A stretch of DNA of 64,000 nt from Acidimicrobiaceae bacterium. GTDB lineage: Bacteria; Actinomycetota; Acidimicrobiia; Acidimicrobiales; RAAP-2. Below are positions 1 to 64,000 of the stretch, piece by piece (positions within the stretch are counted from its first letter, which is position 1; every line of letters starts with the position of its first letter). The stretch spans positions 12,462 to 76,461 of the forward strand of contig CANGPS010000007.1 of NCBI GenBank assembly GCA_947456245.1. The letters are read 5' to 3'. The translations under genes and the position numbers were made by a program. The notes under the pieces were generated by a model, which worked only from the letters and a program-made list of their open reading frames with translations, did no database searches and had not been told where the DNA came from.

Positions 1-1542
1 CAGGTCGGCCTTCATCCCCGGCGCCACGACGCCCCGATCGGCCAGGCCGAAGAGGGCGGCGGTCTCCGACGTCTGGCGGCGCACCACGTGCTCGAGCGCC
101 ATGCGCTCCCCGCGGGTCCGGTCGCGCGCCCAGTGGGTGAGCATGAAGGTGGGCATCCCACCGTCGCAGATGGAGCCGCAGTGGGCGCCGGCATCCGACA
201 GCCCCATGCGGGTGGCCGGGTGCTCGTGGAGGACCTTGAGCATGCCGAGGTCGCCGTCGGAGTAGTTGAAGAGCGGGACGTAGAGCATGCCGCGCCCCTC
301 GTCCGCACACAGCGCGTCGAGGGCGAGCTCCTGCGGGGTCCTCCCGGTGGCGGCCGCGCGGGCGGCGAGCGAGTCGGTCGTCGGGTCGGGCTCGTAGTCG
401 ATGAGCTCGCCGCCGACCGGGTACATGCGGTCGAAGGCACCCGTCAGCAGGTCGATGGTGGGCGAGACCGTGGTGGGCTGCTCGGCGAGGAGTGCTGCCC
501 GGACCGTCGGATCGCTCAGCGCCCGCCGCTTCTCCTCAAGGCTGAGCCGGGCCAGGGGTCGCCAGGCCTGGTGGAGGACGAAGGGGTGGACGGTCCCCTC
601 GAGCGACTCGAGGACCCCGATGGAGCGTCCGGCCACCTGGCCCACCAGGTCGAGCCCGTCAGCGCGGGCCTGCTCGAGGAGGGCGAGGACCTCGTGCCAG
701 AGGTCGGGGGCCTGTCGAGTCTGGCTGAAGTTGAACGACACGGTGGCCCCCGATCGCTCGGCGAAGGCCCGCATCCAGCCGAACTGCTCGGGCACGTCGA
801 CGTGCTCGAGGGCGAGCTGGAAGACGCCGCGCCGGCCGGTCCGCTCGCGCTGGGACCGCAGGGCGTCGGCGAGGGCGAAGAGCTCGTCCGCCTCGGCGAA
901 GGTGCCGGGGACGAAGCGCCCGTCGGCAGCCTTGTGCAGCGAGGTGCGCGACGTCGAGATGCCGAGGGCCCCGGCGCGGAGCGCCTCCTCGGCCAGGGTC
1001 CGCATGGCGATCAGGTCGTCCGCGGTGGCGGGCTCGTTGGCCGCACCCCGCTCGCCCATCACGTAGCCCCGGAGCGGGCCGTGGGCCAGCTGGTAGCCGT
1101 GGTCGATCGCGTGGGGCTGGGCAGCCACCACGTCGAGGAACTCGCCGAAGGTCTCCCACCCCCACGAGATCCCCTCGGAGAGCGCGGAGCCGGGGATGTC
1201 CTCCACCCCCTCCATCAGCTGCACCAGCCAGGCCTCCTCGCCGGCGCGCACCGGGGCGAAGCCGACCCCGCAGTTGCCGCCGACCACGGTGGTGACGCCG
1301 TGCCAGCTCGACGGCGTGAGCCAGGGGTCCCAGGTGGCCTGGCCGTCGAAGTGCGTGTGGACGTCGACGAAGCCGGGGGTGACCAGCAGGCCGTCGGCGT
1401 CCACCGTGCGGTGGGCCCGACCGGCGGTCCCCGGATCGCACACCTCCACGATCTGATCGCCCTCGACCACCACGTCGGCGGGCCGGGCCGGCGCACCGCT
1501 CCCGTCGACGAGGAGCCCCGAGCTGATCACCAGGTCGTGCAT
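1..1542 (-). CDS. N-acyl-D-amino-acid deacylase (D-aminoacylase) family amidohydrolase; 3' end lies beyond the window
   Basis: Hand translation of the minus strand from ATG (rc of cat at 1540-1542) gives MHDLVISSGLLVDGSGAPARPADVVVEGDQIVEV...TPGFVDVHTHFDGQATWD, a metal-dependent amidohydrolase HxH-type N-terminus. The frame stays open to position 1. It is absent from the track because it runs off the edge. The 525-aa + ORF 88..1665 is its antisense shadow. Confidence 0.75.
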   Translation of the reverse strand, partial: MHDLVISSGLLVDGSGAPARPADVVVEGDQIVEVCDPGTAGRAHRTVDADGLLVTPGFVDVHTHFDGQATWDPWLTPSSWHGVTTVVGGNCGVGFAPVRAGEEAWLVQLMEGVEDIPGSALSEGISWGWETFGEFLDVVAAQPHAIDHGYQLAHGPLRGYVMGERGAANEPATADDLIAMRTLAEEALRAGALGISTSRTSLHKAADGRFVPGTFAEADELFALADALRSQRERTGRRGVFQLALEHVDVPEQFGWMRAFAERSGATVSFNFSQTRQAPDLWHEVLALLEQARADGLDLVGQVAGRSIGVLESLEGTVHPFVLHQAWRPLARLSLEEKRRALSDPTVRAALLAEQPTTVSPTIDLLTGAFDRMYPVGGELIDYEPDPTTDSLAARAAATGRTPQELALDALCADEGRGMLYVPLFNYSDGDLGMLKVLHEHPATRMGLSDAGAHCGSICDGGMPTFMLTHWARDRTRGERMALEHVVRRQTSETAALFGLADRGVVAPGMKADL

Positions 1543-1583
1543 CCTGCGAGGTTACGTCGGCGGCCCTCGTCAGGCTGGCCGCA

Positions 1584-2387
1584 TCAACCGTCGCTGGCGA
1601 GGAAGTCCATCACCTCAGAGATCGCCCGAGGATCCTGGACCAGGAACGGGTGCCCTCCCTCGTAGACGCGCAGGAGGGCGCCCGGGATCCTGGCCGCGAG
1701 GGCCTCGGAGTTCTCGAGCGGGGCCGTGCCGTCGAAGCGGCCCGCGGCGACGAGCGTGGGGCACGTGATCGCCTCGAGGCGGTCGTAGGTGTCGTGGTGG
1801 CGACGTGCCGCGAGCTGGAGCGCTGCTCCCCGCCGTCGCTCGTCGGGGAGCTCAGTATCCCTACGACCCGCGAGGTGCTCCGCCAGGGCCCGATCTGACG
1901 GGTGGTCGGCGAGCCAGGCCTCGTCGAAGCGCGTGTCGGCGATGGCCACCTCGACCCGACGACGCTCCTCGGGCGACAGGTCGGCGAGCTCGTGGAGCGG
2001 GTAGCTCGAGCCCCCGCGCCCTCCTGACGAGGTGCAGAGCAGGCCGAGGCGCTCCACTCGCTCAGGGTGGGTGACCGCGAACTCCTGGGCCACCATCCCG
2101 CCGAAGCTGAGCCCGAGCACCCGTGCCGATCCCCACCCGAGGTGGTCGAGGAGCGCCACGCCGTCTCGGGCATAGTCCGCCATGGTCGGCGCAGGGCCCG
2201 TGGGGATCCCGGTGAGGCCGAGGCCGCGTTGGTCGTGGACCAGCAGCTCGAATCGGCTGGACAGGACCTCGATGAGCAGCGCCATCTCGGCGATCGACGA
2301 CCCACTGCCGTTGAAGAACAGCAGGCGGGGACCCGAGCCCTCGACCACGTAGTGCAGGTCGACCTCCGGCAGGTGAAGGGTGGCCAT
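1584..2387 (-). CDS. alpha/beta hydrolase fold protein
   Basis: Track ORF 1584..2516, trimmed to the internal ATG at 2387 (MATLHLPEVDLHYVVEGSGPRLLFFNGSG). Nucleophile elbow GLSFGG; C-terminal ...YEGGHPF typical of the fold. Confidence 0.8.
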   Translation of the reverse strand: MATLHLPEVDLHYVVEGSGPRLLFFNGSGSSIAEMALLIEVLSSRFELLVHDQRGLGLTGIPTGPAPTMADYARDGVALLDHLGWGSARVLGLSFGGMVAQEFAVTHPERVERLGLLCTSSGGRGGSSYPLHELADLSPEERRRVEVAIADTRFDEAWLADHPSDRALAEHLAGRRDTELPDERRRGAALQLAARRHHDTYDRLEAITCPTLVAAGRFDGTAPLENSEALAARIPGALLRVYEGGHPFLVQDPRAISEVMDFLASDG

Positions 2388-2503
2388 CGGTCGGAAGGCT
2401 ATCGCCGGTCCTCTGGCGCGACCGGTCCCCTCGGCACGGCGCCAGAGGCTCTGCTTCCAGCTCGGCGACGCGGGACATATCCTCGCCGCATGAGGGCTGG
2501 GCG

Positions 2504-3019
2504 ATGACCGCACCACCGGAGTCGTGCGACCGCTGTGGCTTCACCTACGCCGACGTCGGGATCCTCGAGGCCGCCGAGCGGACCGTGGCCGCCGCCGAGG
2601 TGCTCGGCCAGGAGCTTGTCGCGGCAGGTCCGGCCGGCGCCGAGCGACCCGGCCCTGCGTCGTGGTCGGCGGTCGAGTACGCAGGTCACGTCCGCGACGT
2701 CCTGCTGAGCATCCGGGAGCGCACGGTGCTGGCCACGATCCTCGACGAGCCCGTGGGCACCCCGATCTACCGAGAGGAGCGGATCGCCCTCGGCCTCAGC
2801 CGGCTCGACAGCCCGGAGACGCTCGCCGTGGAGCTGAAGGTGGCCTCCGACCTGCTCCGCCGGACCCTCCTCGCACTGCCCGACGGGGCAGGGGCGCGCA
2901 CCATGACGTACTCGGCGCAGACGCCGATCATCGCCTCGGTGGCGTGGATGGCCGCCCAGGCCGCCCACGAGGCGGAGCACCACCTCGCCGACGTCCGGGC
3001 GGCGGTGGGTCGGCGCTGA
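2504..3019 (+). CDS. DinB / mycothiol-dependent maleylpyruvate isomerase-like family protein
   Basis: 171 aa. Conserved His positions (YAGHVRD ... AHEAEHHLADV) are typical of the DinB four-helix metal site. N-terminal CxxC (CDRCG). Confidence 0.55.
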   Translation: MTAPPESCDRCGFTYADVGILEAAERTVAAAEVLGQELVAAGPAGAERPGPASWSAVEYAGHVRDVLLSIRERTVLATILDEPVGTPIYREERIALGLSRLDSPETLAVELKVASDLLRRTLLALPDGAGARTMTYSAQTPIIASVAWMAAQAAHEAEHHLADVRAAVGRR

Positions 3020-3051
3020 GGGGCGCGTCGGGTCCCCGATAGGTTGCAGCC

Positions 3052-3963
3052 ATGGACTTCTCCCTCTGGCCCAACCCCGAGCGATCCTTCGACGAGCTCC
3101 GGCGGCTCGTCCTGCAGGCAGAGGAGGCCGGCTGGCACGCGGCCTACGTCGCCGACCACTTCATGGACGACAAGGCGGTCGGCGAGCCTGCGGAGGTCCC
3201 GATGCTCGAGTCGACCGCCACCTTGGCGGCACTCGCCGCCTCGACGACGACCATCCGGCTCGGGACGCTCGTGGCCAGCGCCACCTACCGGCACCCGGCG
3301 GTGCTGGCGAACTGGGCGAGCACCGCCGACCAGATCAGCCAGGGTCGGCTGATCCTGGGCCTCGGCGCGGGCTGGCAGCTCAACGAGCACCATGCCTACG
3401 GCATCGAGCTCGGCGACGTGCCCACCCGCATCGACCGGTTCGAGCAGTACGTGACGGTCGTGCGCTCGCTGCTCGCCGGGGGCACCACCACCTTCGCGGG
3501 GTCGCACTACCAGCTCGAGGCGGCACCTTGTCGACCGGAACCCGTGCAGCAGCCCCTCCCCCTCCTGCTCGGCGTCAAGGGGGAGCGTCGCACCATGGCC
3601 ATCGCCGCCGCCCAGGCCTCCATCTGGAACGCCTGGTGCACCCCGGAGGAGCTCGCGCATCGCAACGGCGTCCTCGACGGCCACTGCGCCACCATCGGCC
3701 GCGACCCAGCGGAGATCCGCCGGACCACGCAGGCGCTCGTGATCCCCACCGCCACCGCCGACGAGGGCCAGGCCCTCCGGGAGTCCTCGATCGGGCGCCC
3801 GCTGGTCGCGGGCACACCGGAGCAGATGATCGAGGACCTGGCGCGCTTCGCCGAGGCCGGCTGCGACGAGTTCATCGTTCCAGGGTGGACGCTCGGCGAC
3901 GGCACGGCGGCCTCCGACGCCATCGCCATGCTGACCGAGTCGGTGGCGCCCGCGCTTCGCTGA
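3052..3963 (+). CDS. LLM-class (luciferase-like) F420-dependent oxidoreductase
   Basis: 303 aa. MDFSLWPNP...AGWHAAYVADHF...LGLGAGW pattern of the luciferase-like monooxygenase / F420 oxidoreductase family. Confidence 0.8.
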   Translation: MDFSLWPNPERSFDELRRLVLQAEEAGWHAAYVADHFMDDKAVGEPAEVPMLESTATLAALAASTTTIRLGTLVASATYRHPAVLANWASTADQISQGRLILGLGAGWQLNEHHAYGIELGDVPTRIDRFEQYVTVVRSLLAGGTTTFAGSHYQLEAAPCRPEPVQQPLPLLLGVKGERRTMAIAAAQASIWNAWCTPEELAHRNGVLDGHCATIGRDPAEIRRTTQALVIPTATADEGQALRESSIGRPLVAGTPEQMIEDLARFAEAGCDEFIVPGWTLGDGTAASDAIAMLTESVAPALR

Positions 3964-3967
3964 GCGC

Positions 3968-4795
3968 TCAGGCCTCCTCCATCGGCTCGAGCCCGAAGAT
4001 CCGCCGGGCGCCGACCTCGAGGTACGCCGCCGCCTCTCGGCGAGGCAGCGAGGCGAGGAAGGCGTGGACGTCCCGGGTGGTGTCTCCCACCACCCACACC
4101 GGGCCCTCGCCGAGGTGCAGCAGCCCCTCGTGGGCGACCTCAGCGGGATCGAGCCCCGGGAGCAGGTCGCTGCCGACCACCGAGCCCGCCCGACGGAGCG
4201 CCGGCGTGTCGGTCACGCCGGGGATCAGGCACAGCACGTCCACGCCACGAGGGGCCACCTCCGCCCACAGGCCCTCGGCGAAGGCGACGACGAAGGCCTT
4301 CGCCGCACCGGGCACCGCGCTCAGCGCGGCGCCGGCGACTGAGGACATCGCCGACAGCAGGACGAACCCGCCACGGCCACGTTCGACCATGGGACCGAGG
4401 AAGCGGCCAGCGAGCTCGACCGGGACCTCGCAGTTGAGCCGCGCCAGCGCCCGCTCCTCGGCTCGAGAGCGCTCGATGAAGGGGGTCGCCTGGTGCCCAC
4501 CGCCCGCTGCCACCACCACGAGGCCGACCTCGAGGCCGGCCGTGGCGTCGGCGAGGCGAACGTGCGTGTCCTCGTCGAGCAGGTCTCCCGCCACGGTGAC
4601 CACCGATCCTCCGTGGTCCGCACGCAGCGCCGCGGCCAGTTCCTCGAGCGGCCCCGAGCGGCGGGCCACGAGCACCAGGTCGAACCCGTCGGCCGCCAAG
4701 GACCTGGCGAACGCGGCGCCGATGCCCTCGGAACCCCCCGCGATCACCGCCAACGGACCACAACGCGCTCGCAGGTCCGCACGCCGGTCGCTCAT
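3968..4795 (-). CDS. SDR family oxidoreductase
   Basis: 275 aa. Rossmann motif AVIAGGSEGIG near the N-terminus; typical short-chain dehydrogenase length. Confidence 0.8.
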   Translation of the reverse strand: MSDRRADLRARCGPLAVIAGGSEGIGAAFARSLAADGFDLVLVARRSGPLEELAAALRADHGGSVVTVAGDLLDEDTHVRLADATAGLEVGLVVVAAGGGHQATPFIERSRAEERALARLNCEVPVELAGRFLGPMVERGRGGFVLLSAMSSVAGAALSAVPGAAKAFVVAFAEGLWAEVAPRGVDVLCLIPGVTDTPALRRAGSVVGSDLLPGLDPAEVAHEGLLHLGEGPVWVVGDTTRDVHAFLASLPRREAAAYLEVGARRIFGLEPMEEA

Positions 4796-4861
4796 GGGGC
4801 TCCTCGAGGTTGTCCAGATTCGGAGTGCCAGATGCCCTCCTGATCCCTACAGTTCAGCCCA

Positions 4862-5701
4862 ATGGCACCGTCACCTCAACCACGACCGAGCATCGCCGCC
4901 GAACGGGTCCTCGCCGCCTGCCGCTCGATGCTCGGCGTCGGCGGCCCGCTCCCGCTGGCCGAGCTGGCAGCGACCTGCCATACGAGCCCCCGACAGCTCT
5001 CGCGATCCTTCGCCGACGTCCTCGGCGTCACCCCGAACGAGTTCGGCCAGGCCGTCCGCACGGGCCGAGCCCGCGAGCTGCTCCGGTCGAGCTCGTCGGT
5101 GAGCGCGGCGCTCGTCGCCGCGGGATTCGGATCGGTGCGGGCCTTCTACGAGTCCGTCCCCCAGACCATCGGCATGGACCCGGCCACCTATCGTGCTGGT
5201 GCCTCGGGGGAGACGCTGCGCTGGACCACCGTCGTGGCCTCGATCGGCACGATCATCGTCGTGGCCTCCGATCGCGGGCTGGCGGCCGTGCGCATCGGTG
5301 GCTCGGCCGGCCAGGTCGTCGCCGAGGTGGCCGACGAGTTCCCCGGTGCCGAGCTCGTCGAGGATGCCGACGGGCTCGGCCTCGTCGCCACGGCGGTGGG
5401 TCGGCTCGCACGGGGCCTCGACGCCACCATCGACCTGCCGCTCGACCTCAAGGGCACCGCCTTCCAGGCACGCGTCTGGGAGGCGCTGCGCCGGATCCCG
5501 GCCGGCGAGGTGCGCAGCTATGCGGAGGTGGCCGCGTCGATCGGATCGCCGGCGGCCGTCCGGGCGGTCGGCACGGCCTGCGGCAGGAACCCGGTGGCCC
5601 TCGTGATCCCCTGCCATCGCGTCGTGCGATCGGACGGCGGGCTCGGCGGCTACCGCTGGGGCCTCGAGGTCAAGCGCGCCCTGCTCGAGGCGGAGGCCTA
5701 G
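4862..5701 (+). CDS. AraC-type HTH fused to methylated-DNA-[protein]-cysteine S-methyltransferase (Ada/Ogt-like)
   Basis: 279 aa. The N-terminal part resembles an AraC HTH (LAELAATCHTSPRQLSRSFADVLGVTPNEF). The C-terminal part has the MGMT active site IPCHRVV and YRWG. Confidence 0.8.
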   Translation: MAPSPQPRPSIAAERVLAACRSMLGVGGPLPLAELAATCHTSPRQLSRSFADVLGVTPNEFGQAVRTGRARELLRSSSSVSAALVAAGFGSVRAFYESVPQTIGMDPATYRAGASGETLRWTTVVASIGTIIVVASDRGLAAVRIGGSAGQVVAEVADEFPGAELVEDADGLGLVATAVGRLARGLDATIDLPLDLKGTAFQARVWEALRRIPAGEVRSYAEVAASIGSPAAVRAVGTACGRNPVALVIPCHRVVRSDGGLGGYRWGLEVKRALLEAEA

Positions 5702-6495
5702 GCGGGGCCGTCCACGGTCGTGGCCGGCACCTCGGCGATCCGATCCCGGTGCGACCAGCTCAAGAACCCCACCACGGCCGCGATGGCAGCCAGGAAGATG
5801 ACGCTGGTCACCGTGGTCCCGAGGCCGTTGCCTCCAGCATCCTTCGGCTGGGCGAGGAAGTCGCCGATCGACGCACCGAGCGGGCGGGTCAGGATGTAGG
5901 CCAGCCAGAAGGCGAGGACCTCGTTCATCACCTTGGTCCTCCACAGCAGGTAGATCGCGGCGATCACCCCGCCGAAGAACACGGCCGAGAGCCCGTAGCC
6001 CCAGTCCACCCGCTCGGCCAGCAGGTCGCCGGTGGCGGTCCCGAGCGCGAAGGTCCACAGGATGGCCAGCCAGTAGAAGGCCTCCCTGGGTGCGGTGGTG
6101 ATGCTCTTCATGGACAGTGAGCCCTCGAGGCGGAACCAGACTCCGAACGTGACCAGCAGGGCGGCGAGGAAGACCAGCGACGACGTCACCAGCGAGACGC
6201 CGAGGTTGTCGGTCAGGTTGTCCGTGATCAGGGTACCGACGACGCTGATCAGCACGACGACGAGCCAGTAGGCCACCGGGACGTAGCGCTTGAGGCGGAA
6301 CTGGACCACGAGCGCCACCCCCAGGACGGCGCTCATGACGATGCTCGTTCCGGTCAGCCCCATGTTGAGGTTGGTGTTCAGGAAGTCCGCAAAGGTCTCG
6401 CCGACCGTGGTGGCCAGGATCTTGATGATCCAGAAGAAGAGGGTGATGGCGGGGACGCGCACCGCAAGGGCGCGCGGCGAGAGGGTCGTGGTCAT
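5698..6495 (-). CDS. integral membrane protein of unknown function
   Basis: 265 aa with multiple hydrophobic helices (ITLFFWIIKILATTVGETFADF...). Coding-like composition. Converges on the Ada-like gene and shares the CTAG stop region. Confidence 0.6.
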   Translation of the reverse strand: MTTTLSPRALAVRVPAITLFFWIIKILATTVGETFADFLNTNLNMGLTGTSIVMSAVLGVALVVQFRLKRYVPVAYWLVVVLISVVGTLITDNLTDNLGVSLVTSSLVFLAALLVTFGVWFRLEGSLSMKSITTAPREAFYWLAILWTFALGTATGDLLAERVDWGYGLSAVFFGGVIAAIYLLWRTKVMNEVLAFWLAYILTRPLGASIGDFLAQPKDAGGNGLGTTVTSVIFLAAIAAVVGFLSWSHRDRIAEVPATTVDGPA

Positions 6496-6590
6496 GCCCC
6501 GAGGCTATCCAGCAGCCGCCTCTTCGCCCTCAGACCAGCCCAAGGATCGCCGCAGGGCGAAGCGAGGGCCGCTGGCCGCCGAACCGAGGA

Positions 6591-6962
6591 TCACGCGGTC
6601 GTCGTCTGGAGGATCAGGCCGTTGCCGTCGGGATCCTCCAACGTGACGTACCGGCCCCACGGGGCATCGAGGATCGCTCCCTCCATGCGGTGTCCACGCT
6701 CGGCGATCTCGGCGATGGTGCCCTCGAGGTCGTCGGTCTCGAGGACGAGCCCGCGCAGGGAGCCGGGCGGCATCGTCTCGAACCAGGTGACGAGCGTCAT
6801 GGAGGTCGCTGCCCCACGCGGCGCCACCTCGACCCAGCGCTGATCCGGTCCCATCGGGTTGTCACGCACCAGGTCGAAGCCGAGGACGTCGACGTAGAAC
6901 GCCTTGGCGACCTCCTGGTCGCGGACGGGGATGGAGAGCAGCTGGATGCGGTCGATGGCCAT
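6591..6962 (-). CDS. VOC (glyoxalase/bleomycin-resistance/dioxygenase) family protein
   Basis: Track ORF 6591..7376, trimmed to the ATG at 6962 (MAIDRIQLLSIPVRDQEVAKAFYVDVLGF...). 123 aa, the classic VOC beta-alpha-beta-beta-beta module. Confidence 0.8.
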   Translation of the reverse strand: MAIDRIQLLSIPVRDQEVAKAFYVDVLGFDLVRDNPMGPDQRWVEVAPRGAATSMTLVTWFETMPPGSLRGLVLETDDLEGTIAEIAERGHRMEGAILDAPWGRYVTLEDPDGNGLILQTTTA

Positions 6963-7035
6963 GGGCCAGTCCACCACGAGCGGCCCCGCCTTGCCCAGAC
7001 CATGCATCACGGCGCTGGACGCCTCGGCGCCGTGC

Positions 7036-7518
7036 TCAGCGCTCCGACGCGTCCGGCCGTGGCGAGCCGGGGAGGAAGCGACGAGGACCTGCACCCTCCG
7101 CGGACATCGTGTCCGCGGGGTTGACCAGCAGGCAGCGCTTGAACGAGAGGCAGCCGCAGCCGATGCAATCCGACAGGTCCTCCCGCAGCCGGGTGAGCTG
7201 GTCGATCTGCTCGTCGAGGCGGTCCCGCCACACGGCGGACAGCTTCGCCCAGTCGTCCTCCCGGGGGGTGCGCTGGCGGGGTAGGACCTCGAGCGCGTCG
7301 CGGATGTCGGCCAGCGGGATGCCGACGCGCTGCGAGGCCCGGATGAAGGCCAGGCGCCGGAGCGTGTCCCGGGCATAGCGACGCTGGTTGCCGTCGTTGC
7401 GAGTGCTCGAGATCAGCCCCTGGCGCTCGTAGAAGTGGAGCGTCGACACGGCCAGGCCGCTGCGGTCGGCGACCTGGCCCACGGACCACGAGTGGAAGGA
7501 CGTCTGGCCACGGGGCAT
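7036..7518 (-). CDS. soxR: redox-sensitive MerR-family transcriptional activator SoxR
   Basis: 160 aa. MerR HTH (WSVGQVADRSGLAVSTLHFYERQGLI) plus the diagnostic [2Fe-2S] motif CIGCGCLSFKRC. Confidence 0.85.
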   Translation of the reverse strand: MPRGQTSFHSWSVGQVADRSGLAVSTLHFYERQGLISSTRNDGNQRRYARDTLRRLAFIRASQRVGIPLADIRDALEVLPRQRTPREDDWAKLSAVWRDRLDEQIDQLTRLREDLSDCIGCGCLSFKRCLLVNPADTMSAEGAGPRRFLPGSPRPDASER

Positions 7519-7534
7519 CGTCCGAGGCTACCGC

Positions 7535-7558
7535 TTGACCCCAACAAAGGTTGAGGTG
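7535..7558. promoter_or_regulatory. putative SoxR box overlapping a -35-like TTGACC
   Basis: TTGACCCCAACAAAGGTTGAGGTG. Dyad ACCCCAAC / GTTGAGGT (7 of 8 complementary), centred between soxR (start 7518, minus) and the + operon starting 7598. Resembles the TTGACCTCAA-N-TTGAGGT layout of known SoxR operators. Confidence 0.6.
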
Positions 7559-7597
7559 TCAGGCTCCCTCAGGTCACCCGACGACGAGGAGCGAACG

Positions 7598-7888
7598 ATG
7601 GAAGCATTCATGGTGGTCTGCAGGTTCAAAGCCGGCACGGAGATGGACGAGGTCTTCGCCGTCGTGGCCGAGGAGCAGGCCCGCGCGGCCGAGCTCGAGG
7701 CCGAGAGCCGCGTCGGGGCGATCCGCCTGTCCCTCGCCCGGGGCACCGTCTTCATCGAGACCTTCGCCGCTGACGCCGACGAGGCATCGGCGACCATCCA
7801 CACGCTGCCCATGGCGCGGTGGTGGGACCTCGACGTCTTCCCCTTGGCCGCCCCCGTCGCCCCCGTCGCCCCCGGGGCGGCATCGTGA
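7598..7888 (+). CDS. muconolactone delta-isomerase-like small protein (function uncertain)
   Basis: Track ORF 7535..7888, trimmed to MEAFMVVCRFKAG... The pattern ...TLPMARWWDLDVFPL resembles the MIase-family C-terminus. Its stop overlaps the next gene's GTG (GTGA at 7885-7888). Confidence 0.45.
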   Translation: MEAFMVVCRFKAGTEMDEVFAVVAEEQARAAELEAESRVGAIRLSLARGTVFIETFAADADEASATIHTLPMARWWDLDVFPLAAPVAPVAPGAAS

Positions 7889-8271
7889 GCATCTTCACCG
7901 AGGCGGAGATCGCCTACCTCTCGTCCCAGCCCCTCATGCGCTTCGCCACGGCGTCGCCCGACGGTCGTCCCGACGTGGCCCCGGTGGTCTTCGAGCTCGA
8001 GGGTGACGACCTCGTCACCGCCGGCTTCGACATCACCCACACCGTCCGCTACCGCAACATCGCGCGCAATCCACGGGCCACGGTGGTGATCGACGACCTG
8101 GCGTCGATGGACCCCTGGTCGCCTCGCGGCATCAAGGTCATCGGTGCCGCCACCATCGAGGAGGTGGGCGGCGCCCCGAGGTTCCGCATCTCGCCGGAGA
8201 CCATCATCAGCTGGGCCATCAACGACACCACGCCAGGGATCCCGAAGATGGAGCGGCGAACGGCCGGCTGA
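7885..8271 (+). CDS. PPOX-class (pyridoxamine 5'-phosphate oxidase family) probable F420-dependent enzyme
   Basis: GTG start at 7885, in frame with track ORF 7819..8271. VSIFTEAEIAYLSSQPLMRFATASPDGRPDVAPVVFE...RNPRATVVIDD, the typical split-barrel PPOX signature. Confidence 0.7.
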   Translation: MSIFTEAEIAYLSSQPLMRFATASPDGRPDVAPVVFELEGDDLVTAGFDITHTVRYRNIARNPRATVVIDDLASMDPWSPRGIKVIGAATIEEVGGAPRFRISPETIISWAINDTTPGIPKMERRTAG

Positions 8272-8286
8272 CCGACGACGGCAGCC

Positions 8287-8928
8287 CTAGCGCCTCGTGA
8301 AGGTCAGGTGGACCACTCCGCTTGGCGACGTAACGGCCTCGATGGCGAAGCGCTCCTCCGTGCCCTCCAGGCCCTCCCAGAGCCGCGTGCCACGACCGAG
8401 CACGATCGGCACCTGGACCACGTGCAGCTCGTCGACCAGGTCGGCCTCGAGGAAGCCCCTGACCGTCGTCGGGCCGCCACCGACGCGGACGTCGAGCCCG
8501 CCCGCCGCCTGCCTGGCGAGGTCGAGGACCTCCTTCGGCGACCCAGCGACGAAGTGGAAGGTCGTGCCACCCTCCATCACCATCGGCTCGGCCTCATGAC
8601 GGGTCATCACGAACACCGGCGTGTGGAACGGCGGATCCTCCCCCCACCAGCCCCGCCAGGTCGCGTCCTCCTGCCAGCCAGGGGGGCCGAACTTGCCGGC
8701 CCCCATGATCTCGGCTCCGATGCCAAGGACGTTCCGTTCGGCGAAGGCCTGGTCGACCCCGACCCCGCCGCCGTCCTGGCCGAACAGGGATCGTCCGAAC
8801 TGCGTGGCGAACATCCAGTCGTGCAGGCGACGCCCCGCGTGGCCGAACGGATCCTCGAGGGTCATGCCGTCGCCGGTCCCGAACCCGTCGAGCGAGATGG
8901 AGAAGTTGTGGACGCGGACCTTGCTCAT
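8287..8928 (-). CDS. dihydrofolate reductase family protein (RibD C-terminal domain type)
   Basis: Trimmed to MSKVRVHNFSISLDGFGTG... C-terminal ...VVQVPIVLGRGTRLWEG...VHLTF is typical of the RibD_C / DHFR-like family. Confidence 0.75.
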   Translation of the reverse strand: MSKVRVHNFSISLDGFGTGDGMTLEDPFGHAGRRLHDWMFATQFGRSLFGQDGGGVGVDQAFAERNVLGIGAEIMGAGKFGPPGWQEDATWRGWWGEDPPFHTPVFVMTRHEAEPMVMEGGTTFHFVAGSPKEVLDLARQAAGGLDVRVGGGPTTVRGFLEADLVDELHVVQVPIVLGRGTRLWEGLEGTEERFAIEAVTSPSGVVHLTFTRR

Positions 8929-9018
8929 CGTTCCCTCCGAGGCGCCGCCTCCCGATGTGGGCAGCACGGCCACGGTAGTGCGGGGCTCAGGACCCACGGC
9001 CCTCGAGCGGCCCGGGGT

Positions 9019-9873
9019 TCAGCGCTCGGTGGACACCACGAGGCGCAGCGAGCCGTCGTACTCCGCCGCGGTGCGGAGGTGCCCGTGGCGCTCGTCCCAG
9101 GAGCCATCGTCGAGCGCAGATCGGAGGCGCTCGACCGCATCCGCCTGGGCCTGCTCCTCGACGAAGCCCCATGAGCTCTGGGCCCTGCGGACCCGCTCGT
9201 CGAGGAAGGCCTCGGGGCGACCGAAGTAGGCCTCCACGATGCCGTCCGTGCACCGGGCGGGGATCGCCAGGGCCTCGATGGTCGTGGATGGACCGAGCCC
9301 CTCGACCAGGGTCGACATCGCCGGCATCCTCCTGCTCTCCGCAGCCGTGACCTCGGGCGCGTAATCGGTGAGCCAGAAGCGCTGGAGCTCGTCGGGGTCG
9401 AAGGTCAGGACCACGATCGGACCGCGCGCGACCCTCCGGAGCTCGGCCAGGCCACGGTCGAGATCCCGCCATTGGTGGACGGTGAACGATGCCAAGGCCG
9501 CGTCGAAGGACTGGTCCGGGAAGGGCAGGTCCTCGGCGGCCGCATCGATGGCGAGCGCACGATCGACCGGACGCTGGGCCCGCATCGACGCCGAGGGCTC
9601 GACGGGGGCGACCACGAGGCGATCCGGCTCATAGGACCCTGCACCCGCTCCGACGTTGATCAGGGTCCGAGCATCACCGAGGGCTGCCTCGATCGCGGCG
9701 AGGAACCTCGGTTCGGGGCGGCGGATGCTGGCGTAGTCGATGGCGAATGCGTCGTAGTCGAAGTCTCCCGCTGGCTCAGCGCGCACCACGACCCCCCCCA
9801 CTCGAGGATCGTCCTGGCTGGACGCCGGCTGATCCACCTGCGGCGATGGTACGACATCGCATCCGGTGCGCAC
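9019..9873 (-). CDS. class I SAM-dependent methyltransferase
   Basis: 284 aa. SAM motif I LINVGAGAGSY and the FD..LASFTVHQW post-motif region. The start could be further downstream. Confidence 0.75.
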   Translation of the reverse strand: MRTGCDVVPSPQVDQPASSQDDPRVGGVVVRAEPAGDFDYDAFAIDYASIRRPEPRFLAAIEAALGDARTLINVGAGAGSYEPDRLVVAPVEPSASMRAQRPVDRALAIDAAAEDLPFPDQSFDAALASFTVHQWRDLDRGLAELRRVARGPIVVLTFDPDELQRFWLTDYAPEVTAAESRRMPAMSTLVEGLGPSTTIEALAIPARCTDGIVEAYFGRPEAFLDERVRRAQSSWGFVEEQAQADAVERLRSALDDGSWDERHGHLRTAAEYDGSLRLVVSTER

Positions 9874-9911
9874 TGATTGCTCCGCTGCCGCGCCACTGCG
9901 AGACTCAGCCC

Positions 9912-10433
9912 GTGCCGCGCATCTCCGTCTTCATCGCCTCGTCGATCGACAACTACATCGCCACCGACGACGACCGGCTCGACTGGCTCGACGCCGCCTC
10001 CTCGCCCACCGAGGACTACGGCTACGACGCCTTCATCTCCACCATCGACACCATGGCCTTCGGCCGCGGGACCTGGGAGTTCATCGAGTCCGTGGACCCC
10101 CTTCCGTTCGGCGATCGCCCGATCTTCGTCTTCACGCGTCGACCGCCCACCACCGAGCGCGAGGGCGTCAGCTTCTGGGACCTGAGCCCGCACGAGGCGG
10201 TGGCCGAATGGGAGCGACGGGGCCTCGAGCACGTCTACCTCGACGGCGGACAGCTGATCTCGAGCTTCCTCGCCGAGGGGCTGGTCGACGACCTGCTGCT
10301 GACCAAGATCCCCATCCTCCTCGGGAGCGGGCGACCGCTCTTCACGCGCATCGCGAGGAGCACCGCGCTGACCCTCGATGGCGTCGAGACCTTCCCCAGC
10401 GGGATCGTCAACCTGCGCTACTCGCGAGCCTGA
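9912..10433 (+). CDS. dihydrofolate reductase family protein (RibD_C type), paralog A
   Basis: GTG at 9912, in frame with track ORF 9747..10433. VPRISVFIASSIDNYIATDDDRLDWLD...YLDGGQLISSFL...NLRYSRA. 173 aa. Gap-free paralog of 31474..31995. Confidence 0.75.
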   Translation: MPRISVFIASSIDNYIATDDDRLDWLDAASSPTEDYGYDAFISTIDTMAFGRGTWEFIESVDPLPFGDRPIFVFTRRPPTTEREGVSFWDLSPHEAVAEWERRGLEHVYLDGGQLISSFLAEGLVDDLLLTKIPILLGSGRPLFTRIARSTALTLDGVETFPSGIVNLRYSRA

Positions 10434-10529
10434 CCACGGCCGCCGTCTCGGCACGGCCCCGCAGGCCGGCCTGCGATGCTGGGACCCGTCGAGTGACGAG
10501 CAGAGCGAGGGATGGGGCGGACATGACTG

Positions 10530-11450
10530 GTGCATGGAGAGGCGCACCGCATGGGAGCTGAACGACCCGGCGTCCCCCCGTGGTCCCTGGCGATCGCCGC
10601 CATGTTCTCGGTCCAGCTCGGATCGGCACTCTCGACCCACCTCATCGACACCGTGGGCCCTGCCGGCACGGCATGGTTGCGCCTGACCGCCGGCGGCATC
10701 ATCTTCCTCGCCATCGCCCGTCCTCCGCTTCGATCGCTCTCCCGGCGCGACCTCCCGGTGCTGGTGGGACTCGGGATCACCACCGGGCTCCAGACCATGG
10801 CCTTCCTCGCCGCCATCGAGCGCATCCCGCTGGGGACCTCCGTCGCGATCGAGTTCCTCGGGCCGATGGTGGTCGCCGCGGTGCACAGTCACCGTCGTCG
10901 ATCGCTGGTCTGGGTCGGGCTCGCCGGCATCGGCGTGGTGCTCGTCACCCAGCCATGGGATGGCACTGCCAACCTCGCAGGAGTCTGGTTCGCCGCGCTG
11001 GCTGCCGTGGGATGGGCGGCATACATCCTGCTCACGAAGAAGGTCGGAGAGCGATTCTCGGGCGTGAGTGGCCTGGCGATCACCATCCCCATCGCCGCCA
11101 TCGTGGCTGCATGCGTCGGCGTCCCTCGGGCGGCAGGCCACCTGACCATGGGGATCGGCGCCGCCGCAATCGGCCTGGCGATCCTGCTGCCGGTGATCCC
11201 CTATGCGTTCGAGCTCTTGGCCCTTCGCCGCATGCCGCCCACCGCCTTCGGGACGCTCATGGCGCTGGAGCCGGCCTTCGGCGTGGTCCTGGGACTCGTC
11301 ATCCTCCACCAGCGACCCTCGTTCAGCCAGCTGGTCGGGATGCTCCTGGTCGTCGCCGCCGGTGTGGCGGCACAGCGGGCCGAACGTCGCCCGGGTGATC
11401 CGGGCGACCTTGAGCGCGACGAGCCGAGCACCGGGCCGTCACCCTTCTGA
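10530..11450 (+). CDS. EamA/DMT-family transporter (RhtA-like)
   Basis: 306 aa with about 10 hydrophobic segments and two EamA-like halves. The true start may be the ATG at 10551. Confidence 0.75.
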   Translation: MHGEAHRMGAERPGVPPWSLAIAAMFSVQLGSALSTHLIDTVGPAGTAWLRLTAGGIIFLAIARPPLRSLSRRDLPVLVGLGITTGLQTMAFLAAIERIPLGTSVAIEFLGPMVVAAVHSHRRRSLVWVGLAGIGVVLVTQPWDGTANLAGVWFAALAAVGWAAYILLTKKVGERFSGVSGLAITIPIAAIVAACVGVPRAAGHLTMGIGAAAIGLAILLPVIPYAFELLALRRMPPTAFGTLMALEPAFGVVLGLVILHQRPSFSQLVGMLLVVAAGVAAQRAERRPGDPGDLERDEPSTGPSPF

Positions 11451-11567
11451 TCCGCTGGCGCGCACCATCTCCCGCACGGGCCGCGGCCGACCTCGCCGAG
11501 TCGCGGCGAGCCGTGAGCGACCGTGGGCGTGCCAGCTCGCGATCTGGCGGTGCGCGAGGCTCTCTCC

Positions 11568-13055
11568 ATGCAGCGCACGGTGATCAGAGTCCATCCAGGC
11601 ATGACCATCGGTCCCGTCGATCCGAGGATCTTCGGAGGGTTCCTCGAGCACATGGGGAGAGCGGTCTACGGAGGGATCTTCGAGCCGGACAGCCCCCTCG
11701 CCGACGCCTTCGGCTGCAGGACCGACGTGCTCTCACACCTTGAGCAGCTCGACATGAGCGTCATGCGCTACCCCGGAGGGAACTTCGTCTCTGGGTACCA
11801 CTGGCGCGACGGTGTCGGACCCGTCGAGCAGCGGCCGACGGTCCGGGAGCTGGCGTGGAACAGCCTGGAGCCCAACACCTTTGGGACCGACGAGTTCCTC
11901 AGCCTCTGCGAGCGGATGGCCTGGACGCCGATGATGGCCGTCAACCTCGGCACCGGGACTCCCGAGGAGGCTCGCGAGTGGGTCGAGTACTGCAACGCCC
12001 CCATCGGCACCACCTCGTCAGACCTTCGGGCGTCCCATGGGCGCACGGATCCTTACCGCGTCGGGCTGTGGTGCCTCGGCAACGAGATGGACGGACCCTG
12101 GCAGCTTGGCCACGTCCCCGCCGAGGAGTACGCCGCACGCGCCAAGGCGGCAGCGCAGCTGATGCGAGAGGTCGATCCCGCGATCTCGACCGTGGTCTGT
12201 GGCTCGTCGACGCCGGACCTTGCCTCGTACCTCGAGTGGGACCGCGTCGTGCTCGAGCAGCTCGGCGAGGATGCGGACTTTCTCAGCGTCCATCGCTATG
12301 TGAACAACCTCGGCGGCGACACGCCGGAGTTCCTCGCCTCGGGTCGACAGATCGATCGGCAGATCGAGGAGGCTGATGCCGTCTGTCGCTTCGTCCAGGG
12401 TCGGACCAGAAGCCGGAAGCGGCCCTACCTCTGCTTCGACGAATGGAACGTCTGGTATAAGGACTTCGAGATGGACGGTCATGGCGCTGTCGCCCCCCAC
12501 CTCATCGAGGAGGTCTACAACCTCGAGGACGCACTCGTGGTCGCCGGCTTCCTCAACAGCTTCATCCGTCGTGCCGACGTCGTGAGGATCGCCAACCTGG
12601 CTCAGATCGTCAACGTCATCGCCCCCCTCCTGACCCGAGGTGACGACCTGCTGGTCCAGTCGATCTTCCACCCGTTCCAGATGATGTCGGCACGCCGGCG
12701 AGGGTCCTCCCTTCGGGTCGTCGTCGACGGGCCCACCTACTCGACCCGCGAGTCAGGGGAGGTTCCGTTCCTCGACGTCAGCGCGATCGTCGACGATGGC
12801 CTGCTGCACCTGTTCATCGTGAATCGATCGACCGATCATCCGGCACCCTTGGAGATCGACGTGGCTGCCATCTCCGCGCTCACCTTCGTTGACGCCGAGC
12901 TCCTGACCGGACCAGGGGCGAAGGCTGTCAACGACTTCGGCGCCCCACCGGTGGTCTCCCCTCATGCCTTCGATGACGTCACCTCATCGGGCGCGATCGC
13001 CCGCACCGAACTCCCCCCGTTGTCCTTCCTCGCGGCGTCGTTCACGATGGCCTGA
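11568..13055 (+). CDS. abfA: alpha-N-arabinofuranosidase, GH51
   Basis: Trimmed to MQRTVIRVHPGMTIGPVDPRIFGGFLEHMGRAVYGGI... RYPGGNFVSGYHW and the catalytic-region motif WCLGNEMDGPWQ are GH51 hallmarks. Confidence 0.85.
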   Translation: MQRTVIRVHPGMTIGPVDPRIFGGFLEHMGRAVYGGIFEPDSPLADAFGCRTDVLSHLEQLDMSVMRYPGGNFVSGYHWRDGVGPVEQRPTVRELAWNSLEPNTFGTDEFLSLCERMAWTPMMAVNLGTGTPEEAREWVEYCNAPIGTTSSDLRASHGRTDPYRVGLWCLGNEMDGPWQLGHVPAEEYAARAKAAAQLMREVDPAISTVVCGSSTPDLASYLEWDRVVLEQLGEDADFLSVHRYVNNLGGDTPEFLASGRQIDRQIEEADAVCRFVQGRTRSRKRPYLCFDEWNVWYKDFEMDGHGAVAPHLIEEVYNLEDALVVAGFLNSFIRRADVVRIANLAQIVNVIAPLLTRGDDLLVQSIFHPFQMMSARRRGSSLRVVVDGPTYSTRESGEVPFLDVSAIVDDGLLHLFIVNRSTDHPAPLEIDVAAISALTFVDAELLTGPGAKAVNDFGAPPVVSPHAFDDVTSSGAIARTELPPLSFLAASFTMA

Positions 13056-13118
13056 CGCACAGAGCTCCCCGTTGGAGAGGAGGGTGGTCGGCGCCACAGG
13101 CGCTCCGGTGAACCTTGC

Positions 13119-13358
13119 CTAGTCGGGACAGGAGTGCGAGGCAGGAGCCCGCTCCACGGAGGCCGGGAAGGCCTCGAGGAGCGCTGCCGCTCGGGCGGGG
13201 CGCTGGACCAGCGATCCACCGCAGTTGGGGCAGGTGCCGTCAAGGTGCTTCGCGCACTCGGCGCACCAGGTGCACTCGAACGAGCAGATGCGGGCATCGG
13301 TGGCCGAAGGGTCGAGATCCCGGTCGCAGCACTCGCAGTTGGGCTTCATGGTCAACAT
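13119..13358 (-). CDS. DUF1272-like Cys-rich zinc-ribbon protein
   Basis: MLTMKPNCECCDRDLDPSATDARICSFECTWCAECAKHLDGTCPNCGGSLVQRP. This pattern matches my memory of DUF1272 proteins. The rest of track ORF 13119..13727 upstream looks non-coding. Confidence 0.65.
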   Translation of the reverse strand: MLTMKPNCECCDRDLDPSATDARICSFECTWCAECAKHLDGTCPNCGGSLVQRPARAAALLEAFPASVERAPASHSCPD

Positions 13359-13494
13359 CTGCACTCCTCGGAGATCGATCGCGAACCCCGCCATCATGCA
13401 CGACACACGAGGGCCCAGGATGACGACGAGCCGCCTGCGTGAGATCGCTGCGAGCGCCAGTGGTCGGATCCGACCCAGGCGCGTCGACCACCGC

Positions 13495-14457
13495 CTACCA
13501 GATGTGGAACCCGTCATCGGGGTCGTCAGGTGCGACCACGCCGAAGCGGCGACGCACCTCGTCGAGCGGCAGGGGGGCGAGCGCGAGGTGGTCGACGAGC
13601 GAGAAGTCGGCGGTGCACTTCGCGCCCCTCGCCATCTCCTGGCCAAGGAGCTCCGGGGCTCCATCGAGGGAGAGCGTCTCGGTCTCCGCGTTCGGGATCG
13701 AGGTCGGACGTCCGAACCCGGCCTCATGGATGACCAGAGAGGCCAGCAAGGCGGAGAAGTTCACGTCGTTGTCGTCCATCGCCACCATGAACCCGCTGAG
13801 CGCGATCTCGCCCGGCGACGTGGTCCCGATCCCAGCGATCACGTGGGTCATGTCGTGGGCGACGTAGAAGTGGTTCATGATCGCAGGGTCCAGGCCGGGA
13901 AGGTTCAGGCCAGTCCGCTCGTAGAAGCGGAGGAATGCTCGACCGAGGGAATCCTCGTCGAGGTCGGCGAAGGCCTCGAGCCTCGTCACCAGCTCGGGCT
14001 CGGGTGACGAGGGATCGAACGCTTCGCTCGCCAGCGTCGGCTCCGCCCGAAGTGGGGCCATCTTCTCGATGTACCGCCGGTAGTCCGCCGCCGCCGCCTC
14101 GATGCCCCCGTCCATGAGCGAGCGGAACATCACGAGGTCCGGCCCGTCGACACCCAGTGCCGAGGCGTAGCGCTCGACGGCTTCGACCTGGGCGGCTGCC
14201 TGCGGATGACGTGCGGCCTCTAGGGCGACGAGCAGATGGTGGAACCGACGCCGGTCCATGGGGTCGGTCAGCACGACGGCCAGTTCAGCCGGACCGATGG
14301 GGTCCAAGCTGTGGACATCGACGTCGATGCACCCGAGGTAGTGGGCGCCGATGGACGAAAGGACGGCCAACTGCTCTGGCGTGGGTCCGTCGTCGATCGA
14401 TATGGCCCCCAGGAGGCCGGCGACCACCGCTCGTCCATCGCTGCCAAACGCTGCCAA
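13495..14457 (-). CDS. hypothetical protein with a Coq4-like HDxxH-(x11)-E metal motif
   Basis: 320 aa, coding-like composition. YVAHDMTHVIAGIGTTSPGEIAL fits the HDxxH-x11-E zinc motif of the Coq4 family. The family assignment is by motif only. Confidence 0.5.
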   Translation of the reverse strand: MAAFGSDGRAVVAGLLGAISIDDGPTPEQLAVLSSIGAHYLGCIDVDVHSLDPIGPAELAVVLTDPMDRRRFHHLLVALEAARHPQAAAQVEAVERYASALGVDGPDLVMFRSLMDGGIEAAAADYRRYIEKMAPLRAEPTLASEAFDPSSPEPELVTRLEAFADLDEDSLGRAFLRFYERTGLNLPGLDPAIMNHFYVAHDMTHVIAGIGTTSPGEIALSGFMVAMDDNDVNFSALLASLVIHEAGFGRPTSIPNAETETLSLDGAPELLGQEMARGAKCTADFSLVDHLALAPLPLDEVRRRFGVVAPDDPDDGFHIW

Positions 14458-14625
14458 ACGCTGATGTCATCTGATCCCCCCTCACGTCATCACCATCCAA
14501 GACCCTGGGGCCCTCTTGCGATGCATCGGGTCAATCATTGCCGCTTGGCACCGGTCAGACCGCGTTGCGTGAAGGAAGAGCTGGTGCACCTTCAGCGGCC
14601 ACCAGCGAGGAGGGTTCGCCAACGA

Positions 14626-14679
14626 TCGGCCGTCGAGCATGCACCGGTAGACATTGGTATCCCGAATCAAAGCAGAAAC
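14626..14679 (-). repeat. cassette-boundary repeat copy 1 (distal, most decayed)
   Basis: tcggccgtcgagcatgcaccggtagacattggtatcccgaatcaaagcagaaac. Shares GGTAGACATTGGT and ...AGAAAC with the other copies. The position of the stop codon reads CGA instead of TGA on the minus strand. Confidence 0.55.
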
Positions 14680-14697
14680 GCCCTGGAGTTCGAGGGC

Positions 14698-14916
14698 CTA
14701 GAGGAGGTCCAGGAAGTCATCCACCGACAGACCTGCTTGGCGGATGATTGAGCGGAGGGTTCCTGAAGCCAGTTCCTTGTGCATCGGCACGATGACCGTC
14801 GATTCGGCTCGCCGCAGCTTCACGTGGCTTCCGCGCTGGCTGATCTCGGCAAAGCCAAGGCTCGCGAGTGCCTTGATGACGCGAGCGCCGCTAACGACCG
14901 GAAGCGGTGGACTCAC
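14698..14916 (-). CDS. hicA: HicA-family mRNA interferase toxin
   Basis: 72 aa. ...VIKALASLGFAEISQRGSHVKLRR...VPMHKELASGTLRSIIRQAGL, the HicA/YcfA signature. Overlaps the upstream antitoxin gene by 4 nt. Confidence 0.8.
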   Translation of the reverse strand: MSPPLPVVSGARVIKALASLGFAEISQRGSHVKLRRAESTVIVPMHKELASGTLRSIIRQAGLSVDDFLDLL

Positions 14917-15113
14917 GCAGAGAGCTGGAAGGTGGTGACGGTGGGATGGGCCAACTCGATCGGCGCTCCTTCGTCCTCGAAATAGAGACCAAGTGCCTCC
15001 TTGAGATTCTCAAGAGAATCCTCCGCTGAGAGACCCTGACTGGTCACCTCAACTTCGAGGCAACGCGCGACGAACAGGTCGCCCTCTTGCGTGATTGCTG
15101 CCGTGAACTCCAT
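14913..15113 (-). CDS. hicB: HicB-like antitoxin (UPF0150 fold)
   Basis: 66 aa. MEFTAAITQEGDLFVARCLEVEVTSQGLSAEDSLENLKEALGLYFED, the typical HicB N-terminal domain pattern. Here the antitoxin precedes the toxin. Confidence 0.7.
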   Translation of the reverse strand: MEFTAAITQEGDLFVARCLEVEVTSQGLSAEDSLENLKEALGLYFEDEGAPIELAHPTVTTFQLSA

Positions 15114-15184
15114 GGCTCAAGCATACGAGCATGGTGCGACAGGTCGCTGCGGGCCCGCGCGTGCATCAGCCCTGCGGACACGCT

Positions 15185-15240
15185 GGCTCGGCGTGGTCTC
15201 AACTCTCCACAGCGACTTGATCAATTTCGCTGGTTCGGCT
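15185..15240 (-). repeat. possible degenerate extra copy of the cassette-boundary repeat
   Basis: tcaactctcca at 15199-15209 is identical to the same part of copy 3 (16162-16172). The following cagcga...tcaatttcgctgg is only loosely similar to the repeat body. The GTAGACATTGG core is missing. Confidence 0.25.
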
Positions 15241-15311
15241 TACAGCAGAAGTGCATGCCGGCCCACAGTCCCCAAAGGCAGACGGAGGCTTGAAGGACCC
15301 AGCCCTACGAC

Positions 15312-15443
15312 ATGAGCAAGCCGGAGGCCGAAATTCAGACTCCTCGCTTCATTTCATGGCTGGTAGCCGAGACCTTCCGATGGGTCCTCTCCGGAGCGCT
15401 CATCGCGATCGTGGTCCTGCTGCTGAGTGATGCTGCCCTGTGA
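15312..15443 (+). CDS. small hydrophobic protein (43 aa), hypothetical
   Basis: Hand translation: MSKPEAEIQTPRFISWLVAETFRWVLSGALIAIVVLLLSDAAL-stop. One clear TM helix, no convincing RBS. Below the track's size cut-off. Confidence 0.25.
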   Translation: MSKPEAEIQTPRFISWLVAETFRWVLSGALIAIVVLLLSDAAL

Positions 15444-15615
15444 TTCACGCTGACGATCCCAGTCGCGGCACTGCTCTTCGTGGCCATCTGGGTGTCGGCC
15501 TTGACGGGCATCTTGCGAGCTCGAACGGCGTTTGGCCCTCCTCGAAGGCGCAAGTAGGCAGCATCTTCCACGGCTCGGTTGAATCCGGACAGCGGCGCCC
15601 GAGTGTGGGCGGCAG

Positions 15616-15683
15616 CTCAGATTCGCAGGTCATCCCTCCAACGAAATCCTGTACACATTGATATCTCGACTCAAAGTAGAAAC
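15616..15683 (-). repeat. cassette-boundary repeat copy 2
   Basis: ctcagattcgcaggTCAtccctccaacgaaatcctgtacacattgatatctcgactcaaagtagaaac. The minus strand reads VSTLSRDINVYRISLEG-stop. Confidence 0.8.
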
Positions 15684-15714
15684 GGACTCGGTCCGTTCTG
15701 GCTACTTCGGGGCG

Positions 15715-15933
15715 TCAGGAGGCCACCTTGACAGTCGTCACGATCGAGGATGAAGGCAGGGGCACGACCTCGCCATTGAGGAGCATCCCTTCGATGTGGA
15801 ACTCGATCGCATCGCGTATGTTTGCTGTCACCTCTTCAAGGGAGACGCCGGTGGCGACACATCCGTCGAGGTCTGGCACCCAAGCGCCGAAGTTGTGATC
15901 CGATCTCTCGATGACCACCGTGTACTCGCTCAT
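15715..15933 (-). CDS. hicB: HicB-family antitoxin
   Basis: 72 aa. MSEYTVVIERSDHNFGAWVPDLDGCVATGVSLEEVTANIRDAIEFHIEGM, the canonical HicB N-domain. 4-nt overlap with hicA upstream. Confidence 0.85.
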   Translation of the reverse strand: MSEYTVVIERSDHNFGAWVPDLDGCVATGVSLEEVTANIRDAIEFHIEGMLLNGEVVPLPSSSIVTTVKVAS

Positions 15934-16127
15934 CGTGGCCTCCTCTCGAGTCCCGCCTGCTTTACGATGCTAGCGACGAGTGGACGCTGGAGGTCGTCGG
16001 ACAACTTTCCGGGGACGGTCACTGTCCCGCCCTTAGTCCGATGCCTGAACTGACGATGGCTTCCTCGCTGTCGGTCGAGGTACCAACCATCTGCCTCGAT
16101 CTCCTTGATCATCGTCCTGACCTTCAC
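15930..16127 (-). CDS. hicA: HicA-family toxin
   Basis: 65 aa. ...IKEIEADGWYLDRQRGSHRQFRH..KGGTVTVPGK...L..IVKQAGL, the HicA signature. Confidence 0.85.
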   Translation of the reverse strand: MKVRTMIKEIEADGWYLDRQRGSHRQFRHRTKGGTVTVPGKLSDDLQRPLVASIVKQAGLERRPR

Positions 16128-16147
16128 CGACCCACAACGGTCGGGGG

Positions 16148-16215
16148 CTCAGGTCAGCTGGTCAACTCTCCAACGAGAATCTGTAGACATTGGTCTCTCG
16201 CATGAAAATAGAAAC
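16148..16215 (-). repeat. cassette-boundary repeat copy 3
   Basis: ctcaggtcagctggTCAactctccaacgagaatctgtagacattggtctctcgcatgaaaatagaaac. The minus strand reads VSIFMRETNVYRFSLES-stop. Confidence 0.85.
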
Positions 16216-16272
16216 GGGAACACGAGTCTGATCACTCAAGCTCGTCGGGCAAAGCCGTCTGGGTCACGATGA

Positions 16273-16319
16273 ATCACAAGTTAGCTTGCTGCCGTCACAG
16301 TGACAAAATAACTTGTGAT
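16273..16319. promoter_or_regulatory. nested palindromes (probable operator) overlapping the start of the 16315 TA-like operon
   Basis: Perfect 11-bp inverted repeat ATCACAAGTTA (16273-16283) / TAACTTGTGAT (16309-16319). It encloses an inner palindrome GTCAC-A-GTGAC (16294-16304). The right arm covers the GTG start at 16315. Confidence 0.5.
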
Positions 16320-16551
16320 CGTGGATGATTCCCCACAGATCATCGAAAGCGCCCGGAGGTACGGAATTGTGGATACCGACATCATCCACTGCTTCGACAA
16401 CCCCATCCTCGTCGAGGACCTCGATGACGATCTCGTCATGCTGGTGGGGCCAGACCGAACTGGCCGCCTCTTGGAGGTCGGTGTCGTTGTCGGCAACGAC
16501 GGACCCGTCATCGTCCACGCCATGGAAGCTAGAACCAAGTACCTGAGGTGA
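16315..16551 (+). CDS. small toxin-like protein of a two-gene TA-like module (family not recognised with confidence)
   Basis: 78 aa, GTG start. ...ARRYGIVDTDIIHCFDNPILVED...GPDRTGRLLEVGVVVGNDGPVIVHAMEARTKYL resembles small actinobacterial toxin-like proteins. GTGA overlap with the next gene. Confidence 0.5.
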   Translation: MIVDDSPQIIESARRYGIVDTDIIHCFDNPILVEDLDDDLVMLVGPDRTGRLLEVGVVVGNDGPVIVHAMEARTKYLR

Positions 16552-16832
16552 ACACCATGCCAAGAAGCACGAAGCACATCATCGAGCAGGCCGACGAGTT
16601 GGCGAGGCGGTTCCAGGACCATGCTCCGGGCTCAAGCAACGTGAAGACTGCGGATTCGCTCCGTGAGGTGCGGCTTGCCTTTCTTCGTCGAGCAGAGGCG
16701 GAACAAGAACTTTTCGCCGCCGTCGATGGTGCCCGAGCTGACGGTCAGAGTTGGGCCGCTGTCGGGGCGATGCTCGGCACTTCTGGAGAGGCAGCTCGCC
16801 AGCGCTATGGCGCGCCCGCCGTCAAGAACTGA
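16548..16832 (+). CDS. antitoxin-like protein with C-terminal HTH
   Basis: 94 aa. The C-terminal QSWAAVGAMLGTSGEAARQRYG looks like a short HTH. Translationally coupled to 16315..16551. Its stop codon lies inside repeat copy 4. Confidence 0.5.
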   Translation: MNTMPRSTKHIIEQADELARRFQDHAPGSSNVKTADSLREVRLAFLRRAEAEQELFAAVDGARADGQSWAAVGAMLGTSGEAARQRYGAPAVKN

Positions 16833-16888
16833 GTTCAGCCTTCCAAAGAAAACCTATAGACATTGGTCTCTCGACTTGCGGTAGAAAC
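16821..16888 (-). repeat. cassette-boundary repeat copy 4
   Basis: gtcaagaactgagtTCAgccttccaaagaaaacctatagacattggtctctcgacttgcggtagaaac. The minus strand reads VSTASRETNVYRFSLEG-stop. Confidence 0.85.
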
Positions 16889-16910
16889 CGCCTTCTGCTG
16901 GATCGATGCC

Positions 16911-17207
16911 CTACGCGACAGCCAGCGGCGTGATGGCATCGAGCACGGGGCCGAGCTGATCCTTCTCGTTCTCAAGGTCATAGCGGGACTGCAGATTGAT
17001 CCAGAATCGCTCGCTCGTGCCGAAGTACTTGGCAAGTCGCAATGCGGTGTCCGCGGAGATCCCTCGCTTGCCATGGACGATCTCATTGATCCGGCGAGGC
17101 GGCACGGCGATCTCCACCGCCAGGCGGTGCTGTGTCACCCCGAGGGGCATGAGAAAGTCCTCCATAAGAACTTCGCCCGGATGGATGGGCGTCATCGTGG
17201 TCGTCAT
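16911..17207 (-). CDS. higA: HigA-family antitoxin (XRE HTH)
   Basis: 98 aa. IHPGEVLMEDFLMPLGVTQHRLAVEIAVPPRRINEIVHGKRGISADTALRLAKYFGTSERFWINLQ, a textbook HigA/VapI sequence. Confidence 0.85.
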   Translation of the reverse strand: MTTTMTPIHPGEVLMEDFLMPLGVTQHRLAVEIAVPPRRINEIVHGKRGISADTALRLAKYFGTSERFWINLQSRYDLENEKDQLGPVLDAITPLAVA

Positions 17208-17218
17208 CGAATGTCCTC

Positions 17219-17500
17219 TCAGTGGTAGTCAGTGATCTCGATCTCTTCGGGCCCAACCTTCGTCCAGCGAAAGCAGATCCTCCACTGGTCGTTGATTCTG
17301 ATGCTGTGCTGTCCCGCCCTGCCGCCGCTGAGCTTCTCCAACCGGTTCCCCGGCGGGACACGAAGGTCAGCCAGGCTCTCTGCCGCATCGAGGATCACGA
17401 GTTTGCGAAGTGCCACTCGTTGGAGGTCTCCATGGAGCTTCCGAACTCGCTCTCTGCGCCAGACCCGCTCAGTGTCCCGGTCCTTGAAGGTCTGCAGCAC
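17219..17500 (-). CDS. higB: HigB-type (RelE superfamily) plasmid-maintenance killer toxin
   Basis: 93 aa. ...LDAAESLADLRVPPGNRLEKLSGGRAGQHSIRINDQWRICFRW...EIEITDYH, the HigB signature. Lies upstream of higA, as expected for higBA. Confidence 0.85.
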   Translation of the reverse strand: MLQTFKDRDTERVWRRERVRKLHGDLQRVALRKLVILDAAESLADLRVPPGNRLEKLSGGRAGQHSIRINDQWRICFRWTKVGPEEIEITDYH

Positions 17501-17585
17501 TCACCAAACATAACGCCTCTCGTTATGAACGTCAAGCGTTATGTCGTTGTCACCAGAGGCGCCGGCGCTCGACCTCCACACCCTC

Positions 17586-17897
17586 TCACCCGAGGAGGTC
17601 ACGGACGTCCACGATCGAAGTGATGACCTCTCCGCGCCAGCCGACCTCTTCGTCGGGCCGCTCATGGTCCCGTTCCCAAGGATCCCTGAGAAGGATTGGA
17701 CGCATGCCGAGCGCGCGAGCGCCGCTCCACTCCTGGCTGCCTCGATCACCCACATAGACGCACGAGCTGGCATCGACCCCCAGCTCCTCCGTGACCGAGA
17801 GGTAGTTGCGCTCATGTGGCTTCCTCGTCCTGAGTACGCACGAGAACTGAATCGCACTGGGCAGGTCAGAGTCTCCATCAGACCCAGTGCGATTCAC
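17586..17897 (-). pseudogene. C-terminal fragment of a HAD-IA-type hydrolase
   Basis: ...FSCVLRTRKPHERNYLSVTEELGVDASSCVYVGDRGSQEWSGARALGMRPILL matches HAD motifs III-IV (K ... GD). The N-terminal DxD/T motifs are missing and an upstream stop bounds the frame. Confidence 0.5.
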
Positions 17898-17944
17898 GCA
17901 AATCGGTCCTGCAACGTGCAGTCGGACTAGTTCTCCAAGGAATC

Positions 17945-18088
17945 ATGTGGCTAGTGGTGGCGATCGCCCTCACTCTTCATGGTTCAACAGGTATGACTTG
18001 GACACTTGTCCCCGCTGCCGTGGCAGGGGTAGCGGGAGTCACGTTCCTCATTCGGTACTGGCAACTCAGACCGAAGAATCAATCCTGA
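17945..18088 (+). CDS. small membrane protein (47 aa), hypothetical
   Basis: Hand translation: MWLVVAIALTLHGSTGMTWTLVPAAVAGVAGVTFLIRYWQLRPKNQS-stop. Two hydrophobic stretches. AAGGA lies 5 nt upstream of the ATG. Below the track's size cut-off. Confidence 0.3.
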   Translation: MWLVVAIALTLHGSTGMTWTLVPAAVAGVAGVTFLIRYWQLRPKNQS

Positions 18089-18142
18089 GGGCATTCTGCA
18101 TCCAACCTGTCCCAGTCTGAAGCGATCTGCAGCGGCGAGGAA

Positions 18143-18210
18143 CTTAGGTCAGTTGATCAACCTTCCAGCGAAATTCGGTAGACATTGGTCTCTCGCATCA
18201 AGGTAGAAAC
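18143..18210 (-). repeat. cassette-boundary repeat copy 5
   Basis: cttaggtcagttgaTCAaccttccagcgaaattcggtagacattggtctctcgcatcaaggtagaaac. The minus strand reads VSTLMRETNVYRISLEG-stop. Confidence 0.85.
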
Positions 18211-18276
18211 GAGGGAGGCACCGCAGCAGGGTCCAGCCCAGGAAGGGGGACTACCGATCAGAGCCCACGAGGCCGC

Positions 18277-18822
18277 TCAGGAGAGGTGGTCTTCGCAGAG
18301 ATCCATCAGTGCCATCAGCGCCCCTTGCTCCCCATGGGACCATGCGTCGTAGGAAATCGAGAAGACCAACGCCGCCCTGCCGACGGCGACTCGTGCCTCG
18401 AGCGGATCAGCTCCATGTTCCTCAAGAACGTCCACCAGCGAAGCGCACCACCGCTCTTGCTTCACGAGTTGCCGCCCTCGAAGCCGTGCGTTCTGCTCCA
18501 GGACTTCGACTCGGAGCTGGTGCTCGCTGCGATCGGCCTCGAACCCTGCCGCGAGCGCCCGAACTCCAGCAATCACTGCAGCCCGAGGTTGCATGCGATC
18601 GAGCGCATCAGTGACGGCGTCTACGAGGAACTCCTCCATCGCTGCATCGCCGGAGAACAGCACTTCCTCCTTGTCGGTGAAGTGCCGAAAGAACGTTCGT
18701 GCCGTCACACCCGCCTTCGCCGCGATCTGCTCCACAGTCGTCGCATCGAATCCCTGGGATGCGAAGAGCTCAAGGGCAGCTTCACTCAACCGAGCGCTCG
18801 TGCCTTCTGCCCATCTCGACAT
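18277..18822 (-). CDS. TetR/AcrR family transcriptional regulator
   Basis: 181 aa. The N-terminal HTH LSEAALELFASQGFDATTVEQIAAKAGVTARTFFRHF is typical TetR. Confidence 0.85.
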   Translation of the reverse strand: MSRWAEGTSARLSEAALELFASQGFDATTVEQIAAKAGVTARTFFRHFTDKEEVLFSGDAAMEEFLVDAVTDALDRMQPRAAVIAGVRALAAGFEADRSEHQLRVEVLEQNARLRGRQLVKQERWCASLVDVLEEHGADPLEARVAVGRAALVFSISYDAWSHGEQGALMALMDLCEDHLS

Positions 18823-18842
18823 CGCCTCATCGTATGACTTGC

Positions 18843-18855
18843 GTCACGAAGTGAC
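18843..18855. promoter_or_regulatory. palindrome GTCAC-GAA-GTGAC in the tetR/SDR divergent intergenic region (candidate operator)
   Basis: Perfect 5-3-5 dyad between tetR (start 18822, minus) and the SDR gene (start 18874, plus). Confidence 0.4.
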
Positions 18856-18873
18856 ATCACGCATGATTGATTG

Positions 18874-19812
18874 ATGACAGATCGTGACATCACTGAAGCT
18901 TCCACCGTCGTCGTGACGGGACCGACCCGAGGACTCGGTCTCGAGACCACTCGAGCGCTCGTCCAGCTCGCCACCGGATTGGACGTCCTCCTGGTAGGCC
19001 GACTCTCGCAGGCCATGGAGCAGATCAGCTCTGAGATAGCGATCGCTCAGTCAAGACCGCACATCATCGCCTGCGACTTTGCTGATCTGGATTCGGTCAG
19101 ATCTGCCTCGACTGAGATCGCCGGCCTCATCGACTCAGGGGCCGTCGCGCCGATCTCGTCGATTGTAGCGAACGCCGGGCTTCAGACGATCGATCGGAAT
19201 CACGTGACAAAACAGGGTTACGAACTGACCTTCGGGGTCAATGTGCTCGCCCAGCAGGTGTTGATCAATGAGCTGCTCGACCACTTCGAGCTCGACGCAC
19301 GAATCATCCTCGTGGGGAGCGGCACTCACCGCGACGATCGCAAGAAGGGTGCAGTGGCGTTGCCTCGTTGGGAAGGACCGGCATCACTGTGTCAGCCCGG
19401 AGTCGGAGATGACGCTGGCGAGTCGGCCGCAGGCCAGCGCGCCTACGCAACCTCGAAGCTTTGCGTGAACTACCTCGTTCACGAACTCGACCGCCGCCAT
19501 GGCGACAAGGTCGTTGCGTTGGTTCATGACCCAGGGATGATGCCGGGAACCGGCCTTGCCCGTGACATGTCTGCCGCCAAGCGCCTTGCCTGGGAGAAGG
19601 TGATGCCTCGGCTCAATATGCCGGGGTCAAGCACGCCACAGCGTTCCGGTCGAGTCCTGGCAGAGATGGCACTCGGGCTGAAGTTCGCCGACGCACGGGG
19701 CGGCTACGTCAATATCGACGTACTCGGCGATCCGTCCCCCCAGTCGTTCAATCCCGAGCGAGAGGCGCAGCTCTGGGAAGCCTGTAGCGAGATGGCTCGG
19801 TCGGCTTCCTGA
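18874..19812 (+). CDS. SDR family oxidoreductase
   Basis: ATG at 18874 (the track starts at TTG 18871). VVVTGPTRGLGLET glycine motif; YATSK catalytic Y-x3-K; about 312 aa. Confidence 0.8.
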   Translation: MTDRDITEASTVVVTGPTRGLGLETTRALVQLATGLDVLLVGRLSQAMEQISSEIAIAQSRPHIIACDFADLDSVRSASTEIAGLIDSGAVAPISSIVANAGLQTIDRNHVTKQGYELTFGVNVLAQQVLINELLDHFELDARIILVGSGTHRDDRKKGAVALPRWEGPASLCQPGVGDDAGESAAGQRAYATSKLCVNYLVHELDRRHGDKVVALVHDPGMMPGTGLARDMSAAKRLAWEKVMPRLNMPGSSTPQRSGRVLAEMALGLKFADARGGYVNIDVLGDPSPQSFNPEREAQLWEACSEMARSAS

Positions 19813-19895
19813 CACACGAGCCGAAGGCGGCTACGGCGAAGCGATCAATCGTTGCAGCCCAAGGCGAATCTCACGTCGTGGAGCTCGCACCTCCG

Positions 19896-19963
19896 TGAAC
19901 GCGCGAGGCTCAACCCTCCAAAGAAGACCTATCAACATTGGGTTCTCTTCTTGCGGGAGAAAC
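19896..19963 (-). repeat. cassette-boundary repeat copy 6 (diverged)
   Basis: tgaacgcgcgaggcTCAaccctccaaagaagacctatcaacattgggttctcttcttgcgggagaaac. Same length and register as the others. The minus strand reads VSPARREPNVDRSSLEG-stop. Confidence 0.7.
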
Positions 19964-20014
19964 GACTTCGTCTCAGATTGAAGATCTAGCTCTTCAGGCG
20001 CCGACGAGCGATAG

Positions 20015-20470
20015 CGTCCTCGCAAGGAAATCCGTCAGTTCGTCATCGGTGATTCTGCCGCCGCTGTCGAGCTCTGGAGTTCCACAGGCCTTCTCTGGCC
20101 CAGCAATGACCCCGTTCGCGACATCGAACGAAAGCTCGAAGACTCACCGTGGGGCTTCCTCGTCATGGTCGAGGACGACGACATCATCGGTTCGATCATG
20201 GTCGGCTACGACGGCCATCGGGGGTGGGTGAACTACCTCGCCTGCCACACGCTCCACCGTCGAAGGGGCGTCGCCACGTCACTCATGACAGAGGCAAGCA
20301 AGATCCTCGCGGCTCGCGGCTGCCCGAAGATCAACCTTCAGGTTCGCGCTGGCAACGACGCTGCCGTGAAGTTCTACGAGAGCATCGGCTACGTGGCGGA
20401 AGAAGTCAGCTCGTTGGGCCTTCGACTCGTGGACGACCAGTTCGGGCAGCAAGAGGTCACGAGTCCGTGA
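20015..20470 (+). pseudogene. YpeA-like GNAT acetyltransferase lacking a canonical start codon
   Basis: The frame is open from 20015, directly after TAG at 20012-20014. It reads RPRKEIRQFVIGDSAAAVELWSSTGLLWPSNDPVRDIERKLEDSPWGFLVMVEDDDIIGSIMVGYDGHRGWVNYLA...ARGCPKINLQV...FYESIGY and is collinear with E. coli YpeA from its Met1. The position aligned to Met1 is AAG (20024). There is no ATG, GTG, TTG or CTG in frame before 20165, which is the track's start. Confidence 0.5.
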
Positions 20471-20530
20471 ACGCCTACCTCGAGCCCCATAACAGGTGCA
20501 GGGGTCTTCCGTGCGGAGCAATCACCAGCC

Positions 20531-20746
20531 TCACGACGCCACCTGGATCGTCTTCACGATGGGCATCGGCTCTGGAAGCTGATCCCCGTGAAGTCGCATT
20601 CCCTCAAGGTGGAACGGGATCGCCTCACGCATGTTCTCGATCACCTCGTCGACCGTCTTGCCGGTCGTGATGACCCCATCGAGCCCGATCACGTAGGCGG
20701 CGAAGGTCGTCCCCGCATCTTCGATCACGATCGTGTACTCGGTCAC
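20531..20746 (-). CDS. hicB: HicB-family antitoxin
   Basis: 71 aa. MTEYTIVIEDAGTTFAAYVIGLDGVITTGKTVDEVIENMREAIPFHLEGM. Clear paralog of 15715..15933. Confidence 0.85.
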   Translation of the reverse strand: MTEYTIVIEDAGTTFAAYVIGLDGVITTGKTVDEVIENMREAIPFHLEGMRLHGDQLPEPMPIVKTIQVAS

Positions 20747-20949
20747 TGGCCTCTCCTCGTCAAGCCGGCCTGCCTCATGATGCTAGCGAGGGTTCCCTTC
20801 GGCACCTCGTCGGAAAGGTGGCCGGGCACGGTGACGCAGCCTGGCTTCGCCGGATGGTGGAACTGCCGATGGCTCCCCCGTTGTCGTGACAGGTACCATC
20901 CATCGCCTTCGATGACCTTGATCAGCTCACGAACCCTCACCGACCACAA
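20743..20949 (-). CDS. hicA: HicA-family toxin
   Basis: 68 aa. ...LIKVIEGDGWYLSRQRGSHRQFHHPAKPGCVTVPGHLSDEVPKGTLASIMRQAGL. Paralog of 15930..16127, and the similarity continues into the 5' flank. Confidence 0.85.
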   Translation of the reverse strand: MWSVRVRELIKVIEGDGWYLSRQRGSHRQFHHPAKPGCVTVPGHLSDEVPKGTLASIMRQAGLTRRGQ

Positions 20950-20959
20950 CGGTCGAGCG

Positions 20960-21012
20960 TTCAGGACAGTTGGTCAGCCTTCCAATGAAAATCTGTAGAC
21001 ATTGGTCTCTCG
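20960..21012 (-). repeat. cassette-boundary repeat copy 7 (proximal; forms the last 12 codons + stop of the GNAT gene)
   Basis: ttcaggacagttggTCAgccttccaatgaaaatctgtagacattggtctctcg is the rc of ...CGA GAG ACC AAT GTC TAC AGA TTT TCA TTG GAA GGC TGA. The AGAAAC-side arm of the other copies is replaced by GNAT coding sequence (..RCGFEQ). Confidence 0.8.
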
Positions 21013-21414
21013 CTGCTCAAACCCACAGCGGACATAGAGCCGGTTGGCCCCCTCTCGCTTCGGGTTCGACGTGAGATCAACGGTCCGCGAGTTCGCCTTT
21101 CGAGCGAGGGCGATCGCCGCCTCGACGAGCGCTTCGCCTACGCCCTGACCACGGGCCTCGACGTCCACGACCACATCCTCGATCCACCCCCGGGCCCCCG
21201 AGGGTGATCGGAACAGCACGAGCGTGAGCGTTCCCACGATCCCCGCACCCGTGCGTGCGACGAAGAGCGTCGTATCCGGAGCGGCGACGATCGACTCGAG
21301 GTCATAGGCCTCCACGGGCGGAGCACTCTGCGAGAGCTGCGGGATGAGCCTGCGGAGCGCCTCGGTCACCTCGGGACCCACGACGGTCACCTCTTCGATC
21401 CAGACCTCGCTCAT
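20974..21414 (-). CDS. GNAT family N-acetyltransferase
   Basis: Start taken at ATG 21414 (MSEVWIEEV...), which forms an ATGA overlap with the NUDIX stop. GNAT motif A region IEDVVVDVEARGQGVGEALV; C-terminus ...NRLYVRCGFEQRETNVYRFSLEG. Confidence 0.85.
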   Translation of the reverse strand: MSEVWIEEVTVVGPEVTEALRRLIPQLSQSAPPVEAYDLESIVAAPDTTLFVARTGAGIVGTLTLVLFRSPSGARGWIEDVVVDVEARGQGVGEALVEAAIALARKANSRTVDLTSNPKREGANRLYVRCGFEQRETNVYRFSLEG

Positions 21415-22100
21415 GCACCCGCCTCCTCGCCGCGCCACACCGGGGCTCGGACCTGGTCGTAGTGCACGTCGTTGATCTCGCCTCGAAGCGCTGCGAAGAC
21501 GGGGTCTCCCCAGCGCTCCAGTCCGACGAGCGGCGAGGGCAGGTTGTCTCGGGTGAACCAGCCAAGGTCCGACACCTCGAGGGGGTGCGGGTTCAGCTCG
21601 CCCCCCACCGCTCGGCAGTGGAAGAGCAGGGAGTAGATCGGGATGCGCGACATGCCGAGGCGCAGTCCGTCGAGGACGGCGATCAGACGGACGGTCTCGA
21701 CCTCGATCCCGGTCTCCTCCTCCACCTCCTTCTCGACCACCTCCGAGGCTGAGTAGCCCACGTCACACCAACCGGTCGGGTAGAGCCACACCCCGGAATC
21801 GGCGCGCTGGATCAGGAGGAGCTCGCCCTTGTCGTTCTCGACTGCGGCGCCGACCGCCACCTTCGGCGTCTGGTAGCCGGGCACGCCCTTGCCCACCTGG
21901 GACATCCACTCGACCACGTGGCCCTCGGCATCGTCGAGCTGCTCGGGATCCTGCTCGGTGGCGACCTTGATGTCGGCGGCGATCTTCAGGATCTCCTCGA
22001 AGCGCTCCTTCTCGTACAGGCTCTCGGTGAACCCGAGGCCGGTCTTGGCGACGGCCGCGAGGGTCTCAGACCACCGCCGGAGGACTCTCTCAGGGATCAT
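21411..22100 (-). CDS. NUDIX hydrolase with N-terminal Nudix_N-type helical domain
   Basis: Trimmed to MIPERVLRRWSETLAAVAKTGLGFTESLYEKERFEEILKIA... Nudix box GWCDVGYSASEVVEKEVEEETGIEV. An alternative start at 22160 would leave only 9 bp to the divergent gene. Confidence 0.75.
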   Translation of the reverse strand: MIPERVLRRWSETLAAVAKTGLGFTESLYEKERFEEILKIAADIKVATEQDPEQLDDAEGHVVEWMSQVGKGVPGYQTPKVAVGAAVENDKGELLLIQRADSGVWLYPTGWCDVGYSASEVVEKEVEEETGIEVETVRLIAVLDGLRLGMSRIPIYSLLFHCRAVGGELNPHPLEVSDLGWFTRDNLPSPLVGLERWGDPVFAALRGEINDVHYDQVRAPVWRGEEAGA

Positions 22101-22169
22101 GCGCTCCACGTCCCGCACGCTACCAACCTCCAGCGTCCTCGGCGCCCCGCTGCGCGGCATGATGGTGGC

Positions 22170-22337
22170 ATGGCTGTGAACGAAGACTGCCGGCACTACG
22201 TCCGGCGCCAGGCGTCGGGCGACGATGTCACCGAGCGATGCAAGCTCGACGCGAACGAACCGCTCCCCTTCACCTGTCCGGAGGGATGCCTCTTCTACGA
22301 GCCCCGCGGCATCAACCAGTCCGGCTGGCAGGTCTGA
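22170..22337 (+). CDS. small Cys-rich conserved hypothetical protein (55 aa)
   Basis: MAVNEDCRHYVRRQASGDDVTERCKLDANEPLPFTCPEGCLFYEPRG. Four Cys residues. Resembles a small protein I recall as widespread in actinobacteria. C-terminal part of track ORF 21918..22337. Confidence 0.5.
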   Translation: MAVNEDCRHYVRRQASGDDVTERCKLDANEPLPFTCPEGCLFYEPRGINQSGWQV

Positions 22338-22380
22338 CCTCTCTGGCACGACGCCGACGATCCTGAAGTAAGTTCTGGGC

Positions 22381-23007
22381 ATGTCAGCCGACAGCGACGA
22401 CGTAGCCCAGGCGAGCAGGGCCGCCGACAAGGACGTCCGCTCCCAGATCGTCGAGGCCGCCTTCTCTGTGCTCCAGGAGGTCGGACCGACCCGACTGCGC
22501 ATCCAGGAGGTCGCCCGGCGAGCCGGCGTATCGCCCACGCTCCTCTACTACTACTTCGACGGCAAGCACGCCCTCATCGCCGCCGCCTACGCCCGGGACT
22601 ACGCCCTCATCCTCGAGCGCGACCTCGAGCTCACCAGGGCCGTGTTCGCGGCATCGAGCACTCCGTCAGAGCTCTTCCACTCGACGCTCAAGACCTATGG
22701 CCTGACCTTCAACGACCGAGACATCCGTCGACGACGGCTCGACGCGCTCTCCGCCGCGCAGCACGACCCGATCGTCGCCGCGGCAATCGCTCCGCTGCAG
22801 AAGGCCTACACCGACGAGCTGCGCGCCCAGGTCACGGCCATCCGAGACGAGGGCTGGCTCCCGGAGACCATCGACATCGAGGCATTCCTGATGGTGATGA
22901 TGGCCCTGCCCTTCGGCCAGGTCTTCAGCGACCTCGACGAGTCATTCGAGGTCGACGTGCTCAGCGCGCTCGCCCTTCTGGTCCCTCGGGCGCCGTCGGA
23001 AGGCTGA
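22381..23007 (+). CDS. TetR/AcrR family transcriptional regulator
   Basis: 208 aa. HTH IVEAAFSVLQEVGPTRLRIQEVARRAGVSPTLLYYYF. Confidence 0.85.
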   Translation: MSADSDDVAQASRAADKDVRSQIVEAAFSVLQEVGPTRLRIQEVARRAGVSPTLLYYYFDGKHALIAAAYARDYALILERDLELTRAVFAASSTPSELFHSTLKTYGLTFNDRDIRRRRLDALSAAQHDPIVAAAIAPLQKAYTDELRAQVTAIRDEGWLPETIDIEAFLMVMMALPFGQVFSDLDESFEVDVLSALALLVPRAPSEG

Positions 23008-23010
23008 GGC

Positions 23011-23259
23011 TCAGCTCTCGAGCACGTCACCGAGGAGGTCGACGCCGATCCCCTCGCTGCGCAACCAGGCCACGGCAGCGTCGATGCGATCGGCGTGGCC
23101 GTCGAGCTCACACACGATCCAGCCGACCGAGTCGGTAATGTCCGCCCTGCGGATGTCCGGGTCGATGTCGAACTCGCGGACGAGGTGCGCCAAGACCGGA
23201 CGGCGCACCAGTGCCTCGGGGAACGTCAGCTTGACTCGGACTCGGACCTCGGCGCTCAC
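23011..23259 (-). CDS. NIL (ferredoxin-like) domain protein
   Basis: GTG start at 23259. VSAEVRVRVKLTFPEALVRRPVLAHLVREFDIDPDIRRADI...GWIVCELDG, the NIL-domain pattern. 82 aa. Confidence 0.6.
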   Translation of the reverse strand: MSAEVRVRVKLTFPEALVRRPVLAHLVREFDIDPDIRRADITDSVGWIVCELDGHADRIDAAVAWLRSEGIGVDLLGDVLES

Positions 23260-23269
23260 GACGACGACG

Positions 23270-24061
23270 CTAGCCCAGGACCCGGTTGAGGCGCCCGGAG
23301 GCCAGGCCCTCGAGGTCCAGCGCGCAGAACGCGAACCCGGCCGACCGACAGGCGGACACGATCTCGGCGCGTCGGGCAACCGCCATCTCCAGCTCGTCCT
23401 CTGGCACCTCCACCAGGGCGACCTCGCCGTGGTGTCGGACCCGCAGATCGGTGAACCCGATCGCCCGGAGGGCCGCCTCGGCACGCTCGACGGACCGGAG
23501 CCGGGTCATCGTGACCGGCGTGCCGTAGGGAAGGCGCGAGGCCAGACAGGGCGATGACGGCTTGTCGGCGGTGGGGAGCTCGAGCAGGGCGGACTCTGAC
23601 CGGATGGTCGCCTTGTCCATGGCCAGATCGACCAGCGGGAACCTCGCGCCGCGCTCGGCCGCCGCCTCCTGGCCGGGACGATGGTCGCCGAGGTCGTCCA
23701 CGTTGACCCCGAGGACCACGGTCGCTCCGCGCTCGAGGGCGAGGGGGCCGAGCGCGTCCATCAGGTGGGTCTTGCACCAGGCGCAACGGTCAGGACCGTT
23801 CGCCACGTAGCGCGGATCCGCCAGCTCGTCGGTGGACACGACCAGGTGGTTCAGCCCATGTCGCACGGCGAGCTCCCGGGCCGCTGCCTCCTCTGTGTCG
23901 GCCAGCGAGGCCGAGCTCGCAGTGACGCACAGCGCGTCGTCGCCGAGCGCCTCGGTGGCGGCGACGGCAAGGTAGGTCGAGTCCACCCCGCCGGAGAAGG
24001 CGACCACCACCGGGCCGATCTGGCGGAGGTGCTCGACGAGCCGCTCCGTGGTCGGCGTCAC
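23270..24061 (-). CDS. PP-loop ATP-utilising enzyme, LarE-like (TIGR00268-type) sulfur transferase family
   Basis: 263 aa. PP-loop VAFSGGVDSTYL; conserved ...KPSSPCLASRLPYG Cys region as in LarE. Confidence 0.65.
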   Translation of the reverse strand: MTPTTERLVEHLRQIGPVVVAFSGGVDSTYLAVAATEALGDDALCVTASSASLADTEEAAARELAVRHGLNHLVVSTDELADPRYVANGPDRCAWCKTHLMDALGPLALERGATVVLGVNVDDLGDHRPGQEAAAERGARFPLVDLAMDKATIRSESALLELPTADKPSSPCLASRLPYGTPVTMTRLRSVERAEAALRAIGFTDLRVRHHGEVALVEVPEDELEMAVARRAEIVSACRSAGFAFCALDLEGLASGRLNRVLG

Positions 24062-24747
24062 CGGGTGATGGAGCCGAGCACCTCGTCGATCGACCCGACC
24101 ATGCCCGTGTAGAAGGGTCCGAACTCCGCGTAGAGCGTCGAGGCCTCGTCGAAGCGCATCGTGTAGACGCAGTCCTTGACGTCATCAGGGTGCACCCCGA
24201 ACAGGGTGACGCCCCACTCCCAGTCGTCGAGGCCGGTCGAGCCGGTCACGACCTGCAGGATCCGCCCATGGAACTCCCGGCCGGACTTGCCGTGCGCCAT
24301 CATCAGCTCGCGACGGTCGTCATAGGGCAGCGCGTACCAGTTGTTGGCCTCGCCCCGCCGCTTCGACATCGGGTAGAAGCAGAAGGACCGCATGTCCTCC
24401 GGAGGGAGCTTGGGGTGCAGGCGCGCCTCCAAGATGTGCTCGGGCGTGCTCGTGGCGTACTCCGACACCTCGGTCAGCGACACATAGGACTCGACCACCT
24501 CGAGGCCGGCGGCCTCGAGGCCGGTCTGGAGGCGGCGCAGCGCCCAGAGGTCCTCGGCGGTGGCCATGACGCAGGCGTCGGCCTTGTGGCCGACGATGGC
24601 CGCCAGCACCACCTGGCAGCCTTCGTCCTTCGCCGAGGCCACGGCCGCCTCGACGGCCGACCGGTCGGTCCCGGGGCGGGCCTTGACGAAGAGGTGGATG
24701 ACGTTCCACCCCACCGAGGGGGACAGGGGCTCAGGCGTGTTCTCCAC
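24058..24747 (-). CDS. chdC: coproheme decarboxylase / hydrogen-peroxide-dependent heme synthase (chlorite dismutase family)
   Basis: 229 aa. ...FCFYPMSKRR...NWYALPYDDRRELMMAHGKSGREF...ILQVVTGSTGLDDWEWGVTLF, typical of actinobacterial HemQ/ChdC. Confidence 0.8.
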   Translation of the reverse strand: MENTPEPLSPSVGWNVIHLFVKARPGTDRSAVEAAVASAKDEGCQVVLAAIVGHKADACVMATAEDLWALRRLQTGLEAAGLEVVESYVSLTEVSEYATSTPEHILEARLHPKLPPEDMRSFCFYPMSKRRGEANNWYALPYDDRRELMMAHGKSGREFHGRILQVVTGSTGLDDWEWGVTLFGVHPDDVKDCVYTMRFDEASTLYAEFGPFYTGMVGSIDEVLGSITR

Positions 24748-24806
24748 GGGTCCATGCTACGCCCGGAGGCGCCGGGGCCTGCCCGCGCCGAGCTCAGGCC
24801 CCGGTC

Positions 24807-24829
24807 GGTGGCGGGGTCGACCCGCCACC
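24807..24829 (-). terminator. GC-rich hairpin downstream of the trpB-like gene
   Basis: GGTGGCGGG-gtcga-CCCGCCACC, a perfect 9-bp stem. No U-tract, which is common in high-GC actinobacteria. Confidence 0.4.
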
Positions 24830-24855
24830 GATCAGGACCGAGCGATCGGCGGCGA

Positions 24856-26235
24856 TCAGCCGGCGGGGACCGACGGGAGGGTCGAGAGGCCCTCGGCGAG
24901 GCGGGCCTCGTCGAACTGCTCGTCGACCATGCGCCCCGCGATGTAGGCGTCGTAGGCGGCGAGGTCGAAGTGGCCGTGACCGCACAGGGCCGTCAGGATC
25001 ACCGTCTCCTCGCCGGTCTCCTTGGCCCGGAGCGCCTCCTGGATGGTGGCGGCGAGGGCGTGGGTCGGCTCAGGCGCCGGGACGATGCCCTCGGTGCGGG
25101 CGAACTGCAGGCCGGCGGCGAAGCACTCGGACTGCGGGACGCTGATGGCCTCCATGAGGCCGAGCTCGTAGACATGGCTGATCAGCGGGGACATCCCGTG
25201 GTAGCGCAGGCCACCGGCGTGGATCGGGTCCGGGACGAAGTCGTGGCCGAGGGTGTGCATCTTCATCAGCGGCGTCATCCCGGCAGAGTCACCGAAGTCG
25301 TAGGCGTAGGTGCCGCGGGTCAGCGACGGGCACGAGGCCGGCTCGACGGCGCGGATGATCGGCGACATGTTGCCGGCGAGCTTCTCGCGCAGGAACGGGA
25401 AGGCGAGGCCGGCGAAGTTCGAGCCACCGCCGGTGCAGCCGACGATGACGTCCGGAGCAGCCTCCCCGGCCTTGGCCAGCTGCAGGATCGCCTCCTCGCC
25501 GATGATCGTCTGGTGCATCAGGACGTGGTTGAGGACGCTGCCGAGGGCGTAGCGGACCTCCGGGTCCGGAGCGGCGACCTCGACGGCCTCGGAGATGGCG
25601 ATGCCGAGGGAGCCTGGGTGGTTCGCGTCCTGGGCGAGGTAGGCGCGGCCGGCCTCGGTGAGCTCAGAGGGCGAGCGGTGGACGATGCCGCCGAATGCCT
25701 CGATCATGAGGCGGCGGTAGGGCTTCTGGTCGTAGCTCGCACCCACCTGCCAGACCTCGCACTCGAGGTCGAACAGGGCGCAGGCGAAGGCGAGAGCGGT
25801 GCCCCACTGGCCGGCACCGGTCTCGGTGGTGAGCTTCTTCACCCCGGCAAGCTTGTTGTAGTACGCCTGCGGGACCGCCGTGTTGGGCTTGTGGCTCCCG
25901 GCCGGGCTCACGCCCTCGTACTTGTAGTAGATGTGCGCCGGGGTCCCGAGCGCCGCCTCGAGGCGGTGAGCCCGGAACAGTGGCGATGGCCTCCACTGGC
26001 GGTACACGTCGAGGACGGCGCCGGGGATGTCGATGTAGCGCTCTTGGGAGACCTCCTGGAGGATGAGGTCCATCGGGAACAGCGGGGCGAAGTCCTCGGG
26101 GCCCGCCGGCTCGAGCGTGCCGGGGTGCAGCGCCGGCGGCGGCGGCTCGGGCAGGTCCGGCACGATGTTGTACCAGGCGGTCGGCATCTCCGACTCGTCG
26201 AGCAGGATCTTGTGCTGGCGGACGGTCTCGTCCAT
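24856..26235 (-). CDS. TrpB-like PLP-dependent enzyme (tryptophan synthase beta, type 2)
   Basis: Trimmed to [34 protein letters not shown]..., the characteristic TrpB2 N-terminus. PLP lysine region GSHKPNTA. No other trp genes nearby. Confidence 0.8.
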
Positions 26236-26328
26236 GGTGTGGCCTCCCGTTGGGTCGCGTGGCCACAAGATACCCAAGCCGTCCGCCGACCGCACCTCGC
26301 TCCTCGATCCCCATCGACGCCGGGGCGC

Positions 26329-26358
26329 GAGACAGGCGGCCCGCAGGCCGCCCGTCTC
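26329..26358 (-). terminator. long GC hairpin downstream of groEL
   Basis: GAGACAGGCGGCC-cgca-GGCCGCCCGTCTC, a 13-bp stem with one mismatch, 23 nt past the groEL stop. Confidence 0.5.
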
Positions 26359-26380
26359 AACGCACTGAGGCAGGGACCGA

Positions 26381-28048
<1,668 letters not shown>

Positions 28049-28075
28049 TTAGCACTCTGGACGAGGGAGTGCTAG
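28049..28075 (-). promoter_or_regulatory. CIRCE element (HrcA operator)
   Basis: TTAGCACTC-tggacgagg-GAGTGCTAG, i.e. 9-N9-9 with one mismatch to the TTAGCACTC-N9-GAGTGCTAA consensus, 49 nt upstream of the groEL start. Confidence 0.85.
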
Positions 28076-28119
28076 CAGACGGACCTCAGGACTGCCAATG
28101 GCGTGTCCGGCCGACAGCC

Positions 28120-28395
28120 TCAGCCGCCGGCGACCGCCGGGACGATCGAGAGGACCTGACCCTCGGTCACCGGAGTCTCGAGGCCGTCGAGGAAGCGGAC
28201 ATCCTCATCAGCGAGGAAGACGTTGACGAAGCGGCGCAGGGCGCCTCCCTCGTCGAAGATCCGCTCGCCGAAGCCGGGGTTGGTGGCGTCGAGCGCACGC
28301 AGGGCGTCACCGACGGTGGCGGCCTCGACGGAGATCTCTCCGACGCCGCCGGTGAGCTGGCGGAGCTGGGTGGGGATGCGGACGGTGATGGCCAT
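28120..28395 (-). CDS. MoaD/ThiS-family sulfur-carrier protein ending in Gly-Gly
   Basis: Trimmed to MAITVRIPTQLRQLTGG...VLSIVPAVAGG-stop (91 aa). Beta-grasp carrier pattern and diglycine C-terminus. Confidence 0.8.
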   Translation of the reverse strand: MAITVRIPTQLRQLTGGVGEISVEAATVGDALRALDATNPGFGERIFDEGGALRRFVNVFLADEDVRFLDGLETPVTEGQVLSIVPAVAGG

Positions 28396-28459
28396 GGTGG
28401 TTCTCCTTGGGTTCGAAGCGGGTTCTGGGGTGGCAGGCGGGGCTGGCGGTCTGGCGCGA

Positions 28460-29707
28460 TCAGGCGCGCACGGGGTCGTCGAGGCCCAGGGCGAGATCGA
28501 AGGCGTCGAGGGTGGGGGCGATCGTGTGGCTCGGGCCGACGTGGCCGGTGAGGGCCTCGACCGTCTTGAGCCCATGGCCGGAGACGATGGCGACGGTCCG
28601 CTCGTCAGGCCGGATGACCCCCTCGGCAGCGAGCTTGGCCAGGGTGGCGATCGTCACCCCACCTGCGGTCTCCGCGAAGATCCCCTCGGTGCGGGCCAGC
28701 AGCTTGATGCCCTCGATGATCTCGGCATCGGTGACCGACCCGCAGGCACCGCCGGTCCGGCGGATCACGTCGAGCGCGTACCAGCCGTCGGCCGGGTTCC
28801 CGATGGCCAGGGACTTGGCGATGGTGTCAGGGCGGACCGGGGCGATGGCGTCGACCTTGTTGGCGAAGGCGGTGGCCACCGGAGAGCAGCCCGACGCCTG
28901 CGCCCCGGAGACCCGCACCGCGGGGATCTCGTCGAGGATGCCCACCTTGCCGAGCTCGGCGAAGCCCTTGTCGACCTTGGTCAGCTGTGAGCCCGACGCG
29001 ATCGGGACCACGACGTGATCGGGTGCCTGCCACCCGAGCTGCTCGGCGATCTCGAAGGCGAGGGTCTTGGACCCCTCGGCGTAGTACGACCGGACGTTCA
29101 CGTTCACGAAGGCCCAGGACGGTCGCTCGCTCGTGAGCTCGGCGCACAGGCGGTTCACGTCGTCGTAGGTCCCCTCGACGGCGATCACCTCGCCGCCGTA
29201 GACCGAGGTCATCATGATCTTCGCCGCCTCGAGGTTCGAGGGGATCAGCACGACCGAGGCCATGCCGGCACGAGCCGCGTGAGCGGCCACCGAGTTGGCC
29301 AGGTTGCCCGTCGAGGCGCAGGCGGCCACCTTGAACCCGAGCTGGCGGGCCTTGGTCAGCGCCACCGACACCACGCGGTCCTTGAAGGACCCCGTGGGGT
29401 TGGCCGTGTCGTCCTTGATCCAGAGCTCCTTGAGGCCGAGCTCGGCACCGAGGCGCTCGGCCCGCACCAGCGGGGTGTAGCCGGCACCGAGGTCGACCGG
29501 CGACGACTCCGAGATCGGGAGGAGGTCGTGGTAGCGCCACATCGAGCGAGGGCCCGCCTCGATGGACGCTCGGGAGATCACCTTGGCGATCTCGTCGTAG
29601 TCGTAGGCGACCTCGAGGGGCCCGAAGCAGAAGTCGCACACGTGGAGCGCCTCGGCAGGGAAGTCCCGGCCACACTCACGACACCGCAGGCCAAGAACTG
29701 TCGACAT
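28460..29707 (-). CDS. threonine synthase family PLP enzyme (ThrC-like; candidate MetM-type homocysteine synthase)
   Basis: 415 aa. N-terminal Cys4 ribbon CRECG...CDFCFG; PLP lysine motif NPTGSFKDR. Sits behind a SAM-I riboswitch and in front of a MoaD-like carrier gene. Confidence 0.8.
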   Translation of the reverse strand: MSTVLGLRCRECGRDFPAEALHVCDFCFGPLEVAYDYDEIAKVISRASIEAGPRSMWRYHDLLPISESSPVDLGAGYTPLVRAERLGAELGLKELWIKDDTANPTGSFKDRVVSVALTKARQLGFKVAACASTGNLANSVAAHAARAGMASVVLIPSNLEAAKIMMTSVYGGEVIAVEGTYDDVNRLCAELTSERPSWAFVNVNVRSYYAEGSKTLAFEIAEQLGWQAPDHVVVPIASGSQLTKVDKGFAELGKVGILDEIPAVRVSGAQASGCSPVATAFANKVDAIAPVRPDTIAKSLAIGNPADGWYALDVIRRTGGACGSVTDAEIIEGIKLLARTEGIFAETAGGVTIATLAKLAAEGVIRPDERTVAIVSGHGLKTVEALTGHVGPSHTIAPTLDAFDLALGLDDPVRA

Positions 29708-29718
29708 TGCAACTCCTT

Positions 29719-29812
29719 CTCATCGATCGGGCGTTGGCACCCAACTCGGCGATCGCTCACCGGTCTGGTTGCCGCAGCGTCAAAGGGCCCGTCCCTCAGC
29801 TGCTCTGGATGA
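29719..29812 (-). promoter_or_regulatory. SAM-I (S-box) riboswitch
   Basis: Minus strand: UCAUCCAGAGCAGCUGAGGGACGGGCCCUUUGACGCUGCGGCAACCAGACCGGUGAGCGAUCGCCGAGUUGGGUGCCAACGCCCGAUCGAUGAG. It contains the conserved AGAG, GAGGGA, GGCCC, UGA, GCAACC and GGUGCCAA blocks and P1 pairing UCAUC/GAUGA. The SD GAAGGAG follows immediately, then the ATG at 29707. Confidence 0.85.
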
Positions 29813-29889
29813 TGTGGTCATTCTCGCTCAGCCCGCCGGGCCGCGTCAATGCCGCTCCGAAGTTCGGGTCGAGCCACTAGACAAGACCT

Positions 29890-30684
29890 GTGACCCCTCG
29901 CGATCCGATCGTCGGCACCACGGTGTTCGACGCCGCACAGCTCGCTGGGCCTGCCGTCAGGGCGGCCAAGGCCGACCACGTGGTCAGCGCCGTCATCCCC
30001 GCCCGGGACGAGGAGAAGACCATCGCCGCCGTCATCTCGGCCATCCACCCCTACCTCGCCGACGGCGGGCCGGGACTGGTCGACGAGGTGATCGTGGTCG
30101 ACGACGGTTCCACCGACGCCACCGTCGCCGAGGCGACCGCCGCCGGCGCCCGAGTCCTGTCCATCGACGGTGACGGCAAGGGCGGGGCGATGCGAGCCGG
30201 CGTGGACGTCGCCGCCGGCGACATCATCGTCTTCCTCGACGGCGATGTCGCCAACATGCGGCCCGACTACCTGCCACGTCTGGTCGGACCACTCCTGCTC
30301 GATCCCGAGGTGATGCTCGTCAAGGGGCACTACGACCGCTCGTTCGAGGGAGCGGCCACCGGCGGTGGGCGGGTCACCGAGCTCGCCGCGCGGCCCATCC
30401 TCGCCCTGCTCTTCCCGGAGCTCGCCGCCGTGCGTCAGCCCCTCGCCGGCGAGACGGCGCTGCGCAGAGAGGTGATCGAGTCCTGCGGCCTCGACAACGG
30501 CTACCGCGTGGAGATCGGGCTGCTCATCGATGTCTGGCGCACCTGGGGCATCGCCGCCATCGCCGAGGTCGACCTCGGTCTGCGCATCCACCGGAACCGA
30601 CCGCTCTCCCAGCTCGGGCCGATGGCCGCCGAGGTCATCGCCGCGGCGCTCGAGCGGAGCGGGATCGAGCCGACGTCCCCCTGA
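29890..30684 (+). CDS. gpgS: glucosyl-3-phosphoglycerate synthase-like GT-A glycosyltransferase (GT81/GT2-like)
   Basis: 264 aa, GTG start. VSAVIPARDEEKTI, VVDDGSTD, FLDGD (DxD), RVTELAARPIL...PLAGE pattern as in actinobacterial GpgS. Confidence 0.7.
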   Translation: MTPRDPIVGTTVFDAAQLAGPAVRAAKADHVVSAVIPARDEEKTIAAVISAIHPYLADGGPGLVDEVIVVDDGSTDATVAEATAAGARVLSIDGDGKGGAMRAGVDVAAGDIIVFLDGDVANMRPDYLPRLVGPLLLDPEVMLVKGHYDRSFEGAATGGGRVTELAARPILALLFPELAAVRQPLAGETALRREVIESCGLDNGYRVEIGLLIDVWRTWGIAAIAEVDLGLRIHRNRPLSQLGPMAAEVIAAALERSGIEPTSP

Positions 30685-30693
30685 GGGAGGTCC

Positions 30694-31260
30694 TCAGCTC
30701 GAGGCGTTGAGATCCGGGCCCACGACGACCACGAGGTCGTCACCATTGGCCCCGGGGACCGGCACGGAGGTGGTGAGCGGCTGCACCGCTGACGCCGGCA
30801 GCGAGAGGTCCTTGGCGAGCTGACGACCAGCCGCCCGGCGGCCGCCGGCGAAGTACACGGTCGTGCTCGGTGCCGTCGACGTGGCATTCACGGGCGGGAG
30901 CGTGCTCCAGCCCTGCTCCTGGAGCTTGGTCGTGACGGTCGTGGCCACGCCCGCCGACGAGGTGCCGTTCGCCACCTGGACCTGGATCTCCGAGCGGTCG
31001 ATCGGTGCGTGCTTCTTGTGCTTCGCCGGGCCGGCCGTGGTGGTGGTCACCTCTGCGGCCGATCCGCTCGGCTTCGAACCGTCGGCACCGGTCAGCGAGG
31101 ACAGCGCGATGAGCGCCACGACCACGAAGGCGATGGCCAGGAGCACCGCCCGGGTCGCGTCGAGGCCCCCTGCGTGGCCCGAAGGCCGATCGGGTGTCTC
31201 GGTCGGTGTCGGGTCGTCGGTCACTTCGAACAGCCTGCCAACCAGAGGGGCATCTGGCAA
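30694..31260 (-). CDS. LytR_C domain-containing membrane-anchored protein
   Basis: 188 aa. One TM helix (AVLLAIAFVVVALIAL), then IQVQVANGTSSAGVATTVTTKLQEQGW...VYFAGG, typical of the LytR C-terminal domain. Confidence 0.7.
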   Translation of the reverse strand: MPDAPLVGRLFEVTDDPTPTETPDRPSGHAGGLDATRAVLLAIAFVVVALIALSSLTGADGSKPSGSAAEVTTTTAGPAKHKKHAPIDRSEIQVQVANGTSSAGVATTVTTKLQEQGWSTLPPVNATSTAPSTTVYFAGGRRAAGRQLAKDLSLPASAVQPLTTSVPVPGANGDDLVVVVGPDLNASS

Positions 31261-31319
31261 GAGGGACCGGTGTCGGGAGCCCCCAGCCTGCTCCGCCTCC
31301 TATCCTTGGGGTCCGACCG

Positions 31320-31391
31320 GCCGGTGTGGCGCAGTGGTAGCGCAGGCGATTTGTAATCGTCAGGTCGTGGGTTCGATCCCCACCACCGGCT
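31320..31391 (+). tRNA. tRNA-Thr (anticodon TGT)
   Basis: Hand-folded cloverleaf. Acceptor GCCGGTG/CACCGGC; D arm GCGC-AGTGGTA-GCGC; anticodon arm GGCGA-TTTGTAA-TCGTC; T arm GTGGG-TTCGATC-CCCAC. CCA is not fully encoded. Confidence 0.9.
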
Positions 31392-31473
31392 CCGCGCGAC
31401 CCACGGGCCGCTCGCTTCGCCCCAGGGGATGCTCAGGCTTGCTGTGGGTCGCGCTGCAGGCGATCATCGGTCG

Positions 31474-31995
31474 GTGCCACGCGTCTCGGTCTTCATCGCC
31501 TCGTCGATCGACAACTACATCGCCACCAGCGATGACGGCCTCGACTGGCTCGACGAGGCCGTGGGGCCCGGCGAGGACTACGGCTACGACGCCCTCATGT
31601 CCACCGTCGACGCCCTGGCGATGGGCAGGGGCACGTGGGACGTCATCGCCTCGATCGACCCCCTGCCCTTCGGCGAGCGTCGCCTGTTCGCCTTCTCCCA
31701 CCGCCAGCCGACCGAGGAGCGAGCAGGCGTGACGTTCTGGGAGCGGAGCCCCAGAGCGGCGATGGACGAGTGGGACCGGCTCGGCATCGACCACGTCTAC
31801 CTCGACGGCGGACAGCTCATCTCGAGCTTCCTGGCCGACGGGCTCGTCGACGACCTCGTGCTGACCAAGATCCCCGTCCTCCTCAGATCGGGCCGACCGC
31901 TGTTCACACCCATCGAGCGCTCGACCGCGCTCCGCCTCGACGGGGTCGAGACCTTCCCGAGCGGGATCGTCAACCTCCGCTACTCCCGGGCCTGA
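31474..31995 (+). CDS. dihydrofolate reductase family protein (RibD_C type), paralog B
   Basis: GTG at 31474, in frame with track ORF 31429..31995. VPRVSVFIASSIDNYIATSDDGLDWLD...NLRYSRA. 173 aa, collinear with 9912..10433. Confidence 0.75.
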   Translation: MPRVSVFIASSIDNYIATSDDGLDWLDEAVGPGEDYGYDALMSTVDALAMGRGTWDVIASIDPLPFGERRLFAFSHRQPTEERAGVTFWERSPRAAMDEWDRLGIDHVYLDGGQLISSFLADGLVDDLVLTKIPVLLRSGRPLFTPIERSTALRLDGVETFPSGIVNLRYSRA

Positions 31996-32077
31996 CCCAC
32001 CGGCCGAGCACCATCACGAGGCGGGGCACCACCCTCCCGCCTTGCCTGGTTCTTCTCGATGGGGTGAGATGGACACC

Positions 32078-32521
32078 ATGGCGAAGAGCTCGGCGACCTC
32101 CACGCTCAAGGAGTTCCGAGCCTTCATCCTGCGTGGCAACGTCGTCGACCTCGCCGTGGCCGTCGCCATCGGCGCCGCCTTCACCGCGGTCGTCACCTCG
32201 CTGGTGGCCGCCTTCATCACGCCGATCATCGGTGCCATCTTCGGGAAGGACTTCGCCCACCTGGCGTTCACCGTGAACGGGTCGGTGTTCACCTACGGGC
32301 TCTTCATCAACGCCCTGCTGACGTTCCTGATCACCGCCACGGCGGTCTTCTTCTTCGTCGTCAAGCCCCTCCAGGCGCTCATGCGCCGCCTCGACATGGC
32401 CCCGGCCGACCCGCCACCGATGGACGCGTGTCCGGCCTGCCTCACCGAGATCCCCATCGCCTCGACGCGATGCCGTGCCTGCACCTCGGAGCTCGCCGAC
32501 GGGTGGGCCACCACCCCCTGA
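32078..32521 (+). CDS. mscL: large-conductance mechanosensitive channel MscL with C-terminal Cys4 extension
   Basis: MAKSSATSTLKEFRAFILRGNVVDLAVAVAIGAAFTAVV... is the canonical MscL TM1 region. The tail is ...MDACPACLTEIPIASTRCRAC. Starts at 32042 or 32069 are also possible. Confidence 0.85.
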   Translation: MAKSSATSTLKEFRAFILRGNVVDLAVAVAIGAAFTAVVTSLVAAFITPIIGAIFGKDFAHLAFTVNGSVFTYGLFINALLTFLITATAVFFFVVKPLQALMRRLDMAPADPPPMDACPACLTEIPIASTRCRACTSELADGWATTP

Positions 32522-32540
32522 CCGGACGGAGGACCCCCGC

Positions 32541-33425
32541 TCAGCCCAGCGTGCGCTGGCGGGCCACCTCGAACAGGGCGATCCCGCCGGCCACCGAGGC
32601 GTTGAGCGACTCGATCGACCCCACCTGCGGGATCGAGGCCAGCGCCGAGCAGCGCTTCCGGGTGAGGGGGGCGAGGCCCTTCTCCTCGCTGCCGATCACG
32701 AGGGCGACCGGCAGGTCGGTCAGCGGCGTGGCCCAGAGCGAGCGCTTGGCCTCCCCGGCGAGGCCCACCGTCTCGATCCCGGCCTTGCCCAGCTGCTCGA
32801 GGGCAGCGGGGATGCCGGGGACGAGGCAGAAGCGGAGGTGCTCGATGGCACCGGCCGCCACCTTGGCCACCGTCGGCGAGATCCGCACGGACCGGTGGCG
32901 GGGCAGGACCACGCCGGTCACGCCGGCGCCCTCGGCGCTGCGCAGCAGCGACCCGAGGTTGTGCGGGTCGGTGAGCCCGTCGCACACGAGCAGGAAGGGC
33001 TGGACGGAGAGCTCCGGGACCATGAGGTCCTCGAGCGGCACGGGCTTGAGCGAGCGAGCCCGGGCGAGGACGCCCTGGTGCGACTCGGTCAGCGCGATGC
33101 GCTCGAGCCGGGCCTTGGGGATCACCTCGAGCGGGATGTGATCGCGGCGGCACAGCGCCTCGATCCGATCGAGCTGCTCAGACGGGTCGAGCTCAGCCGC
33201 CATCGCCACGCGCTGCACGGGACGGGCCCGCGCCTCGAGCAGGGCGAGCACTGCCCGACGGCCCTCGATCTGGTCGCCCCCGAGCGTGTTGGGCCCGGGA
33301 CCGCTGCGGCGATCGGGCCGGCCCTGGCCGGGGCCTGATCCCGGCCGACGACCTCCGGGACGTCCGCCCGGCGGGCGGCCCTTGCCGCCCGAGCCCTTCA
33401 GGGGACGACGGGGTGCTGGGGTCAT
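32541..33425 (-). CDS. rlmB: 23S rRNA (guanosine-2'-O-)-methyltransferase RlmB (SpoU/TrmH family)
   Basis: Trimmed to MTPAPRRPLKGSGG... (294 aa). Gly/Arg-rich N-terminus; SpoU motifs LTDPHNLGSLLRSAEGAG, ALVIGSEEKGL, IPQVGSIESLNASVA. ATGA overlap with the ispF stop. Confidence 0.85.
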   Translation of the reverse strand: MTPAPRRPLKGSGGKGRPPGGRPGGRRPGSGPGQGRPDRRSGPGPNTLGGDQIEGRRAVLALLEARARPVQRVAMAAELDPSEQLDRIEALCRRDHIPLEVIPKARLERIALTESHQGVLARARSLKPVPLEDLMVPELSVQPFLLVCDGLTDPHNLGSLLRSAEGAGVTGVVLPRHRSVRISPTVAKVAAGAIEHLRFCLVPGIPAALEQLGKAGIETVGLAGEAKRSLWATPLTDLPVALVIGSEEKGLAPLTRKRCSALASIPQVGSIESLNASVAGGIALFEVARQRTLG

Positions 33426-33895
33426 GAGGCCTCCTCGAGCAGGGCGACGGCGTGGGCGGCGATCCCCTCGGCCCGCCCGATGGCGCCGAGGTGATCGGTG
33501 GTGCTGGCGGTGACCGAGACCGGTGCGCCGACGGAGGTGGTCAGCCGCTCGGCCATCTCGTCGAGCCGGTCCGCCAGACGAGGGCGCTGGGCGAGGATCG
33601 TCACCGAGGCCGAGAGGCACCAGAAGCCCGCCGCGGCGATGTGCTCGACGGTCTGGGCGAGCAGCACCATCGAGTCGACGCCAGCCAGGGACGGGTCGTC
33701 GACGCCGAACTGCCGGCCGAGGTCGCCGATCCCCGCTCCGCTGAGCAGTGCGTCGATCAGGGCGTGGACGGCAGCATCGGCGTCGGAGTGGCCGGCGAGG
33801 CCCGGCGAGCCGTCGATGCGGACGCCGCCGAGCAGGAGGGCCCGCGTCGGGTCGTCGCTGAAGGCGTGGGTGTCGATGCCCTGCCCGATCCTCAC
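33422..33895 (-). CDS. ispF: 2-C-methyl-D-erythritol 2,4-cyclodiphosphate synthase
   Basis: 157 aa. MRIGQGIDTHAF...GHSDADAAVHALIDAL, the IspF signature. Confidence 0.95.
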   Translation of the reverse strand: MRIGQGIDTHAFSDDPTRALLLGGVRIDGSPGLAGHSDADAAVHALIDALLSGAGIGDLGRQFGVDDPSLAGVDSMVLLAQTVEHIAAAGFWCLSASVTILAQRPRLADRLDEMAERLTTSVGAPVSVTASTTDHLGAIGRAEGIAAHAVALLEEAS

Positions 33896-34542
33896 GAGCG
33901 GTCCTCGACGATCCGGCTGGCGGCGAGCAGGTCGCCGGGAGACGTGATCTTGAGGTTCTCCTCCTCGCCGGCGACCACGACCACCGCACCGCCGAGGGCC
34001 TCGACGAGGGCCCCGTCGTCCGTCGCCTCAGGGGCGCCGGCGTGAGCAGCGACGAGCGCGGTGCGCCGGAAGGCCTGCGGCGTCTGGACGGCCACGAGCT
34101 CGGTGCGGTCGAGCGTCTCGATGGCGCGGCGCCGACCGTCGACTTCGACCACGCGCTTGATGGTGTCGGTCACGGCGAGGCCGGGGATGGCCCCGTCGAT
34201 GCCCTCGTCGGAGAGCTCGGCCACGACGGACAGGAACAGCCGATCGGTGGCCAGGGGTCGGGCGGCGTCGTGCACCACGACCACCTCAGCCCCAGGGTCG
34301 ACGGCGACGAGGCCGGCACGAACAGAGCCCGAGCGGGTCGATCCACCGACCACCACGCGGTCGGCCCCATGGTCCGACATCTCCGCATCGGCCGGCACGA
34401 CCAGGATTACCTCGTCGGCCACCGCCCGACAGGCGGCGACGGAGCGTGCGGCGACGGACTCTCCCACGAGGGTCATGAACTGCTTGTGGCCGCCGAAGCG
34501 ACGGCCAGAGCCGCCGGCCACCACGATGGCCGAGCAGCGCAT
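33892..34542 (-). CDS. ispD: 2-C-methyl-D-erythritol 4-phosphate cytidylyltransferase
   Basis: 216 aa. AIVVAGGSGRRFG...KQF; VVHDAARP; VQTPQAF motifs. Confidence 0.92.
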   Translation of the reverse strand: MRCSAIVVAGGSGRRFGGHKQFMTLVGESVAARSVAACRAVADEVILVVPADAEMSDHGADRVVVGGSTRSGSVRAGLVAVDPGAEVVVVHDAARPLATDRLFLSVVAELSDEGIDGAIPGLAVTDTIKRVVEVDGRRRAIETLDRTELVAVQTPQAFRRTALVAAHAGAPEATDDGALVEALGGAVVVVAGEEENLKITSPGDLLAASRIVEDRS

Positions 34543-34543
34543 C

Positions 34544-35023
34544 CTACGGAAGGGCGTCGCTGAGACGCTGCTCTGCCGTCTCCTCGTCCACGTTCAGGGC
34601 GAAGGTGAGCTCCGAGACGAGGATCTGGCGGGCACGCGAGAGCATGCGCTTCTCCCCGGCCGAGAGACCCTTGTCCTTGTCGCGGATCGAGAGGTTCCGG
34701 ACCACCTCGGCCACCTGGTAGATGTCGCCGGAGCGCAGCTTCTCGGAGTGGTTCTTGTAGCGGCGAGACCAGTTGGTCGGCATGCGCGCCTCTTTCTTGC
34801 GAAGGACGGCGAACACCTCCTCGACCTCCTCGTCGTTGATCACCTCGCGCAGGCCGACGCCCTCGGTGTTGTCCGCCGGGACCATGAGCGTCAGGTCGCC
34901 GTAGGCGAGCTTGAGGATCAGGTACTCCTTCTTCTCACCGAAGGCGACGCGCTTCTCCCGCTTCTCGATGATGGCGGCCCCGTGGTGGGGGTACACAACC
35001 TTGTCGCCGACCTTGAATCCCAT
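34544..35023 (-). CDS. carD: CarD-family RNA-polymerase-binding transcriptional regulator
   Basis: 159 aa. [25 protein letters not shown]...YLILKLA, the CarD_CdnL_TRCF N-domain. Confidence 0.92.
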
Positions 35024-35118
35024 ATCTCTCCCTCATCGGACCGCCCAGAGGGCCGCGTCGATGCGGTCAGGGCGTCTCGGATCCTGACGACGCATGGTGC
35101 TCATCAGGGCCTCTCATT

Positions 35119-36501
35119 CTACCAGCCCTCATCCCGATCGCCCTCTCGGGCCGTGCGAGCCGTCGGAGCGGTGTCCGGAGCGAGGTCCCGCAGCACCCGG
35201 AGCAGCACGGCGACGGTGGCGACCTCGACCACCGTGCACCCCTCCGGCGCCGCCACCCCCGGCGGCACGACCATCCGGGTCAGCCCGATCCTGGCCGCCT
35301 CGCGCAGCCGACGATCCATGGCCTCGACCGGCCGGAAGGCCCCGGTGAGGCCGACCTCGCCGAGGCACACGACCGTCGGGTCCAGGGCCACGCCCATGTG
35401 GGCAGAGAGGATCGCCGCCATCACCGCCATGTCGACGGCGGGCTCGGTTGCCTTGACCGCGCCGGAGCACGCCACGAACACGTCGGAGCGGCCGAGTCCG
35501 AGCTCGCCGTGGGCGTCGAGCACGGCGGTGAGCTGCCGGAGCCGTGTCGCCGGGATGCCCTGGGTGACCCGGGCCGGAGAGCCGGCTGCGGGGGTCACGA
35601 GCGCCTGGATCTCGACGGCGAGCGGGTGCGCCCCCTCCGCCAGGATCGAGGCCACCGAGCCGGGCAGCGGCTGACCCCGCTCGGCGAGGAGGGCGGCGGA
35701 GGGGTCGGCCACCGAGACGAGGCCCTGCTCCTCCATCGTCAGGATCCCGACCTCGCCGGCTCGGCCGTAGCGGTGCTTGGTCGTGGTCAGGACCCGGCGC
35801 TGATGGTGACGATCGCCTTCGATGTGCAGGACGGTGTCGACGAGGTGCTCGAGCGAGCGTGGCCCGGCGAGGTCGCCGTCCTTGGTGACGTGGCCGACCA
35901 GGATCAGCATCGTCCCCGACCGTCGGGCGAACTGCGAGAGCGCCTCGGCGGCCGTGCGCACCTGGGTCACGCTGCCCGGCGACCCGCTCTGGGTCGGGGT
36001 GTGGAGGGTGGAGACCGAGTCGATGACCGCCACCGAGGGCGAGCGGAGCTCGAGGGCCTGCTCGACGTCGGGCAGGTGCGAGGTGGCGAGCAGCGTGACC
36101 CCGTGGCGCTCGGCGCCGAGACGTCGGGCACGCGCCCCCACCTGGGTGACCGACTCCTCGGCTGAGACGATCAGGATCTCGCCCTCGTCGATGGCGTCGC
36201 GCAGCCGGGCGGCGATCTGGAGGCAGAGGGTGGACTTGCCGATCCCGGGCTCCCCGATCACCAGGGTGACGGACCCCTCGGTCACCCCACCGCCGAGGAC
36301 CCGGTCGAGCTCGGAGATCCCCGTCGCCACCATCCGGACCTCGGCCACGTCGCCGAGTGGCTGGAGCGAGATCGAGCGTGCCTCGGGCGTCCCCGCCTCC
36401 TCGATGGTGTTCCACTCGGCACAGGTCGGGCACTGGCCCGTCCAGCGCACGGTCGGAGCGCCGCACGCGCTGCAGCGATAGGGCGTCGTCTTCGGGCTCA
36501 C
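35119..36501 (-). CDS. radA: DNA repair protein RadA (Sms)
   Basis: GTG at 36501 (VSPKTTPYRCSACGAPTVRWTGQCPTCAEWNT) is preferred over the track's ATG at 36549. Walker A GEPGIGKST; KHRYG (KNRFG-like); Lon-like C-terminal domain. Confidence 0.9.
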   Translation of the reverse strand: MSPKTTPYRCSACGAPTVRWTGQCPTCAEWNTIEEAGTPEARSISLQPLGDVAEVRMVATGISELDRVLGGGVTEGSVTLVIGEPGIGKSTLCLQIAARLRDAIDEGEILIVSAEESVTQVGARARRLGAERHGVTLLATSHLPDVEQALELRSPSVAVIDSVSTLHTPTQSGSPGSVTQVRTAAEALSQFARRSGTMLILVGHVTKDGDLAGPRSLEHLVDTVLHIEGDRHHQRRVLTTTKHRYGRAGEVGILTMEEQGLVSVADPSAALLAERGQPLPGSVASILAEGAHPLAVEIQALVTPAAGSPARVTQGIPATRLRQLTAVLDAHGELGLGRSDVFVACSGAVKATEPAVDMAVMAAILSAHMGVALDPTVVCLGEVGLTGAFRPVEAMDRRLREAARIGLTRMVVPPGVAAPEGCTVVEVATVAVLLRVLRDLAPDTAPTARTAREGDRDEGW

Positions 36502-36615
36502 AGGACCGACCCTAGGGCGCGGCTGCGACGACGAGGCTGGGCTCGCCACCTGAGGGTGCGCGGAGCGACCATGGGTCCTTCTTCACGATCGTCCGAGGAC
36601 GACGATGGTCCGGAG

Positions 36616-39120
<2,505 letters not shown>

Positions 39121-39166
39121 CTGCCCTCCTCGGCGATTGGGCTCGTGATCCGAGTGTACCGGTCGA

Positions 39167-40243
39167 GTGTCACCCATGAGTCGGCAGGCCGCCGTGGGCG
39201 GCTCCGGCGAGACCGTGGCATCTCGGGTGATCTCGTGGGCTCGGCGGGCGCCTATCGTGGATCGGGTGAACCCCCTTGCCACGCTGAGCATGCCGCTCCT
39301 CGACGAGGACATGCGGCGATTCGAGCCGCTCCTGGCCGAGTCCATCATCATCGGCGACCCGTTCCTCGACGAGGTGACCACCCACCTCCTCGCGGCTGGC
39401 GGCAAGCGCCTCCGGCCGCTGCTGGCCATCGCCTCGGCCACCGGTGGCGACCACGAGGGCACCCAGGACGACCTGCTCGGCGGCGTCTCGCTCGAGCTCA
39501 TGCACCTCGCCTCGCTCTACCACGACGACGTCATGGACGAGGCGACGATGCGCCGGAACGTCGAGAGCGTGAACTCACGGTTCGGCAACCTCGTGGCCAT
39601 CGTGGCCGGGGACTTCCTCATGGCCCGCTCGGCCGCCATCGCGGCCGACCTCGGCACGCCGGTGGCCAGCCTCCTCGCCCGCACTCTGGCCCTGCTCACC
39701 CGGGGGCAGGTCTCCGAGGTGCGCACGGCCTTCGACGTCAACCGCACGATGGACGACTACTACGAGGCCATCACGGGCAAGACCGCCGCCCTCATGGCCT
39801 CGTCCTGCCGGGTCGGCGCACTGACCTCGGGGGCCAGCGAGGAGCGCACCGAGGCACTCGACGCCTACGGCGAGGCGATCGGCCTCGTCTTCCAGCTCCG
39901 AGACGACATCCTCGACATCACCGCCGTCGACGGCCAGCTGGGCAAGCCCGCCGGCCAGGACCTGGCCGAGGGCATCTACACCCACCCGGTGCTCGTGGCG
40001 CTGGCCGACCCGACCATCGGGCCACGGCTGGGCGAGATCCTCGGAGCACCCCTCGACGACGACCAGCGCGAGGCGGCACGGCTCCTCGTGGCCGAGAGCG
40101 ACGGCATCGCAGCCTCGATGGCGGCGGCGCTCGGCCACGTCGACGAGGCGGTCTCCGCCACCGATGGGTTCGGCAGCGCAACCCTCAAGCAGGGCTTCTC
40201 CGACCTCGCCCGCTCGCTGCTCGTCGGCCTCCCCGAGGTCTGA
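39167..40243 (+). CDS. polyprenyl diphosphate synthase (trans-IPPS, HT type)
   Basis: FARM LYHDDVMDE and SARM FQLRDDILD. The start is uncertain (39167, GTG 39266 or ATG 39290). Confidence 0.85.
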   Translation: MSPMSRQAAVGGSGETVASRVISWARRAPIVDRVNPLATLSMPLLDEDMRRFEPLLAESIIIGDPFLDEVTTHLLAAGGKRLRPLLAIASATGGDHEGTQDDLLGGVSLELMHLASLYHDDVMDEATMRRNVESVNSRFGNLVAIVAGDFLMARSAAIAADLGTPVASLLARTLALLTRGQVSEVRTAFDVNRTMDDYYEAITGKTAALMASSCRVGALTSGASEERTEALDAYGEAIGLVFQLRDDILDITAVDGQLGKPAGQDLAEGIYTHPVLVALADPTIGPRLGEILGAPLDDDQREAARLLVAESDGIAASMAAALGHVDEAVSATDGFGSATLKQGFSDLARSLLVGLPEV

Positions 40244-40277
40244 GACCCGACGCCGTCGGTTCCCGGCGGGAGGTCGG

Positions 40278-41690
40278 CTAGCCCTGGGGAAGCGGCTTGA
40301 GCGTCGGGAAGGCGATCACCTCGCGAATGTTGGCCGCGTCGACGAGCAGCATGGCCAGCCGGTCGATGCCGATCCCCACGCCAGCGGTCGGGGGCAGTCC
40401 GTGCTCGAGGGCCCGCAGGTACTCCTCGTCGACGAGCATCGCCTCGTCGTCACCCGCCTCGTGCGCCGCCGCCTGCTCCTCGAAGCGGGCCCGCTGGTCA
40501 TCGGGGTCCGTGAGCTCGGAGAACCCGTTGATGAGCTCCCGGCCGACCACGAAGGTCTCGAAGCGCTCGACGAGGTCTGGGTCGTCACGATGCCGTCGGG
40601 CCAGCGGCGAGGTCTCAGCCGGGTGGTCGGTGACGAAGGTGGGCTGGACGATGCTCGCCTCGGCCGTCGCCTCGAAGAGCTCAGCGAGCAGCTTGCCCGG
40701 TCCCCACGAGTCGTCCGGAGCCTTCCCGCCCGCCGCAATGAGCAGCTCGGCGAGCACAGCTCGGTCGGTGTGGACGTCCACGGGGCGGCCCACCGCCTCC
40801 GACGTGAGCTCGGCCATGGTCGCGCGGCGCCACGGAGCACCCATCTCGATGGTCTGCCCCTGGTAGCTCAGCGTGGTCGTCCCGCAGACGTCCATGACGA
40901 TGCCGGCGACGAGCTCTTCGACGAGCTCCATCAGCCCGAGGTAGTCCATGTAGGCGATGTAGGCCTCGACGGTCGTGAACTCCGGGTTGTGCCTCGTCGA
41001 GATGCCCTCGTTGCGGAAGAGCCGACCGATCTCGAAGACCCGCTCGAACCCGCCCACGACCAGGCGCTTGAGGTAGAGCTCGGGAGCGATGCGCAGATAG
41101 AAGGTGGCATCGAGCGCGTTGTGGTGGGTCGTGAAGGGTCGGGCCGCAGCACCGCCGGCGATCGGGTTCAGGATCGGGGTCTCGACCTCGATGAATCCCT
41201 GGCCCCAGAGGCGCTCGCGCAGGTTCCGGATCAGCGCCGAGCGGGCGAGGAGCCGCCCTCGGCTCTCCTCGTTGGCCCAGAGGTCCACCTCGCGCTGGCG
41301 ATAGCGGGTCTCGACGTCGGACACCCCGTGCCACTTGTCGCCGAAGCTCCGGCGCGCCTCGGCGAGGAGCTGCCACGAGGTGACCTTGACGCTGAGCTCG
41401 CCACGCTTGGTGCGCACCACCTCGCCGGTGGCGCCGACCCAGTCGCCGAGCGACAGGTGGGTGAACGCCTCGAAGTCCTCGGTGACCTTGGCCAGGCAGA
41501 ACAGCTGGACCGATCCCGACGAGTCGCGCAGCTCGGCGAAGGCCAGCTTGCCCTGCGGTCGGCTCAGCATGATCCGGCCGGCAACCGCCACGATCGCCCC
41601 GGACTCCTCCCCCGGCTCGAGCGACGACCACTGCTCGGCGACCGCCGAGGCAGCCGTGTCCCAGGGGTAGCTGTAGGGGATCTCGCTCAC
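40278..41690 (-). CDS. lysS: lysine--tRNA ligase (class II)
   Basis: GTG at 41690 (VSEIPYSYPW...), a GTGA overlap with the coaX stop. OB-fold region VAGRIM..R..GKLAFAELRD; class II motifs FRNEGIS and GIGIDRL. Confidence 0.92.
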   Translation of the reverse strand: MSEIPYSYPWDTAASAVAEQWSSLEPGEESGAIVAVAGRIMLSRPQGKLAFAELRDSSGSVQLFCLAKVTEDFEAFTHLSLGDWVGATGEVVRTKRGELSVKVTSWQLLAEARRSFGDKWHGVSDVETRYRQREVDLWANEESRGRLLARSALIRNLRERLWGQGFIEVETPILNPIAGGAAARPFTTHHNALDATFYLRIAPELYLKRLVVGGFERVFEIGRLFRNEGISTRHNPEFTTVEAYIAYMDYLGLMELVEELVAGIVMDVCGTTTLSYQGQTIEMGAPWRRATMAELTSEAVGRPVDVHTDRAVLAELLIAAGGKAPDDSWGPGKLLAELFEATAEASIVQPTFVTDHPAETSPLARRHRDDPDLVERFETFVVGRELINGFSELTDPDDQRARFEEQAAAHEAGDDEAMLVDEEYLRALEHGLPPTAGVGIGIDRLAMLLVDAANIREVIAFPTLKPLPQG

Positions 41691-42532
41691 CGCTCTGCTC
41701 CTGTGTTGCGCTCGAAGACGATCCGCAGGCCGTGCAGCGTCAACCACGGCTCCACGTGGTCGATGGCCGAGGAGAACGGAGCGATCAGGTCGGCGAGGCC
41801 TCCCGTCGCCACGACGGTCGACTCGCCGAGGACCTCCATGAACCGGGCGCACATGCCGTCGACCTGGGCGGCGAATCCGTAGAGGACGCCTGACTGGATC
41901 GACTCGACGGTGGAGCGACCGATGACGCTGCGGGGCTCGACGAGCTCGACCGAGCGCAGGGCGGCGGCGTGGCCGTAGAGCGCCTCGAGGGAGATCGCCA
42001 CCCCCGGCGCGATGGCGCCGCCGAGGTACTCGCCCTTGTCGCTGATGGCCTCGAAGGTGGTGGCGGTCCCCATGTCGATGATGATCGTGGGTCCGCCGTA
42101 GAGGTCGAACGCCGCCACGGCATCGGCGATGCGGTCGGGGCCCACCTCCTTGGGGTTGTCGTAGAGGATGGACATCCCCGAGCGCACGCCGGGTCCGAGG
42201 ACGACCACCGGGATCTCGGCGAACCAGCGCTCGGCCATGTTGCGGAGCCGGCCGGTGACCGCCGGCGAGGACGAGCTCACCACGATGCCGGTCACCGTCG
42301 CCGCGATGTCGAGTCCCTCGAGGTCGAGCAGCTGGGTCAGCAGCACCGCGTGCTCGTCTGGGGTCCGGGTGGGGACCGTCGACAGCCGCCAGTGGTGGGT
42401 CAGCCCACGCGCCGGCGTGGTGGCCTCGGCCAGGTTGTACCCCGACCCCTCCTCGACGCCGAGGGCGTCGTGGTCCATCCGGAAGAGCCCGATCACGGTC
42501 TCGGTGTTCCCGACGTCGATGGCCAGCAGCAT
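41687..42532 (-). CDS. coaX: type III pantothenate kinase
   Basis: Trimmed to MLLAIDVGNTETVIGLF... (281 aa). ...IIIDMGTATTFE..., the typical CoaX ASKHA fold motifs. Confidence 0.9.
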   Translation of the reverse strand: MLLAIDVGNTETVIGLFRMDHDALGVEEGSGYNLAEATTPARGLTHHWRLSTVPTRTPDEHAVLLTQLLDLEGLDIAATVTGIVVSSSSPAVTGRLRNMAERWFAEIPVVVLGPGVRSGMSILYDNPKEVGPDRIADAVAAFDLYGGPTIIIDMGTATTFEAISDKGEYLGGAIAPGVAISLEALYGHAAALRSVELVEPRSVIGRSTVESIQSGVLYGFAAQVDGMCARFMEVLGESTVVATGGLADLIAPFSSAIDHVEPWLTLHGLRIVFERNTGAER

Positions 42533-43401
42533 CAGGTTCCCTCCGGGGTCGCGTCGCGGACGAGGTCGAGGCCGAGGTCGAGGCGGGGCGACGAGTGCGT
42601 CAGGGCGCCCACGCTCAGCAGGTCGACGCCGGCCGCGGCGTAGGCCGGGGCGGTGCCGACCGTGATCCCGCCCGAGACCTCGACGAGGATGCCCGGGGCG
42701 CCGGTCCGGGCCAGCTCGGCCGCGGCGCCGGCCTCCGCCGGGGTCATGTTGTCGAGCAGCACGGCGGTCGCACCGGCGGCGGCGGCCTCGACCACCTGGT
42801 CGACGGTGTCGCACTCGACCTCCACGAACCGGCCCGGCCAGGCCGCCCTGGCCCGCGCCACCGCTTCGGTGATCGAAATCCCGCCCAGGTGGTTGTCCTT
42901 GATCAAGATGGCGTCGGAGAGGTTGGCGCGGTGGTTGCGGCCGCCCCCGGCGCGCACCGCCGCCTTCTCGAGGGTCCGCAGCCCGGGCGTGGTCTTGCGC
43001 GTGTCGAGCACCGTGGTGCGGTCGGAGACCTCCGCCACGGCGTCGACCACCGAGCGGGTCGCGGTGGCCACGCCGGAGAGGTGCCCAAGGAAGTTCAGCG
43101 CGGTGCGCTCAGCCGTGAGGATGGGCGCCAGGCGGCCCGACACCCGCAGCAGCACGTCGCCCGGCTCGAGGCGGGTGCCATCGGGCGCGACGACCGAGAC
43201 GGTGATCGAGGGGTCGACCTGGGCGAAGGCCTCGATGGCGCAGGCCTGGCCGGCCACCACGCCGGCCTCGCGGGTCGCCACGACCAGGGTCCCGGTGGCG
43301 TCTGGGTCGAGCAGCGACGCGGTCAGGTCGCCGAGCGGCTCGAGGTCCTCGGCTAGGGCGCGGGCCACGGCCTCGGCGACGGTGCGGCGGGGGGCCTCCA
43401 T
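42532..43401 (-). CDS. nadC: nicotinate-nucleotide diphosphorylase (carboxylating)
   Basis: 289 aa. ...ERTALNFLGHLSGVAT...TRKTTPGLR...KDNH...EVE...NM, QPRTase motifs. Confidence 0.92.
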   Translation of the reverse strand: MEAPRRTVAEAVARALAEDLEPLGDLTASLLDPDATGTLVVATREAGVVAGQACAIEAFAQVDPSITVSVVAPDGTRLEPGDVLLRVSGRLAPILTAERTALNFLGHLSGVATATRSVVDAVAEVSDRTTVLDTRKTTPGLRTLEKAAVRAGGGRNHRANLSDAILIKDNHLGGISITEAVARARAAWPGRFVEVECDTVDQVVEAAAAGATAVLLDNMTPAEAGAAAELARTGAPGILVEVSGGITVGTAPAYAAAGVDLLSVGALTHSSPRLDLGLDLVRDATPEGT

Positions 43402-44999
43402 CAGCGGACTCCCCCGAGGACGATGCGTCGCTGCCAGGCCTCGTCGCGCTCGGGATACTCAGCGCGCACGTGGCTGCCGCGGCTCTCGGTCCGGTCGGTC
43501 GCCGCGGCCAGGAGCGCGTTGGCCACGGTGGCGAGGTTCCGCAGCTCTCCGGCCGGTGCGTCGACGGGGGCACCCGGGTCGATCCCGAGGGCGTCGAGCG
43601 CCCGTGCGGCGGCCTCGAGGCTCTCGGCGCTGCGCACCACACCGGCCCCGCTGGTCATGGCGGACTGCAGTGCCACGCGCCTGGCCGGGGTGTCGAGCAT
43701 CCCTAGATCCTCGCGCACCGGACCCGGGCCGCCGGGCTCCGGCATCGAGGTGGCGGCGGTCACGGGAAGCCCGCCCTCGGCACCCGTGAGGGGTCGCACG
43801 ACCCCGGTCGGCCCGGCGCTGCGACGCCCCGACTCGACAGCCTCGGCCACGCGGGCACCGAAGACCATCCCCTCAAGCAGCGAGTTCGAGGCGAGGCGGT
43901 TGGCCCCGTGGACGCCGGTGTCCGCCACCTCGCCCGCCGCCCAGAGCCCGTCGAGCAGCGTGGCGCCGTCGACGTCGGTCAGCACCCCGCCGGCGAGGTG
44001 GTGCGCCGCCGGGGCGATGGGGAGCCACTCGGTGGCGGGGTCGAGGCCCACTCGGGCGAGCTCGGCGGCAATGGTCGGGAACCGCTCGGAGAAGCGCTCG
44101 AGGCCGGTGGCGTCGAGCCAGCAGTGGTCCACCCCGTCGGCGGCCATGGCCGTGACCATGGCCCGGGACACCACGTCGCGCGAGGCGAGCTCGTCCACGA
44201 AGCGCTGGCCGCTGATGTCGCGCAGGACGGCCCCGTGGCCGCGCAGGGCCTCCGAGAGCAGCGGTCGCGGCATCGCCGGATGGTGGAGCGCCGTCGGATG
44301 GAACTGGACGAACTCGACGTCAGCGCAGGGGACCCCGGCGCGCAGCGCCATCGCCAGGCCGTCGCCGGTGGCCTCGGGAGGGTTGGTCGTGACCGAGTAG
44401 AGCTGGCCGGCGCCGCCCGACGCCAGCACCACGTGGCGGGCCAGGAGCTGGTCGGGCGCGCCATCGGGTCCGAGGACCGACACGCCAGCCACCCCGTCGT
44501 CCCCCACCAGCAGGTCGACGGCGAAGCAGCGCTCGGCCACGATCGTGGCCGACTCCCAGGTCGCCGCCACCAGCGCGCGCTCCACCTCGGCCCCCGTCGC
44601 GGCACCGCCCGCGTGGAGGATCCGGGCCCGGGAGTGCCCGCCCTCGCGTGCGAGCGAGAGCGATCCTGAGGCCTCGCGGTCGAACACCGCTCCGAGGCTG
44701 ATCAGCTCCTCGACCCGACGAGGGCCCTCGTCGACGAGGATGCGGACCGCATCGACGTCGCAGAGCCCCGCGCCGGCGGCGAGCGTGTCGGCGAGGTGCA
44801 GGTCGGTCGAGTCCTCGTCGGCGCCGAACACGGCGGCGACCCCTCCCTGCGCCCAGCGCGTGGCCGAGACCGAGAGCTCGGCCTTGGTCACGATCCCGAC
44901 GGACATCCCGGCGTCGGCGAGCCGGACGGCGACCGAGAGGCCGGCCACGCCGCTGCCGACGACGAGCACGTCGAGCGGTGCTGAGGCCAGGCGGTTCAC
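43401..44999 (-). CDS. nadB: L-aspartate oxidase
   Basis: 532 aa. FAD dinucleotide fold DVLVVGSGVAGLS; ...QFHPTAL...; RLASNSLLEG. Confidence 0.92.
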   Translation of the reverse strand: MNRLASAPLDVLVVGSGVAGLSVAVRLADAGMSVGIVTKAELSVSATRWAQGGVAAVFGADEDSTDLHLADTLAAGAGLCDVDAVRILVDEGPRRVEELISLGAVFDREASGSLSLAREGGHSRARILHAGGAATGAEVERALVAATWESATIVAERCFAVDLLVGDDGVAGVSVLGPDGAPDQLLARHVVLASGGAGQLYSVTTNPPEATGDGLAMALRAGVPCADVEFVQFHPTALHHPAMPRPLLSEALRGHGAVLRDISGQRFVDELASRDVVSRAMVTAMAADGVDHCWLDATGLERFSERFPTIAAELARVGLDPATEWLPIAPAAHHLAGGVLTDVDGATLLDGLWAAGEVADTGVHGANRLASNSLLEGMVFGARVAEAVESGRRSAGPTGVVRPLTGAEGGLPVTAATSMPEPGGPGPVREDLGMLDTPARRVALQSAMTSGAGVVRSAESLEAAARALDALGIDPGAPVDAPAGELRNLATVANALLAAATDRTESRGSHVRAEYPERDEAWQRRIVLGGVR

Positions 45000-45865
45000 C
45001 GGACGGGCCGGACGGTGGCGGCGAGGTTGTCGATGAGGCGGACCCCATCGATGGAGGCGGCGATCAGGAGGCGCACCTGCTCACCGGGCGCTAGCTGCGC
45101 GACGGGCGCGAGGGTCTCAGGGTCCACCGCAGCAGCGTAGGAGAGCGACGCCGAGGGCTCGGTCCGGATGGTCGCCTCCATCGCCGCGCACATCCCCGGC
45201 CCGTCGGCGCCGGCCTCCGCCGACGCCGCACCGGCGAGGAGGGCGGCATGGAGCACCGGGGCGACTGACCGACCAGCCGGCGTGAGGCGGACGTTGCGGC
45301 TCGACATGGCGAGGCCGTCGGGCTCGCGCATCGTCGGGCAGCCCACCACCTCGACCGGTTGCCCGAGGTCGAGCACCATCTGGCGGACCACGCAGAGCTG
45401 CTGGAAGTCCTTCTCCCCGAAGTAGGCCGCGCAGGGGCCGGCGAGGTTGAACAGCAGGGTGACGACGGTGGCCATGCCGTCGAAGTGGCCGGGCCGGTCG
45501 GCGCCCTCGAAGCCCTCCGAGGCGCCCGTGACGTGCACCGAGGTGCACGACGGAGCCGGATGGCGGGGGTACATCTCGAGCACGTCAGGCGCGAAGAGCA
45601 CGTCGCAGCCGTGCGCCTCGAGCAGGGCGGCGTCGGCCTCGAGCGTCCGGGGGTAGGCGTCGAGGTCAGCCACGTCGCCGAACTGCAGCGGGTTCACGAA
45701 CACCGAGGTCGTCACGAGGTCGCAGTCGGCACGGGCCGCGTCGACCAGGGAGGCGTGGCCGGCGTGGAGGGCTCCCATGGTGGGCACGAAGCCCACCCGC
45801 CGACCGGCTCGTCGAGCCTCGTCGAGCACGGACCGCCAGCCGGCGGCCGTCGTGATGACCTCCAT
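44996..45865 (-). CDS. panC: pantoate--beta-alanine ligase
   Basis: 289 aa. FVPTMGALHAGHASLV (HIGH-like), SVFVNPLQF, FGEKDFQQ. Confidence 0.93.
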   Translation of the reverse strand: MEVITTAAGWRSVLDEARRAGRRVGFVPTMGALHAGHASLVDAARADCDLVTTSVFVNPLQFGDVADLDAYPRTLEADAALLEAHGCDVLFAPDVLEMYPRHPAPSCTSVHVTGASEGFEGADRPGHFDGMATVVTLLFNLAGPCAAYFGEKDFQQLCVVRQMVLDLGQPVEVVGCPTMREPDGLAMSSRNVRLTPAGRSVAPVLHAALLAGAASAEAGADGPGMCAAMEATIRTEPSASLSYAAAVDPETLAPVAQLAPGEQVRLLIAASIDGVRLIDNLAATVRPVR

Positions 45866-45868
45866 GCC

Positions 45869-46660
45869 TCAGCCGACGAGCGAGGCAGCCGGTGGGCTCC
45901 GGACCTCCGGGACGTCGTCCACGGGCTCCTCGACCATCGGGGGGACCACGGAGACGGCCGAGAGCTCGAGGGCGAGGCCCACCCCGGCCGAGTAGCCCGA
46001 GTGCTCGCTCGGGTCGATGGCGGCGAGGTGGCGGTCGAGGGTGGCCCAGTCGCCTCGGGCGGCGGGGCCGGTCAGGGCGCTCGCCGGGCCGAGGGCGGCG
46101 ACGTCGTCGACGGCAGCCCGGGCGAGGTCGACGAAGGCGTCGAGCGGCAGGCCCGCCGTGGCGGCGATCCGCTCCACCTGGCCGAGCAGGGCCACCACGT
46201 GGTTGGCGGCGATGCAGGCCGCGGCGTGGTAGCGGGCACGATCCTCGTCGGCCACGGTCACCACGCGCCCGCCGAGGGACCCGGCGAGGGCGGCGGCGGT
46301 CGGGTCGCCGGCCACGGCGAAGGTGGCTCCCGAGGCGAGCCGGGCGGCGCCCACCTCGACGTTCGGCAGCGGGATCAGCGGGTGCAGGGCAGCGGCCCGC
46401 GGATGGGTGGCGAGCACGTCGAGGCCGAGCGAGCCCGACAGGTGCAGCACCACGCAGTCGGCGCTGGGGGTGATCGCGGCCGCCAGCGGGGCGATGGCGT
46501 CGTCGGAGACGGCGAGGACGAGGACGTCCACGTCGGTGGTGGCGGTCTCGAGGTCAGCCCCGCGGCCGACCGGGCCGAGGACCTCGTGGCCCGCTCCGCG
46601 AAGGGCGCGAGCGAGCGAGGAGCCCGCACGGCCAGCGCCGATGATCTTGATCCGCATCAC
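45869..46660 (-). CDS. Rossmann-fold / DUF2520-type protein (putative ketopantoate-reductase-like)
   Basis: 263 aa. MMRIKIIGAGRAGSSLARAL; HP..P and AAC.ANH patterns of the DUF2520 family. Its position next to panC is conserved in actinobacteria, as far as I recall. Confidence 0.6.
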   Translation of the reverse strand: MMRIKIIGAGRAGSSLARALRGAGHEVLGPVGRGADLETATTDVDVLVLAVSDDAIAPLAAAITPSADCVVLHLSGSLGLDVLATHPRAAALHPLIPLPNVEVGAARLASGATFAVAGDPTAAALAGSLGGRVVTVADEDRARYHAAACIAANHVVALLGQVERIAATAGLPLDAFVDLARAAVDDVAALGPASALTGPAARGDWATLDRHLAAIDPSEHSGYSAGVGLALELSAVSVVPPMVEEPVDDVPEVRSPPAASLVG

Positions 46661-46699
46661 TTGGCCTCCGATGCTCCGGCCCCGCGCTGCGGGTGCCGG

Positions 46700-47182
46700 T
46701 CACTTCGACTCGTTGAGTACCTCATGGACACTACCGAGCACCCGGACCTCTCCGCCAGACCCGGCGAGAAGTTTCTCGGTGGCGATGTCGGGAGCGAGCT
46801 CGGCCAGCGGGGCGAGGACGAAGCGTCGCTCGAACATGCGCGGATGGGGCACCGTCAGCTCCTCGGTCGAGCGCTCCTCGCCGTCGACCCAGAGCACGTC
46901 GACGTCGAGCGTCCGGGGCCCGAAGCGCACCAGGCGGACCCGATGGGCGGCCTCCTCGAGCGTGCGGCAGCGGTCGAGGAGCTCCTCGGGGCTGTCGGTG
47001 GTCCTGAGCTCGACGACGATGTTCCAGAAGTCCTGCTGCTCTGGCCCGCCCACCGGATCGGTCTCGTAGACCCGGGAGACGGCCGCGAGGTCCCCGGCGG
47101 CGTCGAGGGCGGCCAGGGCCTGCGCGAGGTTGGCCCGGCGATCGCCGAGGTTCGTCCCGAGGCCGAGGAAGGCGCGGGTCAC
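46700..47182 (-). CDS. folK: 2-amino-4-hydroxy-6-hydroxymethyldihydropteridine diphosphokinase
   Basis: 160 aa. AFLGLGTNLGDR..., RTLDVDVL, PHPRMFERRFVLAPL. Confidence 0.92.
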   Translation of the reverse strand: MTRAFLGLGTNLGDRRANLAQALAALDAAGDLAAVSRVYETDPVGGPEQQDFWNIVVELRTTDSPEELLDRCRTLEEAAHRVRLVRFGPRTLDVDVLWVDGEERSTEELTVPHPRMFERRFVLAPLAELAPDIATEKLLAGSGGEVRVLGSVHEVLNESK

Positions 47183-47544
47183 CGGGTGCAGCGGCGGTGG
47201 ACGCCCACCGTGGCCACGTCGGCTCCGATGGGCGGCCGCAGCTTGGTCACCGAGACGCCGACCGCCTCGATCCGGCCGTCGACCTCGAGCGCGGCGCGAC
47301 CGACCTCGTCGGCGAGCGACTCGAGGAGCTCGTGGTGGCGGGCGGCCGCCACGCCAAGCGCGATATCGACGATCTCGGCGTAGTTCACCGTGTCGGCCAG
47401 GGCGTCGCTGGCCCCGGCGGCCGACAGGTCCACCTCGACCGAGATCGAGAGCTCGAGCGGCTGGGGCCGGTCGTGCTCCTCGGGGAGGACCCCCACGCTC
47501 GCCACGACGCGCAGCGAGGTGATCTCGATGCGGTCGGGCGTCAT
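47179..47544 (-). CDS. folB: dihydroneopterin aldolase
   Basis: 121 aa. DRIEITSLRVVASVGVLPEE...TVNYAEI, FolB pattern. Confidence 0.9.
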   Translation of the reverse strand: MTPDRIEITSLRVVASVGVLPEEHDRPQPLELSISVEVDLSAAGASDALADTVNYAEIVDIALGVAAARHHELLESLADEVGRAALEVDGRIEAVGVSVTKLRPPIGADVATVGVHRRCTR

Positions 47545-48047
47545 GACCTCGGGCCGTGCTCCGCCACCACGGCGACGAGCGAGCGACCCTGCGAGCCGAG
47601 CTGACGGCCGAAGAGCTGCTCGGCCACCGTCGTCGCCGTCGGCGTGTCGGGCAGTCGGCCCGTCCAGAGCAGGTAGCCCGCCACGATCCCGATGATCCAG
47701 TCGCCGAGCTCGTCGGCGTGGAGCAGCATCTGCTGGCCCTGGGCCTGCCGGGCCACGATGTCCCCGTAGAGCTCGACCAGCGCGGGGGTCACGTCGCCCA
47801 CCTTGGGGACCGGGTGGTGGGCCGACTCCATCGAGAGCTCGGCGTAGGCCGCGAGGTTCTGTGGCGAGGTCAGCACCGAGATCACGACGTCGAAGCCGTT
47901 CTCTCGCAGCCAGATGACCTCCTCCTGGCGCCGCACCTTGCGATGCGTGGCGGCCTGGCCACCTGGACGCTCAGAGACGGCCAGGATGCCCGGGAGCACC
48001 CAGGTCAGGTTGCGCGGGGGGATCCCCGCGGCCCACTTGCCCTTCAT
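47541..48047 (-). CDS. dual-specificity-phosphatase-like protein lacking the catalytic Cys/Arg (pseudo-phosphatase?)
   Basis: 168 aa. WVLPGILAVSERP...ENGFDVVISVL...MLLHADELGDWIIGIVAGYL. The layout resembles the PTP/DSP fold, but HADELGDW stands where HCxxGxxR is expected. Translationally coupled on both sides (4-nt overlaps). Confidence 0.45.
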   Translation of the reverse strand: MKGKWAAGIPPRNLTWVLPGILAVSERPGGQAATHRKVRRQEEVIWLRENGFDVVISVLTSPQNLAAYAELSMESAHHPVPKVGDVTPALVELYGDIVARQAQGQQMLLHADELGDWIIGIVAGYLLWTGRLPDTPTATTVAEQLFGRQLGSQGRSLVAVVAEHGPRS

Positions 48048-48856
48048 GACACCACCACCTCCTCGGCGAAGACCCGTGCAGCCTGCACGGTCGCCGTCAC
48101 GTCGTGCACCCGCACCATCGCCGCCCCCGCCTCCATGGCCACCAGCGACGTCGCCAGCGAGGAGGCGAGCCGCTCCTCCGGCGGGAGGTCGCCCCCGCCG
48201 ACGGCCCCGAGGAACCGCTTGCGGCTGGTCCCGATCAGCAGCCTGGCACCGAGGCCGCGGGCGATCGCCGCCAGCTCATCGGCGTGGCGGAGCAGGGTCC
48301 AGTTGTGGGCGAAGGTCTTGCCGAAGCCGATCCCCGGGTCGAGCCAGAGGTCAGAGACGCCGAGATCCCTCGCCTCGGTGCCCTTGACCTCGAGCCAGGC
48401 GGCGACCTCGGCGACGACGTCGTCGTAGGTCGGGTCGTCCTGCATCGTCTCCGGGTCCCCCTGGGCATGCATGGCCACCCATCCGACGCCGAGGGCGGCG
48501 GCCACGGGTGCCAGGGTGCCCGAGACGTCGTTGATCAGCGTGGCGCCGGCGGCCACGGCCGCCTCCGCCACCTCGGCCTTCACCGTGTCGATGCTGATGG
48601 GCGTCTGGCCGGCGAGGCCCTCGATCACCGGCAGGACTCGGCTGAGCTCGGTGGCGACGTCGACCGGGTGCGAGCCGGGTCGGCTCGACTCGCCGCCGAC
48701 GTCGATGATGGCCGCCCCCGCCTCCACCATGTCGCGACCCCGCCGCACGGCCTCGGCCCCAGAGGATCGGGAGCCCGCGAAGAACGAGTCGGGGGTGGCG
48801 TTCAGCACTCCCATGACGAGCGGGGTCGTGCGATCCATCACCGGCAGGCTAGCCAT
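48044..48856 (-). CDS. folP: dihydropteroate synthase
   Basis: Trimmed to MASLPVMDRTTPLVMGVLNATPDSFFAGS... IIDVGGESSRPG, DPGIGFGK motifs. Confidence 0.92.
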   Translation of the reverse strand: MASLPVMDRTTPLVMGVLNATPDSFFAGSRSSGAEAVRRGRDMVEAGAAIIDVGGESSRPGSHPVDVATELSRVLPVIEGLAGQTPISIDTVKAEVAEAAVAAGATLINDVSGTLAPVAAALGVGWVAMHAQGDPETMQDDPTYDDVVAEVAAWLEVKGTEARDLGVSDLWLDPGIGFGKTFAHNWTLLRHADELAAIARGLGARLLIGTSRKRFLGAVGGGDLPPEERLASSLATSLVAMEAGAAMVRVHDVTATVQAARVFAEEVVVS

Positions 48857-48864
48857 CGGCAGCC

Positions 48865-49434
48865 TCACCGGCCGTGGATGAACTGCAGCGCCTCGTTGCG
48901 GGTGACGGGGTCGGTGCGGAAGATCCCGCGCACGGCGGAGGTCACCGTCATGGTGCCCGGCTTCTTGACGCCGCGCATCGACATGCAGAAGTGCTCGGCC
49001 TCGATCACCACGAGCGCCCCGGCCGGCGAGAGCACCTCGTCGAGCGAGTCGGCGATCTGCGCCGTCATGCGCTCCTGGACCTGCAGCCGTCGGGCGAAGC
49101 CCTCCACCACGCGAGCGAGCTTGGACAGACCGGTGATCTTGCCGTCGTCGCCAGGGATGTAGGCGACGTGCGCCCGGCCCATGAACGGGACGAGGTGGTG
49201 CTCGCACAGCGAGGTGAACGGGATGTCCCGGACCATCACCATCTCCTGGTGCTGCTCCTCGAAGGTGACCTGGAGGTGCGTGGTGGGGTCCTCGTGGAGG
49301 CCGGAGAAGAGCTCGGCGTACATCTTGGCCACGCGCCGCGGCGTCTCGACGAGCCCGTCACGGCTCGGGTCCTCGCCGATGGCGTTGAGGATCTCGGTCA
49401 CGCAGCGCTCGATGGTCGCGGTGTCGACGGTCAC
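48865..49434 (-). CDS. folE: GTP cyclohydrolase I
   Basis: 189 aa. ...[20 protein letters not shown]...SKLARVVE, canonical FolE. Confidence 0.95.
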
Positions 49435-49475
49435 GGTGGTGTGCTCCTGGTCTCGGTGCGCCCGAGGCGGATGCC

Positions 49476-51020
49476 TCAGGCCTTCTTCGGCCGGCCCGGT
49501 GCGGCGCCGTCACCTACGAATGTATAGACACCGTCGAGGTTCCGGTACCGCTCGGCCACGTCGAGGCCGTACCCGACCACGAAGGTGGGCGGGATGGTGA
49601 AGCCCACGTAGCGCAGATCCTGCTCGATGCGCTGCTCGCCCTCCTTGAGCAGCAGGGTGCACACCTCGATCGAGGCCGGGATGCGAGCCGAGAGGTACTT
49701 GCGCAGGTAGTTGAGGGTGAGGCCCGAGTCGATGATGTCCTCGACCACCAGGACGTGGCGGTCCGTGAGGTCGACGTCGAGGTCCTTGACGATGCGGACG
49801 ATGCCCGAGGTCTTGGTGGCGGACCCGTAGGACGAGACCGCCATGAAGTCCACCTCGACGGGCAGGTCGATGGCCCGAGACAGGTCGCTGATGAAGTGCA
49901 TGGCGCCCTTGAGGACGCAGACGATCAGCGGCGGGGTGTCGGCGTAGTCCCGGGTGATCTGGGCGCCGAGCTCGGCCACCCGCTCCGCGATCTGCGCGCC
50001 GGTGAGGATGACGTCGCCGATCTCGCCGTCGGCCCAGGCGTGGCGTCCACGGTCGTTCGGGGCTCCGCTCACGGTGGGCAGGTTACCCGCACCGCCCGCC
50101 GAGAGCCGAAGCCGCCCCTGCGTCCGGCTCACGCGCAGGCCGCCGGCGAGCTCGGTGGCCTGCGCGTCGTGGCGCGCCACCGCCAGGACCCGGTCGACCT
50201 CGGCGGCGGAGGGCGGGTGGGCGACCCCCTCGCCCGAGCGGGCCTCGGCCAGCCAGGACCGCACGGCCCGGGTGGCCAGGGGCCTCGGGGCGGCAGCCAG
50301 GGCGCGCGCATCGAGCACGTCGTCGATCTCCTCTGCTGCCAGCCCCGTCAGGAGCGCCTCGTCATCGCGCGCCAGGTCTGCGGTGCGCGCCAGCAGGGGG
50401 ACGACGTCCCGATCGGCCACCTCGGCCGCCAGGGGCAGGAGCCGGTGGCGCACGTCGTTGCGTCGCAGGGTCAGGTCGCGGTTGCTCGGGTCCTCGATGA
50501 CGCTCAGGCCGAGCAGCTCGCACAGCTGGCGGGTCTCAGAGCGGCGCAGGTCGAGGATCGGATGCTCCGGACCTCGGCCCATGGCGGCCAGGCCGCTCGC
50601 TCCCGACCCTCGCAGCAGGTTGAGCAGCACGGTCTCGGCCTGGTCGTCCATGGTGTGCCCTGTGGCCGCCCCGACGGGCAGCACCGAGCGTCGGGCCCGT
50701 CGGGCTCGGTCCTCGAGGCCGTCGCCGTCGCCGAGCTCCACCTGATGGCAGACGGCGGCGGCACCGAGCCGCTCCGCCAGAGCGACCACGTGGTCGGCCT
50801 CGGCGGCGCTCCCGGACCGCAGCTGGTGATCGACGTGGTGGAGCGTCACCCTCCGGCCGGCGGCGACCGCCAGGACGGCGAGGGCGGTCGAGTCGGCTCC
50901 CCCCGAGCAGGCCACGTCCATCGGCTGCCCGCCGCGCTCGATCGCACTGCGGGCGAGCAGCGCCGCCACCATCGCGGCGGCCTCGTCGTCGAGGAGCAGC
51001 CTGCCGACCGAGAGGGTCAC
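49476..51020 (-). CDS. tilS: tRNA(Ile)-lysidine synthase fused in frame to hypoxanthine phosphoribosyltransferase
   Basis: GTG at 51020 (GTGA overlap with the upstream stop). The TilS part has the PP-loop [12 protein letters not shown]. There is no stop before the Hpt part (...[16 protein letters not shown]...[17 protein letters not shown]). 514 aa in total. The further 173 upstream codons in the track ORF are rejected. Confidence 0.8.
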
Positions 51021-52117
51021 CGAAGGGCGGGTGCCGAGCGAGCCAGCCACAGCGCCGGGTCGAGGAGCTCGGCCATGGTGGGCATGGCCTCGGGGCCGAC
51101 GAAGAGCTCGGCCACCAGCCCCGGCCCGCCGGCGTCGCGCAGCGCTCGGACGAAGCGCTCGCCGTCGGCGTACTGGCGCATCTTGGCGTCGAGGCCCAGG
51201 AGCTGGCCGAGCACCTTGGACAGCGCGCCCGGGGCGTCGCGCCGGTCGCGCAGGACGGAGTGGAACCGGGAGGCGGAGGGGACCAGATCCTGGGCCGCCA
51301 CGTCCATCACGACCTCGCCATGGCCCTCCAGGACGCTCATCAGGGCGGTGAGCCGACGGAGTGCGTCGCGCTGGGCCTCGGTGGCGAAGAGACCGGCGGG
51401 ACCGAGCTCGGCCAGCGGGTTCGCCCCCTCGGCCACCTCGCGGAAGGACCGGACCGCCCCTGACAGGACCGTCGAGATGTCGATCGACATCGCCCCCACC
51501 ACCTCGTCGATGAGGCTGAGAAAGTAGGTCCGCACCCACGGGGCGCCAGTGAACTGAGCCCGGTGGGCTGTCTCATGGAGGGCCAGCCAGAGCCGGAACT
51601 GGTCGACGTCGAAGCCGTGGCGCTGCTCGAGGGCGACGATGTTCGGCCCGACGTAGCTGATGACGTCCTCGTCCCGACTGGCCTCCTCGCCCACCAGTAG
51701 GTCGTACTGCCCGAGCACGCGCGACGAGAGCCAGGCGAGCACCGCGGCGAGCTGGGCGGCCGAGCTGCGGCGCGACCACCGATCCACCATGGCTGGAGGT
51801 CGGACCTTGCGCCGGGCGGCGAGGGCGGCAGCGGCCGGTCCGACGAGCCGCTCGACGGAGGCCACGTTGGCCGCCACCCACTCGGCCCGGTCGACCACCC
51901 GCGCCACCGGTGGGGTCGGGGGGACGAGGCCGGACTCGATCGCCACGCGGTCCGTGGCGAGCAGGGACAGCTCGGTGAGCTGCTGCTCGAGGGCCCCCGG
52001 GCGATAGGACGCCGGCAGGGGGCGACGCCGGGCCAGGGACGCGCCGATGCGGCTGGCGGTCGCGACGTCGACGAACCCCTCGGAGCGCTCGACCCCCGGG
52101 GCGTCAGCCGTCGGCAT
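51017..52117 (-). CDS. zinc-dependent metalloprotease (DUF2342-type)
   Basis: 366 aa. HEXXH as LALHETAHRAQF. Its position upstream of tilS is conserved in actinobacteria, as far as I recall. Confidence 0.75.
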   Translation of the reverse strand: MPTADAPGVERSEGFVDVATASRIGASLARRRPLPASYRPGALEQQLTELSLLATDRVAIESGLVPPTPPVARVVDRAEWVAANVASVERLVGPAAAALAARRKVRPPAMVDRWSRRSSAAQLAAVLAWLSSRVLGQYDLLVGEEASRDEDVISYVGPNIVALEQRHGFDVDQFRLWLALHETAHRAQFTGAPWVRTYFLSLIDEVVGAMSIDISTVLSGAVRSFREVAEGANPLAELGPAGLFATEAQRDALRRLTALMSVLEGHGEVVMDVAAQDLVPSASRFHSVLRDRRDAPGALSKVLGQLLGLDAKMRQYADGERFVRALRDAGGPGLVAELFVGPEAMPTMAELLDPALWLARSAPALR

Positions 52118-52388
52118 CGGCCTCCTGGCGGAGCGAGGCGGCGACCCGATCGCGAAGCGAGTCCGGCACGCGCTCGTGGCACCGGTCGGCGATCACCTGT
52201 CGCAGCTCGGCCTCGAACTTCGCCGCACCGATGCAGGGGGCGCACCCGTCGAGGTGGGCGGCGATGGCGGCCCGGCGCTCGTCGGTCAGCTCGCCGTCGA
52301 GGTAGTCGTAGAGCTGGCGCACGGCGTCGTCGCAGCTCACCGTCGTCGCCACCCACGGTGGGGTCTCCATGGCCCCCTCGCCGCTCAT
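52104..52388 (-). CDS. rsrA: zinc-binding anti-sigma factor (RsrA/RshA-like ZAS)
   Basis: 94 aa from MSGEGAM... ZAS motif HLDGCAPC plus an upstream Cys (SCDDAV). ATGA overlap with the sigma-factor stop. Confidence 0.8.
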
Positions 52389-52951
52389 GACGCCACCCCG
52401 AGCAGCCCGGCCTCCTCGGCGAAGGGCAGCAGGGCCTTCTGCAGGGCTCGGCGGCCGCGGTGGATCCTGCTCATCACGGTGCCCATCGGGCTCTCGGTGA
52501 TCTCGGCGATCTCGGCGTAGCTGAACCCCTCCACGTCGGCGAGCAGGACCGCGATGCGGAACGCCTCCGGCAGCGACTCGAGGGCACCCTTGACCGAGTC
52601 GTCGGTGATGCCCGAGAACACCACGTCCTCCGCGCTCGCCCCATGGATCTGGTCCGAGGTCGGAAGGCGACGGAACAGGTAGAGGTCCTCGATGTCCTCC
52701 ACGTCCTCGACCTCCGGTCGTCGCTGCTTGGCCCGGTACGACGAGATGTAGGTGTTGGTCAGGATCCGATAGAGCCAGGCCCGGAGGTTCGTCCCCTCGG
52801 TGAAGGAGTCGAAGGATCGGTAGGCCTTGAGGAAGGTCTCCTGGACCAGGTCCTCGGCGTCGGCCTGGTTGCGGGTCATGCGCAGGGCGGCGGAGTAGAG
52901 GCCCTCCATGAGGGGCATCGCTTGGCTCTGGAAGCCGGAGGGGTCCGCCAT
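52385..52951 (-). CDS. sigH: ECF-type sigma-70 family factor (SigH/SigR-like)
   Basis: 188 aa. Region 2 [17 protein letters not shown]; region 4 [27 protein letters not shown]. Confidence 0.85.
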
Positions 52952-53063
52952 GGCTCCAACCTAGGGCCTTTCGCGCCGGCGGGCCACGAGGAACGATGAT
53001 GCCGAGCCGCCGTGCCATAAGGTTCCCTTGAGCCGAACGCGGCATGTCCTGGGGAGGGAAGAG

Positions 53064-54272
53064 ATGAGCGGTGAGCAGCCATGGATCGACCTGATCGATG
53101 GGGCGTTCTACGGGGGTGACCCCTACCCCGCCTTCGCGTGGATGCGCGCCAACGAGCCGGTGTACCACGACGCCGCCAACGGCATCTGGGGCATCACGAA
53201 GCACCGCGACATCAAGGACATCTCCAAGAACCCGATCGACTTCATCAACGGCGGCGGGATCCGGCCTGACATGGGTCCCCTGCCGATGATGATCGACATG
53301 GACGCCCCGCTGCACCACGAGCGCCGACGCCTCGTGTCGGCCGGGTTCACCCCGGTGCGCGTCCGCGCCATGGAGGAGAACATCGCCCACGTCTGCGACT
53401 TCATCCTCGACCAGATCTCCGAGTCCGGCACCGGTGACCTCGTCCACGACATCGCGGCTCCCCTCCCGCTCATCGTCATCGGCCAGCTGCTCGGCATCTC
53501 CCCCGAGGACCGTCCCGACCTGCTGCGCTGGAGCGACGACCTGATGCGCGGCCAGGGCACCGCTGACCCGGTCCTGCTCGAGAAGATGATCGTGGCCTTC
53601 GCCGAGTACACCGCCTACATGTCCGAGGTCATCGAGAGCCGTCGCTCGACGGGCAAGGACGACGACCTCGTCGGCATCCTCGTCCACGCCGGGGAGGACG
53701 GCCAGGGCCTCGACGACGACTCCCTGATCCACGAGACCCTGCTGATCCTCATCGGCGGCGACGAGACGACCCGGCACGTGGTCTCCGGAGGCGTCGAGGC
53801 GCTGATGGCCAACCCGGACCAGCTGGCCATGGTGGCCGAGGACCGCTCGCTGATCCCGAGCGCCGTCGAGGAGATGCTGCGCTGGGTCACCCCGATCAAG
53901 AACATGGCCCGACAGACCTCCCGAGACGTCGAGGTGCGCGGCGTGACCATCCCCGAGGGCGACAAGCTCCTCCTGCTCTACCCCTCGGCGAACCGCGACG
54001 AGGAGGTCTTCGACGAGCCCGAGCGCTTCGACATCACCCGATCGCCCAACGACCACATCGCCTTCGGCTTCGGCACCCACTTCTGCCTCGGCAACCAGCT
54101 CGCCCGCCTCGAGCTCAAGGTCATGCTCGGCCGCCTCCTCGAGCGCATGCCGGACATCCACCGGGCCGAGGGCGGCCCCCTCGACTACCGCGACGCCAAC
54201 TTCGTCAGCGGCCTCGAGTCCATGCCCATCGCGTTCACCCCGTCGCCGTCCCTCGGCGTCCCTGCCCTCTAG
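53064..54272 (+). CDS. cytochrome P450
   Basis: ATG at 53064 behind GGGAGGGAAGAG. ExxR (EEMLRW) and heme loop FGFGTHFCLGNQLA. Confidence 0.9.
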   Translation: MSGEQPWIDLIDGAFYGGDPYPAFAWMRANEPVYHDAANGIWGITKHRDIKDISKNPIDFINGGGIRPDMGPLPMMIDMDAPLHHERRRLVSAGFTPVRVRAMEENIAHVCDFILDQISESGTGDLVHDIAAPLPLIVIGQLLGISPEDRPDLLRWSDDLMRGQGTADPVLLEKMIVAFAEYTAYMSEVIESRRSTGKDDDLVGILVHAGEDGQGLDDDSLIHETLLILIGGDETTRHVVSGGVEALMANPDQLAMVAEDRSLIPSAVEEMLRWVTPIKNMARQTSRDVEVRGVTIPEGDKLLLLYPSANRDEEVFDEPERFDITRSPNDHIAFGFGTHFCLGNQLARLELKVMLGRLLERMPDIHRAEGGPLDYRDANFVSGLESMPIAFTPSPSLGVPAL

Positions 54273-54281
54273 GAGAGGCCC

Positions 54282-55076
54282 ATGACCATCAGCTTCACCG
54301 GCAAGAGCGCCCTCATCACCGGAGGTGGCTCAGGGATCGGCCTGGCCACCGCCACCCGCTTCGCCGAGCTCGGCGCCGCCGTCACCATCTGCGGCCGGAC
54401 GGCTGAAAAGCTCGAGGCCGCCGTCGCCCAGATCCTCGCCGCCGTCCCGGGCGCCTCGGTGCGCCACATCGTGGCGGACGTGACCATCGAGGAGCAGATC
54501 GCCGCCGCCGTCGACACCGCCGAGGCGGTCACCGGCACGCTCGATGTCACCTTCGCCTGCGCGGGGGGCTCCCACCACATGGGTGCCATGGTCGACGCCG
54601 ACGCCGAGGGCGTCCGGGCCACGGTCGACCTGAACCTCATCGGCTCCTTCCTCTCGGTCAAGCACTCGGCCAGGGTGATGATCCCCAAGGGCGCCGGGTC
54701 CATCGTGCTCATGAGCTCCGGTGCCGGGCACTTCCCCCATCGCTGGCTCTGGGCCTACGGCATGTCGAAGGCCGGCATCGAGTCGCTGTGCGACTATGCC
54801 GCCGAGGAGCTCGGCGAGCACGGCATCCGCGTCAACGCCGTGCAGCCGGGCATCATCGACGACGAGCTGATGAGCTTCATCACCGCCGGCGGCGCCCTGC
54901 TCGACGACTACCTCGCCCAGATGCCGCTCTCTCGGGTCGGCACGGTGGACGACGTGGCCGCAGCCGTCACCTTCCTCGCCAGCGACGAGGCCTCGTGGAT
55001 CACCGGCGAGCACCTCGGGGTCGACGGCGGCCACCACCTGCGCCGCGGCGCCGACTACTCCAAGCTGTTCAGCTGA
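54282..55076 (+). CDS. SDR family oxidoreductase
   Basis: 264 aa. ALITGGGSGIGLA; YGMSK catalytic Y-x3-K; follows the P450 gene by 9 nt. Confidence 0.88.
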   Translation: MTISFTGKSALITGGGSGIGLATATRFAELGAAVTICGRTAEKLEAAVAQILAAVPGASVRHIVADVTIEEQIAAAVDTAEAVTGTLDVTFACAGGSHHMGAMVDADAEGVRATVDLNLIGSFLSVKHSARVMIPKGAGSIVLMSSGAGHFPHRWLWAYGMSKAGIESLCDYAAEELGEHGIRVNAVQPGIIDDELMSFITAGGALLDDYLAQMPLSRVGTVDDVAAAVTFLASDEASWITGEHLGVDGGHHLRRGADYSKLFS

Positions 55077-55920
55077 GCCCCCGGGCGGCGTCGAGCCGTC
55101 GGCTCCGGCGCGCCCTGAGCCTCGGGCCGACCACCCGGGCCACCACATAGGCGCCGACGCTGATGCCGGTCACGAACACCGTGGGCGGCACCGTGGTGCC
55201 GTTCAGGGCCAGCAGCAGCCCGCCATCGGTGGCGAGGAGCGCCACCCCCACCGAGACCGCGGTGGCGGCCAGCGGGGCGGTGGCGACCCGCTGGGCGGCG
55301 GCTCCGGGGATGATCGCCAGCGACAGCACCAGCAGCGTCCCGACCACCTGTGCCGCCTCGGTCACCGTGATGGCCAGCAGGAGGAGGAAGGCGATGCCGA
55401 GCAGGCGGGTCGCCACGCCCGAGGCCTCGGCCAGCTCAGGGTCCACCGAGGCGAAGAGCAGCGGCCGGTAGATCAGGCCCAGGCCCACGAGGACGACGAG
55501 GGCGAGGACCACGAGCAGCCAGATCTGGCCGGCAGAGATGGCGAAGATGTCGCCGAAGAGGATGCTGGTGGCCGCCGAGGCGAAGCCCTGGTACTGGCTC
55601 AGCAGCAGGATGCCGAGGCCGAGGCCACCGGCGAGGACCACGCCGATGGCCGAGTCCCGCTCCCGCGGGCGTTCGCCGAGCGATCCGATCAGGCCGGCCA
55701 CCACCACGGAGCCCGAGAGGGCGCCCACGACCGGGTCCCCGATCAGCACCAGGCCGGCGGCGGCACCGGTGAAGGAGAGCTCCGCCGCCCCGTGGACGGC
55801 GAAGGCCATCTGGCGGATGAGCACGAACGGGCTCAGCACGCCGCAGATGAGCGCGATCAGCGTCCCGGCGACGAGCGCGTGCTGGGCGAAGGGGAGCGCG
55901 AGGTAGCCGCCGAGGTCCAT
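55069..55920 (-). CDS. metal (Zn/Mn) ABC transporter permease
   Basis: 283 aa, polytopic. ZnuB/TroD-like sequence (MDLGGYLALPFAQHALVAGTLIALICGVLSPFVLIR...). Confidence 0.85.
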   Translation of the reverse strand: MDLGGYLALPFAQHALVAGTLIALICGVLSPFVLIRQMAFAVHGAAELSFTGAAAGLVLIGDPVVGALSGSVVVAGLIGSLGERPRERDSAIGVVLAGGLGLGILLLSQYQGFASAATSILFGDIFAISAGQIWLLVVLALVVLVGLGLIYRPLLFASVDPELAEASGVATRLLGIAFLLLLAITVTEAAQVVGTLLVLSLAIIPGAAAQRVATAPLAATAVSVGVALLATDGGLLLALNGTTVPPTVFVTGISVGAYVVARVVGPRLRARRSRRLDAARGLS

Positions 55921-56768
55921 CAGAGCCGCCCGTCGCCGTGCTCGTGGTCGAGGTCAAGACCGTGGTCGTGATCGTGGTGGTGGTGGCCGAGGAGCCCGCT
56001 GACCTCTCCATCGCCGGCCAGCACCAGGGTGCGCCCGCCGACGTGCAGGACCTCGACCGGGGCGCCATAGAGCGCGGACAGGGTCTCGGTGGTCATGACC
56101 TCCTCAGGACGACCGAGGGCGGCCCGGCCGGCGACGAGGTAGAGCACGCGGTCCACCACCGGCAGGATGGGGTTGATCTCGTGCGTGACGAACAGGACGC
56201 CGAGGCCGGTCGATCGCCGGCGCTCGTGGATCAGCGCCGTGATCCCGGCCTGCGCCCCCGGGTCGAGGGCCAGGAGGGGCTCGTCGAGCAGGAGCAGCCG
56301 GGGGTCGCCGAGCAGGGCCTGGGCGATGCGAAGGCGCTGCTGCTCGCCGCCCGACAGCAGCCCCACCGGCGCCGACGCGAACGCGGTGGCGCCGACGAGC
56401 TCGAGCACCTCGTCGACCTGCCGGCGGACCGCACGCCGCCGTACCGGCAGGCCGGGTCGGCTGCCGGTCAGTCCGAGCTCGACGAGGTCGCGCGCCCGCA
56501 GCGGGAGGTCGGCGTCGAACCCACGGTGCTGGGGCACGTAGCCCACGAGGTGCCGCGCCGAGCGTGGGTCGAGGCCGTCGATGGCGATCGTCCCCGACGT
56601 CGGCTCGAGCAGGCCGAGGAGCACCTTGATCAGGGTGGTCTTGCCCGACCCGTTGGGTCCCAGCACGGCGACGAACTCGCCGGGGGCGACGCTGATGTCC
56701 AGGTCGCGCAGCACCGGACGACCTCCGTAGCCGGCGGTGACCCCGGAAAGATCGACGAGCGCGGTCAC
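55920..56768 (-). CDS. metal ABC transporter ATP-binding protein with His-rich C-terminal tail
   Basis: GTG at 56768 (GTGA overlap with the SBP stop). Walker A GPNGSGKTT; signature LSGGEQQR; Walker B LLLLDEP; tail GHHHHDHDHGLDLDHEHGDGRL. The rest of the 776-aa track ORF is rejected. Confidence 0.85.
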   Translation of the reverse strand: MTALVDLSGVTAGYGGRPVLRDLDISVAPGEFVAVLGPNGSGKTTLIKVLLGLLEPTSGTIAIDGLDPRSARHLVGYVPQHRGFDADLPLRARDLVELGLTGSRPGLPVRRRAVRRQVDEVLELVGATAFASAPVGLLSGGEQQRLRIAQALLGDPRLLLLDEPLLALDPGAQAGITALIHERRRSTGLGVLFVTHEINPILPVVDRVLYLVAGRAALGRPEEVMTTETLSALYGAPVEVLHVGGRTLVLAGDGEVSGLLGHHHHDHDHGLDLDHEHGDGRL

Positions 56769-57652
56769 GTTGAGCCCCCCAGGGCCGTCGCCAGCGCGGC
56801 GATCTGACGGGACTGCCAGGCCACGAAGCTCAGAGCCGGCGGTTGCACCGTCTCGGTCATGAGCACCACGGGAACGCCCGAGGAACGAGCTCGGTCGCGC
56901 ACGGCCGCCGTGGCCGGGGTGTCGACCTGGCTGTTGACGATCAGGGCGTCGGCTCGGCTGGGCCGCACGAGGGCGTCGATCGAGGCCGTGGCCGCCGCGC
57001 TCGGGCTCTGGCCGGACTCGACGGCCCGAGCGAAGCTCTCGGGCGAGACGATGTCGAGGCCCGCCTCGGCGAGGAGGTAGTCGGCCACCCGCTCGGTCAC
57101 GAGGACCGGAGCATGGGGATGGGCGGATCGGATCGCTCGAAGCGAGGCGAGGTCCGGACGCAACGAGGACACGAAGGCGGAGAGGCCAGCCCGGTAGTCC
57201 GCGGCGTGGCCGGGGTCGACAGCGATCAGGTTGCGCGCGATGGCCGCCGCCACGGCCGGCACGCGAGCGAGGTTGTACCAGAGGTGCGGGTTGACATCGG
57301 ACCCGGAGACGCCCAGGACGGTGGCGGCCTCGACCACCCGCTGCGGGCCGGCCGACCCCTGGGCCAGCATCCTCGACATGTAGGGGTCGTATCCGAGGCC
57401 GTTCATCACCACCACCCGCGCCGTCGCCACGGCTGCCGCCGCCGAGGCGGTCGGCTGGTACTCGTGCGGGTCGGCCCCCGGGGCCGAGAGCAGCGAGGTG
57501 ACCACGACGTGGTCGCCGCCGACCGCGGCCGCCACAGCCCCCCAGGGGCTCTCCGCCGCCACGACCCGGAGACGACCCGATGCGGTCGTGGCTGAAGGAG
57601 AGGTGCCGCAGGCGGCCAGGACGGCAGCGCAGCACAGGAGGAGGGGGGTCAT
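56765..57652 (-). CDS. metal ABC transporter substrate-binding lipoprotein (ZnuA/TroA cluster 9)
   Basis: Trimmed to MTPLLLCCAAVLAACG (lipobox LAAC). ...DPHEYQP...NPHLWY..., typical metal-binding His regions. Confidence 0.8.
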   Translation of the reverse strand: MTPLLLCCAAVLAACGTSPSATTASGRLRVVAAESPWGAVAAAVGGDHVVVTSLLSAPGADPHEYQPTASAAAAVATARVVVMNGLGYDPYMSRMLAQGSAGPQRVVEAATVLGVSGSDVNPHLWYNLARVPAVAAAIARNLIAVDPGHAADYRAGLSAFVSSLRPDLASLRAIRSAHPHAPVLVTERVADYLLAEAGLDIVSPESFARAVESGQSPSAAATASIDALVRPSRADALIVNSQVDTPATAAVRDRARSSGVPVVLMTETVQPPALSFVAWQSRQIAALATALGGST

Positions 57653-57696
57653 GCGGTGCACGGCGTCGACCTCCATCCTCGTCGGGGCTTCTCTGG

Positions 57697-57741
57697 AACC
57701 GTTCTGATTCTGGATCATCGTAGACAGGAATCGGAACGGTT
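57697..57741. promoter_or_regulatory. large inverted repeat between znuA and zur (candidate Zur operator/promoter region)
   Basis: AACCGTTCTGATTC (57697-57710) and GAATCGGAACGGTT (57728-57741) are complementary at 13 of 14 positions. A TACAAT -10-like hexamer at 57741-57746 lies 6 nt before the zur GTG (57753), suggesting a leaderless transcript. Confidence 0.5.
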
Positions 57742-57752
57742 ACAATCTGGAC

Positions 57753-58160
57753 GTGCCCGATCCCAGCGCCACCCCGGTCCGCATGACCCGCCAGCGCCGT
57801 GCCCTCGAGGCTGCGCTGGCCGCGGCCGACGGGTTCCGCTCCGCCCAGGACCTCCACGCCGACCTGCGGGCCTCCGACCAGCGCGTCGGGCTGGCGACCG
57901 TCTACTCGCAGTTGCGCCAGATGGCCGAGGCGGGGCAGGTCGACGTCATCCGATCCGAGGCCGGCGAGGCCCTCTACCGAGCCTGTGGCGGCGGGGAGCA
58001 CCACCACCACCTCCGGTGCCGCGGCTGCGGCCGGGTCGACGAGCTCCATGCGCCCGCCGTCGAGACCTGGGCCAACGAGGTGGCCGCCCGGAGCGGGTTC
58101 CGCGACCTCTCCCACACCCTCGAGGTCACCGGGATCTGCCCGGCCTGCGCCGATGGCTGA
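57753..58160 (+). CDS. zur: Fur-family metalloregulator (Zur-like)
   Basis: 135 aa. MTRQRRALEAAL...; HHHHLRCRGCG and ICPAC (two CxxC pairs). Divergent from the zinc-type ABC operon. Confidence 0.85.
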   Translation: MPDPSATPVRMTRQRRALEAALAAADGFRSAQDLHADLRASDQRVGLATVYSQLRQMAEAGQVDVIRSEAGEALYRACGGGEHHHHLRCRGCGRVDELHAPAVETWANEVAARSGFRDLSHTLEVTGICPACADG

Positions 58161-58983
58161 CCAGGCGACAGCCGCCGGACACCCGGACCACGTCGTCCTG
58201 CTGCCGGTCTGGGACCTCGTCGACCTCGGGGTCGATGCAGTCATCACCACCCGAGCCGGCGGCCTCTCCCGGCCGCCCTACGACACGTTGAACCTCGGCC
58301 TGCACGTCGGCGACCACGAGGAGCACGTCCTGACCAACCGCGAGCGGCTCGCCGCCACCTATGGCTGCCACCTCGACGACATGGTCTTCCTCGACCAGTG
58401 CCATGGGACCAGGGTGGCCACGGTCGGCGCCAGCCACGCCGGCCGCGGGGCGCGGTTCATCGAGAACGCGCTCAGCGCCACCGACGCGGCGGTGACCACG
58501 ACCGTCGGGCTCCCGCTGGTGATCCAGGTCGCCGACTGCACCCCGATCGTCCTCGTCGACCCAGAGGCTGCGGTCCTGGGCCTCGCCCACGCCGGGTGGA
58601 GGGGCGCGGTCGGCGGGATCGGGCCGGCCACGGTCGAGGCGATGGTGGCCGCCGGGGCCGAGCGGTCGCGAATCCACGCCTGGCTCGGCCCGGGCGTCGA
58701 CGTGGCCCGCTACGAGGTGGGCCCGGAGGTCGTCGCCGCCGCTCGCTCCTGCGGAGGCGCGGCGGCGGTCGTCGAGATCGCGGGATCCAGTCACCTCGAC
58801 ACCACCACCCTCAACCGGCTCCTGCTCGAGGGCGCTGGGATCCCCACCGACCAGATCACGGCGTCCGAGCTGCGCACGGACGATCCTCGGCTGTTCTCCG
58901 ACCGCCACGCCCGACCCTGTGGTCGATTCGCCGTCGTCGCCCGGCTCACTGGGGCTCCCGCCGTAGCATCGGGGGTCTCATGA
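58153..58983 (+). CDS. pgeF: polyphenol-oxidase/laccase-domain protein YfiH (peptidoglycan editing factor PgeF family)
   Basis: ATG at 58153, in frame with track ORF 57799..58983 (its upstream part overlaps zur and is rejected). ...TTRAGG.S..PY..LNL..HVGD...V..NR...Q.HG...ADC.P...GLAHAGWRG... pattern. Confidence 0.8.
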   Translation: MADQATAAGHPDHVVLLPVWDLVDLGVDAVITTRAGGLSRPPYDTLNLGLHVGDHEEHVLTNRERLAATYGCHLDDMVFLDQCHGTRVATVGASHAGRGARFIENALSATDAAVTTTVGLPLVIQVADCTPIVLVDPEAAVLGLAHAGWRGAVGGIGPATVEAMVAAGAERSRIHAWLGPGVDVARYEVGPEVVAAARSCGGAAAVVEIAGSSHLDTTTLNRLLLEGAGIPTDQITASELRTDDPRLFSDRHARPCGRFAVVARLTGAPAVASGVS

Positions 58984-60284
58984 GCCGTCCCGACCCCTTC
59001 GTGATCCTCGGCGTCGAGATCGACGCGGCGGCTGCCACGGTGACCGGACGGTGGGCCATCGGCGATGAGGTCTTCGAGGAGACGGCGGCCGTCCCCGATG
59101 GGGACTTGACCCTTCCCGGGGTGGCCGCCGCCGCTGAGCTGTGGTGCCTGCTCGCCGGCGTCTCCTACTTCAAGACCGCAGCCCCCCTCCGCATCGAGAT
59201 CGACGGCATCCGCACCTCCCCCGCCGAGCGCGAGTTCCTCCGTCGCTTCTACGTCGCCGGCCTCGGCGAGTTCGCCCTCGGCAACGGCCTCGACCTCACC
59301 GACCTGACCATCGTGGGGCTCGACGGCTCCGGTCCCGCAGACCGGGCTCAGGGGGATCCCGGGCGGATCCTCATCCCCTTCGGCGGCGGCCTCGACTCGA
59401 TCGTGACCGTCGCCGAGCTCGCCGGCCAGGCCGACGAGGCCGCCCTGTTCGTCGTGGAGCGGCCGGGCAGCAGGTTCGACGCCATCGAGGTGCCGGCGGC
59501 CGCCACCGGCCTGCCGGTGGTGCGGGTCGAGCGGCTCCTCGACCCCAAGGTCCTCGAGTCCGCCCAGCGGGGATACCTCAACGGTCACGTCCCCGTCACC
59601 GGGGTGATCTCGGCCCTCGCCGTCCTGGCCGCTGTGGCCACGGGACGAGGAGCGGTGGCCATGTCCAACGAGCGCTCCGCCTCGGCGGCGACCACGCAGG
59701 GGCCACACGGCCCCGTCAACCACCAGTGGTCCAAGGGCCTCGAGTTCGAGTCCGGCTTCCGCTCGCTGGTGGAGGCCCGGGTCGGCTCCGTGGCCTACTT
59801 CTCGTGGCTGAGGGACCGCTCGGAGCTCTCCATCGCCGCCGTCCTCGCCGGCCTCGACGAGTTCCTGCCGCTCTTCCGGTCCTGCAACCGCTCCTTCCAC
59901 CAGGACCCCGCCCGGCGCCTCGATCGCTGGTGCGGGACCTGCGACAAGTGCCTCTTCATCAACCTGGCGCTCGCACCCTTCCTTCCTCCCGAGACCCTGG
60001 CCGAGATCTTCGGGGGCACCGAGCCGCTGGTCCAGCTCCCCCTGGCGGGTCAGCTGCGCGTCCTCGTGGGCATGAGCGAGGAGACCCGCCCCTTCGAGTG
60101 CGTCGGCGACGAGGAGGAGTGCCGAGAGGCCCTGCTGCGCACCGCCGAGCGCCCCGATCGGTCGGCGGACCAGGCGCTCCAGGAGCTCGCGCGCGAGGTC
60201 GGTCTCGTCCATCGTCCGAGCGAGCCACCTCCACCGGCCGCTGTGATCCCGGAGCGCTATGCGCCACCAGCTGGGTTGGGCTGA
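58980..60284 (+). CDS. murL: PP-loop-like ATPase family protein; candidate MurL (UDP-MurNAc-L-Ala-L-Glu epimerase)
   Basis: ATG at 58980 (ATGA overlap with the pgeF stop). ILIPFGGGLDSIV (PP-loop-like), NGHVP, CGTCDKCLF. About 434 aa, immediately upstream of a MurD-like ligase. The assignment rests on motif plus context. Confidence 0.55.
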   Translation: MSRPDPFVILGVEIDAAAATVTGRWAIGDEVFEETAAVPDGDLTLPGVAAAAELWCLLAGVSYFKTAAPLRIEIDGIRTSPAEREFLRRFYVAGLGEFALGNGLDLTDLTIVGLDGSGPADRAQGDPGRILIPFGGGLDSIVTVAELAGQADEAALFVVERPGSRFDAIEVPAAATGLPVVRVERLLDPKVLESAQRGYLNGHVPVTGVISALAVLAAVATGRGAVAMSNERSASAATTQGPHGPVNHQWSKGLEFESGFRSLVEARVGSVAYFSWLRDRSELSIAAVLAGLDEFLPLFRSCNRSFHQDPARRLDRWCGTCDKCLFINLALAPFLPPETLAEIFGGTEPLVQLPLAGQLRVLVGMSEETRPFECVGDEEECREALLRTAERPDRSADQALQELAREVGLVHRPSEPPPPAAVIPERYAPPAGLG

Positions 60285-61587
60285 CCTCGCCGGGTCCCGG
60301 GTCGGCATCTTCGGTGCCGGACTCGAGGGCCGGACCGCTGCGCTGCGGCTGGCTGACCTGACCGACGACATCGTCGTGGTCGACGATCGACCTGCCGGGA
60401 ACCTCGGCGAGCGTGAGGTGATCGCCACCGACGCCGGGGGCGCGTCCCTGCTCGCCTCCTGCGACGTCGTGATCAAGTCACCAGGGATCTCGGCCTATCG
60501 GGAGGACGTGGCCGCCCTCGAGCGGGCAGGGGTCGCCGTGGTCGGCGGGGTCGGCCTGACCGTGCACGAGGCCGACCCCAGCCGGGTCGTCTGCATCACC
60601 GGCACCAAGGGGAAGTCGACGACCTCGAGCGTGCTCGGCCACCTGGCCGCCGCGGCCGGGCTCCGGGTCGAGGTCACGGGCAACATCGGCCGACCGCCCT
60701 TCGATCCGTCGATCCCCGCCGACCTCGACCTGCTGGTGATCGAGACCTCGAGCTTCCAGGCCCTCGACGTGGCCGACGCCCCAGGCATCGTGGTCGTCAC
60801 CTCCCTCGACGTCGACCACCTCGACTGGCACGGCACGGTCGAGCGCTACCAGGCCGACAAGCTCTCCCTCACCTCGCTGCCCGATGCCGGGAGGACCCTG
60901 GTGCCGGCAGACGACCCCACGCTCAGAGCGCAGGTGGACCGGCTGGGCGGCGACGTGACCTGGGTGCCAGGGCCCGACCGGGACTGGACCGATGCCCTCG
61001 GGATGGCCGGCCGGCACAATGCCATCAACGCCGAGCTCGCCGCCGCGGTGCTGCGGGCGCTCGAGATCCCGCTCGGGTCAGATCCCGATGCCCTCAGGGA
61101 GGCGGCCGCCGGCTACGACGGCCTGCCGGGACGCTTCCGGGAGATCGGGCGACGTGGGGACGTGCGCTTCATCGACGACGGGCTGGCGACCAACGTGCTT
61201 CCCACCCTCGCCGCCCTGCGCTCGCTCGAGGGGCAGCGCCTCGCCATCCTCGTGGGCGGCCACGACCGGGGCATCGACTACGCCGAGCTGATCGACGCGC
61301 TCGCCAGCCGCTCCGCCCCCACCATGGTGATCGGGCTCCCCGAGTCCGGCACCCGGCTCGTGGCCGCGGTCAGCGGCACTGGGTCAGGCACCGAGTCGGC
61401 GGCCGTCGGCTCGATCGACGAGGCGGTCGACCTCGCTGATGGCTGGATCGGCGACGAGGGGGTGGTGCTGCTCTCTCCCGCCGCACCGAGCTTCAGCCAG
61501 TTCGCCAACTGGAAGGAGCGCTCCGAGGCGTTCGCGGGGGCGGTGCGCCGACGCATCGACGATGCGCACCGGCGACCGGAGGCCTGA
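60259..61587 (+). CDS. murD2: Mur ligase family protein, MurD-like; candidate MurD2 (UDP-MurNAc-L-Ala--L-Glu ligase)
   Basis: 442 aa. N-terminal Rossmann-like GSRVGIFGAGLEG; ATP site ITGTKGKSTT; ...DHLDWHG...; lies outside any dcw-type context. Confidence 0.6.
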   Translation: MRHQLGWADLAGSRVGIFGAGLEGRTAALRLADLTDDIVVVDDRPAGNLGEREVIATDAGGASLLASCDVVIKSPGISAYREDVAALERAGVAVVGGVGLTVHEADPSRVVCITGTKGKSTTSSVLGHLAAAAGLRVEVTGNIGRPPFDPSIPADLDLLVIETSSFQALDVADAPGIVVVTSLDVDHLDWHGTVERYQADKLSLTSLPDAGRTLVPADDPTLRAQVDRLGGDVTWVPGPDRDWTDALGMAGRHNAINAELAAAVLRALEIPLGSDPDALREAAAGYDGLPGRFREIGRRGDVRFIDDGLATNVLPTLAALRSLEGQRLAILVGGHDRGIDYAELIDALASRSAPTMVIGLPESGTRLVAAVSGTGSGTESAAVGSIDEAVDLADGWIGDEGVVLLSPAAPSFSQFANWKERSEAFAGAVRRRIDDAHRRPEA

Positions 61588-61610
61588 CGCCGGCCGAACG
61601 GCTGGCACGC

Positions 61611-62555
61611 TCAGACAGACGACCGTCCTGCGCTGGTGACCATGGCCCTGACCCGGGGAACCATACCGACCCGGACCCGGTTGGAGACGAGGAGGGCCAC
61701 GTTCACCGGCCAGCCGACCCCGGCATAGCGTCGGTAGAAGCGGATCGGCGGGGTGAGGACGACGCCGTTCCGGGCCCGGTCGACGAAGCTGCGGACCGCC
61801 TTGGACGCAGGGATCTCCGGGTCGATCCAGGTCGGCAGGCCACGGGGGCAGATCCCGACCGAGCGACTGGCGATCCAGGTGGAGCCGCCGATGGCGTTGA
61901 CCTTCATGGCGAAGTGCCAGTCGAGCCATCCGTGCTGGAACACGCCATCGAACGGATCTGCCGCGTCGAGCCGCTCGGTGGACACGAGGATGCAGTTCCC
62001 CGGGATGAGGTCCACCCGCTCGGCGGTGCCGGACGGCAGGACATAGGTGGTCGTCATCCACGGCCGCGTCCGCTCGAAGCGCCGTCCCGAGTACTGGACC
62101 ATGTCCCGAAGGTCACGCTGCGGACCAGACAACACGGGGTCGACGAAGCCCGATTCCTCGATGGCACGACGCTCGGCCAGGAGGAGCTCCAGTGCGTCCT
62201 CGTCGAGCATCACGTCGTCGTTGAGCCAGAGGTAGAGGTCCGGCGGAGCTTGCTGCGTGGCGTCACGGGCGGCGGCCATGCCGCCGCCGTAGAAGTAGGT
62301 GCCGTCGCCCTGGATCACGTGGACCCGCGGATCGAGTGCCGCCGCGGCCAAGCCCGTGCCGTCGGTCCCGTCGTCGAGGAGCCAGACGGCGAGGCTGACG
62401 TCACCGTCGAGGACGGCCGACTGGGCGAAGAGGAGCTCAAGGCACTTCAGCGTGACGGCCGAGCGGTTGAAGCACGCCATCAGGACGCCGATCGAGATCG
62501 GCTGCGCCGAGGCGGCCTCCCGTTCTCCTCGCTCAGCCATGTCCTCGGTCCTCAC
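61611..62555 (-). CDS. glycosyltransferase family 2
   Basis: 314 aa. ISIGVLMACFNRS...LLDDGTDGT...LWLNDDV (DxD-like), GT-A fold signature. Confidence 0.8.
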   Translation of the reverse strand: MRTEDMAERGEREAASAQPISIGVLMACFNRSAVTLKCLELLFAQSAVLDGDVSLAVWLLDDGTDGTGLAAAALDPRVHVIQGDGTYFYGGGMAAARDATQQAPPDLYLWLNDDVMLDEDALELLLAERRAIEESGFVDPVLSGPQRDLRDMVQYSGRRFERTRPWMTTTYVLPSGTAERVDLIPGNCILVSTERLDAADPFDGVFQHGWLDWHFAMKVNAIGGSTWIASRSVGICPRGLPTWIDPEIPASKAVRSFVDRARNGVVLTPPIRFYRRYAGVGWPVNVALLVSNRVRVGMVPRVRAMVTSAGRSSV

Positions 62556-62571
62556 CTCTCGCTCGCCACCG

Positions 62572-62625
62572 CAGGCCGAGATGCCCGAGATGCCCGAGTT
62601 GCCCGAGTTGCCCGAGTTGCTGCTG
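62572..62625. repeat. 9-bp tandem repeat, about 6 units
   Basis: caggccgag atgcccgag atgcccgag ttgcccgag ttgcccgag ttgctgctg. Lies 17 nt upstream of the GT2 start and before tRNA-Thr(CGT). Confidence 0.8.
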
Positions 62626-62706
62626 CAGCATGGGCATCAACGACGCAACCCGACAAGCGGGCCGTCCTGCCAGATGCGGACGACCAACGACGGTGCGCTG
62701 AACTGG

Positions 62707-62778
62707 AGCCTGGGATGGGACTTGAACCCATGACCTACGCATTACGAGTGCGTTGCTCTACCACTGAGCTACCCAGGC
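62707..62778 (-). tRNA. tRNA-Thr (anticodon CGT)
   Basis: rc = GCCTGGG-TA-GCTC-AGTGGTA-GAGC-A-ACGCA-CTCGTAA-TGCGT-AGGTC-ATGGG-TTCAAGT-CCCAT-CCCAGGC-T. CCA is encoded immediately after (62704-62706). Confidence 0.9.
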
Positions 62779-63090
62779 CTGCACTGCTCCTGAGTCGACC
62801 GCAGGTGGCCAGACCGGTGTGGGACCCCGGGGACGCATCCCGAAGGTCTCGCACTGATCGGTGCTCAGGACCTCGACACTAGCAATTCCGATAGGGCGGC
62901 GATCTCGCGCCATCCGCCGCCGGGGAAGCTCCCCTTGGGCCCGCTTCGGTCGCCCGTCTGGATCGATGGGCGAGGAGCGGTGTCCTCGGCGAGCCCGTGC
63001 CGGCGCTCTGGCTATCTCATCGTCCTTCGTGCCTGCTAGATAGTATGAAGTATAATCAAGAGGCTCCTCGATCAAAGGAAAGGTTCAGAT

Positions 63091-64000
63091 ATGACCCGCT
63101 CGCTGCTCAGACCACTCGCAGCCGTCATCGTCGCCGCGGCGGTGCTGTCGTCCGTCCCGCTGGGATCGGTGGCAACCGCCGCCAGCCTGCCGCCGGCCAC
63201 CAGGGACACCATCTCGGTGGGGGGCCAGCCGTGGGCCCTGCTGGCAGACAGCTCCCACCTGTGGATCGCGAACATCTTCGATCAGACCGTGACCGAGCTC
63301 GACAAGGCGACCGGCTCCCTCGTCGCCACCATCCCCGCCGGGCCCACGCCGTCATCGCTCGCCGACGATGGCACCCACCTCTGGGTGACCAACACCTACG
63401 CGGACACGGTCTCGGAGATCGACAAGGAGACGGCAACCGTCATCAAGACGATCACGTTGCCTCAGGACGCCCTCCCCCTCGGCATCTCCACCGACGGAGC
63501 GACGGTCTGGGTGGACATGAACGGCTTCGGCACGGTCGCGGCCATCGACGCCACGACCGGCACCATCGTCGGGACCATCGAGGTGGGATCGCAGCCGCAG
63601 TGGTCATTCTCGGCCGCCGGCACCCTCTGGGTGGCGAACATGGCAAGCAACACGGTGAGCAAGATCGACGAGGCGACCAACACCGTGGTCGACACCATCG
63701 CAGTCGGCCAAAACCCGATCGGCATCGTCGGACTGAGCGACGGCTCGCGGATCTGGGTGGCCGAGCAGGGTGACGGGGCCGTGTCGGTGATCGATACCTC
63801 CTCCGACACCGTGATCGACACCATCGCCGTGGGCGCAGGGCCCACCGGCATGGCACTCACCCCCGACGAGACCAGCATCTGGGTCGTGAACTCCGACGAC
63901 TCGACGGTCTCGGCGCTCTCCCCGGCGACGGGGACCGTCACCGGCACCTTCGCCGTCGGTGCAGGTGCGAAGGAAGCAGCCACCGACGGAACCTTCGTCT
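63091..64000 (+). CDS. secreted YVTN-type beta-propeller repeat protein; 3' end beyond window
   Basis: Hand translation from ATG 63091: MTRSLLRPLAAVIVAAAVLSSVPLGSVATAAS (signal peptide). It is followed by about 40-residue repeats of the form ...VSEIDKETATVIKTITLPQDALPLGIS.DG..VWV... Open to the window end. Preceded by an AT-rich region with TATAAT. Minus-strand track ORFs here are shadows. Confidence 0.75.
   Translation, partial: MTRSLLRPLAAVIVAAAVLSSVPLGSVATAASLPPATRDTISVGGQPWALLADSSHLWIANIFDQTVTELDKATGSLVATIPAGPTPSSLADDGTHLWVTNTYADTVSEIDKETATVIKTITLPQDALPLGISTDGATVWVDMNGFGTVAAIDATTGTIVGTIEVGSQPQWSFSAAGTLWVANMASNTVSKIDEATNTVVDTIAVGQNPIGIVGLSDGSRIWVAEQGDGAVSVIDTSSDTVIDTIAVGAGPTGMALTPDETSIWVVNSDDSTVSALSPATGTVTGTFAVGAGAKEAATDGTFV

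Follow-up and report, generated by a model that had tools for sequence, protein, structure and literature searches.

A cassette array at the terminal codons of a GNAT gene in an uncultured freshwater actinobacterium: integron-like in function, yet not an integron

What kind of element divides a short chromosomal segment into small gene cassettes when no integrase is encoded nearby? The question is raised by the locus of an uncultured freshwater actinobacterium (Acidimicrobiaceae bacterium, GCA_947456245.1, contig CANGPS010000007.1), of which a window of 64,000 nt (positions 12,462-76,461, forward strand) was analysed. An earlier note had reported seven same-orientation copies of a short element, confined to an AT-rich segment and separating intervals of one to three genes, in a presumably actinobacterial host. 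Our repeat search recovered exactly these copies and their start-to-start distances (1004, 532, 673, 1322, 1753 and 1064), which split a 6.4-kb segment into six cassettes, with identical orientation in 7/7 copies. The GC content is 0.58-0.61 over 15-21 kb compared to ~0.65-0.74 in the flanks. In nhmmer, a profile of the seven copies matched them with E-values of 5e-20 to 1.3e-14 and revealed no eighth copy in the 64-kb window, the next-best score being E = 0.95. The array is identical in three independent assemblies and is thus not an assembly artefact. NCBI names on orthologous GNAT genes are those of Actinomycetes MAGs, in agreement with the proposed host.

The array, its cargo and its ends

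The features are given below from the anchor genes outwards; related loci and contigs carry the prefix L.

21411..22118, minus strand: NUDIX hydrolase gene (Pfam NUDIX 2.9e-15 and Nudix_N)
20974..21414, minus: anchor GNAT acetyltransferase gene (146 aa; Pfam Acetyltransf_1 5.3e-16)
20974..21012, minus: site 0 (copy 7), anchor-type, attL-like; dyad core and right arm inside the GNAT ORF (54-nt unit 20974-21027)
19938..21001, minus: cassette I, 1064 nt; HicA, HicB, reverse GNAT
20743-20949, minus: HicA (Pfam HicA 8.3e-24)
20531-20746, minus: HicB (Pfam HicB 1.5e-8)
20015-20470, plus: reverse GNAT without start codon (Pfam Acetyltransf_1 1.3e-17)
19910..19963, minus: site 1, cassette-type; most divergent internal copy, REPNVDRSSLEG-stop
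18185..19937, minus: cassette P, 1753 nt; short-chain dehydrogenase and TetR regulator
18871-19812, plus: short-chain dehydrogenase (Pfam adh_short 1.7e-16)
18277-18822, minus: TetR regulator (Pfam TetR_N 6.3e-17)
18157..18210, minus: site 2, cassette-type (nhmmer E = 5e-20)
16863..18184, minus: cassette Q, 1322 nt; two ORFs, HigB and HigA
17887-18120, plus: small ORF
17501-17878, minus: unknown ORF
17219-17500, minus: HigB (Pfam HigB-like 9e-18)
16911-17207, minus: HigA (Pfam HTH_3 3.1e-8)
16835..16888, minus: site 3, cassette-type (repeat search and nhmmer)
16190..16862, minus: cassette A, 673 nt; DUF4258-like gene and partner
16315-16551, plus: DUF4258-like gene (Pfam DUF4258 2.7e-4, under the curated cut-off)
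16548-16832, plus: partner gene, 91-94 aa
16162..16215, minus: site 4, cassette-type (repeat search and nhmmer)
15658..16189, minus: cassette R, 532 nt; HicA and HicB
15930-16127, minus: HicA (Pfam HicA 4e-19)
15715-15933, minus: HicB (Pfam HicB 2.2e-13)
15630..15683, minus: site 5, cassette-type; right half matches the GNAT-linked L005 site exactly
14654..15657, minus: cassette N, 1004 nt; ORF, DUF7387/HicB-like gene, HicA
15335-15571, minus: ORF
14913-15113, minus: DUF7387/HicB-like gene (Pfam DUF7387 5.7e-5)
14698-14916, minus: HicA (Pfam HicA 2.2e-18)
14626..14679, minus: site 6 (copy 1), distal, attR-like; cassette arm and left half-core kept
13495..14427, minus: Coq4-like gene (weak Pfam Coq4 match; 310-aa gene call in L025)

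Pfam confirmed one to three small genes per interval, with toxin-antitoxin pairs predominating, and the integron-type architecture recognised earlier (short conserved site, variable small cargo, toxin-antitoxin and GNAT genes) was supported. The HicAB pairs of cassettes R and I are 71-72% paralogues (repeat families D3 and D4). GC-rich hairpins following some copies (repeat family D2) are part of HicAB-type cassettes and lie outside the site.

The NUDIX gene, whose 235-aa gene call comes from L025, a contig of the same strain, is located upstream of the anchor GNAT gene and overlaps it by 4 nt; the pair is kept in all related loci. The GNAT protein starts with MSEVWIEEV and ends with RETNVYRFSLEG-stop, and was present in exactly this form on six metagenome contigs. 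TNVYR[FIL]SLE[GSA] ends most of its 120 closest homologues. At the other end, a 198-nt non-coding tail (14428-14625) separates site 6 from the Coq4-like gene, which is the first conserved chromosomal gene past the array. A Coq4-like homologue also follows GNAT-HicAB in L003, where no distal site was detectable.

Site anatomy and coding constraint

The element had been described as a 68-bp unit with TCA at a fixed register. Its conserved part comprises 54 nt, while the remaining ~14 nt travel with the next cassette; the TCA is present and is read as the complement of a TGA stop, the minus strand being the informative one. Numbered on this strand from the G of GTTTCT, positions 1-15 form a cassette-specific arm (GTTTCT and 9 nt, GTTTCTACYTTGAKK) with a sharp left edge at GTTTCT, positions 16-35 a 20-bp dyad core (CGRGAKAC-CAAY-GTNTAYMG, an 8-4-8 inverted repeat centred between positions 25 and 26), and positions 36-54 the codons R-F-S-L-E-G followed by TGA. 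In the GNAT frame, the site reads R-E/D-T-N-V-Y-R-F-S-L-E-G-stop, the terminal codons of the NUDIX-linked GNAT gene, and the attachment site corresponds to the last 13 codons of the anchor gene. That the repeat is a copy of these codons, and constrained as coding sequence, goes beyond the earlier note.

Copies 2-6 are complete cassette-type sites, and the seven sites together are read as attL / 5 x complete / attR. The proposed anchoring in the GNAT 3' end is correct for copy 7, which is the true end of the gene, but this copy has positions 16-54 alone in common with the others: it is devoid of the GTTTCT arm and consists of GNAT coding sequence (TGTGGGTTTGAGCAG) upstream of position 16. Copy 1, likewise listed as a copy of the element, retains the arm and the left half-core, whereas CGA replaces TGA in its decayed right half (YRCMLDGR). 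The left part of this copy matches internal sites of L005 and L010 at 92.6% identity; the right part occurs in this strain only.

Codon-position entropy in 40 cassette-type sites was 0.49 / 0.24 / 0.93 (permutation p = 3e-5), and codon changes in the GNAT frame were synonymous in 138 and non-synonymous in 69 cases, compared to 27 and 173 in each other frame. These substitution patterns show that the cassette-borne sites are constrained as would-be terminal codons of the GNAT gene. Single-strand DNA folds of the sites were no better than shuffled on either strand (z +0.12 to -1.57), which is in line with the earlier view that they are not attC-like, and Rfam gave no match to the site.

Cassette exchange and the crossover interval

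We compared the window with 53 related loci of freshwater origin (MAGs and metagenomes), which contain 191 such sites at the same GNAT gene. Sites are 512-1991 nt apart and share one orientation within each locus, and the array starts at the NUDIX-linked GNAT 3' end wherever the proximal end is present. Among 185,579 species genomes, the site pattern was found in four stretches of two MAGs, all of them GNAT-linked arrays, and not as the dispersed genome-wide repeat that the earlier note had considered. About 25 distinct cassette types occur across the related loci, in orders such as the following.

Window: I P Q A R N
L002/L007: B A D H M E F G
L019: B A D I K L
L008: B O A
L023: S T U O
L016: A
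L005: N C J V W

Cassette content and order thus differ between relatives, and the same genes in the same order without repeats were not encountered. Both the empty site and the differently loaded arrays for which a check had been proposed were found: in L013 and L021, from a more distant relative, the GNAT gene ends with RDTNVYRFSLED-stop at a single (empty) site, and the NUDIX-GNAT pair adjoins an alpha/beta-hydrolase gene.

Cassette A is 95-100% identical in nine loci with GNAT/NUDIX anchors of 72-83% identity (L018 versus L004: anchor 72.7%, cassette 100%), and the index of the collection lists its 91-aa protein, unchanged, in 249 blocks, with at least eight neighbour contexts. The arrays of L004, L008 and L023 differ despite anchors that are 96-98% identical. 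Furthermore, the HigBA part of cassette Q is 96% identical to L001 6346-7087, and the type of cassette I recurs in L019 and L024; L042-L045 carry a cassette similar to it by gene content, with an intact reverse GNAT. These identities show that cassettes move faster than their flanks and are exchanged between divergent genomes.

Sequence left of site positions ~21-26 co-travels with the left neighbour and sequence from position 27/28 on with the right neighbour (~9 independent neighbour groups); position 27 itself goes with the left partner at one junction but with the right one elsewhere. In one of these groups, the type of cassette N is the first cassette directly behind the L005 GNAT gene, with an identical right half-site. 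This pattern places the crossover interval at the dyad centre, K-ACCAA-Y, a resolution beyond that of the earlier note.

Mechanism and rival explanations

A Pfam scan of ~60 window ORFs detected neither recombinase nor transposase (GroEL, ClpC and LysS in the window were named by eye only). No recombinase was found in the 53 related loci, in which DDE transposase matches were limited to an ISL3 and an IS3 fragment that look like secondary insertions. Circular forms or excision junctions were not seen; contigs with the strain's exact GNAT protein all show the same array.

We favour, with a probability of about 0.72, a chromosomal array of mobile cassettes, built and rearranged through site-specific recombination, with a double-stranded site in the GNAT 3' end. 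When free, a cassette would form a circle bearing one complete site, which could recombine with the GNAT-terminal site or any array site, and recombination between two direct sites would release it again. With the crossover inside the T-N codons, each cassette supplies its own last ~9 codons and stop, so that GNAT stays intact whichever cassette comes first. The recombinase presumably acts in trans and is encoded elsewhere; we give about even odds to a tyrosine recombinase acting on the simple inverted-repeat core and about half that weight to a large serine recombinase. The toxin-antitoxin cassettes may stabilise the array.

It is improbable that the locus is instead a remnant of tandem accretion, in which larger, integrase-carrying actinomycete ICEs, IMEs or prophages inserted at the GNAT 3' end and left CIME-like cassettes with passive movement at most. 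An attL / internal / attR series in which the sites repeat the target gene's 3' end is the expected product of accretion, and cassettes without an integrase, the decayed sites in L028 and window copy 1 and one cassette that is a deletion fusion would agree with it. However, no integrase remnant, conjugation, replication or phage gene occurs in ~25 cassette types or in the 53 loci, and the units are uniformly 0.5-2 kb with a complete site on either side. The same unit also recurs, 95-100% identical, beside many different neighbours in genomes that are 72-83% identical, hence the small units themselves must move. Accretion of this kind is described for additive flexible islands at tRNA genes (PMC7771536). 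In tandemly accreted integrative elements, CIMEs, these islands and tycheposons (bioRxiv 10.1101/2020.12.28.424599), each new insertion at a shared att site moves older units outward as here, and some units lack integrases. Unlike our locus at a protein-coding gene, these systems target tRNA genes, their islands include elements with tyrosine recombinases and often replication modules, and their units range from kilobases to tens of kilobases; our locus yielded no integrase-bearing member, and selection acts on its repeats at the codon level.

Somewhat less probable still is homologous recombination after DNA uptake, with the repeats as portable homology and no dedicated recombinase. While the failure to find a recombinase in the window, repeats of 54-68 nt that are often >85% mutually identical and a weak TfoX_N match in one distal cassette would suit this explanation, informative junctions switch within ~7 nt at the dyad centre and not repeat-wide, the site begins sharply at GTTTCT and its core is an 8-4-8 inverted repeat, and the first gain of a site by new cargo would be left unexplained. 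We rate equally low a hijacking of the host XerC/XerD by the cassettes, as known from IMEX elements and Acinetobacter pdif modules. These Xer-dependent modules also combine small cargo including toxin-antitoxin pairs, short bounding sites and the lack of an own recombinase, and an inverted-repeat core around a short asymmetric spacer suits tyrosine recombinases. Yet flanking sites of pdif modules alternate in orientation, whereas the sites here are all direct, chromosomal, gene-anchored and not dif-like: the TTATG XerD-arm motif is absent, and the best in-site match to the proposed actinobacterial dif of Frankia alni (CACGCCGATAATGCACATTATGTCAAGT; PMC3025954), which may not be this lineage's own, is 14/28 (shuffled mean 13.2, maximum 16).

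A dispersed REP/MITE element, or a structured RNA or terminator lying between genes by chance, has next to no probability left, although the copies are short, intergenic and repeated and some are followed by GC-rich hairpins; it is refuted by the restriction to this locus within the 64 kb and to GNAT-linked arrays among the 185,579 species genomes, the missing Rfam match and fold signal and the protein-coding periodicity, and the hairpin belongs to HicAB-type cassettes. A classical integron or CALIN (an attC cluster without integrase) is very improbable and refuted on its defining features. Small cassettes rich in toxin-antitoxin and GNAT genes do resemble sedentary chromosomal integrons, where likewise a fixed chromosomal platform gathers tens of 0.5-2 kb cassettes, each with a single recombination site in uniform orientation, which are shuffled and passed between species. 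But neither IntI nor another tyrosine recombinase is encoded in the window, and no intI adjoins the array. Its ~50-bp double-strand-type sites are conserved in primary sequence around a short dyad core and do not fold into attC hairpins; its primary site lies in a gene interior, the GNAT 3' end re-completed by each cassette, and not in an attI downstream of Pc; and its cassettes often hold 2-3 genes, in both directions and with their own orientation.

SCC composite islands of Staphylococcus occupy the rlmH/orfX 3' end and include psi-SCC elements without ccr; SCC units measure 3-60 kb, carry the large serine recombinases CcrAB or CcrC and are bounded by direct repeats of ~15-18 bp. Common to both systems are an attachment site made up of the final codons and stop of a conserved protein-coding gene, the restoration of this gene end by the inserted unit's direct repeat, and tandem arrays with recombinase-free units, which in SCC are moved in trans. 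The present locus differs in its 0.5-2 kb units, its ~50-bp site and the recombinase, which was not found.

Since the cassette sites re-create the GNAT gene end, the array works like an integron, and with no integrase nearby, a point that the earlier note did not contain, it is a genuine site-specific cassette array and resembles an integron in function without being one. Complete integrons are absent from Actinobacteria in RefSeq (bioRxiv 10.1101/2022.02.28.482270), and the locus represents an integron-like cassette system in this phylum.

Anatomy of the site and position of the crossover

A repeat search of the window returned a family of exactly seven direct copies, starting at 14626, 15630, 16162, 16835, 18157, 19910 and 20974, and thereby recovered identically the spacing of 1004, 532, 673, 1322, 1753 and 1064 nt given in the earlier note. 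A profile of these seven copies finds its own members at E = 5e-20 to 1.3e-14 but no further copy in the 64 kb scanned, where the next-best score lies at E ~1. The low GC content that had been described for the segment was confirmed as well (0.58-0.61 at 15-21 kb vs ~0.65-0.74 in both flanks). While the copies are thus real, their description on the plus strand had to be revised, as the element makes sense on the minus strand. Read in this direction, copy 7 is the 3' end (the final 13 codons, 134-146, plus the stop TGA) of a gene for a GNAT acetyltransferase, the anchor of the array; this gene and the end of a NUDIX gene have 4 nt in common. The GNAT protein starts with MSEVW; the mechanically called GTG start of the ORF is not genuine. 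Site positions are numbered on the minus strand from the G of GTTTCT (position 1).

Anchor gene and parts of a complete site
20974-21414, minus: anchor GNAT gene, 146 aa, C-terminus …LYVRCGFEQRETNVYRFSLEG-stop
Site part 1: 15-nt arm, GTTTCTACYTTGAKK
Site part 2: 20-nt core, CGRGAKAC-CAAY-GTNTAYMG
Site part 3: 19 nt encoding R-F-S-L-E-G-stop

The core contains two 8-nt halves that form inverted repeats (CGRGAKAC vs reverse complement CKRTANAC), with the dyad centre between positions 25 and 26. Copies 2-6 are all complete sites. In copy 7 the arm is replaced by GNAT coding sequence, and copy 1, beside a Coq4-like gene, retains both arm and left half-core and is degenerate in the right half (YRCMLDGR, with CGA for TGA). 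Direct repeats that replicate the target gene's 3' end thus lie on both sides of each unit, and the end sites are hybrid (attL/attR-like). This succession of attL, attP-like and attR sites is what would be expected from serial insertion of one-site circles at the end of a gene. CGA instead of the TGA stop occurs in three separate sites (window 14626-14628 and, in related loci, L001:5003 and L038:15386); in first-cassette position, a site of this type would lengthen the GNAT protein. A 10-nt unit (GCTGCCAAAC) is present as a tandem duplicate at 14440-14459, just upstream of the called start of the Coq4-like gene (14427).

We compared 40 distinct cassette-type sites, which carry the arm. Their variable columns (18, 21, 27, 30, 33, 36, 39, 42, 45, 48 and 51) all fall on third codon positions when read in the GNAT frame, and the mean entropy per codon position was 0.49 / 0.24 / 0.93 (permutation p = 3e-5). 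Relative to the consensus, codon changes in this frame comprised 138 synonymous and 69 non-synonymous ones, compared to 27 vs 173 in each other frame. This frame-specific periodicity indicates that cassette-borne sites are selected to encode R-E/D-T-N-V-Y-R-F-S-L-E-G-stop, as would be expected if the GNAT gene has to be completed by whichever cassette happens to come first. The left half-core has a similar periodicity (0.39 / 0.17 / 0.69) despite never joining the GNAT ORF. Reflection about the dyad centre maps third onto third positions, and a recombinase reading both half-sites alike may tolerate variation in the same columns.

The crossover was mapped by grouping unique sites with a strictly identical left or right neighbour, whereby paralogous HicAB cassettes were not pooled as one neighbour. 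Linkage to the left cassette extends from the arm across the left half-core up to …GAKACCAA, while YGTNTAYNG, the R-F-S-L-E-G-stop codons and the next 14 nt are linked to the right cassette. For instance, the left half 'gatccagtgtgc GTTTCTACTTTGATT CGAGATACCAA' precedes three different right halves, and the right half '[T/C]GTCTACAG ATTTTCATTGGAAGCCTGA CCGTCAG…' was found behind three different left halves. Furthermore, the right half-site of window site 5 (15630-15683) is that of the GNAT-linked site of L005, a related locus in which cassette N comes first. Position 27 was left-linked in one junction (L011:1565) and right-linked in several others, and position 21 may be right-linked in one junction (L023:4297). 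Together with the linkage of the half-sites, these ambiguous positions place the exchange within K-ACCAA-Y, at the dyad centre. Such a narrow switch at the centre of an inverted repeat is the signature of site-specific and not homologous recombination. Two types of enzyme would fit it: a tyrosine recombinase whose overlap spans 6-7 bp (heteroduplex may then account for the ambiguous edge markers), or a serine recombinase that acts on a ~50-bp site and cuts it at A25-A26; both readings follow from the general properties of these enzyme families.

Cassette content and exchange between related loci

The six cassettes of the window carry small genes, in both directions, as annotated with Pfam.

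Cassettes of the window, from the GNAT gene outward
Cassette I, 19938-21001: HicA-HicB and a reverse GNAT gene without start codon
Cassette P, 18185-19937: short-chain dehydrogenase, TetR regulator
Cassette Q, 16863-18184: two unknown ORFs, HigB-HigA
Cassette A, 16190-16862: DUF4258-like gene and partner
Cassette R, 15658-16189: HicA-HicB
Cassette N, 14654-15657: unknown ORF, DUF7387/HicB-like gene, HicA

The toxin-antitoxin cassettes may stabilise the array. A GC hairpin (CCGACCGTTGTGGGTCGG) is conserved after sites that precede HicAB-type cassettes (e.g. window 16128-16147 and 20940-20958), where it overlaps the HicA start codon; it moves with these cassettes and lies outside the recombination site. 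The reverse GNAT gene of cassette I (20015-20470, plus) lacks any ATG, GTG or TTG from the upstream stop (20012-20014) to 20165 and is accordingly start-less or decaying. Its counterpart is intact (148 aa) in loci L042-L044 and shorter (111 aa) in L045. Cassette E (in L001, L007 and L014) is 1484 nt long and represents a fusion of two cassettes that resemble I and Q of the window. At L001 7070-7087, window position 20208 is joined to 17569; this junction implies a deletion that removed one site and its flanks. A chromosomal SAM-methyltransferase of the window (9019-9873, minus) shares 65% identity, over 254 aa, with the methyltransferase of cassette C, which is present in L005, L010, L011, L015 and L020. 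This resemblance indicates that cargo can derive from genes native to the lineage. Two very similar RibD_C-domain paralogues (SVFIASSIDNYIAT…) are located at 9747-10433 (plus) and 31429-31995 (plus), 21 kb apart with the array between them.

Related loci were collected with a degenerate pattern (core and right arm) over a 185,579-species genome set, which yielded four stretches from two freshwater MAGs labelled 'uncultured actinobacterium', with a looser pattern over JGI metagenomes (20 stretches), and with exact-protein look-ups of the window GNAT, five homologues and the cassette-A protein (29 additional loci). A profile search detected 191 sites across the resulting 53 loci. Within any one locus the sites have a single orientation and are 512-1991 nt apart (median 829 nt), and in all loci whose contig includes the proximal end, the array begins at the 3' end of the GNAT gene that is linked to NUDIX. 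The seven-site array of the window strain is identical in three independent assemblies, so that its structure is no assembly artefact. Cassette types were defined as clusters at >=85% identity.

Cassette order by locus
Window: I P Q A R N
L002 + L001 / L007: B A D H M E F G
L019: B A D I K L
L008: B O A
L023: S T U O
L016: A
L005: N C J V W
L028: L Y

Nine loci share cassette A at 95-100% identity. For the adjacent 1.1 kb of GNAT and NUDIX sequence, identity to the window is 73% in L002 and 82.5% in L004. In L018 and L004 the cassette is 100% identical and the anchor 72.7%. Conversely, L004, L008 and L023 have anchors with 96-98% identity and different arrays. The identical 91-aa cassette-A protein is indexed in 249 blocks of public collections, with eight neighbour sets among the 23 longest contigs. 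An empty site was found in a more distant relative (L013, L021; GC 0.57), in which the NUDIX-GNAT pair (…RDTNVYRFSLED-stop) is directly followed by a hydrolase gene. Decaying sites occur in GCA_947479505.1, a species whose GNAT gene is 76% identical: its two cassettes have sites with 1-nt indels.

A dispersed repeat of the REP/MITE type, which the earlier note had named among the outcomes that would speak against a cassette array, is rejected: the window contains no extra copies, and all matches in genomes and metagenomes lie in GNAT-linked arrays. Neither of its other two counter-scenarios was encountered, as cassette orders and content differ between relatives and none of these showed the same genes in the same order without the repeats. 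Together, these data identify the locus as a real cassette array that is active or was recently active. We consider it likely, with a probability of roughly 0.7, that its cassettes are mobile and that site-specific recombination at the mapped core exchanges them.

Several loci show further arrangements. L003 (1900-2460) has the layout GNAT-HicA-HicB-Coq4-like with no detected distal site, which could represent either a fixed cassette with an erased outer site or HicAB as the ancestral neighbour of GNAT. A decayed HicA in the tail after copy 1, which would fit the L003 layout, was rejected (Smith-Waterman z = 0). In L040/L041 (10445-12805), an arsenic-type block (ArsR-glyoxalase-MIP-LMW phosphatase) directly follows the GNAT site; a distal site was not detected in L040. 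In L015, the sequence beyond cassette J opens with the same right flank (CGTTCAACCCTCGA…) as this block, and the L015 contig also carries ArsR and LMW-phosphatase ORFs. L038 (JGI Ga0486080_000002, a 645,688-bp contig) terminates within its own array, with six sites preceding the contig end; thus, arrays appear to break metagenome assemblies.

Recombinase search and comparison with known systems

Pfam scans of ~60 window ORFs revealed no member of the Phage_integrase, Resolvase, Recombinase or transposase families, and no intI was found beside the array in these scans or in the gene tables of related loci. Likewise, no recombinase was detected in related loci, neither by Pfam among ~30 representative ORFs nor in the gene tables around six GNAT variants and the cassette-A protein. 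The sole transposase matches there were an IS3-family rve fragment within two arrays (L004 5828-6298 and L008) and a complete ISL3 transposase gene just past the L007 array (9922-11160), both probably secondary IS insertions.

Like integrons, the locus has a platform on which cassettes with one site each are shuffled, and its cargo is rich in toxin-antitoxin genes; it also consists, as integrons do, of discrete mobile cassettes in varied orders and arrays. Unlike integrons, it has no IntI, its sites do not fold and its primary site is inside a gene. Folding of the attC type was rejected because six sites, folded as single-strand DNA for either strand, scored no better than shuffled sequence (z +0.12 to -1.57); no common hairpin spans the site, and its primary sequence is strongly conserved. 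An attI and Pc layout is absent, the primary site being codons 134-146 of the GNAT ORF, and promoter and terminator motifs in the array were no more numerous than in shuffled sequence. Likeness to dif was rejected as well, the best in-site match of 14/28 equalling the shuffled background for a Frankia-type dif, which may not be the lineage's own. The alternating orientation of pdif-like modules was not observed either, as every locus has its sites in direct orientation throughout (191 sites in all). A tRNA target was rejected since the only tRNA genes of the window are at 31320 and 62704 and the repeats copy GNAT coding sequence, and a known RNA family because Rfam gave just two sub-threshold chance matches. 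As for a carrier, three pattern scans of viral_contigs yielded nothing, and blastn with the whole array against PLSDB and INPHARED retrieved only HigBA homologues (~63-71% identity). No integrase-bearing element with the same att site was seen in these viral, plasmid and phage sets or in the contig stretches of the 53 loci. The locus is hence an integron analogue outside the integron family.

With elements that insert at gene 3' ends, it shares that insertion supplies a replacement gene end; SCC composite islands at rlmH are one example. The same site logic of 3'-end replacement is described for additive islands (PMC7771536) and tycheposons (bioRxiv 10.1101/2020.12.28.424599) at tRNA genes. 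Unlike these, the arrays involve no tRNA integration and no partial-tRNA repeats. What distinguishes them from integrons, SCC and tRNA islands alike are the very small units with no integrase-bearing member seen, the ~50-bp site under codon-level selection, the protein-coding anchor, and a host phylum without complete integrons in RefSeq (bioRxiv 10.1101/2022.02.28.482270). The full-text literature, the coverage of which is incomplete, returned no description of such arrays in Actinobacteria, which is absence of evidence only.

A different route to an integron-like outcome

It is conceivable, albeit at slightly less than even odds, that the locus represents an independent actinobacterial platform for integron-like gene capture. 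Its ~50-bp double-stranded sites would mimic the last 13 GNAT codons so that the gene survives each insertion, a dedicated putative recombinase would be encoded away from the array, and cassettes of 0.5-2 kb would move from one species of freshwater Actinomycetes to another. The search for this recombinase is made directly testable by a defined site, a crossover located to within ~7 bp, dozens of naturally occurring cassette variants and a natural empty site. The locus could yield a new site-specific recombination tool with short double-stranded sites for high-GC hosts. It also illustrates that integron finders can miss cassette arrays, as their detection depends on attC and IntI. Integrons, the textbook device by which single-gene cassettes are stored and shuffled, are essentially missing in Actinobacteria; this locus reaches an integron-like outcome, compact ordered arrays with cassettes exchangeable across species, with different parts. 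For the abundant freshwater Actinomycetes, the array explains a recurrent hypervariable spot as well as the assembly breakpoint of the 645-kb contig.

Follow-up and report, generated by a model that had tools for sequence, protein, structure and literature searches.

An integron-like array of small cassettes, probably inserted by site-specific recombination, at the 3' end of a GNAT gene in freshwater Actinomycetota

Organization of the array and its cassettes

The window analyzed here, a stretch of 64,000 nucleotides from an Acidimicrobiaceae bacterium, contains seven copies of a ~55-nt repeat distributed along an array (14626–21028) whose first copy overlaps the 3' end of the gene for a GNAT acetyltransferase (Table 1). 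The array neighbors, in the window and all related loci, encode NUDIX, TetR, NIL, LarE-like, HemQ and GroEL proteins. The 15-nt core of the repeat, GAGACCAATGTCTAC, has seven matches with at most three mismatches, versus 0.69 expected: six correspond to repeat copies, one (17225–17239) lies outside every copy, and copy c6 falls beyond the threshold. Read on the minus strand, a site is composed of a left box GTTTCTAC, seven variable bases, the segment CGAGAKACC-AA-YGTNTAY and a tail of the form MGN-TTY-TCN-TTG-GAR-GGN-TGA. The left box is strictly conserved at each unit boundary and absent from the GNAT end, where core and tail are present. A sequence-only reading of this DNA had quoted the codon strings of six copies, all of which match the minus strand exactly, and had counted a stop codon in six of the seven; the exception proved to be c1, located outside the range it covered.

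The six cassettes delimited by these sites (0.5–1.8 kb each) carry for the most part toxin-antitoxin pairs, together with a few enzymes, and their genes point in both orientations. The GC content of cassettes is 0.57–0.62, that of the array-bearing hosts 0.54–0.70. According to blastn, K27 is a mosaic, its HigBA part being 97% identical to part of the K4 cassette and the remainder 88% identical to K22.

Table 1. Attachment sites, cassettes and target gene of the array (window positions; stop codons of peptides written as -stop)
Feature	Position	Strand	Description
GNAT acetyltransferase gene	20974–21414	minus	host gene, attachment target; Pfam Acetyltransf_1 at 5e-16
Site c7	20974–21028	minus	GNAT-proximal junction, attL-like; host left half without GTTTCTAC box, plus cassette tail AGA TTT TCA TTG GAA GGC TGA; crossover AA placed at 21002–21003
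Site c6	19910–19964	minus	degenerate core (GAGAACCCAATGTTGAT); tail RSSLEG-stop
Site c5	18157–18211	minus	tail CGA ATT TCG CTG GAA GGT TGA (RISLEG-stop)
Site c4	16835–16889	minus	tail AGG TTT TCT TTG GAA GGC TGA
Site c3	16162–16216	minus	tail AGA TTC TCG TTG GAG AGT TGA (RFSLES-stop)
Site c2	15630–15684	minus	tail AGG ATT TCG TTG GAG GGA TGA
Site c1	14626–14680	minus	array-distal junction, attR-like; cassette left arm and core, then decayed tail CGG TGC ATG CTC GAC GGC CGA; stop gone (TGA to CGA); part of no cassette
Cassette K10	19940–21001	minus	HicA (20743–20949, minus), HicB (20531–20746, minus), GNAT-like ORF (20165–20470, plus); Pfam
Cassette K26	18187–19937	no single strand	TetR regulator (18277–18822, minus), short-chain dehydrogenase (18871–19812, plus); Pfam
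Cassette K27	16865–18184	minus	HigA (16911–17207), HigB (17219–17500), truncated HAD hydrolase (17586–17897); Pfam
Cassette K0	16192–16862	plus	DUF4258 protein (16315–16551), partner ORF (16548–16832)
Cassette K28	15660–16189	minus	HicB (15715–15933), HicA (15930–16127); Pfam
Cassette K12	14656–15657	minus	HicA (14698–14916), HicB-like ORF (14913–15113)

Across related hosts the arrays consist of units of 0.4–2 kb, up to eight per array, which fall into 29 cassette families arranged in differing orders. Cassettes shared between hosts are 95–98.5% identical, while the NUDIX and GNAT DNA of the same hosts is only 74–83% identical. K0, for example, is fourth in the window and occupies position 1, 2 or 3 in other hosts (95–98.5% identical), and a cassette 90% identical to K10 is found at position 4 in two loci (L035 and L042). 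K12, last in the window array, shares 96.9% identity with the cassette in first position at locus L016, where the right half fused to GNAT is identical to that of c2. This sharing and reordering suggests that the cassettes are mobile. Every true copy of the repeat that we found sits in an array, none at an unrelated locus, where copies out of any reading frame would have refuted the earlier reading, and the array begins at the GNAT 3' end wherever the contig extends far enough.

The GNAT 3' end and the crossover point

The last six codons and the stop of the GNAT gene (20974–20994) are derived from the adjoining cassette. They are not peculiar to this host, since GNAT orthologs 62–96% identical share the same ending and, as had been anticipated, those of array-free genomes are no exception (TNVYR[FIL]SL[EDH][GSA]-stop). 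Three loci (L053–L055) end in RFSLEG-stop, L048 in RFSLHG-stop and the distant L062 in RLDLTS-stop. A model of GNAT computed with AlphaFold from a single sequence was unusable (pLDDT 43); the alignment-based AF2 model was good (pLDDT 90.9) and places the final beta-strand at residues 139–143 (VYRFS). The tail is thus predicted, in this confident model, to be part of the last beta-strand of the protein.

The role of the cassette in supplying this ending can be read from the comparison of an empty with an occupied site. In L048 the GNAT gene is directly followed by LysE, whereas in the sister lineage L043–L047 a 1.46-kb ParE/Phd cassette lies between the two genes (the GNAT proteins P0056 and P0031 are ~96% identical). 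The occupied loci have a GNAT ending in RFSLEG-stop and a distal site encoding RLSLHG-stop, and the three-way alignment with L048 narrows the crossover to AATGTCTATCG. In L043–L047 the cassette hence supplies the last six codons and the stop of GNAT, beginning with position 3 of the Arg codon, which directly supports the earlier proposal that each cassette brings its own replacement 3' end for the gene. Natural joints refine the position of the exchange: polymorphisms on the left side, up to and including position 3 of the Thr codon, track the upstream partner, and those from position 3 of the Asn codon to the right track the downstream cassette. This narrows the exchange to the AA of ACC-AA-TGT. 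The same AA is where the dyad symmetry of the site is maximal (0.437 versus at most 0.335 at other centers, column-shuffle p = 0.0013). A dyad-symmetric site with exchange at its central dinucleotide is a feature of serine recombinases, and the coincidence of crossover and dyad center in our data, based on five informative joints and the symmetry, suggests that the enzyme is probably of the serine type, with exchange over the 2 bp of the central AA.

Codon-level selection on the cassette tails

To the sequence-only reading, the divergence between copies had looked codon-periodic and mostly synonymous. The set we examined comprised 35 distinct cassette copies with a stop, drawn from the window and about 25 related contigs and picked by left arm and core alone, so that the tail played no part in their choice. 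The excess of third-position changes persisted in this larger set, entropy at codon positions 1, 2 and 3 being 0.44, 0.26 and 0.93. Permutation of codon positions gave p = 1.2e-4 for 13 codons and p = 0.007 for the seven tail codons, these values being approximate because the copies are phylogenetically related. In the GNAT frame (0) pN/pS was 0.17, versus 1.15 in the +1 and 1.35 in the +2 frame. Nearly all of the possible synonymous single-base variants of the tail were observed (12 of 13), compared with 18 of the 50 possible non-synonymous variants (Fisher p = 2.8e-4). Arg is encoded by AGA, AGG, CGA or CGG, synonymous swaps also occur at first codon positions (AGR/CGR, TTG/CTG), and 33 copies terminate with TGA, two with TAG. 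As a negative control, 14 distinct sequences in unrelated contigs that fit the search pattern by chance were inspected, and none is followed by such a tail.

Together, these substitution patterns show that the cassette tails are under purifying selection for the peptide R-F/I-S-L-E-G-stop, presumably because the cassette in first position must complete GNAT. The tails found at the distal ends of arrays have a different fate. The distal tail of the window reads RCMLDGR without stop, that of L020 RFSLERR without stop and that of L057 RCSAER-stop. The stop is kept in all 35 cassette-borne tails and lost in two of five distal ones, a count restricted to clearly distal cases since the automatic first/internal/terminal classifier mislabelled a few sites. 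In L002, GNAT ends in RFIWDD-stop and the distal site in RFSWND-stop, so that the two tails are lineage-matched.

The earlier proposal that selection had preserved the peptide rather than the nucleotides holds in its first part, given the pN/pS of 0.17, but the stretch is constrained as DNA too, as seen in its dyad symmetry, the invariant ACCAA and AT-rich codons that are rare in this high-GC host. The TTGGA of the tail may also be fixed by symmetry at the DNA level, and tail conservation would then not be entirely peptide-driven.

Mechanism, rival explanations and related systems

Where gene calls were available, Pfam detected no recombinase within 10 kb of the GNAT gene, nor was a recombinase ORF present in any of the 29 cassette families. 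In the window, Pfam likewise revealed none at ~1–23 kb and 32–45 kb, a scope that comprises the cassettes, the flank and 20 ORFs outside the array. A phmmer search of 2,747 ORFs (window and all loci) with Xer, IntI1, resolvase and Hin seeds gave no match, as a weak screen with approximate seeds and no positive control. Since no recombinase is encoded near any array, we infer that the enzyme acts in trans. A phage or viral origin was considered and dropped, pattern scans of viral contigs having returned a single AT-rich chance match.

We consider it likely, from the sequence comparisons above, that the window holds an integron-like array of six mobile cassettes inserted by conservative site-specific recombination into the 3' end of GNAT, a conserved chromosomal gene, with tails selected as peptide. 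Exchange would occur at the AA within the Asn codon of TNVYR, so that an incoming cassette would replace everything downstream, including the last residues of the final beta-strand and the stop. The cassette in first position would have to complete a working GNAT, and the same tail bases would also form the right half-site for recombination. The ancestral tail, once displaced, would come to lie at the distal border of the array, outside all cassettes, and then decay. Judged from its reading frame, GNAT stays whole whichever cassette adjoins it.

Other explanations fit part of these observations. The tails might be fossils, each acquired once from the GNAT of some host, their synonymous differences reflecting ortholog divergence without ongoing selection. 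Their variants (F/I/L, E/D/H, G/S/A) indeed equal those among GNAT orthologs, and amino-acid changes are a little more frequent in internal tails (0.84 per tail) than in those attached to GNAT (0.65). However, a precise exchange at AA leaves the host tail at the distal end, where no cassette ever takes it up, the stop persists in cassette-borne tails and not in all distal ones, and the K0 family has several tail variants, all with frame and stop kept; we thus regard this scenario as rather unlikely. That the codon pattern is a coincidence in a purely DNA- or RNA-level element deserves next to no credence, in spite of the real DNA constraints described above (symmetry, ACCAA, rare codons). It is refuted by a pN/pS that is low in the GNAT frame but exceeds 1 in both alternative frames, by the excess of synonymous variants, with first-position and TGA/TAG swaps, and by the tail replacement demonstrated at the empty site, and the sequence-only reading was right in not expecting such a pattern from a site of that kind.

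The array could also be the debris of successive full-size integrative elements, accreted in tandem as in CIMEs, each of which duplicated the 3' end of GNAT, then lost its integrase and left cassettes immobile today. Integration at a gene 3' end for which the element brings a substitute, and accretion in tandem, are established traits of ICE/IME families (PMC5704250; PMC3146451), and some of our cassettes are mosaic or contain truncated genes. We nevertheless hold this to be unlikely, considering that the units, of only 0.4–2 kb, have kept their gene pairs intact and show no remnants of an integrase, that they recur reordered and almost unchanged in hosts much more diverged, and that the left box is strictly conserved at all their boundaries. 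An integron array devoid of integrase (CALIN) or Xer/dif-type modules (IMEX, pdif) would account for the architecture, the toxin-antitoxin-rich cargo and the lack of an adjacent integrase (CALINs: PMC4889954). Yet three of the four copies folded form no stable hairpin on either strand (ssDNA z-scores −0.74 to +0.97); c2 is the exception (z −2.73 and −1.37), and there is no fold common to the sites, which are conserved in sequence, not in structure, and border genes in both orientations. The integron reading was accordingly rejected for want of a common hairpin, of IntI and of any Rfam match to the sites. As for dif, such sites are 28 bp long, with XerC and XerD arms (the latter TTATGT-type) around a 6-bp spacer, while the crossover reported here maps to 2 bp; inspection of our consensus for the general TTATGT-type motif disclosed no XerD arm. 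Both variants are very improbable.

Integrons are the sole well-understood platform for cassette arrays and are rare or absent in Actinobacteria. The GNAT arrays resemble them in being ordered series of small, mostly integrase-less cassettes on one chromosomal platform, shared and reordered between hosts as discrete, apparently independently moving units, with a toxin-antitoxin-rich cargo and a composition foreign to the host. They differ in that no IntI adjoins the platform (from the neighbors and the IntI1/Xer seed search), that the sites are conserved in sequence instead of being folded attC hairpins, that cassette genes face both ways, that crossover is at the AA of the dyad center and that the hosts are Actinomycetota. 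Moreover, the platform site falls within coding sequence, at the 3' terminus of a host gene, which obliges each cassette to carry a coding tail. Elements that insert into the 3' end of protein genes, for which they supply a substitute, include e14 and phage 21 at icd in E. coli, ICESt1/3 at fda and SXT at prfC, and the icd ends of e14 and phage 21 reportedly differ mostly synonymously. The likeness lies in an att site in the gene 3' end, a diverged, functional replacement end that preserves the protein and the possibility of tandem accretion; those elements, however, measure tens of kb and have their own integrase, whereas the units described here are small, recombinase-less, at most eight per array and drawn from a shared pool. 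CIMEs at fda and Dehalococcoides ssrA islands also display repeated att sites and stacking at one target gene end (PMC5704250, PMC3146451). They share with our arrays integrase-less units between such sites, but are either products of decay or large islands whose arrays contain recombinase genes, and they give no sign that tiny cassettes circulate in a common pool or that the repeat is kept up at the codon level. With the sites of serine recombinases (hix of Hin/Gin, attP/attB of large serine integrases) the GNAT sites have in common an imperfect dyad around a non-palindromic central exchange dinucleotide, and a mobile partner whose site is longer and spaced differently from the chromosomal one; the resemblance is confined to site geometry.

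A full-text literature search found no description of this system. On balance we favor the view that it is an undescribed gene-capture platform of freshwater Actinomycetota, an independent analogue of integrons with recombinase-less micro-cassettes, an unlinked and possibly serine-type recombinase and a dual-coded att site. The compact att site, with its crossover mapped to 2 bp, could, when its enzyme has been identified, become the basis of a new tool for recombination. The same DNA would serve a recombinase and encode a peptide, a natural case of dual coding with its own built-in control, cassette-borne tails being maintained while the stranded distal tail decays. For these abundant freshwater lineages, the array would explain why assemblies break right after the GNAT gene, and the site would mark a hotspot of toxin-antitoxin and accessory genes. 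A different type of site and an unlinked putative recombinase would thereby reach an integron-like outcome, by a second route to cassette arrays.

Repeat copies in the window and codon-level constraint

GC content is ~70% across the window and ~60% in a stretch at 14.6-21.0 kb, which holds seven ~55-nt repeat copies in a single orientation, named c1 (array-distal) to c7 (GNAT-proximal). Their 15-nt core GAGACCAATGTCTAC has seven matches with up to three mismatches, against 0.69 expected; six of the seven are repeat copies and one is not. The site consensus on the minus strand is CGTTTCTAC-N7-CGAGAKACCAATGTCTAC-AGGTTTTCGTTGGARGGNTGA. The GNAT protein ending in c7 matches Pfam Acetyltransf_1 (5e-16), and c7 lacks the GTTTCTAC box because genuine coding sequence occupies that position. 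The copies are separated by six gene-sized units with genes in both orientations, carrying according to Pfam and ORF analysis HicA/HicB and a small GNAT, TetR and a short-chain dehydrogenase, HigB/HigA and a broken HAD hydrolase, a DUF4258 pair, HicB/HicA, and HicA with a HicB-like ORF. Copy c6 may be a weakened site locking two units together. The 83-aa ORF that runs into c4 is artefactual, created by the coding-like tail, and annotation might wrongly call it a gene. Loss of the distal-tail stop gives rise to the 62-aa ORF starting in c1, which is probably meaningless.

Features of the array and its surroundings in the window
Feature	Positions	Strand	Description
62-aa ORF	14482-14670	minus	starts within c1 (MIRDTNVYRCMLDGRS...), reads into chromosomal flank
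c1	14626-14680	minus	box and core present; tail diverged; stop now CGA
83-aa ORF	16835-17086	minus	ends ...SRETNVYRFSLEG-stop solely through running into c4
Core match	17225-17239		not a repeat copy
HAD-hydrolase ORF	17586-17897	minus	103-aa fragment, in cassette family K27
c6	19910-19964	minus	core degenerate (GAGAACCCAATGTTGAT; Thr to Pro, Tyr to Asp); left box, AA and stop kept
c7	20974-21028	minus	genuine 3' end of the 146-aa GNAT acetyltransferase gene
Last 12 GNAT codons	20974-21012	minus	GC3 0.50, rest of gene 0.81
NUDIX/GNAT overlap	21411-21438		NUDIX ORF (stop at 21411) overlaps GNAT start
Conserved block	21411-33989		NUDIX, TetR, NIL, LarE-like, HemQ-like, PALP, GroEL, ThiS, PALP

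Genome and metagenome collections were scanned with a pattern of left box and core, with one tail base specified, and every locus was then scored with a matrix made from left box and core alone. This yielded 37 distinct cassette-type sites in the window and ~25 contigs from freshwater and bog-lake Actinomycetota MAGs and metagenomes. A further fourteen distinct hits, from unrelated and mostly AT-rich contigs, were chance matches. The tail (the last six GNAT codons plus stop) is present in all true sites and in 0/14 chance matches, which serve as an internal negative control.

The codon test was run on the 35 distinct sites with the stop kept. Mean entropy at codon positions 1, 2 and 3 is 0.44, 0.26 and 0.93, that of position 1 coming mostly from synonymous changes in Arg (A/C) and Leu (T/C). 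Permutation of column entropies gave p = 1.2e-4 over 13 codons and 0.007 over the 7 tail codons, values that are approximate, the copies being related to each other. The frame contrast and the counts of variant types are independent of copy number. When the proportions of non-synonymous versus synonymous differences were computed over the same bases in each frame, pN/pS was 0.17 in the GNAT frame and 1.15 and 1.35 in the other two (tail alone: 0.21 versus 1.06 and 1.27). Among the single-base variants of the tail consensus, 12/13 synonymous and 18/50 non-synonymous ones were observed (Fisher p = 2.8e-4). The codons seen are AGA, AGG, CGA and CGG for Arg, TTG, CTG, CTC, CTA and TTA for Leu, and TCG, TCT, TCA and TCC for Ser, with TGA (33 sites) or TAG (2 sites) as stop. 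The six codon strings written out in the sequence-only reading are exact to the letter, and the codon-periodic divergence with synonymous excess that it described holds over the 35 sites, confirming that observation.

Replacement of the GNAT 3' end

The same reading had proposed that each cassette carries a replacement 3' end for the GNAT gene, whose peptide, rather than its nucleotides, is preserved by selection. Both states of the site occur in one lineage. In loci L048-L050 the site is empty: GNAT ends with the tail RFSLHG-stop, and a LysE gene follows 50 bp on. In L043-L047, with a GNAT protein ~96% identical to that of the empty loci, a 1,462-bp unit with ParE/Phd and two small ORFs lies between GNAT and LysE. 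The empty site reads ...ACGACG AATGTCTATCG GTTTTCGCTTCACGGCTGA-flank, while the occupied one reads ...ACGACG AATGTCTATCG ATTTTCGTTGGAGGGCTGA-cassette on its GNAT side and cassette-GGTTTCTACCGTAAAGAGAGACC AATGTCTATCG GCTTTCGCTTCACGGCTGA-flank on its distal side, and the exchange therefore took place within AATGTCTATCG. After insertion the tail of the cassette ends GNAT, and the old tail lies at the GNAT-distal edge of the inserted DNA. The interpretation is thus supported by an inserted cassette that supplies the GNAT tail.

The array-distal tail would accordingly be the displaced ancestral GNAT end; under this model it would never be re-exposed to selection, because it lies outside every cassette. 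After a recent single insertion it is still lineage-like (RLSLHG-stop versus RFSLHG-stop). In longer arrays distal tails are degraded, reading RCMLDGR in the window and RFSLERR in L020/L025, both with the stop lost, and RCSAER-stop in L057; the stop is kept in 35/35 cassette-borne tails. In the divergent locus L002, the cassette-supplied tail (RFIWDD-stop) and the ancestral one (RFSWND-stop) are both of that lineage's type.

Orthologous GNATs share the C-terminal peptide, as nearly all of the 120 best homologs (62-96% identity) end in ...TNVYR[FIL]SL[EDH][GSA]. The array-free loci L053-L055, with no cassette site downstream, also end in RFSLEG-stop. A distant array-free ortholog (L062, from a 73%-GC genome) ends in RLDLTS-stop with host-typical GC-rich codons. 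In an AlphaFold model from 59 orthologs (pLDDT 90.9), residues 139-143 (VYRFS) form the last beta-strand, and the residues replaced by cassettes are thus predicted to complete a strand of the GNAT fold. GC3 drops at the GNAT end in high-GC hosts (the window, L007, L033 and L051, with 0.33 in the last 12 codons versus 0.82 in the rest of the gene in L051), where codons rare for a 70%-GC genome are used (AGA, TTT, TCA, TTG, AAT); the drop is absent in low-GC lineages. This low GC3 is consistent with a tail of foreign origin, with constraint on the DNA, or with a combination of the two.

Crossover point and probable recombinase type

The crossover was mapped by comparing sites that have one neighbour cassette in common and the other different. 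Family K12 fused to GNAT (L016) and K12 behind K28 (c2) are identical rightward from CAATGTG..., with differences on the left that reach as far as position 2 of the Thr/Ile codon. When K12 is followed by K8 or by chromosomal flank, leftward identity extends through ACCAA, bar one left-box base, and differences begin at position 3 of the Asn codon; K9 followed by K20 or by another cassette gives the same pattern. In the empty/occupied comparison, ACG versus ACC goes with the left partner. Together these comparisons confine the exchange to the AA of ACC-AA-Y. As independent evidence, the likeness of the left half to the reverse complement of the right half is best when centred on this AA (0.437, against ≤0.335 at 13 other centres; column-shuffle p = 0.0013), with inner arms AGACC/TGTCT and outer boxes GTTTCTAC and TTGGAAGG (CCTTCCAA on the opposite strand). 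Serine recombinases exchange 2 bp at the dyad centre, and the strand exchanges of tyrosine recombinases lie 6-8 bp apart. The site geometry and five informative joints thus favour a recombinase of the serine type.

In cassettes the Thr codon has an invariant third base (ACC in 33/35), and the rare codons TTG, TTT, AAT and AGR predominate in this stretch in high-GC hosts. With these DNA-level signs next to peptide-level ones (synonymous swaps), the stretch is dual-coded. Two otherwise identical sites (L024, 2844-2898; L016, 6291-6345) differ in a block of five bases located precisely where the crossover falls (ACCAATG versus AGGCGGG); site inactivation, a scar left by recombination or faulty assembly could explain it.

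No recombinase was found within 10 kb of GNAT in loci with gene calls, in any cassette family, or among the Pfam-scanned window ORFs (roughly 1-23 kb and 32-45 kb), which are metabolic or housekeeping, including RadA, ClpC, LysS, NadB/C and IspD. A phmmer search seeded with Xer, IntI1, resolvase and Hin sequences gave no match, in what was a weak screen, run with unverified seeds and no positive control. GNAT belongs to a block conserved in every lineage (GroEL, PALP, HemQ-like, LarE-like, NIL, NUDIX, GNAT), and the NUDIX-to-PALP block beside it is syntenic at each related locus over a GC range of 54% to 73%. We infer that the recombinase acts in trans.

Cassette pool and relation to known systems

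All arrays were cut at the sites and the pieces clustered, giving 29 cassette families (labelled K) and 68 instances, whose order varies between hosts.

Order of cassette families after GNAT
Array	Order
Window	K10 K26 K27 K0 K28 K12
L007, L033, L020, L025, L001 (one array, overlapping pieces)	K2 K0 K3 K7 K13 K4 K5 K6
L035/L042	K2 K0 K3 K10 K16 K17
L022	K2 K14 K0
L016	K12 K8 K9 K20 K21
L030	K0

K0 and K12 are 95-98.5% identical across hosts whose NUDIX and GNAT DNA is 74-83% identical, and GC is 0.57-0.62 in cassettes and 0.54-0.70 in hosts. The cargo consists mostly of toxin-antitoxin pairs (HicAB, HigBA, RelE/Phd, ParE/Phd, DUF4258 pairs and, by sequence resemblance, a MazF-like pair); resemblance of translations adds methyltransferases, PNPOx-like and luciferase-like enzymes, a HAD hydrolase and GNATs. 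By these comparisons the cassettes appear to form a shared, mobile pool. The HigBA half of K27 (cassette at 16865-18184) shares 97% identity with half of K4, and K22 in L039 (88% identical to K27 over 992 nt) apparently holds a full 242-aa HAD-hydrolase gene. The truncated HAD ORF and the K4-like half of K27 therefore indicate that cassettes are mosaic and can decay or fuse.

The system resembles integrons in its platform, cassette pool, reordering and toxin-antitoxin cargo, but the GNAT-end array has neither IntI nor an attC fold, and identity with integrons was rejected on both grounds. An Xer/dif module was likewise rejected, its site anatomy and crossover mapping being unlike those found here. 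The substitute-end principle is common to GNAT-end cassettes and elements that insert at gene 3' ends, such as e14 and phage 21, which bring a substitute end to icd; the GNAT-end units differ in being tiny and without a recombinase. ICESt at fda and the ssrA islands also insert at gene 3' ends with a substitute end (PMC5704250, PMC3146451). A full-text literature search found no description of a GNAT-end cassette system.

Contigs often stop directly after GNAT, as expected of a hypervariable repeat-bounded region; those of the closest relatives, L051 and L052 (96% GNAT identity), end ~0.9 kb past it, after one 439-bp cassette. Arrays seem to break metagenome assemblies, and their length and diversity are therefore probably underestimated. 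In the array-free L053-L055, GNAT is followed (10808-12805) by an arsenic-resistance-like cluster with ArsR-type HTH_5, glyoxalase, MIP channel and LMW phosphatase genes and no recognisable cassette sites. The position after GNAT may serve more generally as an accessory-gene hotspot.

Follow-up and report, generated by a model that had tools for sequence, protein, structure and literature searches.

A SAM-I-type leader, a threonine synthase-like gene and a Gly-Gly sulfur carrier point to MetM/MetO-type homocysteine synthesis in an Acidimicrobiaceae bacterium

A gene resembling threonine synthase that follows an S-box leader and precedes a small sulfur-carrier gene raises the question of which amino acid it helps to make. 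We addressed this question in a window of 64 kb, i.e., the whole stretch of 64,000 nucleotides that was analysed, and in the 2.34-Mb genome to which it belongs. A route from O-phosphohomoserine to homocysteine through MetM and MetO was reportedly described in Streptomyces albulus by Hasebe et al. in 2024 (Appl Environ Microbiol 90:e0124724). A sequence-only reading of the window had taken the gene pair for such a system, and this assignment is supported by a second thrC in the genome, by the phylogenetic tree, by the conservation of the carrier gene, and by the presence of accessory genes. We consider it very likely, from the sequence evidence given below, that the two genes form a metM-metO operon that produces homocysteine from O-phosphohomoserine and is switched off by SAM. 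The features of the locus are as follows.

29849-29820, minus strand: promoter-like site (TTGACG, 18-nt spacer, GAGAAT), consensus match only
29815-29717, minus strand: SAM-I-type (S-box) aptamer without P4, Rfam RF00162 covariance model
29719-29713, minus strand: Shine-Dalgarno (SD) sequence GAAGGAG, part of the putative expression platform, read from the sequence
29707-28460, minus strand: metM-like gene, 415 aa, ThrC-fold PLP enzyme with an N-terminal Cys4 ribbon, assigned from profile matches and the tree
28395-28120, minus strand: metO-like gene, 91 aa, CysO/MoaD-type beta-grasp sulfur carrier of the ThiS/MoaD family
28049-28075, no strand: CIRCE operator TTAGCACTC-N9-GAGTGCTAG ahead of groEL, read from the sequence
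28000-26381, minus strand: groEL, Pfam Cpn60

The gene behind the S-box had been placed in the threonine-synthase family, and it is indeed a PALP/ThrC-family open reading frame: its product matches PF00291 (PALP, 250.9 bits) and keeps the PLP-binding lysine within the SFKDR motif (K109, invariant in both the MetM-like and the ThrC clades). It also reaches 299 bits with TIGR00260 'thrC', whose cut-off is 167 bits, and its relatives carry the name 'threonine synthase' in public sources, which bears out the earlier expectation that it would be misannotated as thrC. These matches, the public annotation, and the many retained ThrC core residues would also suit a second, genuine threonine synthase, an isozyme tuned by SAM whose neighboring carrier gene is unrelated to it. 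However, a much closer ortholog of the solved threonine synthases lies directly downstream of hom on G000:C3 of the same genome (E 4e-142 to 1e-130), whereas the metM-like protein matches these structures with E 5.5e-60 to 8.6e-53 and is 35-40% identical to ThrCs such as 2ZSJ, 1UIM, 6CGQ, and 2D1F. The metM-like gene is thus not the sole thrC homolog of the genome. Five other genomes, two of them from Streptomyces, each contain exactly one MetM-type and one ThrC-type copy.

The phylogenetic tree separates the two paralogs, the metM-like gene falling into a MetM-like clade (n=57 rows, SH-aLRT 100) together with the Streptomyces genes, and the true thrC into a ThrC clade (n=10 rows, support 99). 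The metM-like protein is 54-56% identical to Streptomyces members of its clade that are associated with a carrier gene as well as with a SAM riboswitch, in agreement with the assignment made in the sequence-only reading. The Streptomyces reference comprises S. achromogenes, S. ipomoeae, and others and does not include the characterised S. albulus MetM (UniProt A0A059WBP2), so that the tree is anchored by genus-level orthology; a search for related loci from a Streptomyces query gave 80 other Streptomyces species, and S. albulus had no entry among the 15 listed members of the 90% clusters, each with >1200 members. Around 26 clade-specific substitutions distinguish MetM-like proteins from ThrCs, including SFKDR-VV vs. 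-GM, TGN-LA vs. -TS, and NVNVRSYYAEGS vs. the ThrC loop NS.NP.R.EGQ. In addition, the Cys4 ribbon is invariant in the MetM-like clade. ThrC activity was rejected as the function of this gene on two grounds, namely the replaced loop and the paralog beside hom, which is closer to the solved ThrCs. We predict that the metM-like gene encodes a homocysteine synthase dependent on MetO thiocarboxylate.

The second gene starts 64 nt downstream of the first, behind its own SD (AAGGAG), and encodes a member of the ThiS/MoaD family that ends in AVAGG, as had been described from its 91-aa translation. Its best solved match is M. tuberculosis CysO (chain 3dwg_C, E 2e-19), and it is 53% identical to a Streptomyces MetO-like protein. 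A role as the MoaD of molybdopterin synthase was also considered and rejected, the gene being flanked by metM and groEL and a separate MoaD being encoded elsewhere, between moeA and moaE in moaA-moeA-moaD-moaE (G000:C8). The carrier is thus not part of a molybdopterin operon, and the MoaD, ThiS, and CysO of this genome are each found in their own operon. On its downstream side, the two-gene operon is bounded by the CIRCE operator ahead of groEL.

The association of the two genes is conserved: the carrier gene lies directly downstream of the metM-like gene in all 80 close loci, in 43 of the 49 loci across Actinomycetota, and in 66/80 loci from other phyla. The MetM-MetO pair occurs in about 136-140 of the 301 sampled Actinomycetota genomes, and many phyla besides Actinomycetota have it with 56-66% identity. 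SAM-I elements precede the metM-like orthologs in 28 of the 40 Actinomycetota loci scanned, and in two ortholog loci the SAM-I element is replaced by a T-box with an AUG (methionine) specifier and a UGGU bulge. Control by SAM riboswitches or methionine T-boxes independently supports the published function of MetM and MetO. The same observations weigh against the SAM-tuned threonine synthase isozyme, since its carrier neighbor is kept next to it across many phyla, and the orthologs are found under SAM riboswitches or Met T-boxes and never under a threonine signal. Moreover, an OFF switch responding to SAM would make little metabolic sense for threonine synthesis. This isozyme is disfavoured, and we regard it as very improbable.

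A scan with the Rfam model placed an RF00162 match at the leader with 56.7 bits (E 1.9e-10 in the 64-kb window), about 12 bits over the gathering score of 44.4, confirming the riboswitch family. Only two RF00162 matches occur in the genome, and the second, located elsewhere, has the same P1-SD design. P1 consists of 5 bp (UCAUC, 29812-29808, with GAUGA, 29724-29720), and P2 with its K-turn and P3 are also present. The earlier description of a well-formed S-box with all conserved blocks and P1 therefore holds for the family match and for P1, but not for P4: the P4 hairpin is absent, with 17 RF00162 model positions deleted, for which reason we name the element a P4-less SAM-I-type aptamer. The four-way junction with P4 that is a trait of RF00162 is likewise absent, and P3 is separated from the 3' strand of P1 by about 10 nt in 30/30 aligned relatives. 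The P4-less form is also found in other Actinomycetota.

The score is modest because P4 is missing, and the minimum-free-energy fold of the single leader sequence is no better than that of shuffled sequences (z -0.16). Together with the missing P4, these values could be read as those of a relic or a chance match, with an operon expressed constitutively. Since the single-sequence fold was uninformative, the structure was called from the covariance model together with the alignment. When 30 related leaders were aligned, neither P1 nor the core varied, and P2 showed compensatory changes, with 13 double changes at one pair and 10 at another. A SAM-I element occupies the same place in each of the 8 close Acidimicrobiales loci that were scanned, as it does in many distant ones. 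These features, the E-value in the window, and the second copy with its identical P1-SD arrangement argue against a relic, to which we assign a very low probability, and we assume that the aptamer binds SAM.

The promoter-like site ends 5 nt upstream of the aptamer, where one such site was found vs. 0.0 expected in shuffled sequences, and a -10-like box recurs 7-9 nt ahead of P1 among 67 related leaders. Transcription therefore probably begins with the 5' strand of P1 or immediately upstream of it. The SD starts one base past the 3' strand of P1, which ends at 29720, in agreement with the abutment noted in the sequence-only reading, and the ATG (29707) follows 5 nt after the SD. The SD and P1 overlap in most relatives, with the sequence GAUGAGGAGG. 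No terminator-like hairpin was found in the leader region, nor was an anti-SD found upstream of P1, where the promoter-like site leaves no RNA. From the position of the SD at P1 we infer a translational OFF switch. In the survey of Barrick and Breaker (2007, PMC2258182), SAM-I riboswitches with the ribosome-binding site inside the 3' side of P1 occur most often in Actinobacteria, and translational control by the leader fits both this survey and the anatomy seen here.

The remaining genes that a MetM/MetO pathway would require are candidates by gene content. They comprise thrB, for the supply of O-phosphohomoserine (G000:C4:22555-23376), a single ThiF-family E1 gene of the MoeB/MoeZ type with a rhodanese domain (G000:C2:94528-95685), and a gene for a JAMM (Mec-like) protease (G000:C1:79014-79355), unlinked to metM-metO. 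The rhodanese domain of the E1 is N-terminal, and the PRK08762 MoeB model fits this protein better than the MoeZ model. A metH gene was also found in the genome. Drawing on this gene content and on the Streptomyces work, we propose that ThrB would produce O-phosphohomoserine, and that the E1 would adenylate the Gly-Gly end of MetO and turn it into the thiocarboxylate. MetM, a PLP enzyme of threonine-synthase descent, would remove the phosphate from O-phosphohomoserine, and the sulfur of MetO would be added at the gamma carbon. Homocysteine would then be released, possibly with the aid of the JAMM hydrolase, and methylated to methionine by MetH. The anatomy of the leader suggests how this would be regulated. 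The mRNA would begin with the aptamer; with SAM bound, P1 would be closed and the compact aptamer would lie one base from the SD, so that the 30S subunit could not load, and without SAM, P1 would open and translation would proceed.

Both metX and metY are present in the genome, and the MetM/MetO route would therefore be redundant and not needed by the organism. The assignment of the gene pair stands, but the pair is not the sole route to homocysteine, a point that the sequence-only reading had left to a search for these genes. MetX would supply O-acetylhomoserine, the best solved relative of MetO is CysO, and the choice of substrate is not readable from sequence, all of which leaves room for a thiocarboxylate-dependent PLP pair with another substrate or product, for instance with O-acetylhomoserine as substrate or with a thio-amino acid such as cysteine as product, comparable to CysM/CysO. 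Nevertheless, a dedicated CysO-CysM pair is encoded elsewhere (G000:C1:86430-87674), control by SAM and Met T-boxes points to methionine, and the enzyme is of ThrC descent, the ThrC substrate being O-phosphohomoserine. The same substrate is reported for the Streptomyces ortholog group in the account given in 10.1101/2024.10.14.618325. We thus regard a different substrate or product as improbable, and O-phosphohomoserine and homocysteine as the expected pair.

The closest known system is that of Streptomyces. The pathway is set out in 10.1101/2024.10.14.618325 as MetO, Mec, MoeZ, and MetM, the last described as 'often misannotated' as threonine synthase, and the S. albulus metM is described in PMC12172450 with a SAM riboswitch upstream and metO adjoining. 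Both loci combine a ThrC-derived enzyme with a following CysO-like GG carrier and a SAM-I element upstream, both genomes have a separate true thrC, thrB, a rhodanese E1, and a JAMM protease, and the enzymes share one fully supported clade. Unlike in Streptomyces, where the leader retains P4, the aptamer here lacks it, the SD lies directly at P1, the rhodanese domain is N-terminal, the gene for the JAMM protease is unlinked, the pair exists alongside metX and metY, and the pathway is predicted from gene content; the enzymes are also only 54-56% identical. Cysteine synthesis by CysM/CysO/MoeZ/Mec of M. tuberculosis (3DWG) similarly uses a fold-type-II PLP enzyme, an O-phospho-amino acid, and sulfur from a protein thiocarboxylate, whereas the enzyme here is of the ThrC and not the CysK/CysM type, its expected product is homocysteine, and the genome has its own CysO-CysM pair besides. 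With ThrC (2ZSJ, 1UIM, 6CGQ, 2D1F) the metM-like protein shares the fold, the PLP motif, and presumably the substrate O-phosphohomoserine, and it differs by its extra N-terminal ribbon and the clade-specific substitutions. As for the leader, the SAM-I elements of PMC2258182 with the ribosome-binding site in P1 share the P1-P2-P3 core, the K-turn, a ribosome-binding site that lies within or at the 3' strand of P1, the actinobacterial host, and the OFF logic on a methionine gene, and differ from the aptamer here in the P4 helix. SAM-IV differs by a downstream element that replaces P4, for which there is no room here because the start codon follows 12 nt on.

One further gene may bear on the pathway in this lineage.

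23259-23011, minus strand: free-standing NIL-domain gene, 82 aa, PF09383, 61.7 bits

This gene, which shares the strand of metM-metO, lies 4.9 kb downstream of the pair and immediately follows a gene for a LarE-like PP-loop protein. NIL homologs adjoin metM/metO in 34 of the 80 loci from other phyla, two further genomes of Acidimicrobiia have a NIL gene 5-9 kb downstream of metM, and none was found within the 2.5-kb flanks of 80 close relatives. We put forward tentatively, and as rather unlikely, that the NIL protein functions as a third part of the MetM/MetO system (e.g., a methionine/homocysteine sensor or a sulfur relay), and that this lineage runs a pared-down, rewired pathway with its P4-less, SD-abutting aptamer. 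In that case, the NIL gene of Acidimicrobiia may have moved out of the riboswitch operon, and the LarE-like PP-loop sulfurtransferase may feed or gate the sulfur of MetO.

The locus most likely represents a known pathway that was called correctly, and not a new one, given that this pathway was published for Streptomyces in 2024. Both the pathway and the misannotation have already been covered by the literature and by GapMind, whose 2026 version is described as including the MetM/MetO route, and the finding is otherwise confirmatory. The MetM-MetO pair is very widespread, and the genome studied here is that of a freshwater member of the Acidimicrobiales. Since the family is publicly named 'threonine synthase', pathway reconstructions of the abundant Acidimicrobiales of freshwater and soil miss a homocysteine route and over-count threonine synthases.

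The probable metM-metO operon lies with all its parts on the minus strand of the window, has a divergent glycosyltransferase gene upstream and is followed by groEL:

29849-29820, minus: sigma-70-like site (TTGACG, 18 nt, GAGAAT), a consensus match, 5 nt upstream of the aptamer
29815-29717, minus: SAM-I aptamer, Rfam RF00162, 56.7 bits
29812-29808 (UCAUC) with 29724-29720 (GAUGA), minus: P1 stem, 5 bp
29719-29713, minus: Shine-Dalgarno sequence (SD) GAAGGAG, with the metM ATG at 29707
29707-28460, minus: metM-like gene, 415-aa protein P0001, PALP/ThrC family
28395-28120, minus: metO-like gene, 91-aa protein P0002 ending in AVAGG, ThiS/MoaD family
28049-28075: near-perfect CIRCE operator, TTAGCACTC-N9-GAGTGCTAG, between metO and groEL
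28000-26381: groEL, 3' of the CIRCE operator

The two genes are separated by 64 nt, metO having its own SD (AAGGAG), and since the CIRCE operator and groEL come right after metO, the transcription unit comprises two genes. Judging from the sequence, its transcript would probably start at P1. The sequence-only reading had described an S-box in front of a ThrC-family gene followed by a MoaD/ThiS-like protein ending in GG; this observation and its interpretation as a MetM/MetO pair both hold.

The aptamer exceeds the RF00162 gathering score of 44.4 (E 1.9e-10) and is one of two SAM-I matches in the whole source assembly (2.34 Mb, 105 contigs, 92% complete). Of the conserved blocks and P1 that had been read as complete, the 5-bp P1 is present and invariant and P4 is missing, with 17 consensus positions deleted in the RF00162 alignment. 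A single layout is found in 67 distinct related Acidimicrobiales leaders, namely a -10-like box, CAUCAUCCAGAGC and a 3'-terminal GAUGAGGAG, with the start codon 7-12 nt past GAUGAGGAG. In a 30-leader alignment P1 is identical throughout, P3 varies in length, two P2 pairs show double changes between G-C and A-U (13 and 10 times), and P3 is always followed after about 10 nt by the 3' strand of P1, with no P4. Because the aptamer is conserved and covarying, a dead riboswitch is highly unlikely. P4-less SAM-I aptamers also precede orthologs in other Actinomycetota families (70-79 bits), those of several families passing the Rfam threshold nonetheless, whereas the Streptomyces metM leader keeps P4. 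Aptamers of P1-P2-P3 form, with no replacement helix downstream, were also seen at metM loci L105, L122, L143 and L152. No terminator-like hairpin was found in the metM leader region, where space is insufficient, and the leader matches the arrangement with the ribosome-binding site at the 3' side of P1 described in a SAM-I survey (PMC2258182). We infer that the leader binds SAM and acts as an OFF switch.

A search of the source genome with P0001 gave three PALP matches: P0001 itself, a CysM-like gene and a separate thrC:

Contig C3, 33055-34092: ThrC-type gene, 345 aa, directly 3' of the homoserine dehydrogenase gene (hom)

This second, bona fide thrC is far closer to the solved threonine synthases 2ZSJ, 6CGQ, 2D1F and 1UIM (E 4e-142 to 1e-130) than P0001, which reaches only 5.5e-60 to 8.6e-53 against the same chains. 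In each of five further genomes, of which two are Streptomyces, there is exactly one ThrC-type gene (61-72% identity to the contig C3 gene) and exactly one long-type, MetM-like gene (35-40%). In a 72-row tree (IQ-TREE quick search, LG+C20; over-extended N-termini trimmed, unpublished G226 locus L132 left out), P0001 and the Streptomyces genes fall in a long-type clade of 57 rows (SH-aLRT 100), the true ThrC sequences group apart in a clade of 10 rows (support 99), and five further long ThrC-like sequences are placed between them. All long-clade members share an N-terminal Cys4 ribbon (C9, C12, C24, C27) without variation, and about 26 fixed positions differ from ThrC, including the two residues right behind the PLP motif SFKDR and the TGN-LA motif. 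The ThrC loop NS.NP.R.EGQ, which we take to be the substrate-phosphate binding site, is replaced by NVNVRSYYAEGS. With a true thrC in the genome and P0001 in the other clade, it is very unlikely that P0001 is a SAM-tuned threonine synthase isozyme.

The metM-metO pair belongs to a known, recently published system. The route of Hasebe et al. 2024 in Streptomyces albulus is described in papers that cite it (10.1101/2024.10.14.618325) as composed of the MetO carrier, the MoeZ sulfur ligase, the Mec hydrolase and MetM, a homocysteine synthase dependent on MetO thiocarboxylate and frequently mis-annotated as threonine synthase; in S. albulus, metM has a SAM riboswitch 5' and metO adjoining (PMC12172450). 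Our anchor for this pathway is the Streptomyces ortholog group, at genus level, rather than the S. albulus proteins themselves. The group, at least 90% conserved over 80 named species, is preceded by a SAM-I aptamer and accompanied by a carrier of 91 aa; the pair is publicly labelled "threonine synthase" and "MoaD/ThiS family protein", the mis-annotation as thrC that had been anticipated. Identity to the S. achromogenes proteins is 54% for P0001 (with the ortholog) and 53% for P0002 (with the carrier), and P0002 reaches only 45% against the CysO-like protein of its own genome. It is unlikely that the pair, as a thiocarboxylate system, uses a different substrate or makes a different product.

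In the 80 closest loci, which come from Acidimicrobiales MAGs and show 80-97% identity, metM is without exception followed directly by the carrier gene. Matches among 301 sampled Actinomycetota genomes are bimodal, about 136-140 having an ortholog at 52-72% identity and the rest ThrC-like matches alone at 35-44%, counts that include the unpublished G226, G148, G018, G120, G268, G239, G048, G001, G174, G082 and G088, used for these counts alone, with no other claim depending on them. The carrier is present at 43 of 49 loci taken from this sample, and SAM-I precedes metM in 28 of 40 Actinomycetota loci (Rfam scan). Beyond this phylum the family occurs in Chloroflexota, Nitrospirota, Aquificaceae, Thermodesulfobacteriota, Poribacteria, Armatimonadota and others (56-66% identity), with the carrier adjoining metM in 66/80 loci and SAM-I in 5 of the 20 scanned.

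At two loci of low-GC Actinomycetota MAGs a T-box leader replaces SAM-I:

L140 (genome G093), 1004-1327: T-box-controlled metM-metO pair
L135 (genome G292), 2765-3019: T-box-controlled metM-metO pair

In both, GAA-C-AUG-A/C forms the 3' side of the specifier loop and abuts the closing helix, so that AUG (Met) occupies the specifier position. The bulge is UGGU, which pairs with A as the discriminator base, and residue 73 of bacterial elongator tRNA-Met is an A. To our knowledge, T-boxes on methionine biosynthesis genes seem uncommon in Actinomycetota.

Within the assembled 92% of the source genome, one other operon has a SAM riboswitch, outside the window:

Contig C13, 10024-11817 (L011:525-2318): second SAM-I operon, aptamer 48.2 bits
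L011:3517-4416, same contig: heliorhodopsin gene (NF038020, 316 bits), 3 kb from this riboswitch

It shares the metM leader design, the P1 3' strand GCGAUGG running into the SD GGAGGAG and then ATG. Behind it lie genes for a 126-aa protein that matches no family and for an MBL-fold protein of 431 aa carrying the alkyl-sulfatase dimerisation domain PF14863, gene content that may point to SAM-repressed sulfur scavenging.

Closer to the pair, the window contains a candidate accessory gene:

23011-24061, minus: LarE-like PP-loop gene with the NIL gene directly 3'
23011-23259, minus: free-standing NIL-domain protein, 82 aa, PF09383

Of 80 loci outside Actinomycetota, 34 have a NIL homolog (31-43% identity) immediately next to metM or metO. 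Two other Acidimicrobiia genomes have a NIL gene 9 kb 3' of metM on the same strand; its neighbour is a LarE-like gene in the first genome and chdC in the second. The NIL protein may be an unlinked accessory of the MetM/MetO pathway.

The source genome also has thrB, metH, a JAMM/desampylase-like gene and a single ThiF-family E1, with a rhodanese domain and best matching the MoeB model PRK08762; metE was not found in the 92% complete assembly. Its four ThiS-family carriers each have their own setting:

beside thiO: ThiS
between moeA and moaE: MoaD
contig C1, 86415-86696 (L253:8916-9197): CysO-like, ending GG-AG, adjoining CysM
28395-28120 of the window, minus: MetO (P0002), ending exactly in GG

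With MoaD encoded in a setting of its own, MetO is not a carrier taken over from molybdopterin synthesis, an origin that the sequence-only reading had weighed against its own proposal. The CysO-like protein runs two residues past Gly-Gly, and its C terminus may have to be trimmed, a step for which the JAMM protease encoded 7 kb upstream is a candidate.

A metX homolog lies 3' of metY:

Contig C2, 73112-74320 (L012:3113-4321), minus: metX homolog, 403 open codons

It aligns over its full length to the MetX model, and its first 166 codons contain no ATG, GTG or TTG; it may start at a rare codon, with ATC or CTG as candidates behind GAGGAGG. As to metX, metY and metB, also raised at the outset, metX and metY (O-acetylhomoserine sulfhydrylase) are present and adjoin each other, and homocysteine can thus be made by two routes in this organism.
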